Source of the DNA: Deltaproteobacteria bacterium
GTDB taxonomy: Bacteria; JACQOV01
NCBI GenBank assembly: GCA_016202395.1
Contig: JACQOV010000100.1
Span: 1-39,188 of the forward strand
Direction: 5' to 3'
DNA length: 39,188 nt
How positions within the stretch are numbered: position 1 is the first letter of the stretch; each line of letters begins with the position of its first letter. The notes under the pieces were generated by a model. It did no database searches and was not told the DNA's origin. It saw only the letters and a program-made list of their open reading frames with translations. Below, one piece after another: positions 1-39,188 of the stretch. A program made the translations under genes and the position numbers.

Positions 1-136
1 GGTGATGCCTGGGGACAATGTGACGATGGAGGTAGAGTTAATCATGCCGATTGCGATGGATAAGGAGCTACGGTTTGCGATACGGGAGGGTGGAAGAACG
101 GTGGGAGCCGGCATTGTGAGTGAGATTAATAAATGA
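1..136 (+). CDS. tuf: Elongation factor Tu, 3' end (partial)
   Basis: Frame from base 2 reads [44 protein letters not shown], the canonical EF-Tu C-terminus; directly upstream of rpsJ. Confidence 0.97.
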
Positions 137-169
137 CCCCCGCCATGGCAGGGATCAGGATGACAAAGT

Positions 170-487
170 ATGACAACAGCAGAGCAAAAAATTCGAATTC
201 GACTTAAAGCGTTTGACCATCGGGTGCTAGATCTATCGGTCAAAGAGATCGTGGAGACAGTTCGCCGAACAGGGGCTAAGGTGTGTGGCCCTATTCCGCT
301 TCCCACACGGATTGAGCGTTTCACGGTGCTTCGATCTCCTCATGTGGACAAAAAATCGCGAGAGCAGTTTGAGATTCGCACTCATAAACGACTTTTAGAT
401 ATTGTGGAGCCCACGCAGCAAACTGTCGATGCGTTGATGAAGCTCGATTTGGCTGCAGGAGTCGATGTAGAGATTAAAACCGCTTAG
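170..487 (+). CDS. rpsJ: 30S ribosomal protein S10 (uS10)
   Basis: [38 protein letters not shown] motifs. Confidence 0.98.
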
Positions 488-497
488 TGGAAATTTT

Positions 498-1133
498 ATG
501 TTAGTAGGCAGAAAAATAGGGATGTCGCAGATGTTTGATGAGCGAGGGGAGCGGATCGTGGTTACCCTGATTGCGGCGCAGCCTTGCAAGGTGACGGAGG
601 TTCGGACTCCAGAACGAGAGGGTTATCGCGCCATTCAGGTTGGCTATGATGAAAAGGAGAAGGATCAGATTGCAAAACCTCAGCAGAAGCGTTGTGAGAA
701 GATCGGTGGCCCTTACTTTAAGCGATTTGTGGAATTTCGTGTTTTAACGTCGGATAAGGTTCTCCCGGAGGTTGGAGCTTCGTTGTCGGTGGAACAATTT
801 AAATCCGGTGATTCTGTGGATATGATTGGAACTAGCAAAGGAAAGGGATTTGCGGGAGTGATCAAACGGCATCACTTCGCGGGAGGGCCTGCCTCCCATG
901 GATCGATGTTTTATCGAGCTCCTGGGTCGATTGGCTCTAATACCTTTCCTGGGCGAGTTATTAAAGGGAAAAAGTTGCCCGGTCACATGGGGAGTAAACG
1001 TATCACGGTGAAACATCTTAAGGTTGTTCAGGTGGACCCGAAAGAGAACCTTTTGGTAGTGAGTGGCGCTGTCCCCGGAGGTCGGAACGGGTGGGTTGTG
1101 GTTCGACATGCGGATCAAGGGATTAAATGTTAG
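498..1133 (+). CDS. rplC: 50S ribosomal protein L3
   Basis: GRKIGMSQ, SKGKGFAGVIKRH, GHMG motifs; S10 operon order. Confidence 0.97.
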   Translation: MLVGRKIGMSQMFDERGERIVVTLIAAQPCKVTEVRTPEREGYRAIQVGYDEKEKDQIAKPQQKRCEKIGGPYFKRFVEFRVLTSDKVLPEVGASLSVEQFKSGDSVDMIGTSKGKGFAGVIKRHHFAGGPASHGSMFYRAPGSIGSNTFPGRVIKGKKLPGHMGSKRITVKHLKVVQVDPKENLLVVSGAVPGGRNGWVVVRHADQGIKC

Positions 1134-1137
1134 GAAC

Positions 1138-1761
1138 ATGGCGAAATTAGATCTTTGGAACATAGGGAAAGAGAAGGTAGGGACGGTGGAGATCTCGGAT
1201 GGGATTTTTTCCAGTTCTAAGAAAACGGGTGTGGTCTATGAGGCCGTGAAAAATCTCATGGCCAATCTTCGTCGGGGGACCGCTTCGACCAAGACTCGAG
1301 GTCTCGTTTCCGGTGGGGGGAAGAAGCCGTGGAAACAGAAAGGGACGGGTCGCGCACGGGCAGGATCCACTCGGGCCCCTCATTGGCGGCACGGCGGAGT
1401 CACTTTTGGTCCCCAGCCGCGGGATTATAGTTATTCTATTCCCAAACAGGCGAGGCGTTTGGCGTTGAAGGTGGTGTTAGCCAGCCGTTTGAAAGAGGAG
1501 GCCTTGTGGGTGGTGGATCGGTTGGAGATTCCCTCCGCAAAAACAAAGGAGGCCGCAGGGACGTTGGCAAGGTTAGGTTTAAAAAAGGCTTTAATCGTGT
1601 TGGGAGAGAAGTCGGAGTCGGTGGAACGTTCGATCCGCAATCTCAAAGGTTTTAAAGTAGTGCAGGCGGATCAGTTGAATGTTATCGATGTTCTTCGTTT
1701 CCCACAGATGTTGATTACCGAATCGGGTTTGCGAAAAATGGAGCAGAGGTTAGTGTCATGA
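1138..1761 (+). CDS. rplD: 50S ribosomal protein L4
   Basis: TKTRGLVSGGGKKPWKQKGTGRARAGS motif; start moved to ATG 1138 (after AGGA). Confidence 0.96.
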   Translation: MAKLDLWNIGKEKVGTVEISDGIFSSSKKTGVVYEAVKNLMANLRRGTASTKTRGLVSGGGKKPWKQKGTGRARAGSTRAPHWRHGGVTFGPQPRDYSYSIPKQARRLALKVVLASRLKEEALWVVDRLEIPSAKTKEAAGTLARLGLKKALIVLGEKSESVERSIRNLKGFKVVQADQLNVIDVLRFPQMLITESGLRKMEQRLVS

Positions 1762-2048
1762 TCGATCCTTATTCTATTATAATTCGCCCTCTGCTCACAG
1801 AGAAAGGGACTCGTCTTAAAGAGGAGAGAAATCAGATCCTGTTTGAGGTTCATCTGGATTCGACGAAACAGCAGATTAAAGAGGCGGTTGAAAACCTTTT
1901 TAAGGTAAAGGTTGAAAAAGTGCACACCCTTCGGTTTCGCGGGAAAAGTCGTCGAACCCGATATGGATGGACGAAAAAGCCGAATTGGAAAAAGGCAATT
2001 GCAACGTTAAAAGAAGGAAGTCGGATTGACTTAGTGGAAGGTTTGTAA
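1758..2048 (+). CDS. rplW: 50S ribosomal protein L23
   Basis: IIRPLLTEK, KQQIKEAVENLFKVKVEKV, WKKAIATL. Confidence 0.96.
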   Translation: MIDPYSIIIRPLLTEKGTRLKEERNQILFEVHLDSTKQQIKEAVENLFKVKVEKVHTLRFRGKSRRTRYGWTKKPNWKKAIATLKEGSRIDLVEGL

Positions 2049-2051
2049 TTC

Positions 2052-2873
2052 ATGGGAACTTTTACACCCGCGCCAATAACTCCAGGCCGTCGAGGCATGA
2101 CGATCTCCGATTTTGCGGAGATCACGAGATCGAAGCCTGAGAAGTCTTTGCTGGGCCCGATGAGAAAAACGGGGGGACGGAATTCCTACGGTCGGGTTAC
2201 GAGCCGATTCATGGGAGGAGGACACAAACGTCGCTACCGTGTCATTGATTTTAAGCGGGATCGGGCGCTTTCAGCCAAGGTTTTATCGGTGGAGTATGAT
2301 CCCAATCGGTCCGCTCGAATTGCGTTGGTGATTTACCCCGATGGAGAGAGACGTTACATCTTAGCCCCTGTGGGATTGAAGATAGGGGATGTTGTGGAAT
2401 CCGGCGAAAATGTGGAGATCCGGCCAGGAAATGTTCTCCCTTTAAAAGCGATCCCCGATGGGACAACGATCCACAATATTGAACTTTATCCTGGAAGAGG
2501 GGGACAGGTTGTCCGCAGCGCGGGAGGTTCCGCTCAGCTTTTGGCAAAAGAGGAAGGGCAGGCTCAGGTTCGGCTCCCTTCAGGAGAGATTCGGAAAATC
2601 CTTGCGGAGTGCAAGGCAACCGTGGGGCAGTTGGGGAATATCGATCATGAAAATATCGCTGTGGGCAAGGCCGGAAGATCCCGGTGGTTCGGTCGGATGC
2701 CCCACAATCGTGGCGTATCGATGAATCCAGTGGATCATCCCCATGGTGGCGGAGAAGGAAAATCGGGGCAAGGGAATCCTCATCCTGTGAGCCCGTGGGG
2801 TCTTCCAACAAAGGGTTATAAGACTCGAAAGAATAAACGGACTAACAAATTTATTGTGAAACGGAGAAAGTAA
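2052..2873 (+). CDS. rplB: 50S ribosomal protein L2
   Basis: [38 protein letters not shown]. Confidence 0.98.
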
Positions 2874-2879
2874 AAGGAT

Positions 2880-3005
2880 CATGATGTTGATACAGGCCCA
2901 GCTACTTCGTTGTTCGCTTCGGTCGCTCCTCAGCGTACCCTCTAAGTACGCTTGCGTCGCGCCTCAGCGAACCGCCTCGTATCTGAGACCTTTATCAACA
3001 TCATG
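2880..3005. repeat. Long imperfect palindromic (MITE/RPE-like) element in the rplB-rpsS spacer
   Basis: 13-bp terminal inverted repeat CATGATGTTGATA (2880-2892) / TATCAACATCATG (2993-3005); apical hairpin AGCGTAC-cctctaa-GTACGCT. Confidence 0.85.
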
Positions 3006-3026
3006 GTTATTAAATAAGGAATTTTT

Positions 3027-3389
3027 ATGCCGCGATCTATAAAAAAAGGCGCTTTCGTAGACGCGAAGTTGATGAAAAAGGTTTCGGCGATGGAGCAGTC
3101 GAAGCAAAAGAGGCCGATCAAAACTTGGTCGCGACGCTCTACAATTCTTCCGGAGATGATCGGATTCACCTTTGCTGTTCACAACGGGAGGAAATTTGTC
3201 CCGGTTTTTGTCACCGAGAATATGGTGGGGCACCGATTAGGGGAGTTTGCGCCAACTCGGACCTTTATTGTTCACTCGGGTGAGCGTAAGGCAGAGGTTA
3301 CTACGAAGTCCGGTGGTGCTCCTCGAGCTCCAGGGGCTGCTCCAGGAGCCGCTCCAGCCGCTGCCGCGCCAGCGGGAGGTAAAAAATAA
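3027..3389 (+). CDS. rpsS: 30S ribosomal protein S19 with Ala/Pro/Gly-rich C-terminal tail
   Basis: [38 protein letters not shown]. Confidence 0.97.
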
Positions 3390-3724
3390 TGGCGGCAACG
3401 CGAGCCATTTTGCGGTTTGGTCGGATTGCTCCACGGAAGGTGAATAATACGGCGCAGCTGGTCCGGGGTAAAAAGGTTGAGGAGGCATTGGCTATCCTTC
3501 GTTGGACACACACCTCCGCTGCTCCGGTTCTGTCGAAGCTGATTCGTTCAGCGGTTGCTAACGCGGAGAATAAAGGGAATGTGGATATCGACAATCTCTA
3601 TGTTAAAGTTTTGGATATCGGGGGTGGACCTATTCTGTATCGCCATCGACCTTCGATGCGAGGGAGAGCGCTACCCATTAAGAAAAGAACGACCCACATC
3701 ACTGTGACCCTGGAGGAGATATAA
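3389..3724 (+). CDS. rplV: 50S ribosomal protein L22
   Basis: RIAPRKV, KLIRSAVANAE, KRTTHITV. Confidence 0.96.
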   Translation: MAATRAILRFGRIAPRKVNNTAQLVRGKKVEEALAILRWTHTSAAPVLSKLIRSAVANAENKGNVDIDNLYVKVLDIGGGPILYRHRPSMRGRALPIKKRTTHITVTLEEI

Positions 3725-4384
3725 ATGGGGCAGAAAGTCAATCCAATTGGGTTTCGGTTAGGGATCATTAAGAATTGGGACTCTCGCTGGTATGCGGAGA
3801 GGGATTACGCCAAGTGGCTTCATTCGGATATTAAAGTTCGAGGGTTTGTGAAGAAGAAGCTCTACCATGCGGGAATCTCCAAAGTGGTGATTGAAAGGGC
3901 TGCAAATAAGGTAAAACTGGATGTCTACACAGCCCGACCCGGTATCATTATCGGCAAGCGTGGGGCAGAGGTGGATGCCCTTAAGGCAGAGATCCAAAAG
4001 ATGTTGGGTAAAGAAGTTCTGGTCAATATTATTGAGGTTCGGAAGCCGGAGATCGATGCCCAGCTTGTTTCCGAGAACATGGCAACTCAGTTGGAGCGAA
4101 GGGTTGCGTTTCGTCGCTTGATGAAAAAGACAGTGGCGTCTGCGTTCAAGTTTGGGGCCAAGGGGATCAAGGTGACCTGTGGGGGGCGACTCGCAGGGGC
4201 GGAGATTGCTCGCACAGAATGGGTTCGAGAAGGGGGAGTTCCCCTTCACACGCTTCGGGCCGATATTGATTATGGAGTGGCCACCGCGCACACCACCTAT
4301 GGGACGATTGGAGTCAAGGTTTGGATTTATAAGGGAGAGATTCTAGAAAGCAAGGTCCGAGGGACTGAGAGGCCAAGGGTTTAA
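3725..4384 (+). CDS. rpsC: 30S ribosomal protein S3
   Basis: [34 protein letters not shown]. Confidence 0.98.
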
Positions 4385-4386
4385 CG

Positions 4387-4803
4387 ATGTTGATGCCAGC
4401 GAAGGTAAAGTATCGTAAGCAGCAGAAAGGGCGTGTCAAAGGAAACGCGACGCGAGGGTGTTTCTTGGGTTTTGGCGACTATGGTTTGCAGATTTTAGGG
4501 CGAGGATGGCTGACCACGCGGCAGATTGAAGCAGGCCGCATCGCGGTCACTCGATATATTCAACGAGGCGGCAAACTTTGGATTCGGCTTTTTCCGGATA
4601 AGCCTATAACGAAGAAACCTCTGGAAACTCGAATGGGGAAGGGGAAAGGTCCTGTTACCGATTGGGTGGCTCGAGTGCAGCCCGGGGTCATCTTGTTTGA
4701 GATGGAGGGAGTTTCCGAAGGGACGGCTCAAGAGGCATTTCGTCTTGCTTCTCATAAGCTTCCTTTCCCAACGCGATTTGTGAGACGGGAGGCGCTGGGA
4801 TGA
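4387..4803 (+). CDS. rplP: 50S ribosomal protein L16
   Basis: [30 protein letters not shown]. Confidence 0.98.
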
Positions 4804-5009
4804 AAGCCCAAGATTTAAAGGATCTCTCTAAGGAAGAGCTTCAAAAGAAGGAGCGGGAGAGTCGAGAAGAGCTTTTTAAACTCCGAGTCCAGAAATCGAT
4901 TGGGCAGGCCAAGAATACAGCTCGATTTAAGATTTTGCGTCGAGAGGTGGCTCGGATACTTACGGTGCGTCGAGAGCAAGAACTAAAAGGTTCTGCGGTG
5001 GGAAAATAA
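4800..5009 (+). CDS. rpmC: 50S ribosomal protein L29
   Basis: ELFKLRVQ...RREVARILT; position between rplP and rpsQ. Confidence 0.93.
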
Positions 5010-5024
5010 AGGATTGGAGAGCCC

Positions 5025-5276
5025 ATGGGAAGCAAAAAATCGCTAGTTGGAACTGTTATGAGTCATAAAATGCAAAAGACGGCCGTTGTGTCGGTGGAAC
5101 GAACGGTGCAACATCCTTTGTATCAGAAATATCTTCGTATGCAGAAGAAGTATAAGGTTCATGATGCCAAGGAAGAGGCTCAAGCGGGGGATCGCGTGCG
5201 GATTACGGAGTGCCATCCGTTGAGTCGGGAAAAACGGTGGCGAATCACCGAAATCGTCAAACGAGCTGAAATATGA
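5025..5276 (+). CDS. rpsQ: 30S ribosomal protein S17
   Basis: [28 protein letters not shown]. Confidence 0.96.
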
Positions 5277-5641
5277 TTCAGACGAAAACAGTATTAAATG
5301 CAGCAGACAACTCGGGAGCGAGAAAGGTCCAGTGCATTAAGGTGCTTGGAGGGACTCGTCGTCGCTATGCCACGGTGGGGGATGTGATTGTCGTTGCGAT
5401 TCGCGAGGCCATTCCCAATTCTAAGGTGAAGAAAGGGGAGGTGGCTCGAGCCGTGGTGGTGCGAACCAAAAGGGAGATCCCGCGGGCCGATGGTTCTTAT
5501 ATCCGTTTTGATGATAACTCTGCGGTTCTTATTAACACGCAGCTGGAGCCGGTAGGGACTCGCATCTTTGGTCCGGTGGCTCGCGAGCTTCGAGCTAAAA
5601 AGTTTATGAAAATTATTTCTTTAGCGCCTGAGGTTTGGTAA
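5273..5641 (+). CDS. rplN: 50S ribosomal protein L14
   Basis: [29 protein letters not shown]. Confidence 0.98.
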
Positions 5642-5643
5642 CG

Positions 5644-5970
5644 ATGTTGCAAGATTCTTTTCATGTTCGAAAAGGAGATACCGTCCAGGTGATGAAAGGA
5701 CGGGAGCGGGGAAAATCGGGAAAGGTCGTTAAGGTGATCACCAAGCATCACCGGGCGATTGTGGAGAAAGTGAACAGGGTCAAACGTCACAGCCGTCCTT
5801 CAGCCCAGATGCCCACGGGTGGGATTCTGGAAAAGGATGCCCCGATTCAACTTTCGAACCTGATGCTTCTGTGTCCCAAGTGTCGTCGCCCTGTTCGAAC
5901 GGGGAAAAAGATTTTGCAAGATGGAACGAAGGTTCGGTTTTGTAAAAAGTGCAAAGAGGTGTTGGATTAA
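5644..5970 (+). CDS. rplX: 50S ribosomal protein L24
   Basis: [21 protein letters not shown] (KOW), [21 protein letters not shown] at 5644 chosen. Confidence 0.95.
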
Positions 5971-5972
5971 AT

Positions 5973-6515
5973 ATGGCTCGACTTGTAGAAAAATATCGTA
6001 AAGAGGTCATTCCTCAACTCATAAAAACCTTTGGGTATAAAAATGCTCTTCAGGCCCCTCGATTGGAGAAGATCGTGCTGAACATGGGGTTGGGACAAGC
6101 CATTGAGAACCCAAAGCTTCTAGAGGCGGCTACTTCCGAGCTGGCTCAGATTACAGGGCAGAAACCGGTTGTAACGCGCGCTCGAAAATCGATCTCAGCT
6201 TTTAAAGTTCGCGAGGGGGCTGCGATTGGGGCGATGGTGACATTGCGGAAGAAAAATATGTATGAGTTTTTGGATCGACTCATTAACATCGCTTTGCCGC
6301 GTGTCCGTGATTTTAAGGGGGTGGATCCCAAATCGATGGATGGGAAGGGGAATTACACGCTTGGTTTAAAAGAGCAGATCATTTTTCCTGAGATCCATTT
6401 TGATAATGTCATTAAACCGATGGGGATGAATATCACATTTGTCACCACGGCCAAGAACGATGATGAGGCAAGAGTTTTGTTGAAGGCATTAGGGATGCCA
6501 TTTCGAAGCGTTTAA
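5973..6515 (+). CDS. rplE: 50S ribosomal protein L5
   Basis: [36 protein letters not shown] 5973. Confidence 0.97.
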
Positions 6516-6529
6516 TAAAGGAGGTTGAA

Positions 6530-6715
6530 TTGGCCAAGACCTGTTGGATGGTTAAAGCGCAGCGAGCGCCTAAGTTTCCGGTTCGGAAGCACAATCGGTG
6601 CTTAAAGTGTGGTCGATCTAGAGGCTACTATCGGAAATTTGCGCTTTGCCGACTCTGCTTCCGAGGGCTTGCTTCTCGTGGCGAGGTTCCAGGGGTTCGA
6701 AAGGCCAGTTGGTAA
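6530..6715 (+). CDS. rpsN: 30S ribosomal protein S14, short zinc-binding (type Z) form
   Basis: 61 aa, TTG start after [28 protein letters not shown]. Confidence 0.95.
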
Positions 6716-6719
6716 TGAT

Positions 6720-7115
6720 ATGCTAACAGACCCGATTGCAGACATGTTGACTCAAATTCGTAACGCCATTCAGGCTCGCCATAATGGAGTCACGCTCCCT
6801 TATTCGCGGGTCAAGGAGGATATCCTTCGCGTCTTAAACGTTCAAGGCTATGTTCCTTCTTATCAGAAAGTGGAGGTGGGGACGAGGCAGTTTCTTCGTG
6901 TGGCGCTTCGAAAAGGCGGCAATTCTCCTTATCCCATTGAAGGGCTCCGTCGTGTTAGCAAGCCGGGTTGTCGAGTTTACGCCCCATATGCCGAAATCCC
7001 CAAGGCCTTAAGTGGCTTTGGTTTGGTTATTCTCTCAACCCCGCGTGGGATTCTAAGCGATAAAGAGGCCCGCGAGACGAAGGTGGGGGGGGAGATTCTT
7101 TGCGAGGTTTGGTAA
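6720..7115 (+). CDS. rpsH: 30S ribosomal protein S8
   Basis: MLTDPIADMLTQIRNA, RVSKPGCRVY, GGEILCEVW; ATG 6720. Confidence 0.96.
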   Translation: MLTDPIADMLTQIRNAIQARHNGVTLPYSRVKEDILRVLNVQGYVPSYQKVEVGTRQFLRVALRKGGNSPYPIEGLRRVSKPGCRVYAPYAEIPKALSGFGLVILSTPRGILSDKEARETKVGGEILCEVW

Positions 7116-7116
7116 T

Positions 7117-7668
7117 ATGTCAAGAATAGGGAAAAAACCGGTTATCCTTCCCAAAGAGGTTCAGTTTAATCTCAAAGGGGGGGAGATCTTCATTGAAGGG
7201 CCGAAGGGGAAACTCCATGTTTCACTTCCCAACGGTATTACGTTGGAGAAACAAGAGGGGCAGATCCTTTTTAAAAGAGATTCGGAGGAAGCGGGTGCTC
7301 GGTCTCTGCATGGTTTGGCCCGCAGTCTCGTCCAAAACATGGTGGACGGGGTCCTTAAAGGATATGAAAAGTCTTTAGATATTGTGGGAGTGGGGTATCG
7401 AGCGGAAATTCAAGCAAAAGAGATTGTATTGAGCTTGGGGTTTTCTCAGCAGATTCGTTATCGGATTCCAGAAGGGATTCATATGAAGGTGGATAAGCAA
7501 ACTCACATTGTGATTCAGGGAGCCGATAAACATCAGGTGGGACAGGTGGCGGCAGAGATACGGTCGCTTCGCCCGCCGGAACCGTATAAAGGGAAGGGCA
7601 TCCAATACACTGGAGAGCGGTTAAAGAGGAAGGTGGGAAAGGCAGCAGGAACCAAGTCCGCTGCTTAG
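7117..7668 (+). CDS. rplF: 50S ribosomal protein L6
   Basis: MSRIGKKP, GVGYRA, RPPEPYKGKGI. Confidence 0.97.
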   Translation: MSRIGKKPVILPKEVQFNLKGGEIFIEGPKGKLHVSLPNGITLEKQEGQILFKRDSEEAGARSLHGLARSLVQNMVDGVLKGYEKSLDIVGVGYRAEIQAKEIVLSLGFSQQIRYRIPEGIHMKVDKQTHIVIQGADKHQVGQVAAEIRSLRPPEPYKGKGIQYTGERLKRKVGKAAGTKSAA

Positions 7669-7686
7669 TTAGAAGGAGTTTAGACG

Positions 7687-8049
7687 ATGATTCGGTCGCG
7701 TAAAAAAGAGATGAGAGAAATTCGGCATCGCCGAGTGCGGTTGGGGCTGAAGGGGAATCCATCGCGTCCTCGTCTGTCCGTTTATCGAAGTGGGAAGCAC
7801 ATCCACGCCCAGCTTATCGACGATATCGCCGGGCGCACATTGGTTGCGGTCTCTTCCTTGAGTCCAGAGCTTAAGAGTGACGTTAAAAGCAAGAAAACGG
7901 AGCGGGCGACGAAAGTGGGGGAGCTCCTAGCGCGGAAGGCCTTGGAGCAAAAGATTGAAAAAGTGGTTTTAGATCGAGGGCCTTTTAAGTATCATGGTCG
8001 AGTTAAAGCCTTGGCGGAGGCGGCTCGATCTGGGGGATTACAGTTTTAG
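7687..8049 (+). CDS. rplR: 50S ribosomal protein L18
   Basis: [28 protein letters not shown]. Confidence 0.97.
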
Positions 8050-8065
8050 TGAAAGGAAGTGTAGG

Positions 8066-8548
8066 GTGGTAGAAAGAATCGATCCATCAGAATTAGAGCT
8101 TAAAGAGAAGGTGGTCCATGTGGGACGCGTGGCCAAAGTGGTCAAAGGGGGGAAACGCTTTAGTTTCGCTGCCATTGTCACTGTGGGGGATGGGCAGGGG
8201 CATGTCGGCTATGGTTTGGGGAAGGCTAAAGGGGTTCCAGAGGCGATCCGAAAAGCGGTCGAGAGGGCCAAGAAAAGCCTGGTTCGAGTTCCCGTGGTCA
8301 ACAGCACCATTCCTCATGAGGTCATCGGCCATTTCGGAGCGGGAAGGGTTTTTTTGCGCCCCGCATCGGAGGGGACGGGGGTGATTGCGGGAGGGGCTGT
8401 TCGGGCCGTCATTGAGTCGGCCGGGATTCGAAATATCCTGACAAAATCGTTGGGGACAACGAATCCTCATAACGTGATTAAAGCAACACTGAATGCTCTT
8501 TGCAGTCTTCGAGTTCCCGTTAAGGAGGAAGCCTATGAACCTTCATGA
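8066..8548 (+). CDS. rpsE: 30S ribosomal protein S5
   Basis: [39 protein letters not shown] start 8066. Confidence 0.96.
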
Positions 8549-9008
8549 CATGACTCCTCCCAAAGGGGCTGTGAGCAAACCGTTGCGCGTGGGGCGAGGG
8601 CGCGGGTCCGGTCGTGGAAAGACGGCGGGCAGAGGCGTCAAAGGGCAGAGATCGCGGACCGGTCGGATGGCCACCGCCGGTTTCGAAGGGGGACAAATGC
8701 CTTTGCAACGGCGTGTTCCCAAACGCGGGTTTGTGAACCCTTTTCGTGAAGTCTCAACGATAGTGAATGTAGGAGATTTGGAGAAGAGGTTTGATGCGGG
8801 GGCTGTTGTGGATATGAAAACTTTGTGTGAGAAGAGGCTTGTAAAGAGATCCGCCGCGCGCATTAAAATCCTTGCGGGTGGAGCGCTTTCCAAGAAATTG
8901 GTTATAAAGGCTCATGCCTTTAGCGTTGCGGCGAAAAACAAGGTCGAAGCGGTTGGTGGGACCCTTGAGGCTATTTCCGCTGGAGTTATCCCTGGAGCTA
9001 TTCAATGA
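8535..9008 (+). CDS. rplO: 50S ribosomal protein L15
   Basis: [38 protein letters not shown] 8535 after AAGGAGG, overlapping the rpsE 3' end. Confidence 0.96.
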
Positions 9009-10315
9009 TCGGTGGAATCGAAAATATTCCTAGAATTCCGGAGCTGCGACGCCGAATTGGAATTACCCTTTTGCTTTTGGCGGTTTACCGTGTGGGGGTT
9101 TTTATTCCGACCCCGGGCGTGAATAGCGGAGCGTTGGCCGATTTCTTTTCCCAGGCTCAAAACACCCTGTTTGGGATCATCAATCTCTTTTCAGGTGGAG
9201 CTTTTGAACAGTTTTCGATCTTCGCGTTGGGGATCATGCCCTACATTAGCGCTTCGATTATCTTGCAGCTTTTAACGGTGGTGGTTCCTCGACTCGAAGA
9301 ACTTTCTAAGGAGGGGGAGCTTGGGCGAAAAAAGATTATTCAATATACCCGTTATGGAACTGTTGTTTTGAGCATTATCCAGTCTCTTGGGATCAGTATC
9401 GGTTTAGAGAGCTTGAAGAGTCCCACGGACGTCGCGATCGTTCAGAGCGCCGGTTGGTCTTTTCGTTTGATGACGGTTTTAACATTAACCTCAGGGACGG
9501 CTTTTATTATGTGGTTGGGAGAACAGATCACGGAGAAAGGGATTGGGAATGGAATCTCGCTGATCATCTATGCGGGGATCGTCACCCGACTCCCTTCAGC
9601 GGCAACTAATAGCTTTGAGCTGATCCGAACCGGTGAGATGAATTTGTTGACCGTTCTATTTATTTTAGCGTTGGCCGTTGGGGTGGTCGGTATCATTATC
9701 TTTATGGAACGAGGACAACGGCGCATTCCGGTTCAGTATTCCCAGCGTGTCATTGGTCGACGGGTCTACGGAGGACAGAGCAGTTTTCTTCCATTGAAGC
9801 TCAATACGTCGGGAGTCATTCCTCCTATCTTTGCCTCTTCCTTATTGATGTTTCCGTTAACCATTGCCAATTTTATTCAGGCTCCTTGGATTGTTTGGTT
9901 TCGAGATCATTTAGACCCAAGAAGCACAGTTTATAACCTCGTTTATGGAGGATTGATCCTTTTCTTTTGCTATTTTTATACGGCCATTGTTTTTAATCCG
10001 GTCGATGTTTCGGAAAACCTCCGGAAATATGGGGGTTATGTTCCGGGGATTCGGCCTGGTAAAAGCACGGCGGATTATCTGGATCGCATCCTGACACGAA
10101 TCACCCTTTCGGGGGCGATCTACGTGGCGTTGGTTTGTGTCCTCCCTTCGATGCTCGTGATGTCGCTCAATGTCCCGTTCCTTTTCGGTGGGACGGCTCT
10201 GCTCATTGTGGTGGGTGTGGCTTTAGACACTGTGGGTCAGATTGAGAGCCATTTGCTCACGCGTCAATATGAGGGGTTTGTAAAAGGGGGGAGGATTCGA
10301 GGCCGTCGAGGCTAA
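9005..10315 (+). CDS. secY: Preprotein translocase subunit SecY
   Basis: SIFALGIMPYISASII, WLGEQITEKGIGNGISL, GGYVPGIRPG. Confidence 0.98.
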   Translation: MIGGIENIPRIPELRRRIGITLLLLAVYRVGVFIPTPGVNSGALADFFSQAQNTLFGIINLFSGGAFEQFSIFALGIMPYISASIILQLLTVVVPRLEELSKEGELGRKKIIQYTRYGTVVLSIIQSLGISIGLESLKSPTDVAIVQSAGWSFRLMTVLTLTSGTAFIMWLGEQITEKGIGNGISLIIYAGIVTRLPSAATNSFELIRTGEMNLLTVLFILALAVGVVGIIIFMERGQRRIPVQYSQRVIGRRVYGGQSSFLPLKLNTSGVIPPIFASSLLMFPLTIANFIQAPWIVWFRDHLDPRSTVYNLVYGGLILFFCYFYTAIVFNPVDVSENLRKYGGYVPGIRPGKSTADYLDRILTRITLSGAIYVALVCVLPSMLVMSLNVPFLFGGTALLIVVGVALDTVGQIESHLLTRQYEGFVKGGRIRGRRG

Positions 10316-10317
10316 AA

Positions 10318-10971
10318 ATGGATATCGTGTTGCTGGGTCCCCCAGGAGCGGGAAAAGGAACGCAGGCGAGGCGACTCTCTCAAACATTAAAAATCCCGCA
10401 TGTGTCGACAGGGGATATTTTGAGGGAGGCGATTGGTGACGGCAAAAGTCCTTTAGGTCGAGAGGCCCAGGAGTATATCCGTCGAGGGGAGCTCGTTCCA
10501 GATGGGGTGATGGTCGATTTGGTGGAGGAACGGTTGCGGCGGAAGGATGCAGCCCAGGGGGTGATCCTGGATGGCTTTCCTCGAACCCAAGCGCAAGCAG
10601 AGGCCCTCTCGACCCTGTTGAAAAGACAGGGGAGATCTGTAGAGCACGTTCTTCTGTTGGATGTGGATGTTGAGGAGTTGACTCAAAGGTTATCGGGACG
10701 TCGGGTTTGTAAGGGATGCGGAGCCGTTTATCATGTGAATTTCAACCCGACGAAGGAAAGTGGAAAATGTGATCGTTGCGGGGCGGCGTTAATTCAAAGA
10801 GAGGATGATCGCGAAGAGGTTGTTCGGGAAAGGCTCAAAGTCTATGAGAGGCAAACGCAACCGCTGATTCAGTTTTATAAAGAGCGGTCCGTTCTTCACC
10901 CTATCCAAGGTCAAGGGACCGTGGAGGAGATTTTTGATCGACTCTTGAAGATTGTGGGACGGCCTCACTGA
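10318..10971 (+). CDS. adk: Adenylate kinase with zinc LID
   Basis: GPPGAGKGTQA, LDGFPRT, CKGC...CDRC, QREDD. Confidence 0.97.
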   Translation: MDIVLLGPPGAGKGTQARRLSQTLKIPHVSTGDILREAIGDGKSPLGREAQEYIRRGELVPDGVMVDLVEERLRRKDAAQGVILDGFPRTQAQAEALSTLLKRQGRSVEHVLLLDVDVEELTQRLSGRRVCKGCGAVYHVNFNPTKESGKCDRCGAALIQREDDREEVVRERLKVYERQTQPLIQFYKERSVLHPIQGQGTVEEIFDRLLKIVGRPH

Positions 10972-11720
10972 TGGTCATCCTCAAAACGCCTCAGGAGATT
11001 GAGAGAATTCGGGTTGCATGCAAAGCGGTGGCCGAGGTTTTGCGGGAGCTTCAAGAGGAGATTCGACCGGGTGTTCGAACCCTGGATCTGGATCGAAAAG
11101 CGGAGAAGCAGCTTCGACAGAAGGGGATGAAGCCCGCTTTCTTGGGGTATCGGGGCTATCCCCGGACACTCTGCGCTTCTGTCAATGAGGAAGTGGTTCA
11201 TGGCATTCCGTCGAAGAGAGAGCTTCGAGAGGGGGACATTGTCGGATTGGATCTCGGAGCGATTTGTGAAGGTTATTATGGGGATGCGGCGGTGACGGTT
11301 TCGGTGGGAAAGGTGAGTGAGCGAGCCCAACGATTGATGAAGATAACGGAGGAGTCTCTTTATAAAGGGATTGAAAAAGCGGTGGTTGGGGGGAGACTTT
11401 CCGATATCTCGGCAGCGGTCCAGAAGCATGTGGAGGAACAGGGATACTCCGTTGTTCGAGATTTTGTAGGGCATGGGATTGGTCGATCTTTGCATGAAGA
11501 TCCTCAGATTCCCAATCATGGCGTTCCTGGAAAAGGGATTCGGTTGGAGGTGGGATTGGTTTTGGCCATCGAGCCGATGATCAATGAAGGGACCCATGAG
11601 GTGGAGATTTTAGAGGATGGGTGGACGGCGGTTACGAGAGACCGGAAGCTTTCGGCTCATTACGAACATACGATCGCCATTGCCAATGAGGGGCCAATTA
11701 TTTTGTCGAGGTTAGATTAA
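10971..11720 (+). CDS. map: Type I methionine aminopeptidase
   Basis: [37 protein letters not shown]. Confidence 0.97.
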
Positions 11721-11731
11721 GAAAGGGGTTC

Positions 11732-11950
11732 ATGCCGAAGGAAGAATCGATTGTTGTAGAAGGGACTGTCATAGAGCCGTTGCCTAATGCTATGTTTCGG
11801 GTACAGTTGGAAAATGGCCACAAGGTTTTAGCTCATATTTCAGGGAAGATGCGGATGCATTATATTCGAATACTTCCGGGGGACAAAGTAACAATGGAGC
11901 TGTCTCCCTACGATCTCACACGAGGTCGGATTACTTTTAGAGCCAAGTGA
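11732..11950 (+). CDS. infA: Translation initiation factor IF-1
   Basis: [28 protein letters not shown]. Confidence 0.98.
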
Positions 11951-11953
11951 TAT

Positions 11954-12067
11954 ATGAAAGTAAGATCATCAGTTAAAAAGATCTGTAAAAAGTGCAAAAT
12001 CGTTGTTCGCCGAGGTGTTGTGCGAGTGATCTGTGAGAACTGGAAGCACAAGCAACGCCAAGGGTAG
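11954..12067 (+). CDS. rpmJ: 50S ribosomal protein L36 (zinc-ribbon form; not in the ORF track)
   Basis: Manual translation [37 protein letters not shown]. Confidence 0.96.
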
Positions 12068-12079
12068 AGGAGAGTATCG

Positions 12080-12463
12080 ATGGCAAGAATTGCAGGGGTC
12101 GATTTACCCAAGAATAAACGGATTGACATCGCTTTAACCTATATTTATGGGATTGGGAGGCCTCTGGCCCAAAAGATTTTAAAAGATGCCCAAGTGGACA
12201 GTAGCATTCGGACGGATAAGCTCACGGAAGATCAGACCGCCGCCATTCGAAAAGTGATCGAAGGGGCTTGCAAGGTGGAAGGAGATCTTCGTCGTGAAGT
12301 AACGATGAATATCAAACGGTTGATGGACATCGGTTGTTACAAGGGGTTGCGTCATCGAAAAGGGTTGCCGGTTCGGGGGCAGAGAACTCATACCAACGCA
12401 CGGACTCGGAAAGGAAAGAGGAAACCGATCGCCGGCAAAAAGAAGGCCCCAACATCGAAATAA
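12080..12463 (+). CDS. rpsM: 30S ribosomal protein S13
   Basis: [34 protein letters not shown]. Confidence 0.98.
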
Positions 12464-12475
12464 GGAGTCAATGTT

Positions 12476-12904
12476 ATGGCAGAAGAAACAGTAGCAGCGG
12501 CGGTTCCCGCACCGGCGGCCACCGCTAAAAAAAGGAAGAAAAAAGGGGTTAAGAGGAACGTCCCCAACGGGATCGTTCATGTCCAAGCGAGTTTTAACAA
12601 CACCCTTGTAACTATTACCGACGTTCAGGGGAATGTGGTTTCGTGGTCTAGCGCTGGGAGCTGCGGATTTAAGGGTTCGCGAAAAGGGACCCCTTTTGCC
12701 GCGCAGGTGGCGGCAGAACGAGCAGCCCGGGGCGCATCCGATCATGGAATGAAGTCGGTTGTAATCCATGTGAGTGGTCCAGGGGCGGGTAGAGAAACCG
12801 CCATGAGGGCTTTAAAGGCGGCGGGGTTTAGCATTTCTACGATTCGAGATGTGACCCCAATCCCGCATAATGGCTGTCGTCCGCCCAAACGGCGACGCGT
12901 TTAA
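12476..12904 (+). CDS. rpsK: 30S ribosomal protein S11
   Basis: [38 protein letters not shown]. Confidence 0.98.
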
Positions 12905-12916
12905 GGAGGGAAATCG

Positions 12917-13543
12917 TTGGCACGTCAAACAGGATCTGTCTGTAGGTTATGTCGTCGGGAAAAAGTGAAGCTTTTTCTCAAAGGGGCTCGATGCTACACC
13001 GACAAGTGTGCGATTGAGCGGAGGGAGTATGCGCCTGGCCAGCATGGGCAGGTTCACCCCAAACTTTCGGATTATGGGTTGCAACTGCGTGAAAAGCAGA
13101 AGGTGCGTCGGCTTTATTCTGTTCTTGAGCGCCAATTCGAGCGGTACTTTCGGATCGCGAGCCGCAGAAAAGGGATCACGGGAGAATATCTCCTGCAGCT
13201 TTTGGAACGCAGGCTCGATAATTCCGTCTATCGCTTGGGGTTTGCGGACTCTCGAGCCCAGGCCCGTCAGATGGTTTTGCACGGCCATATTTCAGTGAAT
13301 GGGAAGAGGAACAGCGTCCCTTCGACGTTGGTCAAAACGGGGGATGTGTTGGAGATTCGACCGAAGAGTCGGGAGCAACAGAGGATCCTGGAATCTCTCA
13401 AGCAGGTGGAACAGAGGGGAATTCCCGCGTGGTTGGAACTGGACGGTCCTAATTTCAAAGGGGTGGTGAAAACATTGCCAGCTCGGAGCGACGTTACATT
13501 CCCCATTCAAGAACAGCTGGTTGTGGAATTGTATTCAAAGTAA
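12917..13543 (+). CDS. rpsD: 30S ribosomal protein S4 (Cys-containing form)
   Basis: TTG start after AAGGAGG; CRLCRRE, QLREKQK, LERRLDN, VVELYSK. Confidence 0.97.
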
Positions 13544-13562
13544 CGGACAGAAAAATGATATT

Positions 13563-13688
13563 CAACAAACGCAAGAAATGACGTTAGGCAAGGCGCTCGA
13601 CCGAGGCCGAATGAGGCGTACTTACGGTACGCCGCAATGAGTGTCGAGGGAGAGCAACGAAGCATAACGGCATTTATTGCGTTTGTTG
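13563..13688. repeat. Long imperfect palindromic (MITE/RPE-like) element in the rpsD-rpoA spacer
   Basis: 12-bp terminal inverted repeat CAACAAACGCAA / TTGCGTTTGTTG, continuing AAATG/CATTT and CGTTA/TAACG; apical GGCGTAC-ttacg-GTACGCC. Confidence 0.85.
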
Positions 13689-13704
13689 CAGGAGGGAAAA
13701 ATAC

Positions 13705-14775
13705 ATGGAGGCAATCATAGCCCGTAATTGGAGAGACTTAATTCAACCGAATCAGGTTCAGAGTGACGTGGAGACGGAGACCCCTTCTTACGGCAAGTTC
13801 GTCATTGAGCCCTTGGAAAGAGGTTATGGAGTTACCTTAGGGAATGCGCTACGGCGAGTTCTGTTATCCTCGATCCAGGGGGCGGCCATTACCGCGGTGC
13901 GCATCAACGGGGTTTTGCATGAATTTTCGACCATCCCTGGGGTCGTAGAGGATGTGACCGATATCATTTTAAACCTGAAAGAGGTTCGGGTGAGAATGGA
14001 TGTGGAGGGGCCCAAGGACCTCCGTCTTTCCATCCGCGGAGCTCAAGTGGTTCGAGCTGGGGATATTGAAACTCCAGAGGGGATCCGCATATTGAATCCA
14101 GAGCATCCGATCGCTACTTTGAATCAAGAAGGGAAACTGGAGATGGAGGTCCGGGTGAATACGGGGAGGGGGTTTGTTGCCGCAGAAAGAAATAAAGAAC
14201 AGGAGATGCCCGTTGACATGATACTGCTGGATGCTAACTTTTCTCCGATTCGTCGGGTGAACTATGCCGTCACTCATGCTCGTGTGGGTCAGATCACGGA
14301 TTATGATAAATTGGTCTTTGAGATTTGGACCGATGCTACGGGCAATGTGACCCCACGCAATGCTTTAGCTTATGCCGCTAAGATTTTGAAAGAACAACTC
14401 ACGGTCTTTATTGACTTTGATGAACAGTCGGAGCGCTCTTTTAATCCTTCTTCGGAGGAAGGGGGAGATCTCAACGAGCATCTCTTGAGGAGCATTGAGG
14501 AGCTGGATCTTTCTGTTCGCTCCTACAATTGTTTAAAGAACGTGGGTGTTAAAAGTTTGGCCGATCTCGTTCAGAGGACCGAGTCCGAGATGCTTCGAAC
14601 CAAGAATTTTGGTCGAAAGTCTCTCAATGAAATCAAGGAAATCCTTTCGGGGATGGGGCTTTCTTTAGGAATGAAATTGGGGGAAAAATTTTTGGGGCAG
14701 ACCCAGATTCCATCGGAAGAGACTTTAGCTTTAGGAGAATTAAAAGAGGACGAGGACGAACATGAGGCATCGTAA
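13705..14775 (+). CDS. rpoA: RNA polymerase alpha subunit
   Basis: [41 protein letters not shown]. Confidence 0.98.
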
Positions 14776-15211
14776 ACAGGGTCGAAAATTAAAACGACCC
14801 ACCGCACATCGGATGGCTCTATTGCGCAATCTAGCGACCTCTCTAATCCTCCATGAGAGGATTCAGACGACACTAGCCAAGGCGAAGGAAGTGCAACGTT
14901 TTGCGGAACCTCTCATTACTTTTGCCAAAAGAGGAGACCTTCATGCTCGGAGATTGGCCGCAGGCCGGCTGTTAAAGCCTGAGGCATTGAAGAAATTGTT
15001 CTCGGAAATTGGCGCTCGGTATCAAACTCGCAATGGCGGATATACTCGCATTTATCGACTCGAACGGCGACGAGGGGATGGGGCCCCGCTAGCCTTGCTC
15101 GAGTTGGTGGTTCGGCAAATACCCGAAGAGGAAAAGGGAGAAGGAAAATCCCCTAAGAGTTCCGAGAAGAAAAAGGGGAATGTGAAGCCAACCCTGAAGA
15201 ATGCCAAATAA
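14762..15211 (+). CDS. rplQ: 50S ribosomal protein L17
   Basis: [27 protein letters not shown]. Confidence 0.97.
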
Positions 15212-16085
15212 AAGAAAATATCTCTTTGTTGTCGTTGGGATTCTAGTATTAGCGTGGGTTGTTTATCTTTTTTATCGTGAGGGGAGTCGGGAGCCGATTG
15301 AGTTGGGAAAGGTTGCCCCCGATTTTGAGCTCGCCTCTCTTTCAAATCAGACCTATCGCCTTTCGTCCCTCCGTGGAAAAGTCCTGCTCCTCAATTTTTG
15401 GGCAACGTGGTGTGGTCCCTGCAAAGAGGAGATGCCTGCCTTGGAGAGGCTCTATCAGTCTTTGAAAGGGGAAGGTGGATTTGAACTCTTGGCCGTGAGT
15501 GTCGATCGAACCGGTCGAGAGGATGTGGAGCCTTTTGTTCAAGAACAAAAAATTACCTTTCCCGTCCTTTTGGATTCTTTAACGAGAGTTTCTGAACTTT
15601 ATCAGGTCTATAAGCTCCCCGAGACTTTTTTGATTGATGGGGAAGGAAAAATTGTAGAGCATTACCAAGGGCCTCGCGAGTGGGATTCTCCTCTTTATGA
15701 ACAGATGATCCGTCAATTGATAATTCGAGCCAATCCCAGTCGGTTTGGATCTTTGGAGCTAATCCCAAAAGTTTATGCCGCCGAGATTAAAGAGTCTAAT
15801 ATTTTGGAGGAGCCGACCGATAATGAAGGGCATGCCCGGGCTTGGTGGCAAGAAAGGGTTTCTTCTCTTAACACGAAGATTGCGGAGGTCGAGGCCAAGA
15901 CTCGAGAGACCGAGGCAAAAATCCATTCTCTTCCTGCCGATGCCCGTATCCTTGAGGTTCGATCCGAGCAGCAAAAACTTCAAGAACTGCTCCAAAAAAA
16001 GAAAGATCTCCAAAAGCAGCTTGTTGATTTAGAAGAGGAGGCTCGCAGGGCTGGGGCTCCCCCCGGCTGGCTCCGTTTTAAATAG
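15201..16085 (+). CDS. Membrane-anchored TlpA/ResA-like thiol-disulfide oxidoreductase with C-terminal coiled-coil extension
   Basis: N-terminal TM helix; [25 protein letters not shown]; ~115-aa extension ending [16 protein letters not shown]. Confidence 0.85.
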
Positions 16086-16110
16086 AACGTGGGTCACGAT
16101 CTGCAAGGAC

Positions 16111-16140
16111 TTGACAAGGGGTAATCCGCCATGTTAGGTT
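16111..16140 (+). promoter_or_regulatory. Putative sigma70 promoter of the fur-apbE operon
   Basis: TTGACA (16111-16116), 18-bp spacer, TGt-TAGGTT extended -10 (16135-16140). Confidence 0.6.
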
Positions 16141-16154
16141 GAAATTGAATTTCA
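16140..16154. promoter_or_regulatory. Fur-family operator (perfect 7-1-7 inverted repeat)
   Basis: TGAAATT-G-AATTTCA over the predicted start site, immediately upstream of the fur gene. Confidence 0.7.
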
Positions 16155-16168
16155 CTGTATGGAGCTGT

Positions 16169-16654
16169 ATGGAAAAGGAACTGAAATTTTTTCCGACGTG
16201 GACCGCCGGGCGTAAAGGCTATGCTGAGAGGATTCGGCAAGTCTATAACGAGTATCTCTATTCCAAAGGGCTCAGACCCACCCCGCAGAGGGAATTTATC
16301 CTCAATTATCTCCTGGAGGCTGATCGTCATTTAACTCAGGAAGAGATCTATCAAGCGGTTCGCCACAAGAGAATAGGGAAGGTCACTGTTTTCAGGATGC
16401 TGAAACTTTTAGAAGCCTGTGATCTTGCGGACCAGGTTCATACTTCTACGGGAATCTCTAAATATGAGATCAAAAAGGAGCGTCCTCATCATGATCATCT
16501 GATCTGCATTGAGTGTGGGGATATCCGAGAAGTTCAGTGGCCCGGGGTAGAAAAGATTCAGGAGAAGACTTGCAAGGAGATTGGATTTGTTCCTCTTTGG
16601 CATCGGCACGAGGTTTTTGGTCGTTGCCAAACATGTTCTAATGAGAGGGTCTGA
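16169..16654 (+). CDS. fur: Fur-family transcriptional repressor
   Basis: GLRPTPQR, TVFRMLKLL, HHDHLICIECG, C-terminal CQTC; ATG 16169 after GGAG; Fur versus Zur/PerR subfamily not certain. Confidence 0.88.
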   Translation: MEKELKFFPTWTAGRKGYAERIRQVYNEYLYSKGLRPTPQREFILNYLLEADRHLTQEEIYQAVRHKRIGKVTVFRMLKLLEACDLADQVHTSTGISKYEIKKERPHHDHLICIECGDIREVQWPGVEKIQEKTCKEIGFVPLWHRHEVFGRCQTCSNERV

Positions 16655-16662
16655 GTTTTTTT

Positions 16663-17736
16663 ATGATCTTTATGAAACGTAATTTCAACAGGGGTGTCCA
16701 TTTTCTGCTGAGTGGGATCATTCTTTTGGTGGGCTTGGGCAGGGCCCAAGCTTTGTCTGTGAGCCGCGCTCAATATCTCATGGGAACGATTTGCGAGATC
16801 ACGGTTATAACCGAGCGCATTGGCAAAGCTGAGATGGCGATCTCTAAGGCTTTTCAAGAGATTCTCGATCTGGATAGGATGATGAGTAGTTATCGAAGCG
16901 ATAGTGAGCTTTCTCGGGTCAATGCGCAGGCTGCCACGTCTCCTGTTTCTACCTCTCCAAGGTTATTTGAGGCCCTTTCCTATAGTTCTCATTACGCAAT
17001 ACTCACCCAAAACGCGTTCGATCCCGCGGTCGAACCTTTAATCCAACTTTGGGATTTTCGGGGTGAAGGACGCGTTCCCACAAAGCAAGGGGTTCAAGAG
17101 GCTCTTCAGAAAGTCGGTTTTGAAAAAATAGTTCTTGACGACGATTCCCACACGGTCTTTTTTCGTGAAAATGGAGTTGGAATTGATCTGGGAGGAATCG
17201 GAAAAGGGTATGCTTTAGATCGAGCTGCGCTGTATTTGAAGAAAGAAGGTTTTCCGAATGCGCTCCTTAATTTTGGTGGAGAGATATTGGTTTTAGGCCA
17301 CGGCCCTGAGGGGGAGGATTGGAAAATGGAGGTGGCGGATCCTCAAGATCGAACTCAAGGCGTTGTCTTTTTTTATGCAACGGATGTTGCTATCTCCACT
17401 TCTGGAAATTCGGAGCGGTTTATCGAGGTGGATGGGAAAAGATATGGGCATATTTTGGATCCCCGATCGGGTTATCCTGTGAAATTTAATGGATCTGTTA
17501 CGGTCATCGGTCCCTCCGCCACAGATGCCGACGCATTATCTACGGCCCTTTTTGTGATGGGAGAGAAGGAAGGATTAAAATGGCTTAAAAAGTTTCCTCA
17601 GATTCGGGCGTTCTATTTGGTTCCAGATCGATCCACCGGGGTTCGATTTGCAGGGACTGAGAATTTGTCGAATTTGGGGATTGTGGTCAACTCAGAAAAA
17701 ACAACTCTAACGAAAACAAAGGAGGAGATAAAATGA
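16663..17736 (+). CDS. apbE: FAD:protein FMN transferase (flavin transferase)
   Basis: LMGT, SELSRVN, DLGGIGKGYALD, ISTSGNSE, YGHILDPRSG, DADALSTALFVMG; signal peptide; start could be 16672. Confidence 0.93.
   Translation: MIFMKRNFNRGVHFLLSGIILLVGLGRAQALSVSRAQYLMGTICEITVITERIGKAEMAISKAFQEILDLDRMMSSYRSDSELSRVNAQAATSPVSTSPRLFEALSYSSHYAILTQNAFDPAVEPLIQLWDFRGEGRVPTKQGVQEALQKVGFEKIVLDDDSHTVFFRENGVGIDLGGIGKGYALDRAALYLKKEGFPNALLNFGGEILVLGHGPEGEDWKMEVADPQDRTQGVVFFYATDVAISTSGNSERFIEVDGKRYGHILDPRSGYPVKFNGSVTVIGPSATDADALSTALFVMGEKEGLKWLKKFPQIRAFYLVPDRSTGVRFAGTENLSNLGIVVNSEKTTLTKTKEEIK
16673..16687. promoter_or_regulatory. Possible second Fur-type operator at the apbE start
   Basis: TGAAACGTAATTTCA, 12/15 identical to the 16140 palindrome. 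Confidence 0.4.
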
Positions 17737-19019
17737 AGCGCAGGATTACATTGATCGCTTTTCTGATGTCTTTCGCATTGGCTTGGGCGGAAGAGAAGCA
17801 GGATGGAGAAAAATTAGAGCAGCTGGAACAGAAGGTGGACGTCCTTACTCAGGAGATTGAACGGATCCGCCTGGGTGAGGTCGTCGAGCCGACGTTGGAG
17901 TCGGCCTATGGCTTAGGTCCAGCTGCCTCTAAAGTCTATCATGTGAAAAAAGGGGTGTCTATCGCCGGTTATGGAGAGATGGTTTACAAGAATTTCTCTT
18001 CAGAGCGAGAAGATGGGACCGACTCTGGAGCGACAGACCAGATTGATCTCCTCCGAGCGGTTCTTTACACCGGATACAAATTCACCGATAAGATCCTCTT
18101 GAACTCCGAGATCGAGTTTGAACATGCGGGGGAAGAGGTGAGTGTGGAGTTTGCTTACATCGATTACAATGCTTGGCCTGAGCTCGGGTTTCGGGCCGGT
18201 ATGGTTTTGATTCCGGTGGGACTGATTAACGAACAGCATGAGCCGATTGCGTTTCACGGCGCCAATCGCCCCAATGTGGAGCGGAACATTATTCCGACCA
18301 CTTGGAGAGAGAATGGAGCCGGAGTTTACGGAGAGATAGGTCCCTTTGTCTATCGAACTTATGTCGTTGCCGGGCTGAATGCGGAGAATTTTTCCGCAGG
18401 ATCCGGGCTTCGGAGTGGGCGTCAGAATGGCTCAGAAAGCTCCATCGAGGATGCCGCTTGGACAGCGCGTGTCGATTATGTGGGATTGCCGGGGTTGCTC
18501 GCTGGAGCCTCCACTTTTATTGGAAACTCCGGTCAAGATCCCGATGAAGATTTTGATGCCAAAGTTACCTTGTGGGATCTTCATGCGAAGTATGAATGGC
18601 AAGCTTTAGAGACTCGTGCCCTTTACACTCAAGCGACTATCACAGATGTGGGGGAGATCAATGCAATTCCACGTGAGGACACCGATGACGATGGTGAATT
18701 GGATACAGGCCTGACTGGGAATAAGTCGGTAGGTGAAAAGTTGTATGGCGGCTACCTGGAGACAGCCTACAATGTGTTCAGCCCCCTTGGTTTTAGCCAA
18801 TATTTGGCCCCCTTCTTCCGGTGGGAGCGATACAACACCCAAGAGAACGTCCCTGGCGGTTTTACGGAGAATCCGGCAAACAATCGGACGGAATTCACTT
18901 ACGGCCTGACATATAAGCCGATTGACAATCTGGCGTTGAAATTCGATTATCAGGATATGAATAACAAGGCGGATGCAGGAGTGAATCAGGTGAATCTTGG
19001 GATTGGGTATGTTTTCTAG
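17733..19019 (+). CDS. Outer-membrane beta-barrel (porin-like) protein
   Basis: Signal peptide, short coiled coil, alternating beta strands (NSEIEFEH, VEFAYIDY, LKFDYQ), C-terminal LGIGYVF with terminal Phe. Confidence 0.8.
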   Translation: MKRRITLIAFLMSFALAWAEEKQDGEKLEQLEQKVDVLTQEIERIRLGEVVEPTLESAYGLGPAASKVYHVKKGVSIAGYGEMVYKNFSSEREDGTDSGATDQIDLLRAVLYTGYKFTDKILLNSEIEFEHAGEEVSVEFAYIDYNAWPELGFRAGMVLIPVGLINEQHEPIAFHGANRPNVERNIIPTTWRENGAGVYGEIGPFVYRTYVVAGLNAENFSAGSGLRSGRQNGSESSIEDAAWTARVDYVGLPGLLAGASTFIGNSGQDPDEDFDAKVTLWDLHAKYEWQALETRALYTQATITDVGEINAIPREDTDDDGELDTGLTGNKSVGEKLYGGYLETAYNVFSPLGFSQYLAPFFRWERYNTQENVPGGFTENPANNRTEFTYGLTYKPIDNLALKFDYQDMNNKADAGVNQVNLGIGYVF

Positions 19020-19704
19020 ATTGAGCCTAAACATCTTGACCCAGCGGGTCCTGTCATGGGGCTTCCCCCAGGCGTGCTCCACGGTCCGCCAGCCCGCAGC
19101 AGCTACGCTGCAAGCGTTGCTGGCGGGCGCGCCTGGGGGGCCCCCGCCCCATGCCACCCGCTGGGTCGAGTGGTTCTTTGTATTTATTTTTTCAGTCGTT
19201 TTTGTATCAGATGTGGAGGCGAGGGTTTATTTGACGCAGGAGAAGGCTCTCGAACTTGCCTTTGGAAAAGAAGGAGGCATTGAACGGAAAACGCTTTTTT
19301 TAACGGAGGAGCAAGCAAGCGCTATCGAACAGGCGGCGAAAAGCAGATTAGGGACGCGTGTCGTCACCTACTATGTGGGGATTCAAGAGAAAAAACCGAT
19401 CGGTTATGCCTTCTTTATGACCGACACCGTTCGGACCATGCCAGCCACAATCATGGTGGTGGTCAATCCCGATGCGACAGTTCGATTTGTGGAGATTCTC
19501 GCCTTTTATGAGCCGGAGGATTACAAACCGCATCTCCGTTGGTTAAAGTTGTGGGGGGATAAAAAACTTGAGGAAGATCTTGCGATTCGACGAGACATCC
19601 CCAACCTCTCTGGGGCCACGCTTACCGCCCGGACTATTCAAGACGCGGTCCGGCGTTCTTTAGCGATTTTCCAGATTGCTATCCTGAAGGAGAATAGATC
19701 GTGA
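19009..19704 (+). CDS. Extracytosolic FMN-binding (flavinylation target) protein; signal region interrupted by an in-frame palindrome
   Basis: [S/T]GAT flavinylation motif NLSGATLT; EILAFYEPEDY; adjacent apbE; ATG 19009 overlaps the porin stop. Confidence 0.8.
   Translation: MFSRLSLNILTQRVLSWGFPQACSTVRQPAAATLQALLAGAPGGPPPHATRWVEWFFVFIFSVVFVSDVEARVYLTQEKALELAFGKEGGIERKTLFLTEEQASAIEQAAKSRLGTRVVTYYVGIQEKKPIGYAFFMTDTVRTMPATIMVVVNPDATVRFVEILAFYEPEDYKPHLRWLKLWGDKKLEEDLAIRRDIPNLSGATLTARTIQDAVRRSLAIFQIAILKENRS
19035..19170. repeat. GC-rich long hairpin element inside the 5' end of the FMN-binding protein gene
   Basis: CTTGACCCAGCGGGT / ACCCGCTGGGTCGAG termini (one G-T pair); nested CATGGGG/CCCCATG, CCCCCAGGCG/CGCCTGGGGG, CCGCCAGC/GCTGGCGG, GCAGC-tac-GCTGC. 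Confidence 0.85.
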
Positions 19705-20189
19705 AGTACATGCAGAATGGTAAATTTCAGAATCACCCTCTCATGCGATTGACGCTTCTCTTCACGCTTCTCTTCTTAACGGGGCTTTGGTTGACTCACC
19801 TCTTTCTTTATTTTTCTAAGATGGGTCTCGCTCCTCAATCGGTGGTTGATTACTATCTCGGATTGGAAGCCGAGTATCGCGTCCCCCGAAGCTTCGATTC
19901 CATGTTAGAAGTGACGCACATGCATCTCCCCATGATGGCCGTTGTGATTTTGTTACTCACCCATCTTTTAATCTTCGCCCCTTTTTCATCCCAATTTAAG
20001 ATCTTTTTTATCTCGGTCTCTTTTCTCTCGGCGTTTTTCAATGAAATGTCGGGATGGCTCGTCCGTTTCGTGAGCCCTTATTTTGCCATTCTCAAGGTCG
20101 TCTCTTTCCTTACCTTTCAGGTGTCGCTGGCTTTTCTGATTTTTGCTATGGTTTGGTTTTTAACACGGAGGCCTAACAATGGGGACTAA
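19701..20189 (+). CDS. Small ~4-TM inner-membrane protein with membrane-proximal histidines
   Basis: GTG start after AAGGAG; hydrophobic segments; WLTHLF, EVTHMHLPMM, LLTHLL. Confidence 0.7.
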   Translation: MKYMQNGKFQNHPLMRLTLLFTLLFLTGLWLTHLFLYFSKMGLAPQSVVDYYLGLEAEYRVPRSFDSMLEVTHMHLPMMAVVILLLTHLLIFAPFSSQFKIFFISVSFLSAFFNEMSGWLVRFVSPYFAILKVVSFLTFQVSLAFLIFAMVWFLTRRPNNGD

Positions 20190-22434
20190 GGCTTTTTTGA
20201 GTTTAATCTCTCTTCTCATCCTCTCTTGGGCGTCGGCCGCTGATGATGTGCAGGAGCGCGTTCAAAGGACTGCGTTTATCTTGAACGTCACGATTCAGGA
20301 ATATAAAGAAGGAGTAGAGGCCGGAGAGATTGTTAATTCCATAGAATACGAAGAAGCGCTCAGTTTCTTCAACGAAGCCGGAAAGCAGTTTGAAAGTTTA
20401 AAAAATACCGTCTCGTTAGATCCCGCGGTTCAGTCCGATCTCGATCAACGTTTGCAACTCCTCTCCCAATGGATTCAAGAGCGGGCCGACGAAGGGATGT
20501 TGGCTTCATTTTCAGCTCAGTGGGGGGAAGATCTCGCAAAAGCTTTTAAAGTGGGTCTCAATCTTCTACCGAAAGGAAAACCCTCCATAAGTTCTGGAGC
20601 CAAGCTTTATCAGGAAAAGTGTTCTCTCTGTCATGGCTCCATGGGGGGAGGAGATGGCCCCGCTGCGGCAGGTTTGGAGCCGAAGCCGGCCCACTTTAAT
20701 GATCCCGAGCGGATGGGGAATCGCTCGCCTCAAGATCTTTTTCAGATTATTACTGTCGGAATTAAAGGGACATCGATGGTGGCTTGGGAGAATCAACTCA
20801 GTGAGGTCGAGCGATGGGATCTTGCCTCCATTTTGCACCTCTTTTTGGGTTCTCCCGATATATTGGCAAGAGGGGAGAAGGTTCACCCATCATTGAAGGA
20901 TCAACTCCCTTCTTCTTTTCAAGATTGGCAACAACTTTTGCAATGGAGCGACGATGAGTTTGTTATTCAATTCAATGAGCAGATACCAAATCATTCTTAC
21001 ACGACCGAGGATCTTCGCGCGCTCGCTTTGTATCTCCGCTCTCAGACCCTCTCCGGAGAGGGATTTCTAAAAGAATCTTCAGGAGTGGATGGAGTGGAAT
21101 CAACCCTCACTACAGTTCGTCAAACGTTGGGAGCGGCCCTCGATCGGTATCGCCAGCGGGATATCGACGAGGCCAAATCCTTAGCCTTGGATGCTTATCT
21201 CCATTTCGAAGCGGTCGAATCAAAACTCCGCGTGAAAGATCCAGAGTTGGCAAGCGAGCTCGAAATGAAATTTTCGGAGATCCAAATAGGGATATCCGAT
21301 CGACGGCCCTGGGATGAAATCGATGAAAAGGGGGATGAGATCTTCCATGGGTTGAATGCCACCCAACAGATTTTAAGCGAGAAAAGCTCTCCTTCTATCC
21401 TTTTCGTTCAGTCCCTCTCCATTATTGTTCGCGAGGGATTTGAGGCGATGTTAATTATCGCCGCTTTGATCGCATTCCTCCTTCGATTACAACACAAGGA
21501 TAAACTCCGTTTTGTTTATTGGGGAACCGGCATTGGAGTTCTGGCTTCCTTCTTAACGGCATGGTTATTACAAGGACTTTTTACGATCTCTCCGGCGAAT
21601 CAAGAGGTTTTAGAAGGGATGACGATGCTGGTTGCTGTTGCAGTCCTCTTCTATGTTTCCCACTGGATCTTGGCAAAAGCGGAGGTCGAAAAATGGCAGG
21701 AATTTATCCAGAAGCGGACTCAAAGCGCTTTAAAGACAGGGAGTGGAATCGCTTTGGGCTTTGTTGCTTTTTTAGCGGTGTATCGCGAGGGATTTGAAAC
21801 CGTCCTTTTCTACAATGCCCTTTTTGGCTTTGCTGAGAATGGAACATTCCCCGTGGTCTCTGGTTTTGGGGTAGGGCTTCTAGTCCTCCTGGCCCTCTTT
21901 CTTCTTTTTTATCGCTTTCAGGTGAAGATCCCTCTGCGCGAATTTTTCCTCGTTACCAGTTTCATCCTTTACTTCTTAGCTTTTGTTTTCATGGGGCGTG
22001 GACTCCATGAACTTCAAGAGGCCGGTTGGCTGGCAGCACGAGGAATTCCTGGGGTCCCTGCAATTCCATTCTTGGGACTCTATCCCACCTTTGAAACGGT
22101 TTTGGGCCAATCGCTTTTGTTGTTCGCTTTGTTACTGGGGGTCCTCTATGTTTTTGTGATTCAACCCGGGGGCGAAAGGAAAAAACTTTTACAACAGACG
22201 CGCCATATCGAAAAGGATATGATGACACTCCATGCGATGCAAGAAGAGATCTCGCGTCGAGTCGAACAATATCAGAAGATAGCGGCAGTTCCCCCTGACA
22301 TTCTAAAAGAGCTTCAAGACCTCGACACCAAAATCCATGAGCTGATGGATCATGCAAGCCATCTCGAGTCCGAACTCCTCGATTATTTTGAAGAGCTTGG
22401 CGCCAAAACCTGGGGCGCCATCCATAGAAAATAA
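20179..22434 (+). CDS. Cytochrome c / FTR1-family iron permease fusion
   Basis: CSLCH heme motif followed by GTSM; two RExxE motifs (VREGFE, YREGFE); GLHELQEAG; multiple TMs. Confidence 0.9.
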   Translation: MGTKAFLSLISLLILSWASAADDVQERVQRTAFILNVTIQEYKEGVEAGEIVNSIEYEEALSFFNEAGKQFESLKNTVSLDPAVQSDLDQRLQLLSQWIQERADEGMLASFSAQWGEDLAKAFKVGLNLLPKGKPSISSGAKLYQEKCSLCHGSMGGGDGPAAAGLEPKPAHFNDPERMGNRSPQDLFQIITVGIKGTSMVAWENQLSEVERWDLASILHLFLGSPDILARGEKVHPSLKDQLPSSFQDWQQLLQWSDDEFVIQFNEQIPNHSYTTEDLRALALYLRSQTLSGEGFLKESSGVDGVESTLTTVRQTLGAALDRYRQRDIDEAKSLALDAYLHFEAVESKLRVKDPELASELEMKFSEIQIGISDRRPWDEIDEKGDEIFHGLNATQQILSEKSSPSILFVQSLSIIVREGFEAMLIIAALIAFLLRLQHKDKLRFVYWGTGIGVLASFLTAWLLQGLFTISPANQEVLEGMTMLVAVAVLFYVSHWILAKAEVEKWQEFIQKRTQSALKTGSGIALGFVAFLAVYREGFETVLFYNALFGFAENGTFPVVSGFGVGLLVLLALFLLFYRFQVKIPLREFFLVTSFILYFLAFVFMGRGLHELQEAGWLAARGIPGVPAIPFLGLYPTFETVLGQSLLLFALLLGVLYVFVIQPGGERKKLLQQTRHIEKDMMTLHAMQEEISRRVEQYQKIAAVPPDILKELQDLDTKIHELMDHASHLESELLDYFEELGAKTWGAIHRK

Positions 22435-22908
22435 TTACGGCTTCTTCGCTAAATAAACCACGTCGTGGTCTCGGGCGTGGTCCACGACCCTGATTCCAAA
22501 GCCATCCCCTGGCTTGGCCGTTTGAACTTTCTGATGTTCAATCTCCATGGACTCCACCATCTGGTAAAAATCGGAGGTGTGCCCTTTTATGTGAATCCGA
22601 TCCCCCACGGAGAGAGAGCCCTTATCGAGTTCCACCACCGCAACCTGAAGATGACTGTAATAGTGGATTACTTTTCCTACCGGGATCTCCCCTTTAGGAA
22701 CAGGGGGAACTGCCGGTGGAGGAGAGGGTTTGGTTTTCTTGAGTTTAGGAGCCGGAGCCTTTTTTACTTTTTTGGCTTTTGGGGCGGCCTTTTGGGTGAC
22801 CTTCTTTGTGATCTTCTTTTTGGCTTTGGCCGCTTTTTTCTTTGGAGCGGCTCGTTTCTTTAAGGTTTTTAGGGTCTTTTTGGCCTTCTTCTTTGCGCGT
22901 TTTTTCAT
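22435..22908 (-). CDS. Lys/Ala-rich histone-H1-like N-terminus fused to an EF-Tu domain II-like beta-barrel ('translation elongation factor-like' protein)
   Basis: ATG 22908 after AGGAG; ~60 aa of K/A/P low complexity, then VGKVIHYYSHLQVAVVEL...VGDRIHIKG...VESMEIEH...GIRV. Confidence 0.75.
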   Translation of the reverse strand: MKKRAKKKAKKTLKTLKKRAAPKKKAAKAKKKITKKVTQKAAPKAKKVKKAPAPKLKKTKPSPPPAVPPVPKGEIPVGKVIHYYSHLQVAVVELDKGSLSVGDRIHIKGHTSDFYQMVESMEIEHQKVQTAKPGDGFGIRVVDHARDHDVVYLAKKP

Positions 22909-23036
22909 GGAAGCACTCCTTGTTTTGGCGTTTCGGCGTAACATATCAAAACCAAAGACGATTGTAAATTAGTGTTGCGCTAGATTTTGGGGTTTATTTC
23001 GTGGTATGAGGATGGAACACGAAAAGGAGGGGTTTT

Positions 23037-23738
23037 ATGCCCGATTCTTGGCCAGATTCTTGCATGGTTCAGGTTGATTCAGTTCGGAAGAGTTATCGGA
23101 TGGGAGAGGTGGATACGCCTGTTTTGGAAGATGTTTCTCTCCAAATTCGTCAGGGGGAGTGGGTGGTTATCCTGGGGGTTTCAGGTTCGGGAAAGACCAC
23201 TTTGCTCAATCTAATTGGGGCCTTAGATCGCCCCGATTCGGGCAAGGTTACCGTGGATGGGGAGGAGATTAGCCACCTCAATCGTTGGGAGAGGACCGAT
23301 TTCCGCCGTCGAAAAGTTGGTTTTATCTTTCAGTTCTATAATCTGATCCCAACGCTCACGGCTCAAGAAAACGTGGAGACGGTGTTGGAGCTCATCGGAA
23401 TTCGGGGAGAAGCCCTGCACGCGCGCGCGAGAGGCTATCTGGAGGCGGTGGGGTTAAAAGGGAAGGAAGAAAAATTCCCCTCTCAGCTCTCCGGTGGAGA
23501 ACAGCAAAGGGTGGCCATTGCCCGAGCTTTAGCCAAAGAGCCGAGTCTGGTGTTGGCCGATGAGCCGACAGGGAACCTCGATGAGCGGACCAGTAATCAG
23601 GTGATCGAGCTGATGTCGGAGCTTAAAAAACGGACTGGAACTACCTTTGTGATCGTGACTCACAACCGCAAGCTTGGAGAGATTGCCGACCGAGTGGTGG
23701 AGTTGCATCTAGGGCGCGTTGTGGAGGCCAAAGCTTGA
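23037..23738 (+). CDS. ABC transporter ATP-binding protein (LolD/MacB type)
   Basis: [46 protein letters not shown]. Confidence 0.93.
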
Positions 23739-26098
23739 ATAAACTTTGGCTCAAGTCGATTCGAGATCTTCGGCAGATGTGGGGACGCGCTCTTCTGATT
23801 GCCCTCGTCGTGGGGATTGGGCTCTCTGTTTTTATTGGAATCAAAGCCTCCGTTTATAGTTTCGTTCGAACTCGCGACACCCTTTTCAACGAGCTGGCTC
23901 TGGCCGACCTTGAGATTATTGCGCAACCCCTGGCGCTCGAAGAGATCCCGGATTGGTCTCACATTCCCGGTGTGATCTCGTGGGACAAACGGTTGGTCAG
24001 CATGGGTCATATCCCGTTGCGTTCTGGGAAGACTCTGGCTACCGCCGTCTACTATCTTGATTCTGAACCCACGTTAGATCGTTTTCGAATCCTGGAGGGA
24101 AATTCTTTCCAAAAAGGGGATCTTTCACAGGGGGTGATGGAACAGGGATTGCAGAGGTATCATGGCTTTCAGGTCGGAGACTCCTTAGAGCTTGAATCGA
24201 AAGGGGGGACTCAGACCCTTAAAATTGTGGGATCCGTTTTGGCTCCAGAGTTTTTGATGGGAACGATGGATCCAAATCTTTTCGTTCCCCTCAAGGGGAG
24301 TTTGGGGGTGGTCTATCTTCCGATCGATCATGTGATCGATCTCTTCGGTTATCCTTTGTACAACAGCTTCCTTTTCCGGATCGATCCCAAAGCCGATTTT
24401 GAGAAGGTGAAGCGAGAGATTCTAAAAACCTTAGAGGGAACCCCTATCCGTCGTGTTTTGCCTAAGGCGCAGCAGCCCAGCTATCAACACCTTCAAGACG
24501 ACGTTCGAGCCATCGGTTCCTATGCCGATGCGATGGTTCTCATCTTTTCATTGGTCGCTTTTTTGGCGACCTTCCTTTCGGTGAATCGTCTGATCCAATC
24601 GCAGCGGGTGGAGATCGGCGCTTTGAGAGCTTTAGGATTCTCCACCTTTTCCATCGCTCTTTCTTACGTTTTTCTGAGCCTCGTTTTGGCGTTAGGTGGG
24701 GCTATTTTAGGAGTGCCTGCTTCCTATTGGATCCGACATCTCTTTACGCAAGTCTATCTGGAGTCGCATGGCCTTGCGATCCTCTATGGCTGGACGCCAT
24801 TGGGGACGATTCTGAAAGGAATGGTATTGGGGTGGGTTGTCACTCTTTTAGGTGTGTTGGTTCCTCTCATCGGTTTACTTCTCAAAGAGCCTCAGGAAAT
24901 TTTAAGACCCCGATCGGTTCGTGGCAAAGGGCGCTGGATTCGTGGATGGAGGCGGTTGGAGCAGGGACTCCCTCCGATCCCCGCTGGGGTCCGATTGGGA
25001 GTGCGAAACCTTTGGCGTCATCCGGGGTTGGTTGCCACCACATTGGTGTCGATCTCCTTTTCGATCGCCGCTGGTATCGGTTTTTCTATCGGGAATAACT
25101 CTCTCTATCGGACTTCCGATAAAATCTTGGCTGCGCAGAAGTGGACCCTGTTTCTCGACTTTAATGAACTCCTAGAGCCGGAAGGGTACAAACCTCTGTT
25201 GGAGTTGGAGGTGGTAGAGCAGTTTGAGCCTTATCTCCGAGGATACGTGGAGGTTTTTCATGACAGCCATTCCGTAGGACAGATGGCCGCAGGGCAGAGA
25301 GTGATGGGGATTCCTTCGGGAGATTCGATGAATCATCTCGATCTGATTCAAGGGCGGACCTTTGAGGCCGATCGCTTCGAGGTGGTGATCAATCGGTCGC
25401 TTGCGGATCGTTTAGGGGTTTGGATCGGAGATAGTGTGATTCTTGAAGGATCCCAGGGGAGGGACGATTTCATGGTGGTTGGAGTGGTTAGCAACTTTAC
25501 GTTACACACCGTATTTGCGCCATTGCCGAAGGTTCAGTCCATTTTAGGCCTCGAGGACTTCGCTTCAGGGGCTATGGTTCAAGCGGATCGTTCAGATGCG
25601 GTTGAAAGAATTTATCAGATGCCGATGGTGGGAGGGATTTTAACGAAACAGGAGTTTGAGAAAGCGACAGAGGAGATGCGCCAAGAGTTTGGCCGAATGG
25701 TGCGGCTTGCGCGATCCGTCAGCGTCGTCATCGCGCTCCTTTTTATTTTTTCGACGTTGATGTTGGGGGCTTTTGAGCGCGAGGAGGAGTACGCAACCCT
25801 TCAGGCCCTCGGTTTTGGCAGGACCGACTTTCGAAGGATGCTCTCGATAGAGTTGGTGGTGCAAGCGATCATAGGTTTAACGTTGAGTATCCCATTGGCT
25901 CTGACGATTGGAGACTTTTTGGTCTTCCAGCTGAACAAAGCCTGGGGGGTGAACCTCCATCCCTATCCGCGTGTGACCGATTTCTTCTCCGTTTTCGTTC
26001 CTGCGATTTTGGTCCTTCCCTTCACGATGATCCCCATCTTGATCTTTGTGTATCGCATCGATCTGGTCCAAGCCGTCCGCCGCCGAATTTTGGGCTAA
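23735..26098 (+). CDS. ABC transporter permease (MacB/FtsX type, duplicated halves)
   Basis: Two repeats of TM + periplasmic domain + 3 [15 protein letters not shown] and [14 protein letters not shown]. Confidence 0.88.
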
Positions 26099-26118
26099 GA
26101 GGGATCGACATCCTAAAT

Positions 26119-26148
26119 TTGACACGGAGGGGGCTGTGGGGGTATAAC
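26119..26148 (+). promoter_or_regulatory. Putative sigma70 promoter of the USP gene
   Basis: TTGACA-N18-TATAAC, followed by GGAGG and ATG 26168. Confidence 0.5.
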
Positions 26149-26167
26149 TCCCCTCACTGGAGGCTCT

Positions 26168-26614
26168 ATGGGCACAATGCTTCGAGTCAAAAAGATCTTG
26201 GTTCCTACCGATTTTTCTTCACATTCCGCTTTTGCTTTAGATATCGCGCAGCAGATCGCGAAGCGTTTTCACGCGAAGCTCTCTCTTTTGCATGTTTTAA
26301 TAGAACCTGCGTTCGGAATCTATGTCCCTCAAACCATCTCGGAGGGGGAACTCCGAGAAGCGGGTTTCCAAGAGGCGAAACGCCAGATGGCCCGGTTCTT
26401 AAAAAAAAGCGGAAGCAAAATTTCTCCGCGCAGTGTTGTTTATCGCTGGGGGTTATCCAGCGTTCAAATCTTGAAATTTGCTAAAGAGGAGAAAATGGAT
26501 CTCATCGTGATGGGTTCACTGGGTTGCACCAACATTTTGGATTACCTGATTGGCTCTACTGCGGAGCATGTGGTGCGTCACTCGAAGGTCCCGGTCCTCG
26601 TCGTCCGCGGTTAA
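26168..26614 (+). CDS. Universal stress protein (UspA family)
   Basis: KKILVPTDFS, DLIVMGSLG, GSTAEHVVRHSKVPVLVVR. Confidence 0.93.
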   Translation: MGTMLRVKKILVPTDFSSHSAFALDIAQQIAKRFHAKLSLLHVLIEPAFGIYVPQTISEGELREAGFQEAKRQMARFLKKSGSKISPRSVVYRWGLSSVQILKFAKEEKMDLIVMGSLGCTNILDYLIGSTAEHVVRHSKVPVLVVRG

Positions 26615-26671
26615 ACACCCCATTGCAAACAGGTTGGTGTTGGTGGTACAATCTCATCACTTCCAAACTTT

Positions 26672-27313
26672 ATGCAAAGGCTTGTTCGGGGGATTCAAGG
26701 ATTCTCCCTCATCCTTTTTATCTGGATCTCTACGGAGGTGATCCCGTTCCCTCCGGATTTAAGGGCACTCCCTTCTTTTTTCACACTTCGAGCCTTGCTA
26801 GGAATCCATCCTGTTTTGGGAGAGATCCCGACATGGGTATGGATCTTTATCGCCTTTTTTTCTTTGGGAGCCGCTCTTTGGCCAGCAAGGAATCAACCCA
26901 TTCAACGGTGGACGACCGGATTGATTGTGTGCGGTTTGCTGGGAATCCCCCTGTATGTTTTGTTCAAAGGGGAGAGTTGGGGGAGCTATCTGTGGTCGTT
27001 TCACCTTTTGACATTCATGGGGGCGAATCTGTGGATTCGAGATCCGGACTATCTTTATGCCGCGTTGTTGGGAGGGGCGTGTTTTGATTTGATTGCAGCC
27101 TCGCGGGCTTTAGCTCAGGGGCTTGCAACGATCCCCCAGTTTTACGCAAGAGCGGTTTCACCCACAACAATTACGGTTGTGGATTCCGCTTTTGCTGTGG
27201 CTGTTTTTATTCTTTGGATCGCCCCTATTCGAAGAGAAACTCCGAAGGCGGCAGGAAATCTGGGAGATTCTAGCCGAGTGGTGTGGCGAAACGAGGCCCC
27301 TCCTTCTTCTTAA
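26672..27313 (+). CDS. Hypothetical multi-pass membrane protein
   Basis: 213-aa ORF with ~6 hydrophobic segments; upstream TTGCAA-N18-TACAAT (26623-26652). Confidence 0.55.
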   Translation: MQRLVRGIQGFSLILFIWISTEVIPFPPDLRALPSFFTLRALLGIHPVLGEIPTWVWIFIAFFSLGAALWPARNQPIQRWTTGLIVCGLLGIPLYVLFKGESWGSYLWSFHLLTFMGANLWIRDPDYLYAALLGGACFDLIAASRALAQGLATIPQFYARAVSPTTITVVDSAFAVAVFILWIAPIRRETPKAAGNLGDSSRVVWRNEAPPSS

Positions 27314-27316
27314 CCC

Positions 27317-28081
27317 CTATCCTGCCATTGTTAGTCCGCCGCTCACACTCAACACCTGCCCCGTAATAAAACTAGCCTCATCGGAAGCAAGGAAAGCCAC
27401 TGCGGAAGCGATATCTTGCGGTGTCCCTGTTCGCCCTAGAGGAATCGATTTTTCAATGGCGGCCATCACCTTGGCTCCTCTCTCGCTCTTCTTCATCTCC
27501 CCCAGAAGCGCTGTTTCTGTGGGCCCTGGGCAGATCACGTTAACGGTGACGTGATATCGCGCGACTTCCCGCGCCAAGGCTTTCGAGAAAGCGATAACCC
27601 CTCCTTTCGTGGCGGAGTAAACCACCTCCCCCATGCTCCCCACGCGTCCGGCGTCGGAGGCGATATTGATGATTCGACCGCCATTGTTCGGAATCATGGC
27701 TGTCTTGAGAATAGTATGAGCGCAGTAGATCGGCCCTTTCAGATTGATTCCCAGGAGTCGATCCCAAGTGTCGGGTGAGTTATCGACAAAAAACTCGAAG
27801 CGGTCCCAGCCGGCGTTGTTTACCAAGATGTCGATTTGACCGAAGGCCTCTAAAGCTCTTGCAGCAAGGGTCTGGCATTGCGAGTCGTCGCTCACATCGG
27901 TTTTGCAAACAATCGCGCGCCGGCCGATCTTTCCAATCTCTAAGGCGGTCTGTTCCGCGATAGACTCATTGCAATCGGCAATAACCACCTCCGCCCCTCG
28001 CTCCGCCAGTTTAAGGGCAATCCCTTTGCCGATTCCTTGAGCTCCTCCTGTTACTACGGCGACTTTCCCATCTAATTTCAT
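27317..28081 (-). CDS. Short-chain dehydrogenase/reductase (BadH/FabG-like acyl-CoA alcohol dehydrogenase)
   Basis: TGGAQGIG, NNAGWD, ASDAGRVGS, YSATK, CPGPTET; ATG 28081 after GGAGG. Confidence 0.88.
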   Translation of the reverse strand: MKLDGKVAVVTGGAQGIGKGIALKLAERGAEVVIADCNESIAEQTALEIGKIGRRAIVCKTDVSDDSQCQTLAARALEAFGQIDILVNNAGWDRFEFFVDNSPDTWDRLLGINLKGPIYCAHTILKTAMIPNNGGRIINIASDAGRVGSMGEVVYSATKGGVIAFSKALAREVARYHVTVNVICPGPTETALLGEMKKSERGAKVMAAIEKSIPLGRTGTPQDIASAVAFLASDEASFITGQVLSVSGGLTMAG

Positions 28082-28083
28082 CG

Positions 28084-28989
28084 TTACATCCTCCATCGGT
28101 CATGAACCCAAAACCACATCTCCGGATATTTTCGAATCGTGGCGTCGAGTGCCTCGTTGCATTTCTGGGTCAGAGCGTACACATCCTTCTCTCGATCTCC
28201 GGTGGGGGTGTATTGGATGGGGGCCTCGTAAATGGCTCGCCACCGCGTATTCCCAAGGGGTTGTGGATAGAAGTGCATGATAGAAGATCCCGTATCCAGA
28301 GCTAATTCTGCGAGATGCCGATTGGTCAGAGCCGGCTGGCCCAGAAAAGGGACTATAATCCCTCCTCGCAGGGGCTGGCTTCTCTGATCGAGAAGAATCG
28401 CGATCATTTCGTTGTGGAGTAAAATCTCCTTCAATCGTGGAAGAGCCCCTTTTGCGTAAACCACTCCGACGCTTCCCGAACATCGGAGTCCATCGATCAA
28501 TCGATCCAATAGAGGATTCTTGAGAGAACGAGCCACATAATGGATTGGAAGCCCTTGATACCCCGCGCCGACTGCGAGGAGCTCCGCGTTTCCGATATGT
28601 CCTAGCAAAATAATCACACCGCCTTTTTTTCGAGCCTCGCTGATCCGACGCCATGATTCGGGATCTCGTTCAATAAATCGTTCATAGTTTTGAGCGTTGA
28701 TGTGACGGGCCCAAAGGATCTCAAAAAGAGAGTTGGAAAAGTTTTGAAAAGAGGCTTTGGCGATGGCCCGTTTCTCTTTCTCGGTTTTGGTAGCTCCGTA
28801 AACGTGGTCGAGATTTTTTAAGGCGAGCTTCCTGCGCGAGAAAATCAGCCAATAGCAAAGCGTTCCGATCCCTTTGGCAAGGGCCGACCACACGGAGCGG
28901 GGAAGAAGATGGATGAAACGATGCAAGAGATAGATGGGGAGATAAACCGCCCAATGGCGCCAACGAATGGTTTCTGTTTTGGAATTCAT
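28084..28989 (-). CDS. LpxL/HtrB-family (lipid A/lysophospholipid) acyltransferase
   Basis: HIGNAE (HxxxxE), LLDQ, VPFLGQPA, PEMWFWVHDRW. Confidence 0.85.
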   Translation of the reverse strand: MNSKTETIRWRHWAVYLPIYLLHRFIHLLPRSVWSALAKGIGTLCYWLIFSRRKLALKNLDHVYGATKTEKEKRAIAKASFQNFSNSLFEILWARHINAQNYERFIERDPESWRRISEARKKGGVIILLGHIGNAELLAVGAGYQGLPIHYVARSLKNPLLDRLIDGLRCSGSVGVVYAKGALPRLKEILLHNEMIAILLDQRSQPLRGGIIVPFLGQPALTNRHLAELALDTGSSIMHFYPQPLGNTRWRAIYEAPIQYTPTGDREKDVYALTQKCNEALDATIRKYPEMWFWVHDRWRM

Positions 28990-28997
28990 GGAGGGGG

Positions 28998-29006
28998 ATT
29001 ATAGCA
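28998..29006 (-). promoter_or_regulatory. Extended -10 promoter element, giving a near-leaderless acyltransferase mRNA
   Basis: Minus strand TGcTATAAT, then 8 nt, then ATG 28989; no Shine-Dalgarno. Confidence 0.55.
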
Positions 29007-29013
29007 CGATAAA

Positions 29014-29191
29014 GGGCGCCTCTAAAAACTATGTTCGTAACGAAAAATCACAATCTAGGCCGAGCCAAGGAAGATGAGCAAAAAGCCCGCAAACGTACCT
29101 GGAAGGTACGTTGAGGACTTTTTGTAAAATCTGACGCAGGCGCAGGCCAGAGTGTGATTTTTCGTTACGAACATAGTTTTTAGAGGCGCCC
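29014..29191. mobile_element. Non-autonomous MITE-like element, 178 bp
   Basis: Perfect 39-bp TIRs (GGGCGCCTCTAAAAACTATGTTCGTAACGAAAAATCACA, 29014-29052 / 29153-29191); flanking TAAA direct repeats (29010-13, 29192-95); apical AACGTACC-tggaa-GGTACGTT. Confidence 0.85.
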
Positions 29192-29192
29192 T

Positions 29193-29262
29193 AAAGAAAA
29201 GGGTCGAAGGCCTTGCTAGGGCTGAGGTGGGGTTTATGGTAGGGAGAGGCCCCCGACCCAAC
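29193..29262 (-). ncRNA. Candidate sigma54-dependent small RNA (~70 nt; single stem with C-rich loop and U tail)
   Basis: Starts at the predicted +1 of a -24/-12 promoter; 13-bp stem GGGUCGGGGGCCU/AGGCCUUCGACCC, 33-nt C-rich loop, then UUUUCUUU. Confidence 0.55.
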
Positions 29263-29272
29263 TGATTTACAA

Positions 29273-29288
29273 TGCAATTGTCATGCCA
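29273..29288 (-). promoter_or_regulatory. Sigma54 (-24/-12) promoter
   Basis: Minus strand TGGCAT-GACAA-TTGCA, GG-N10-GC spacing. Confidence 0.7.
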
Positions 29289-29304
29289 ACTCAGGGCATG
29301 TTTA

Positions 29305-29388
29305 TAACTCATTGAAATTAATACAGAATAAAAAAGTCCCCGGTGTGACGTTATTGTAAATTGTGCGTGGTTGTGACTTTTTGATACA
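29305..29388 (-). promoter_or_regulatory. IHF-like site and tandem enhancer-like sites upstream of the sigma54 promoter
   Basis: Minus strand TTTCAATGAGTTA (29317-29305) is one mismatch from WATCAANNNNTTR; TGTGAC-initiated TGT-N11-AAA (29344-60) and TGT-N11-ACA (29372-88). Confidence 0.5.
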
Positions 29389-29391
29389 GAA

Positions 29392-30711
29392 TCATCCGAG
29401 CCAGACGGAGCGGCGCCGCTTCAGTTGATCATAGACCATCTGTTGGATATTGGCCCGGATCATCTCCGAGAACTGATTAATAAGGATATCATCCTCAATG
29501 GCCTCGGGCCCATAGGCAGAGAAGTCAAACGGTTTTCCCATGTGGATGTACCACTTGGTGGGGTAAGGGATGAGTCCTAGAAGCCCCAACCAAGGGAAGG
29601 TGGGGGTAATCGGGATGTAAGGGAGCTTGAACCAACGGCCTAACCAATCGGCCCGGGCCATTAAAGGCATGGCCTCTTCGGCTCCAATCACCGCTACGGG
29701 AACAATGATGGAACCGGTTCGGAGGGCCAATTTGATGAATCCACCGCGGCCAAAGCGTTGCAATTGATATCGCTCGGAGTAGAGTTTCCCAACCCCTTTG
29801 ACCCCTTCGGGGAAAACAGCGACAAGCTGATCCTTCCTCAGCAAGCATTCCGCGTTTTCTTGGCAGGCGCGAGCTCCTCCGACTCGGCTCATAAACGAGC
29901 CGCCAAAAGGAAAATAATAAACGAAATTCTCGACCAGGAACCGGACCTCCCGATGCTCGGGATGCTCGTTCATCACGGCCACCTTGATCATGGTTCCATC
30001 ATACGGGAGCGCTCCCGAGTGATTCCCAACCAGGAGGGCTCTCCCCTCATTGGGGACGTTCGTGACGCCTGAGGTTTCCACACGCCACCACGTTTTGTAG
30101 AGAAAGTCAAAAACAGGCTTCATCCGCGCTTGAAAGATTGGATCCAAACCGAATTCATCCACTTGTTCGGATCGGCTTCTCATCCAGAATTGTCGAAAAA
30201 TAGATCGCAGCGGCTCCAAGGAGATTCCTTCGCTGAGTTTCTGATAAGCGGTGAACAAAATCTGGATGATTTGTTCTCGATAGTGGTTCTCTTTTTCGGG
30301 AGTGGGCTCCTTTTCTTGCTGGTACTGTTGGGCGACCTCTTTGAGCCTCTCCTCATAATTATGAGCCAATTTTGAGAATCGTTTCTCGAATTCTGGAAGT
30401 GGAGGAGCTGTGGGAGGGTGCGCTGGAGGCTGGATCTTGTTTTCGATCTGGCGGAGGCCTTGTTGCAATCGCATCTCCAGGGTCGCAAATCGGTGTTCGA
30501 TCGCTTGATCGATCAAAGTTTGAGTGTCGGGCGGTGTGGAAGCAGACGATGGCGAGGCCGGAGATTTAGCCCCATTTCCCTCCGCTTTTACGGTGGGAAT
30601 CTCTTCCGGTTTTTGGAGAGCGCCCGCCTCTTTTGGGGTGGCAAGGAGCAGACTCGGTTTAGCCCCTTGCATGAAAGGATCGTTTCCTAAAACATTCTTT
30701 GGACCTGCCAT
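29392..30711 (-). CDS. PlsC-family (lysophospholipid) acyltransferase with N-terminal Pro-rich/coiled-coil extension
   Basis: GNHSGALPYDG, VFPEG, FGRGGF, VDEFGLDP; ATG 30711 after GGGGGAG. Confidence 0.88.
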   Translation of the reverse strand: MAGPKNVLGNDPFMQGAKPSLLLATPKEAGALQKPEEIPTVKAEGNGAKSPASPSSASTPPDTQTLIDQAIEHRFATLEMRLQQGLRQIENKIQPPAHPPTAPPLPEFEKRFSKLAHNYEERLKEVAQQYQQEKEPTPEKENHYREQIIQILFTAYQKLSEGISLEPLRSIFRQFWMRSRSEQVDEFGLDPIFQARMKPVFDFLYKTWWRVETSGVTNVPNEGRALLVGNHSGALPYDGTMIKVAVMNEHPEHREVRFLVENFVYYFPFGGSFMSRVGGARACQENAECLLRKDQLVAVFPEGVKGVGKLYSERYQLQRFGRGGFIKLALRTGSIIVPVAVIGAEEAMPLMARADWLGRWFKLPYIPITPTFPWLGLLGLIPYPTKWYIHMGKPFDFSAYGPEAIEDDILINQFSEMIRANIQQMVYDQLKRRRSVWLG

Positions 30712-30774
30712 AACTCCCCCATATCGCAAATTTAAAACATACCTCAGTTTCTTTAAAAAAACTAGGCCTTCAGC

Positions 30775-31773
30775 CTACTCCACCAGATGGATTTGACGCA
30801 GGCGTTGAATCCCGAGATAACTTTCCAGAGCCTCTTTGGTGCTGTATTTTGCTTCGAACCCAAGCTCTTCCTTGGCCTTTGTTCCATCAGCCACCCAAAC
30901 ATAGCGGATATAGTCGAGATGGGGCGCTGGAGCTCGAGTCACTTGGGCCAACCATAAGGCATCGACCATCGGATAAGCGATGCCGTGAAAGATCGGCAGA
31001 ATCGGTTTGCCAGCCAGCCGCAGCAGAGTAAAGAAGGGCAAGACCCCACGTCCCACAATATTGTATTCTCCGGAATAATCCCCTTCGATGACAAGATCCC
31101 ATGCATTGAGGAGATCTTCTTCGTGGACGGCTTGGAACAAAGGATCATAGCCTAACAGTGTGATGCAGACGGGGCGGCTCAGATAATCGGTTACAAAATT
31201 TTTGATCGTGGGTCCCAGAATAGTGCAAGGGCGAAGGACGGTAACGATGGTCTCAGGCCTTTTCTTCCGATAGCGACGGATCTCTTTTTCCACCTCCACC
31301 TTGTCGGCGACAAAGCGATAGCGGGGATTGATGTTGAGAGGATGATTCTCGGTCAAGAAGTTCGGATTTGTAGGATTGGCGCCATAGACCATCGTGGTGC
31401 TCGCCACGAGGATTTTATGAATCTTTACTTTCGCGCAAGCGTGCAATACGTTGATCGATCCGATCACCTCTACCTCATGCGGGTGGCTGCGGCTATGACT
31501 GGGGCTATTAAAAAAAGCCGCATGAATGAAGGTGTCACAACTCTCCCGTTCTAAGATTTCAGCAATGGTCGCGTCAATGGTCGGGATGGTGAGGTCAATC
31601 TGATAAAATTTCGTCGGAGGCTCCAAGAACGAAGGTTGGTGCCTATCGAGCGCAATCACCTGATAATCGGAGCGACTTTGAAGTCGTTTCAAGAGATTGC
31701 TCCCGATAAAACCATTCACTCCTGTGATCGCAATAACCCGCTTGTGTTTGAGTCGTGAACGCCGATGTGTCAT
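30775..31773 (-). CDS. NAD-dependent epimerase/dehydratase (extended SDR)
   Basis: ITGVNGFIG, STTMVYGA, LRPCTILGP, VHEEDL. Confidence 0.85.
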   Translation of the reverse strand: MTHRRSRLKHKRVIAITGVNGFIGSNLLKRLQSRSDYQVIALDRHQPSFLEPPTKFYQIDLTIPTIDATIAEILERESCDTFIHAAFFNSPSHSRSHPHEVEVIGSINVLHACAKVKIHKILVASTTMVYGANPTNPNFLTENHPLNINPRYRFVADKVEVEKEIRRYRKKRPETIVTVLRPCTILGPTIKNFVTDYLSRPVCITLLGYDPLFQAVHEEDLLNAWDLVIEGDYSGEYNIVGRGVLPFFTLLRLAGKPILPIFHGIAYPMVDALWLAQVTRAPAPHLDYIRYVWVADGTKAKEELGFEAKYSTKEALESYLGIQRLRQIHLVE

Positions 31774-31923
31774 CTTCTATCTGGTCCCTGCTAAACAAAT
31801 TCTTGTTGTGATGCAGTTCATGGGTAGCCTCTCTCCTAGTAAAAGTCAAGAAGAGCTTGACATGCGTGGTTTTTTGTATAATAAATAGCACGTTTGATCC
31901 TACCTAAAAAAACGAGGTGAACC

Positions 31924-32367
31924 ATGGGACTGGAAACTGTTCAGAAGAGTGTCACGATCAACGCCTCTCCTCAACAATGTTATGATGCACTGTGCCAATT
32001 TGAATCCTATCCCCAGTGGCAATCGGCTGTGCAATCCATTCGGGTCGTGGCGAAGTATCCGGATGGACGCGCTAAAGATGTGGAGGTGGTGGTTCATGCG
32101 GTGGTAAAGAAGATCCGGTATGTTTTGCGTTATCAATATGATGATGTGCGTCATAAGTTGAGTTGGACCTATGTGGATGGAGATGTCCGAAATGCGGAAG
32201 GTTGGTATCAGTTTAAGGAAGTGGGAGGAGATAAAACGGAGGCGACCTGTCAAATGGGGGTAGACCCTGGCTTTTGGGTTCCCAAGACGATTCGGAATAC
32301 GTTGACAGAGGTGACATTGACGAAATCGATGGAAGAGCTCAAGACCTATGCTGAGAAAAAAGGTTAG
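31924..32367 (+). CDS. SRPBCC/START-like (polyketide cyclase family) ligand-binding protein
   Basis: SVTINASPQQCYDALCQFESYPQW, LSWTYVDGD, EGWYQF, C-terminal helix; GAGG RBS. Confidence 0.8.
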   Translation: MGLETVQKSVTINASPQQCYDALCQFESYPQWQSAVQSIRVVAKYPDGRAKDVEVVVHAVVKKIRYVLRYQYDDVRHKLSWTYVDGDVRNAEGWYQFKEVGGDKTEATCQMGVDPGFWVPKTIRNTLTEVTLTKSMEELKTYAEKKG

Positions 32368-32668
32368 AGGGTACGTGGTCCTTTCAACCATTGGCTCACA
32401 TCGAAAGGCGCGCGTGTTGGCCTCGGCGTTGGTGAAAGAGCGACTTGCGGCTTGTGTTAACATCGTTTCGGGGGTGCGCTCGGTTTATATTTGGAAAAAT
32501 CGGTTCTGTGAGGATCGGGAGTTCTTGTTAGTGATTAAAACCTCTAAAGCTCGGTTAAATCGCTTGATAGCCCGCATCGAGGAGATTCATCCTTACGAAC
32601 TTCCGGAGGTGATCGCTTTGCCCATTGACGTGGGGGCGCGAAAGTACCTTCGATGGATCGAAGGTTAG
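32348..32668 (+). CDS. cutA: Divalent-cation tolerance protein CutA
   Basis: LVKERLAACVNI, SVYIW, HPYELPEVIA, YLRWI. Confidence 0.92.
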   Translation: MLRKKVRGYVVLSTIGSHRKARVLASALVKERLAACVNIVSGVRSVYIWKNRFCEDREFLLVIKTSKARLNRLIARIEEIHPYELPEVIALPIDVGARKYLRWIEG

Positions 32669-32910
32669 AAGGAAGGCTTCATCTGTGGAGTTTTGTTTAC
32701 AGTGGGTCGGTAAAAAAGATCAACACCTATTTCTTTTTAGAAAACAGGAAGTTAGCGTTTTATGGAGGGGTAAAGCGTAAAAAAAGTTTGCACTTTTTTT
32801 CGGGTGGATTTTTTTTGATTCCGTCTTTGTAAGAGGGAAGGATGGTCTATCTTTTTGAAAATAGAGTGTTTTTAGCTCAGTGTTTTGAATTATTTAAAAA
32901 GAAGCTTTTC

Positions 32911-32926
32911 TGGCACTGTTTTTGCA
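32911..32926 (+). promoter_or_regulatory. Sigma54 (-24/-12) promoter of the TatT-DctP operon
   Basis: TGGCAC-TGTTT-TTGCA consensus in a ~300-bp AT-rich intergenic region; AAGGAGG precedes ATG 32977. Confidence 0.75.
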
Positions 32927-32976
32927 TGTCCTAAGATGCCGAAGGGCATTATTTACCTATAAAGGAGGGTACAACA

Positions 32977-33843
32977 ATGAAGTGGGTCGTATTAACAGTA
33001 TCGCTAAGTGGCTTGCTGCTGTTTAACGCCAGTTGTTCTATCAAAGCGGCAGCAGTTAATGCGCTGGTCCCCAGCATGTACGACATGATAGAGACCTCTT
33101 ATCAAGGAAAAGATTCTGCAACCGTTGGAGAGGCCCTTCCCACCTTTATTGTTCTGATGGAGGGGATGGTGGGGATGTCTCCAAAAAATCAGGAGTTGCT
33201 GGCTTTGGCAGGACAGCTCAACGCCTTCTATGCGATGGGATTTATGGAACAACAGGATCCCAAGAGGGCGATACGGCTTTATGAAAGGGGTGTGGAACTG
33301 GGGATGGAGGCGTTGAAGCGAAACAAAAAATTCCGCAACTCTTTGGCAAGAGGGGATAAGTTTCGTGAAGCGACTCCGTACTTAAAGAAAGACGATCTGC
33401 TCCCCGCGTTTTGGACCCTCATGGCATGGGCCCTTCTTTTACAACTCAAGTTGGACGATCCCAAAGCCCTTTTCGATCTTCCTAAAGTTACCGCACTTCT
33501 GAATCGGGTTATGGAATTGGATGACACCTATTTCTTCGGAGCGCCTCATCTTTTGCAAGGGGCTCTCTACACGATTCTGCCCGCGATGGCAGGAGGGGGA
33601 CCGGATAAGGCCCAGGCAGAGTTTGGCAAGCTTTTTGCGATCTCGGGAGATCGGTTCATGCTGGGGCATGTCTACTATGCTCAGAACTACGCCACTCTTA
33701 TCAAAGATAAGGCCCTTTTCGAGAGTGAGCTCCAGCTCGTTTTGGACACCCCCTCGGAGGTGCTCACAGAAATGCCGATTGCGAACGAGATGGCCAAGGA
33801 TCTGGCTCGAAAGCTTTTAGCGAAAAAGGATGAGCTTTTTTAG
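32977..33843 (+). CDS. TRAP transporter T-component (TatT) lipoprotein
   Basis: Lipoprotein-type signal ending LFNASC; helical repeats; ELDDTYFFGAPH, PAMAGGGPDKA, ANEMAKDLARKLL; followed by DctP genes. Confidence 0.85.
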   Translation: MKWVVLTVSLSGLLLFNASCSIKAAAVNALVPSMYDMIETSYQGKDSATVGEALPTFIVLMEGMVGMSPKNQELLALAGQLNAFYAMGFMEQQDPKRAIRLYERGVELGMEALKRNKKFRNSLARGDKFREATPYLKKDDLLPAFWTLMAWALLLQLKLDDPKALFDLPKVTALLNRVMELDDTYFFGAPHLLQGALYTILPAMAGGGPDKAQAEFGKLFAISGDRFMLGHVYYAQNYATLIKDKALFESELQLVLDTPSEVLTEMPIANEMAKDLARKLLAKKDELF

Positions 33844-34891
33844 TTTACATAAGAAGTGGGGGAGGTCGTTGGGGTTGGCTCTTGTTGTCAGCGCTTCTGT
33901 GTCGTCAGCGCAGACATCCGCGCCGAAGTATATCCTTAAACTGGGGGCGGTGACCCCTCCGGGGACCTCCCAGGCTCGAGTAGAGCAGAGAATAGCCGAT
34001 CGGATTGATGAAGCAACCCAAGGGGAGGTGAAGGCGGTTTGGTATTTCGGGGCGATTTTGGGGGATGATATTGAGATGGTTCGAAAGGCGAGGTTGGGGC
34101 AACTCGATGGAGGGGGTTGGGTGGAATCGGGATTGTCTGAGATCGCTAGGGAGGTGATGTTGTTGGGAACCCCCTTTTTCTTTAACTTTACACTGAATGA
34201 TTATTCGGAGGCGCTTTGCACCCTGGATGGATCTCTTCCCTCGTATCAGAGGCTTTTTGAACGGAAGGGATTTGTTCTGGTGGATTGGTTTCCATTGGGG
34301 GGGCTCTTTTTCATGTCCAAACAACCGTTTCAGAGCCTTAAAGACGTTGAGAATTTAAAATTTTGGAGTTGGAGCGGTTACCCCATGTTTCAACCGATTT
34401 TCGATGCGCTGGGGGTGAAAAATCAGGTGAGTTTATCGCTCACCGAGGTTTTACCCGCTTTGCAAACGGGGATGATCGATGCCACCGTGGCCATACCGTT
34501 TGGTTTTGTGAGTCTCCAATGGTACACCGAGCAGAGGTATATCTTGGACTTTCCCATTTCGTTCCTGAATGCGGCCGTGGTGTTGAAAAAATCTTCCCTT
34601 GAAAAGATTCCGCCTCCCTTGCAAGAGAAAGTGCTTCAAGCCATCCGTGAGACAAGGAAAGAATGGCTTGAAGTGGATATGGAAGGAAACGGGAAGATAT
34701 TCCAAGCCCTGTTGGACTATGGGATCCAACCGATCCGAAACCCCGAGCTAATGGAGCAGGTTAAAAAGAGGACGGAGGGGGTTGCGAAGGGCATGACAGG
34801 AAAATATTGGTCTCAGGAATTTTACGACCAGATGGTGGGCCTTCGTGATCAATGTCGCGCGTTACGATCGGGTCCAGAAGCGGTGGAGTAA
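33830..34891 (+). CDS. dctP: TRAP substrate-binding protein DctP/TatP, paralogue 1
   Basis: LKLGAVTPPGT, LGDDIEMVRKARLGQLDG, EVLPALQTGMIDA, LQWYT. Confidence 0.85.
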   Translation: MSFFSLHKKWGRSLGLALVVSASVSSAQTSAPKYILKLGAVTPPGTSQARVEQRIADRIDEATQGEVKAVWYFGAILGDDIEMVRKARLGQLDGGGWVESGLSEIAREVMLLGTPFFFNFTLNDYSEALCTLDGSLPSYQRLFERKGFVLVDWFPLGGLFFMSKQPFQSLKDVENLKFWSWSGYPMFQPIFDALGVKNQVSLSLTEVLPALQTGMIDATVAIPFGFVSLQWYTEQRYILDFPISFLNAAVVLKKSSLEKIPPPLQEKVLQAIRETRKEWLEVDMEGNGKIFQALLDYGIQPIRNPELMEQVKKRTEGVAKGMTGKYWSQEFYDQMVGLRDQCRALRSGPEAVE

Positions 34892-34918
34892 ACAGGATTC
34901 GTCGGGAGGAGGTTCCTG

Positions 34919-35935
34919 TTGAGAATCGGTGTGGTTGGGGCAACGTTTTTATTTTTTGCGATTGCTTCGCAGGCCGTTGCGGATCCAGCCTATGTCATCA
35001 AATTGGGGACCTCTACCCCCGTGGGTACCGAGCAAGCTCGGATCGAGGAAGAGATGGCCCGGGCGATTTATGAAAAGACCTCTGGAAAGGTGAAAGTGGT
35101 GTGGTATATGGGGGCCGTTTTAGGGGACGATGTAGATCAAATACGAAAGACCCATCTGGGGCAGATCGATGGTGGAGGATGGTTAGGGATGGGTTTAACG
35201 CAGATTGTAAAAGAGATAGCTTTATTGGAAAGCCCTTTCTTTTTTAATTTGACACTGGATGATTTCTCTGAGGTGGATTGCACCTTGAAAGGGACGCTCC
35301 CTCTTTATCAAAAGCTTTTTCAGGACAAAGGATTTGTATTGGTCGACTGGTACCAACATGGCCCCGGTTTTTTCCTTTTCAAAAGGCCGGTCGAGAGGCT
35401 GGAAGATTTGCAACAATTTCGAGTTTGGCTGTGGCCGGGGTACCCGGTATTCGAGCAATTCATAAGAGCCGTTGGAATCGGCAATCCGGTTGGAATTCCT
35501 CTTCCTGAGGTTTTAACCTCTCTACAGACGGGGGTCATTGAGACTTCGGCGGGCGCCCCTTTTGCTTTGGTAGCCCTGCAATGGTACACCGAGGCGAATT
35601 ACATTTTTGATACCCCTTTGTTGTTTGTGACGGCGGCTTTAGTAATCAAGAAATCGAAACTCGATGCGATGCCGGAACCGGTGCGGCAACAGGTTTTTGA
35701 TTATCTTCATTCAAGCGCCCCGTCCATGGTGGCCTCTATGAGGAGGGCCGACAAAGTATCCTACGAACAATTGATCCAACACGGCTTGAGGCGTTTCTCG
35801 GATCCTAAGATTCTGGAGGAGGTGAAGAGAAAAAGCCAAAAAGTTTATGAGAACATGATCGGAAAAGATTATTCCCGAGAATTTTACGAGCAAGTGGTCT
35901 CGATCCGAGACCAGTGCCGCGCCACCGTTCATTAA
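34919..35935 (+). CDS. dctP: TRAP substrate-binding protein DctP/TatP, paralogue 2
   Basis: TTG start after GGAGGAGG; LGDDVDQIRKTHLGQIDG, EVLTSLQTGVIE, LQWYT. Confidence 0.85.
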   Translation: MRIGVVGATFLFFAIASQAVADPAYVIKLGTSTPVGTEQARIEEEMARAIYEKTSGKVKVVWYMGAVLGDDVDQIRKTHLGQIDGGGWLGMGLTQIVKEIALLESPFFFNLTLDDFSEVDCTLKGTLPLYQKLFQDKGFVLVDWYQHGPGFFLFKRPVERLEDLQQFRVWLWPGYPVFEQFIRAVGIGNPVGIPLPEVLTSLQTGVIETSAGAPFALVALQWYTEANYIFDTPLLFVTAALVIKKSKLDAMPEPVRQQVFDYLHSSAPSMVASMRRADKVSYEQLIQHGLRRFSDPKILEEVKRKSQKVYENMIGKDYSREFYEQVVSIRDQCRATVH

Positions 35936-35939
35936 AGAT

Positions 35940-37073
35940 ATGAAGATACTTCGAGAAATTTTTGGGCGAGGAATGTTTAGGCGAGGAATTTTTAGGAGAG
36001 AGGTGTTGACCTTAGGGATGGTCTTTGTTTTCCTCGGATCGGCCTTTGCGTTTGCGGAAGAGGGGAGGACTCTTTTAAAGATGGGGATGATTTTGCCTCA
36101 GGGGACCCCTGCGGCCAATCTCATCCTGGAGTTGAAACAGGAGATCTTAAAGAAAACCCAAGGAAAGATTAAGACAGAGTGGTACATGGGGGCGGTGCTT
36201 GGCGATGAAACCGACATGAGACGAAAAGCGATCTTAGATCAGATTCAGGGAGGGGCTTGGACGGTGGGAGGTCTTTCTCCCATTGTTTCGGAGACTCAGT
36301 TGCTCGAAGGCCCGTTCTTTTTTAATTTTACGTTGAGCGATTATCGTGAAGTCGATTGCACTCTTCAGAAATCTTATCCCATCTGGCAAAAGATGTTTAA
36401 AGAGAAGGGGTTTGTTCTGGTGGACTGGTACCAACAAGGCCCCATTTATTTTATTCATAAATCTCCCGCCAATACGATGGAGGATGCCGAGAAATTTAAG
36501 GCTTGGTCTTATCCGGGATATCCGATGTCGGAAGAGATTATGAAAGCGTGGGGAGTCCAAAATCGCATCTCGCTCGGATTGCCTGAGGTTCTTACAGGGT
36601 TACAAACAGGCATCATTGAAACGGCTTATGCCTCTCCCGCCTCTTTGGTTGGATTACAATGGTACACCGAGGTCAATTATATCTTAGGCATTCCGGTGAC
36701 CTTTAGCCCCGTTGGAGTATTGGTGACCCAGAAGGCTTTTGACCGCTTATCCCCTTCCGATCAAAAGATCTTTCTAGAGACCTTTCGATCTAAAACTTCG
36801 CAGGTCACGCAGTCGCTTCGGGAAGCAGATCGATTGGCTTATAAGGGTTTGGTCGAAGGGGAGGGGGCGCCATTAAAGGTATCGGGCAATCCGGAGATCT
36901 TCGCGGAATTGAAAAAAAGGGCGGGAAAGGTTTATGAAAACCTGACAGGAAAGGTTTGGTCTCAGAATTTCTATCAACAAATCGTGTCTATTCGGAATCA
37001 ATGTCGTGCATCGTTAAATGAACCCCTCACCCTTAAACCCTCTCCCCGCTCCGCGGGGAGAGGGAAGGGGTGA
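35940..37073 (+). CDS. dctP: TRAP substrate-binding protein DctP/TatP, paralogue 3
   Basis: LGDETDMRRKAILDQIQG, EVLTGLQTGIIE, LQWYT; C-terminus runs through a REP-like hairpin; start may be downstream. Confidence 0.83.
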   Translation: MKILREIFGRGMFRRGIFRREVLTLGMVFVFLGSAFAFAEEGRTLLKMGMILPQGTPAANLILELKQEILKKTQGKIKTEWYMGAVLGDETDMRRKAILDQIQGGAWTVGGLSPIVSETQLLEGPFFFNFTLSDYREVDCTLQKSYPIWQKMFKEKGFVLVDWYQQGPIYFIHKSPANTMEDAEKFKAWSYPGYPMSEEIMKAWGVQNRISLGLPEVLTGLQTGIIETAYASPASLVGLQWYTEVNYILGIPVTFSPVGVLVTQKAFDRLSPSDQKIFLETFRSKTSQVTQSLREADRLAYKGLVEGEGAPLKVSGNPEIFAELKKRAGKVYENLTGKVWSQNFYQQIVSIRNQCRASLNEPLTLKPSPRSAGRGKG

Positions 37074-37077
37074 GGGG
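37023..37077. repeat. REP-like palindrome (CCCCTCACCC...CCCTCTCCCC...GGGGAGAGGG type)
   Basis: CCCCTCACCC/GGGTGAGGGG outer stem; CCCTCTCCCCGC-tcc-GCGGGGAGAGGG inner stem. Confidence 0.8.
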
Positions 37078-37099
37078 CGCTGTGGAAGGAGGTTGGATT

Positions 37100-38161
37100 A
37101 TGAAAAGGTGGATGTTGGCTGTTTCGGTTTTTTTCTTTCTCTTTAGCCAGGGAAAGACATTTGCGGGGCCTTGTGAATTTAGGGCTGGGGTTTTGTTCCC
37201 TGAAGGAACCTCCTGGATGAAAAATATCCACAAGATGGAGGAGGAGATTAAGCAAAAAACGAATGGGGAGTGTTCTTTCGTGATCTATACGGGGGGAAGT
37301 CAGGGGGATGAGCCGACCATGCTTCAGAAAATGCGGTTGGGGCAGCTCAACGTGATGATGAGCTCCGGCATGGGGTTGAACAAAATCGACACGGCCATAG
37401 AGGTTCTTGAAAATCCAGGGCTCTATGATATCAGCGCGGGGCTGCCCCGGGCCTATCAAGAGGTCGATTATCTTCATCAAAAGATGCTGCCGGTTTTTCA
37501 GGAGCGGTTTCGCAAGAAAGCGTACGAGCTGGTCGCTCTGGCGAGCCAGGGGTTTATGTACGTTTACACCACCAAATCGGTTAAAACATTCGACGATATG
37601 AAGAAGCTAAAGTTCGAACTCTGGAGCGGGTTGCTGATGAATCAAAAATTGTGCGAAGGATTTAAACTGAATTGCATTCCTGTCAATTTTCCAGAGATAT
37701 TAACCAACTTGCAGACCGGTTTGCTGGACGCGGTTTATCTCAATCCCATGACGCTCGTAGCTCTACAGTGGCACACCGAAGTGAAGTATGTTATCGATAT
37801 GCCGTTGGTTCATGGCATTGGGGGATTCATTGTTACCAAGAGCACGTGGGACAAAGTTCCGCCAGCCCACCAAAAGGTGATTGCCGAGGCGATGCAGAGA
37901 TACCTTCCTGACATTCATGCGGCCAACCGCCGGGATGATCAGGTGGTTGCGGACTCCTTGTTGAAGCAAGGGATTGAAAATATTGCCCCGCCAAAGGAGA
38001 TGAGGGAAAGTTTTCTGACTGATTCCAGGGCGATGCAACAGAAGATGGTGGGAGATCTTTATCCCCAAGAGATTTTGGATCAAGCTCTCGCTCACTTGAA
38101 GGAATTTCGAACGAAGAACCCTCTTCCAGACCAGAGAGGGGCTGGAAATGCGAAGAATTAG
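37100..38161 (+). CDS. dctP: TRAP substrate-binding protein DctP/TatP, paralogue 4
   Basis: ATG 37100 after AAGGAGG; PEGTSW, GGSQGDEPTMLQKMRLGQL, EILTNLQTGLLD, LQWHT. Confidence 0.87.
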   Translation: MKRWMLAVSVFFFLFSQGKTFAGPCEFRAGVLFPEGTSWMKNIHKMEEEIKQKTNGECSFVIYTGGSQGDEPTMLQKMRLGQLNVMMSSGMGLNKIDTAIEVLENPGLYDISAGLPRAYQEVDYLHQKMLPVFQERFRKKAYELVALASQGFMYVYTTKSVKTFDDMKKLKFELWSGLLMNQKLCEGFKLNCIPVNFPEILTNLQTGLLDAVYLNPMTLVALQWHTEVKYVIDMPLVHGIGGFIVTKSTWDKVPPAHQKVIAEAMQRYLPDIHAANRRDDQVVADSLLKQGIENIAPPKEMRESFLTDSRAMQQKMVGDLYPQEILDQALAHLKEFRTKNPLPDQRGAGNAKN

Positions 38162-39149
38162 CAGGTGGCTAGCGATCCTTTGTCTTCCGGTTGTCTCCTT
38201 TGCCGAGCCGGTTCATATCAAATCTGGAGTGCTATTTCCGGAAGGTTCCACCTGGATGAATGCGATCCATCGGGTTGAGAAGGAGATTTATCAAAAAACG
38301 GGAGGAGGGGTCACGTTCACGACCTACGGCGGCGGCGTTCAGGGCGATGAACCGGCGATGCTAAAAAAAATCCATCTAGATCAACTCAACGCAGGCATGT
38401 TTACCAGCGTGGCTCTCTCTAAGATTGATCCTGCCGTCATCGCTTTTGAGCTTCCTCTCCTCTATCAAGAAGGGGATTATCAAGAAGTGGATTATCTCTA
38501 TGAAAAGATGTTCCCCGTTTTTCATCAACGGTTTGCGGAGAGGGGCTATGAGCTTATTCTGTTAGCTGGCCAAGGGTTCATCTATCTCTATACGACAAAG
38601 CCGGTCAAAACCTTTGAGGACTTCCAAAGGCTTAAAATGGAGTTGTGGGGCGGTCATGCCTTTAATAAGGATCTGATCGATGCGTTTGGGTTGACTGGGG
38701 TGCCGGTGGCTTTTCCCGAAATTTTAACCAGTTTGCAGACCGGACTTCTAGAGGTTGTTTTTGCTCCCCCCTTGGCGATGGTCTCTTTGCAGTGGAATAC
38801 GGAAGTGAAATATGCTATGGATATGCCTGTGATTCATGGGGTGGCCGGAATTGTTGTGAACAAGAAAACGTGGGATCGGATTCCAAAGGTCGATCAAGAG
38901 GTCTTTCGGAAGGCTTTTCAGAGGAGTATTCCCCCGCTCCAGGAAACGGCTCGGCGGGATGATAAGGTTGTGTGGGAGGCTCTTCCGGGGCAGGGGATCC
39001 AGATCCTTTCCATCGATGAATCGGTCAGAACTCAATTTGAGGAGAAATCTAAAAAGATGTGGAAAGATTTGGTGGGGAAGTACTATCCACAGTCGATTTT
39101 AGATCAAATGCTCGGCTATTTGAAAGAGTACCGAGCCAAGGTTCAGTAA
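38148..39149 (+). CDS. dctP: TRAP substrate-binding protein DctP/TatP, paralogue 5
   Basis: PEGSTW, GGVQGDEPAMLKKIHLDQL, EILTSLQTGLLE, LQWNT. Confidence 0.87.
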   Translation: MRRISRWLAILCLPVVSFAEPVHIKSGVLFPEGSTWMNAIHRVEKEIYQKTGGGVTFTTYGGGVQGDEPAMLKKIHLDQLNAGMFTSVALSKIDPAVIAFELPLLYQEGDYQEVDYLYEKMFPVFHQRFAERGYELILLAGQGFIYLYTTKPVKTFEDFQRLKMELWGGHAFNKDLIDAFGLTGVPVAFPEILTSLQTGLLEVVFAPPLAMVSLQWNTEVKYAMDMPVIHGVAGIVVNKKTWDRIPKVDQEVFRKAFQRSIPPLQETARRDDKVVWEALPGQGIQILSIDESVRTQFEEKSKKMWKDLVGKYYPQSILDQMLGYLKEYRAKVQ

Positions 39150-39188
39150 ATCAAGGCTCAACAAATGATTATAAAAATAATCAACAAA

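Follow-up and report, generated by a model that had tools for sequence, protein, structure and literature searches.

A candidate sigma-54-dependent small RNA gene with a C-rich hairpin loop in an uncultured groundwater bacterium

Results

The minus strand directly downstream of a PlsC-type acyltransferase gene was found to carry, in this order, a putative activator site, an IHF-like site, a sigma-54 promoter, and a hairpin with a long, C-rich loop and a T tract. The explanation considered best, to which a probability of roughly 0.5 is assigned, is that this stretch is an activator-dependent sigma-54 small RNA gene, whose product would be a single hairpin of ∼70 nt that originates from the 3′ end of an epimerase/acyltransferase operon and acts through its exposed loop. 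Evident from the sequence are the architecture of the promoter and the hairpin, the absence of an ORF behind them, and the fact that the next gene has a promoter of its own.

Setting of the candidate gene

The window, which is the whole stretch of DNA analysed (39,188 nucleotides), is one contig (C77) of an assembly of 1.9 Mb in 108 contigs (89% complete, 49% G+C). The source genome is the sole member of its phylum among the species-representative genomes compared; the closest relatives known as proteins (P0001 and P0002) were 95% and 68% identical in the alignment. Of the sequencing runs listed, the stretch is contained in just four, all of them DNA runs from groundwater metagenomes of one study, and in no RNA run. 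Contigs from these runs match the window exactly over 29153-29514 and then break at a repeat element (see below); because they are identical to the window, they yielded no sequence variation. The surrounding genes are:

31773-30775, minus strand: NAD-dependent epimerase
29392-30729, minus strand: PlsC-type acyltransferase, 445 aa, the last gene of the conserved epimerase/acyltransferase pair
28084-28989, minus strand: lipid A late acyltransferase-like gene (LpxL-like; Lip_A_acyltrans), downstream
27317-28096, minus strand: SDR gene, overlapping the LpxL-like gene

The acyltransferase and LpxL-like genes are separated by 402 bp. When 29 distant loci encoding the acyltransferase were compared, an epimerase homologue was found nearby in 17 of them, but an LpxL-like or SDR gene followed the acyltransferase in none, which places an operon boundary behind the acyltransferase gene. 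No syntenic loci were recovered when genome and metagenome contigs were searched by protein.

A sigma-54 promoter with upstream modules

The elements of the candidate promoter region are, from upstream to downstream:

29371-29389, minus strand: imperfect palindrome CTGTATC-AAAAA-GTCACA (TGT-N11-ACA), a putative upstream activator site ∼100 nt before the −24 element, supported by pattern enrichment
29344-29349, minus strand: second GTCACA, a lone half-site with no matching left half in the sequence
29321-29329, minus strand: second copy of ATTCTGTAT, which also forms the left half of the upstream site, beside the IHF-like site (direct-repeat family D3)
29305-29317, minus strand: IHF-like site TTTCAATGAGTTA (core TCAATGAGTTA, 29315-29305)
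29288-29273, minus strand: sigma-54 promoter TGGCAT-N5-TTGCA (−24/−12), with GG at −24, GC at −12, and the correct spacing between them
29262, minus strand: predicted transcription start (G), 12 nt past the C of the −12 GC, the usual sigma-54 spacing

The promoter, already proposed when the sequence alone was read, is clearly more than a chance match. Two sites of the type TGGCAY-N5-TTGCW are present in the window, compared with 0.07 expected from 100 shuffles, and 50 strict sites in the genome, compared with 2.2 ± 1.1 in 10 simulated genomes (first-order Markov), an excess of ∼20-fold; a looser pattern yielded 58 sites where 6.0 were expected. By our own count, an ORF start with a Shine-Dalgarno sequence lies no more than 110 nt downstream of 47 of these 58 sigma-54-like sites, and the motif is therefore taken to mark working promoters. 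A TRAP-type transporter operon (TAtT, then DctP, from 32977), whose start has a Shine-Dalgarno sequence, begins 49 nt after the second site in the window (TGGCAC-N5-TTGCA, 32911-32926, plus strand). The genome encodes one RpoN (an open frame of 473 aa; its nearest protein clusters show all three sigma-54 domains), 13 strong Sigma54_activat proteins, all on contigs other than the window, and three members of the HU/IHF family. The start at 29262 is predicted from the spacing to the −12 element.

The order of upstream site, IHF-like site, and −24/−12 promoter, which the sequence-only reading had recognized as the classic sigma-54 layout, agrees with that of other sigma-54 promoters of the same genome. 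The IHF-like site fits the consensus, which we take to be WATCAANNNNTTR, with one mismatch, the distance from the start of its TCAA to the −24 element being 27 nt. Of the 58 sigma-54-like sites, 18 have the motif TCAA-N4-TTA in forward orientation in the preceding 90 nt (0.37 expected), and in each case it is 23-51 nt away from TGGCA; the copy of the candidate is identical to three others in the genome. A putative IHF site between the putative activator site and the promoter, as judged by motif, is thus found where it had been proposed.

Of the two enhancer-like sites that had been claimed, only one is complete. GTCACA occurs twice on the minus strand (29377-29372 and 29349-29344), but it is part of a full TGT-N11-ACA site at the distal position alone, the proximal one being a lone half-site; ATTCTGTAT also occurs twice in this upstream region. 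In the 200-nt regions that precede the 58 sigma-54-like sites, 15 TGT-N11-ACA sites were counted, i.e., 1.38 per kb as opposed to 0.15 per kb genome-wide, a roughly nine-fold enrichment, and TGT-N12-ACA sites are numerous there as well. The more restrictive pattern CTGT.TC-[AT]5-G.[CT]ACA has one other match in the genome, CTGTGTC-AAAAA-GATACAG, positioned 108 nt before a sigma-54 promoter on another contig (C96:2881), and the modules of both promoter regions can be aligned one to one. As the pattern was defined after the site had been seen, this twin is a lead to a shared activator rather than proof of one. The C96:2881 promoter precedes a gene for a 1304-aa TIG-domain protein. A functional theme common to both loci was considered and rejected: the C96 operon encodes the TIG-domain protein, an SDR, and an RHS-core protein, and the two SDRs are just 34% identical.

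Distinct families of activator-site-like sequences are discernible upstream of sigma-54 sites throughout the genome. TGTTAA-N6-TTAACA-like sites are present at many of these promoters, often two or three at each, TTGTAACAGATCTGTTACAA is found upstream of sigma-54 sites on C41, C55, C79, C88, and C106, and GGTGT-N11-ACACC-like sites occur as well. Such families could define the regulons of the 13 activators.

Since one genome was examined and chance alone would account for ∼2 of its 50 strict sigma-54 matches, a fortuitous juxtaposition of motifs, or a decaying promoter remnant that no longer fires, was also considered. That three separate modules fit the genome's own pattern, in the correct order and at the correct spacing, makes this very improbable.

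A 13-bp hairpin with an open, C-rich loop

Downstream of the predicted start lie:

29201-29259, minus strand: hairpin, a 13-bp stem (two G-U pairs) closing the unpaired 33-nt loop CUCCCUACCAUAAACCCCACCUCAGCCCUAGCA (from folding)
29193-29200, minus strand: T tract TTTTCTTT, 7 T in 8, directly after the stem (from the sequence)

The stem is formed by GGGTCGGGGGCCT (29259-29247) and AGGCCTTCGACCC (29213-29201). The loop contains 17 C and 2 G in its 33 nt and is unpaired in the minimum free energy fold and in the centroid fold. At −23.4 kcal/mol (z −2.2) the hairpin is modestly more stable than shuffled sequence, five of 200 shuffles folding equally well; the fold is unchanged within a context of 286 nt. 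Stem, loop, and U tract are as the sequence-only reading had described them, and their combination is unique in the genome: a scan that required a stem of 9 bp or more, 18 or more unpaired loop nucleotides, and a T tail returned four hairpins, the candidate being the sole C-rich one. C-richness as such is common, with 589 equally C-rich, G-poor stretches of 33 nt in the genome.

A G+C-rich stem immediately followed by a U tract constitutes, judged by sequence, a terminator-like signal. Scanning with the consensus terminator, which admits loops of 3-8 nt, did not call the hairpin, whose loop of 33 nt exceeds that range and is atypical of terminators. In the window as a whole, the number of terminator-like sites was not above that in shuffled sequence (20 compared with 23.1, and 33 compared with 29.3). 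From the acyltransferase stop codon (29392) to the hairpin, the scan made a single call, a weak stem of 6 pairs that spans the stop codon; shuffles give 2.1 such calls for this region. Besides the sigma-54 transcript, the hairpin probably also ends that of the epimerase/acyltransferase operon. Termination, like every step of RNA action discussed below, is what we infer from these features.

The lack of any other convincing terminator in this interval, the recurrence of the epimerase/acyltransferase pair with a gene order that ends there, and the failure to find a specific target for the loop (see below) would all fit a hairpin that is a plain terminator of the upstream operon. The sigma-54 promoter would then be real but give rise to a by-product RNA without any action in trans, or would act on the DNA as a bound closed complex. 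A full upstream site together with an IHF site and a −24/−12 element would, however, be costly to keep for a by-product, and the loop is long, open, and without equal in the genome; the plain terminator is therefore judged improbable.

No ORF with a Shine-Dalgarno sequence follows the predicted start, in line with the earlier remark that the promoter has no obvious protein target. A single ORF traverses the stretch (85 aa, 29312-29055); it begins before the promoter, terminates within the repeat element, and matched no Pfam family.

Families and homologues

The notion that the RNA does not belong to a named family was borne out by a search against Rfam 15 (4227 families), which gave no match over 29193-29290 up to an E value of 10; nor did any family reach its gathering score in the window. 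BLAST against its own genome returned the candidate itself alone, and the other hairpins with a T tail found by the structural scan of the genome are unlike it. In 60 other genomes, DNA matches were at chance level (E ≥ 0.019). The promoter-plus-stem pattern matched 30 times in metagenome contigs, none of the matches being homologous (unrelated sigma-54 promoters), and the loop pattern matched once in genome contigs, in a Methylomirabilota MAG, a hit dismissed as chance. Neither covariation nor a homologue of promoter plus stem was thus found in the collections scanned. The sigma-54 motif was likewise absent downstream of the acyltransferase gene in all 29 distant loci, and absent within 500 nt upstream of LpxL-like genes in 29 loci from other phyla. 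This would make the sigma-54 module lineage-specific, a conclusion of little weight because the homologues are distant.

Potential targets of the loop

Pairing of the loop with G-rich Shine-Dalgarno regions of specific genes, as had been suggested for it, gained no support. For 2147 start regions called by crude criteria, the calculated duplex energies (minimum −41.0, mean −15.7) were within the range of those for 20 shuffled loops, and exact or near-exact complements of the loop occur in the genome in chance numbers. The best complement in a start region is that of cinA (C27), with 14 of 15 positions matching over the Shine-Dalgarno sequence and the AUG; matches of this quality are also at chance number. 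A complement on C10 was rejected because it is located inside a 635-aa ORF (LepA-like by eye) and not at a gene start.

In general terms, CCAUAAACCCCACCUC within the loop is the complement of a Shine-Dalgarno sequence, spacer, and AUG, and the loop contains CACCUC, which we take to be the core of the anti-Shine-Dalgarno sequence. The 3′ end of the 16S rRNA was not found in the assembly. Nor were genes for Hfq, CsrA, or ProQ found in this 89%-complete genome, which makes the Hfq-independent mode of the Xanthomonas small RNA sX13 the nearest model.

A repeat element and the promoter of the next gene

The region between the T tract and the LpxL-like gene contains two further features:

29013-29192, no strand assigned: MITE-like inverted-repeat element of 180 bp with 54-nt arms, 91% complementary (from repeat search and folding)
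28998-29026, minus strand: sigma-70 promoter of the LpxL-like gene, with −35 TTTAGA, a 17-nt spacer, and the extended −10 TGCTATAAT (10 of 12 positions plus TG)

The element, which the sequence-only reading had missed, starts directly after the T tract and is inserted before the promoter of the next gene. It is present in the genome in 13 near-full-length and many partial copies, roughly half of which lie at the end of a contig, and has the termini AGGGCRCC...GGYGCCCT. As other copies have unrelated left flanks, the T tract is flanking DNA and lies outside the element. A 2-bp duplication (TT here) was discernible by eye, and thus tentatively, at six of the 11 copies with both flanks visible. 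No transposase with the element's ends was found. As RNA, the element itself would fold into a very stable hairpin, the energy of the 286-nt stretch around it being −138.3 kcal/mol. No contig of the four DNA runs spans an empty site of the element, a family that breaks the assembly at many contig ends. At one locus (G000:C82:8400-10200), two solo termini (∼8787-8819 and 9752-9775) flank ∼960 bp with two ORFs, one of 202 aa that matches no Pfam family and one of 88 aa (DUF4325, STAS-like); this could be a relative of the element that carries cargo.

That the next gene has an extended −10 of its own was confirmed: TGCTATAAT (29006-28998) is near consensus and ends 8 nt before the ATG at 28989, where no Shine-Dalgarno sequence is present. 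The promoter is the best sigma-70 match in 19189-39188, and its −35 is supplied by the element. To judge from this arrangement, the LpxL-like mRNA is probably leaderless, unlike that of most genes here (GGAGG). If the element is disregarded, the 3′ arm of the hairpin would overlap a weaker −35, TCGACC, with a 16-nt spacer (read from the sequence).

Promoter and LpxL-like gene point in the same direction and, with the element taken out, the predicted start would be ∼90 nt from the ATG. It is therefore conceivable that the sigma-54 promoter serves the LpxL-like and SDR genes, that the hairpin and U tract are a leader attenuator or stabilizer, that read-through adds conditional expression to that from sigma-70, and that the element landed later. 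Structured leaders behind sigma-54 promoters do exist in this organism, as the two following loci indicate, and a hairpin in this position need not mean a small RNA. On contig C57, a 16-bp hairpin and UAGUUUUAAG lie behind the sigma-54 promoter at 20830 (minus strand; region C57:18500-21500); ∼25 nt further, an ATG without Shine-Dalgarno sequence opens a gene for a signal-peptide protein, so that this hairpin either is part of a leader or represents a second small RNA. On contig C69, the sigma-54 promoter at 1745 drives a c-di-GMP-I-GGC riboswitch (RF03167; G000:C69:1809-1892; 59.5 bits, gathering score 59) located before a gene, a pairing of enhancer-dependent transcription with a second-messenger riboswitch. 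In addition, three tandem short hairpins on GTCATCCC.../GGGATC-like repeats (REP-like) were noticed by eye between a sigma-54-like site and a gene on contig C106 (2080, minus strand).

Against a leader function at the candidate locus stands, first of all, the gene's near-consensus extended −10, which is placed for a leaderless mRNA without Shine-Dalgarno sequence; translation from an internal AUG of a long transcript would presumably be poor. The T tract is strong (7 T in 8), and the supposed leader would have tolerated a hairpin-forming insertion of 180 bp. The fact that none of the 29 LpxL-like loci elsewhere has an upstream sigma-54 motif points in the same direction, albeit as weak evidence given identities of 27-37%. 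A leader of the LpxL-like gene is thus rather unlikely, and a small remainder is left for readings outside those considered here.

Discussion

If the stretch is indeed a small RNA gene, expression would begin with an enhancer-binding protein that binds CTGTATC-N5-GTCACA, and bending by IHF at TCAATGAGTTA would aid activation of the RNA polymerase-sigma-54 complex at TGGCAT-N5-TTGCA. Transcription would start near 29262 and mostly stop at the 13-bp hairpin and U tract (29259-29193), yielding an RNA of ∼70 nt that is essentially one hairpin with a C-rich, G-poor loop of 33 nt. The RNA would thus sit in the 3′ end of the upstream operon, with a promoter of its own, and its most likely action would be base-pairing of the loop with G-rich ribosome-binding regions.

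A more far-reaching version is tentative and, taken as a whole, rather doubtful. In it, the locus encodes a minimal one-hairpin riboregulator controlled by a sigma-54/activator/IHF switch, the loop is antisense to the whole translation-initiation region and masks ribosome-binding sites or mimics the anti-Shine-Dalgarno sequence without Hfq, CsrA, or ProQ, and the hairpin also terminates the upstream lipid operon.

Should the small RNA gene be real, it would extend riboregulation under sigma-54 control to a deep-branching, uncultured groundwater lineage, and would be an unusually minimal case, with one hairpin and no known RNA chaperone gene found. It would not establish a new principle because sigma-54-dependent small RNAs and small RNAs with C-rich loops are both established. 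A map of the organism's sigma-54 promoters, IHF sites, and activator-site families could assign regulons to the 13 activators.

Well-known small RNAs under sigma-54 control work together with a protein: Qrr, CrcZ/CrcY, and GlmY/GlmZ do so with Hfq, Crc, or RapZ. The candidate resembles them in being a predicted activator- and sigma-54-dependent small RNA, but differs, as far as the accessible parts of the descriptions go, in being a single hairpin of ∼70 nt without a multi-stem body and without CA-rich or GGA motifs. The class to which the sequence-only reading had referred is well established and comprises the LuxO/sigma-54-dependent Qrr RNAs (PMC10162802), CrcZ/CrcY, GlmY/GlmZ, and NcS25, as well as four ncRNAs among the 36 regulons of the sigma-54 regulome of Desulfovibrio vulgaris Hildenborough (PMC4641369). 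According to the accessible part of the latter paper, sigma-54 regulators that drive ncRNAs tend to occur in free-living species. Like the Desulfovibrio ncRNAs as presented there, the candidate has an orphan sigma-54 promoter with a putative activator site that would drive a non-coding RNA; no sequence relation between them was found. Two of the four Desulfovibrio ncRNAs are described in that part as downstream of an activator gene, and the other two are named beside a different gene (PMC4641369); unlike the first two, the candidate has no activator gene in the 39-kb window. With respect to the loop, the closest counterpart is sX13 of Xanthomonas, for which the text available describes CCCC-type motifs in hairpin loops, G-rich motifs at translation starts, and independence of Hfq, and which is placed there beside C-rich-loop small RNAs of staphylococci and Helicobacter (PMC3771888). 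The candidate likewise exposes C-rich motifs in a hairpin loop, but whereas sX13 consists of three stems, each capped by a short loop, and a dependence on sigma-54 is not reported in that text (PMC3771888), the candidate presents its motifs in one loop of 33 nt behind a sigma-54 promoter.

Follow-up and report, generated by a model that had tools for sequence, protein, structure and literature searches.

Among the systems described closest to the locus presented here, the TPAT importer of Treponema pallidum (Tp0956, Tp0957 and TatQM) and the T protein of Enhygromyxa salina (Es_TatT) have offered the main hints about what these machines carry. Both Es_TatT and Tp0956 prefer long-chain fatty acids, as described in the part of PMC11713862 consulted, and sterol binding also occurs within the TatT family, as seen for BstC, which is a monomer or dimer (excerpt of PMC10942540). 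Because of this related protein, a 3:3 T-P complex is not to be assumed here. The role of the carboxylate-binding DctP Arg has been described (PMC11574862, in excerpt). TPAT ligands have been reported for TatT, but none was found for the P component in the literature covered, and the passage of lipid from T via P to the permease has only been proposed.

The window analysed here, 39,188 nt, is a complete contig (C77) of a small uncultured groundwater bacterium, where one TatT gene is followed in tandem by five intact TatP-type DctP genes (Table 1). We read this array as a receptor-bank TPAT scavenging lipids in a probable fatty-acid auxotroph. From TatT through P5 the successive gaps are -14, 27, 4, 26 and -14 bp, internal stops are zero and the contig ends 39 bp beyond P5. 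All five receptors match PF03480 (1.5e-23 to 4.7e-33) and exceed the NF037995 cut-off, so the five consecutive, tightly spaced DctP paralogues of a previous sequence-only reading are indeed there. Contigs from public runs match the array, one 3,294-base piece covering P3-P4-P5 with zero differences and one contig continuing 60 bases beyond the end of ours, a support that comes from four runs of one study, possibly the source sample.

Table 1. Features of the TatT/DctP array and its flanks (positions in the window)
Feature	Position	Strand	Remarks
Perfect A/T-rich palindrome	32779..32800	.	~110-130 bp 5' of the -24 element
Sigma54 -24/-12 promoter consensus	32911..32926	+	exact motif match; rpoN in genome
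TatT, 288 aa, probable lipoprotein (Cys20)	32977..33843	+	PF16811 1.7e-56
P1, TatP-type DctP, subgroup A, Cys130/Cys342 pair	33830..34891	+	orthologues 66%, 72%
P2, TatP-type DctP, subgroup A	34919..35935	+	orthologues 85%, 77%
P3, TatP-type DctP, subgroup A	35940..37073	+	orthologues 95%, 83%; start uncertain
REP-like palindromic repeat, genome-wide	37024..37077	.	border of subgroups A/B
P4, TatP-type DctP, subgroup B	37100..38161	+	orthologues 93%, 67%
P5, TatP-type DctP, subgroup B	38148..39149	+	50% to P4
First 8 codons of contig-cut frame, start MIIKIINK	39165..39188	+	possibly dctQ

The first gene had been taken for TatT, with which the HMM scan agrees (PF16811), and its TPAT identity is upheld by the structure model (pLDDT 95.8), whose fold lies nearest to Es_TatT (8G52, Z 31.4) and Tp0956 (4DI3_A, Z 29.4), followed by 7T1S (Z 20.0). 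A cysteine at position 20 comes after a hydrophobic stretch and is conserved in all eight full-length sequences of alignment A2, with an atypical residue at -3, which makes this TatT a probable lipoprotein. As for the receptors, P1-P5 score 242-325 bits with a TatP-type profile made from 35 single T-adjacent Ps and 91-125 bits with a classical profile made from 20 non-TPAT DctPs, a pair that sorted correctly 12 of 12 leave-one-out cases; by these sequence profiles all five class as TatP-type, in keeping with the earlier assignment. The column of the DctP binding-site Arg holds an Arg in 1 of 140 rows (the P of contig C106) and in none of P1-P5 in either possible register, and in subgroup B P4 shows a Glu near the usual Arg site. 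No lipobox Cys appears in P1-P5, with Cys positions read by eye. The P1 model (pLDDT 87.2) has the DctP fold (Z 34) and carries no subtype signal, because the fold search places Tp0957 only at rank 24, not above other DctPs. The best tree splits the receptors into two old subgroups, P1-3 and P4-5, with 27-32% identity between them and 27-50% among the paralogues overall, and a single origin of all five is still compatible (p-AU 0.098). The inserted REP-like repeat (67 strand matches in the genome; hairpin of -52 kcal/mol) encodes the C-terminal tail of P3, which is missing from its 95% orthologue, and the start of P4 at ATG 37100 is preceded by a GGAGG site, with a longer alternative at GTG 37070.

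Upstream of the array, TGGCAC-N5-TTGCA, the sigma54 consensus noticed by the sequence-only reading, is the sole exact match in the window (0.02 expected), its end separated from the TatT start by 50 bp. Together with the rpoN gene and 13 strong NtrC-like matches encoded in the genome, this -24/-12 consensus is a predicted sigma54-dependent promoter, of an ordinary kind for this genome, which holds 50 exact sites versus 2.5 expected. The palindrome farther upstream, whose core is found one further time in the genome, is a possible activator site, and scans for sigma70 promoters and terminators gave no signal above chance level. Also 5' of the sigma54 site lie the SRPBCC and cutA genes, and an epimerase, a PF01553 acyltransferase, an LpxL-like acyltransferase and an SDR occupy the strand opposite to the array. 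These neighbouring lipid genes are not part of the array operon, and the former argument that SRPBCC, two acyltransferases and SDRs fit lipid scavenging is weakened, as genes outside the operon are weak evidence.

At its other end, the array leaves the permease out of sight. DctQ and DctM are absent from the window and the frame at 39165 runs off its edge, both as previously stated, and the genome has no further contig overlapping C77 at this point. On a DctQ N-terminus profile this last frame falls in the top 1.8% of 1,048 genome ORF starts, a weak signal over 7 residues. The only assembled QM, on C106, is an outlier, its DctM showing 42-46% to TPAT-type DctM versus 59-83% among the best matches of L033; use of this permease by the array was downgraded, since C106 is another subtype by its DctM, its TatT and its P. 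The TatT of C106, the second one in the genome, is much nearer to Es_TatT in sequence (1e-43 versus 6e-20 for the array TatT). Most likely, the array permease lies just past the contig end, with the C106 permease on the one hand, and one encoded elsewhere or none at all on the other, sharing equally the smaller part of our confidence.

How unusual is this arrangement? Among 64 other TatT loci, 53 have a single P and the longest P run is two; five in a row is extreme among the TatT loci surveyed. The 3 other multi-P T loci all carry Q and M, and 11 of 56 T-P loci show neither Q nor M within the stretch retrieved, some being cut by contig ends. Expansion of TatP recurs, with 7-22 copies in seven other genomes, and our genome totals seven TatP-type genes (five in the array, solitary ones on C58 and C72). 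DctM was sought in six of the expansion genomes and turned up in each, five of them having one or two full permeases. The question of whether multi-P arrays are routine, raised by the sequence-only reading, is thus divided: five in a row is rare, but many TatP per permease is a recurrent situation. The 40 comparison genomes are all only same-domain relatives. In the literature searched, we found no description of the recurring 7-22-copy expansions in several deep lineages, with Deka 2012 and Brautigam 2012 perhaps already mentioning multi-P loci, and nothing on tandem DctP with auxotrophy.

A lipid role, initially proposed from the gene neighbours, is now better supported because fatty-acid synthesis has apparently been lost. 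In an assembly 89% complete, phmmer, tblastn and Pfam searches gave zero matches for fabF, fabB, fabZ and plsX, and fabF, fabZ and plsX are missing inside three intact mid-contig clusters; acpP and the gene after it are 17 bp apart without a fabF, and fabZ is absent between the overlapping lpxD and lpxA. The genome shows no ketoacyl-synthase domain besides a thiolase cross-match, no canonical accA/accD and no full-length FabK-like match. Such joint absence of fabF and FabZ is rare, as it occurs in only 3 of 121 sampled genomes, and G042, a genome in a single contig whose T is the closest named one (45%), likewise gives no match to fabF or fabZ and has 8 P, 2 M and 3 T. No literature was found on fabF/fabZ loss in groundwater genomes. 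Altogether, the host is a probable fatty-acid auxotroph. An alternative, which we regard as rather unlikely, is that lipids are imported solely as carbon and energy while acyl chains are self-made through unassembled genes or non-canonically, with elongation by FabH-type enzymes or thiolase and a MaoC dehydratase. The emptied clusters, the missing domains and accA/accD and the rarity of the joint loss all speak against it, but the beta-oxidation set looks complete, fabH, fabD, fabG and acpP are retained, and relocated fab genes could be missed because of the incomplete assembly. Moreover, FabF/FabZ might have substitutes in enzymes of the FabH family or MaoC type, and a FabH-type enzyme elongating short acyl-ACPs has been described (part of PMC4549310). 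In the same line, the expansion genomes G096, G056, G081, G024 and G001 keep FabF, and AMP-binding matches number 12-18 in the four expansion genomes examined for them. A link across genomes between TatP expansion and lost fatty-acid synthesis is unsupported, given these five.

A signalling role for the Ps appears improbable to us; here lipid-loaded receptors would dock on sensors such as membrane kinases, in keeping with the many sigma54 activators of the genome. The NtrC-like matches and the cognate QM not being assembled would fit it, yet the array operon has no sensor gene, the frame after P5 is weakly DctQ-like and the other multi-P T loci keep their Q and M. Among 104 genes neighbouring Ps that are orphan or multi-copy, a hand count with no control gave ~10 regulatory genes, on the signalling side, against ~22 lipid or acyl-CoA enzymes. 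Far less probable still is a recent neutral duplication, or a set of decaying copies with one P in use, to which the repeat inserted at the P3 end and the lack of an orthologue of its own found for P5 could be ascribed. Every frame is intact, however, paralogue identity is just 27-50%, and orthologues in relatives preserve the identity of each paralogue (P1 66-72%, P2 77-85%, P3 83-95%, P4 67-93%), so the array is not decaying; the neutral evolution of the paralogues contemplated by the sequence-only reading finds P1-P4 retained about as strongly as T (69%). Two more P1/P2/P3 orthologue sets reveal 27 columns fixed within, and differing between, the three groups; P0024/P0094/P0089 and P0008/P0092/P0090 are each placed on one contig solely from equal longest contigs (3,447; 3,653).

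We therefore come back to lipid import, and consider it reasonably probable that this is a sigma54-driven TPAT operon for fatty acids or related lipids whose P gene was multiplied into a specialised receptor bank. The T fold, nearest to Es_TatT and Tp0956, supports this model, as do the TatP-type identity of all five Ps and their missing DctP Arg, and from fold and genome content we infer a lipid or fatty acid as ligand of the array. Lipids would cross the outer membrane via FadL-like channels (two such genes are present), a membrane-anchored T would keep them in its pore and pass them to the soluble P that suits each, from which they would reach one TPAT-type DctQM, probably shared, as is T, with the solitary TatPs of C58 and C72. 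Six acyl-CoA ligase-like (FadD-like) and six acyl-CoA dehydrogenase-like genes, PlsB and lipid A genes are present; the ligases would supply PlsB and beta-oxidation, and a short FabH-FabD-FabG-ACP shunt may lead to 3-hydroxyacyl-ACP for lipid A. A bolder version, to which we give only tentative credit, makes the array an obligatory lipid supply for a two-membrane, lipid A-making, non-elongating bacterium, where one TatT serves five to seven receptors split by chain length or head group, P4/P5 with their Glu taking neutral or amine-headed lipids. T3:P3 complexes might be mixed, and the shunt would turn scavenged acyl-CoA into the 3-hydroxyacyl-ACP of lipid A. If true, a secondary transporter would have widened its lipid range through receptor multiplication, and the array would be the first panel for learning TatP ligands. 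With its diverged, soluble receptors under a single T, the array offers a panel for asking whether P sets specificity and whether a T takes several partners, and the genome context suggests an LPS envelope built from scavenged lipids in a small groundwater bacterium.

Compared with the systems already known, the array shares with T. pallidum the T fold (rmsd 2.2 Å over 250 residues), the T-then-P order, a TatP-like receptor in which the DctP Arg segment is missing and a T that is probably a lipoprotein. On the other hand, T. pallidum has one P instead of five in the operon and seven TatP-type in the genome, its TatQM has no counterpart seen on our contig, and its T and P are both lipoproteins (PMC5812351, in part), maybe a Treponema-specific trait, whereas P1-P5 lack a lipobox by eye. 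Palmitate-bound Es_TatT is the best fold match of the array T (rmsd 2.1 Å over 259 residues), a likeness that by analogy suggests long-chain fatty acids as ligand, but both share only 27% identity and the C106 TatT is much closer by sequence. The BstABC sterol system has in common the superfamily of BstC (7T1S) and a lipid ligand, with a more distant fold match and, as partners, an RND-type protein and a PhnD-like binding protein rather than DctP. The orphan Bug/TctC expansions of Bordetella (TTT family) likewise pair numerous binding proteins with few membrane components (PMC5812351, in part), but belong to another protein family, with hydrophilic carboxylate ligands and no T component. Finally, classical DctPQM/SiaPQM TRAP transporters share the DctP fold with P1, from which the array differs by having no Arg selectivity filter, much lower classical-DctP profile scores and a T. 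The array is a probable importer of the known TPAT type, set apart by its run of five receptors.

A consensus sigma54 promoter, a TatT gene (T) and five consecutive, tightly spaced DctP genes (P1-P5) had been proposed by the sequence-only reading, and the follow-up bore this out: the sigma54 site is an exact match (0.02 expected within the window), the first ORF downstream of it matches PF16811 (1.7e-56), and the five DctP genes, all with intact frames, each exceed the Pfam cut-off. The window is the entire contig C77 of genome G000 (1.9 Mb, 89% complete) ending 39 bp past P5, and the same DNA is present in four public runs labelled groundwater metagenome, all from one study. With 50 strict sigma54 sites in G000 against 2.5 expected, rpoN and 13 strong NtrC-like matches, the site before TatT is genuine, yet ordinary for this genome. 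The regulon is very dense for a 1.9-Mb genome, five of the strict sites lying on contig C57. The SRPBCC and cutA genes precede the promoter, while the strand opposite to the array carries the epimerase, both acyltransferases and the SDR; all of them therefore fall outside the array unit, and the lipid genes among them are weak evidence for its role.

Coordinates of the features discussed (positions in the window unless a contig or locus is named)
Feature	Location	Strand	Remarks
sigma54 consensus	32911-32926		
TatT gene	32977-33843	+	
P1-P5	33830-39149	+	
Frame cut by contig end	39165		start MIIKIINK
REP-like palindromic repeat	37024-37077		inserted at P3 end, at P subgroup border
Second sigma54-like site	29288	-	upstream of LpxL-like gene
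LpxL-like acyltransferase gene	28084-28989		
Six-gene run	16139-22434		Fur, ApbE, two ORFs without assignment, FMN-binding protein, cytochrome c-FTR1 fusion
Second TPAT locus, T-P-Q-M	C106:15647-19550		different subtype: T resembling Es_TatT, classical-like P with the Arg, DctM an outlier
Regions of apparent elongation loss	C95:42378-45933; C76:45879-47695; C55:2461-3456		gene searches
gyrB-like frame	C72:13888-17634		1,248 aa, long central insertion
Four-P TatT locus elsewhere	L052:6587-14614		P, Usp, P, P, T, P, Q, M

Some other elements were observed on the way. The REP-like repeat, with 67 strand matches genome-wide, lengthens P3 and could influence downstream mRNA levels; it is also translated within an ORF on contig C106. 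The six-gene run resembles a module for iron uptake or for extracytoplasmic flavinylation, and the central insertion of the gyrB-like frame, recognised by eye, looks like an intein with endonuclease.

The predicted structure of T (pLDDT 95.8) matches Es_TatT (8G52, Z 31.4), Tp0956 (Z 29.4) and 7T1S (Z 20.0), the latter titled a bacterial sterol transporter and taken here to be BstC, all above generic TPR proteins (Z <= 18.7). Cys20, found in 8/8 full-length rows of a ten-row alignment, suggests that T is a lipoprotein. A DctP fold is predicted for P1, and all five Ps are TatP-type: a profile built from 35 single T-adjacent Ps gives them 242-325 bits, one built from 20 other DctPs 91-125 (leave-one-out sorting correct in 12/12). 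Classical DctPs bind the carboxylate through an Arg, according to PMC11574862; this residue is absent from P1-P5 in either alignment register, the segments at the site being KFWSW, RVWLW, KAWSY, KFELW and KMELW (register uncertain by one residue). As inspection by eye found no lipobox in P1-P5, they would be soluble. The array is a TPAT member by T and P, with a putative permease.

Two P subgroups receive 100% support each, P1-P3 (41-45% identical, with a common Cys pair) and P4-P5 (50% identical), with 27-32% identity across them, and a single origin of all five is statistically tolerated (p-AU 0.098, tree test). Since a representative search gave just two 50%-level clusters clearly above the remainder, both subgroups look lineage-restricted. 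Protein searches retrieved two further P1/P2/P3 sets (66/85/95% and 72/77/83% identical) as well as orthologues of P4 with 93% and 67% identity, levels comparable to that of the closest relative of T (69%); they retrieved no P5 orthologue. That the copies evolve neutrally or are decaying is highly improbable: the orthologue sets keep paralogue identity from P1 to P4, and at 27 alignment positions each of the P1, P2 and P3 groups has a fixed residue that differs from those of the other groups.

Multi-P loci are not routine among 64 other TatT loci, 43 from genomes and 21 from a P-seeded metagenome scan with some redundancy. Contig ends truncate part of these loci; a single P is present in 53, none in eight, two in two and four in one (L055, with three Ps and then a truncated T below the cut-off, was left out). 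The longest uninterrupted run among them is two, so five tandem Ps are extreme among the loci examined. In the four-P locus, which carries its own permease, acyl-CoA dehydrogenase genes precede the TPAT genes within one operon. Genome-wide TatP expansion recurs and is not unique to G000. Seven other genomes have few permeases but 7-22 copies that lie singly or in pairs (G001 7, G024 7, G042 8, G056 11, G081 14, G318 14, G096 22; certain of these figures are minimum values or take in fragments), the six checked, all but G318, having 1, 1, 2, 2, 4-5 and 2 full-length DctM. The expansion is present in all three genomes examined from the class of G096. At least seven Ps occur in 4/21 genomes with strong TatT from a 121-genome phylum sample whose centre genome, G042, was chosen and not drawn; in a 151-genome sample, 43/44 positive genomes have one P. 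The literature searched, mostly without subscription journals, held no description of multi-TatP loci, and the tandem array is an extreme case of a recurring, apparently undescribed expansion.

Altogether, G000 encodes eight DctP, two TatT, one DctQ and one DctM, its sole assembled permease being that of the C106 locus. This locus is of another subtype, judging from sequence comparisons: its T is nearer Es_TatT than the array T is (1e-43 vs 6e-20), its P, in which the Arg is kept, sorts with classical DctPs in the two-profile comparison (171 vs 240 bits), and its DctM shares 42-46% identity with TPAT-type DctMs, against 59-83% for the nine best matches of a TPAT-type DctM (L033). As the solitary Ps on contigs C58 and C72 are TatP-type, seven such receptors are left without an assembled cognate permease. 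When 1,048 ORF starts were scored with a profile of the DctQ N-terminus, the frame cut after P5 came within the best 1.8%, which hints that dctQM may lie just past the contig end; in 45/56 other T-P loci Q/M does follow.

Searches with E. coli queries and Pfam found no fabF, fabB, fabZ, plsX or canonical accA/accD in G000, and the missing fab/plsX positions fall within intact gene clusters: 17 bp after acpP comes a gene recognised as glyA, lpxD overlaps lpxA, and fabD follows a gene recognised as rpmF. Kept are fabH, fabD, fabG, acpP, lpxA/D/B and PlsB, together with six FadD-like, six acyl-CoA dehydrogenase-like and FadIJ/FadA-like genes and two weak FadL-like matches. G000 would be a lipid A-making bacterium with apparent loss of fatty-acid elongation, probably a fatty-acid auxotroph, which makes the array, with its putative ligands and partners, more telling. 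Both fabF and fabZ are missing in three genomes of the 121 (G041, G042, G079), two of which carry the two TatT loci nearest the array T in the genome scan. FabF is kept in five other TatP-expansion genomes, against a general rule tying expansion to lost synthesis. According to PMC11713862, TatT is enriched among bacteria whose lipid synthesis is deficient, and long-chain fatty acids are bound by two TatT proteins.

Lipid import through T, a bank of Ps and one TPAT-type QM is the role we favour, with somewhat better than even confidence. A lipid would cross the outer membrane inward, sit in the pore of membrane-anchored T and be handed to whichever P fits, the loaded P delivering it to the permease; a T-P-QM route was proposed for T. 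pallidum (PMC5812351). Acyl-CoA would then supply PlsB and beta-oxidation and, with FabZ gone, FabH-FabD-FabG-ACP could make 3-hydroxyacyl-ACP from medium-chain acyl-CoA for LpxA/LpxD, by analogy with P. aeruginosa PA3286, a precedent for the FabH-type step (PMC4549310). Purely catabolic uptake, with the synthesis genes hidden, is unlikely, and a role of the Ps as signalling receptors more so. Under lipid import, several Ps might possibly share one T in mixed T3:P3 complexes, as the sequence-only reading suggested. BstC, according to PMC10942540, is a monomer/dimer, so a 3:3 stoichiometry is not to be taken for granted.
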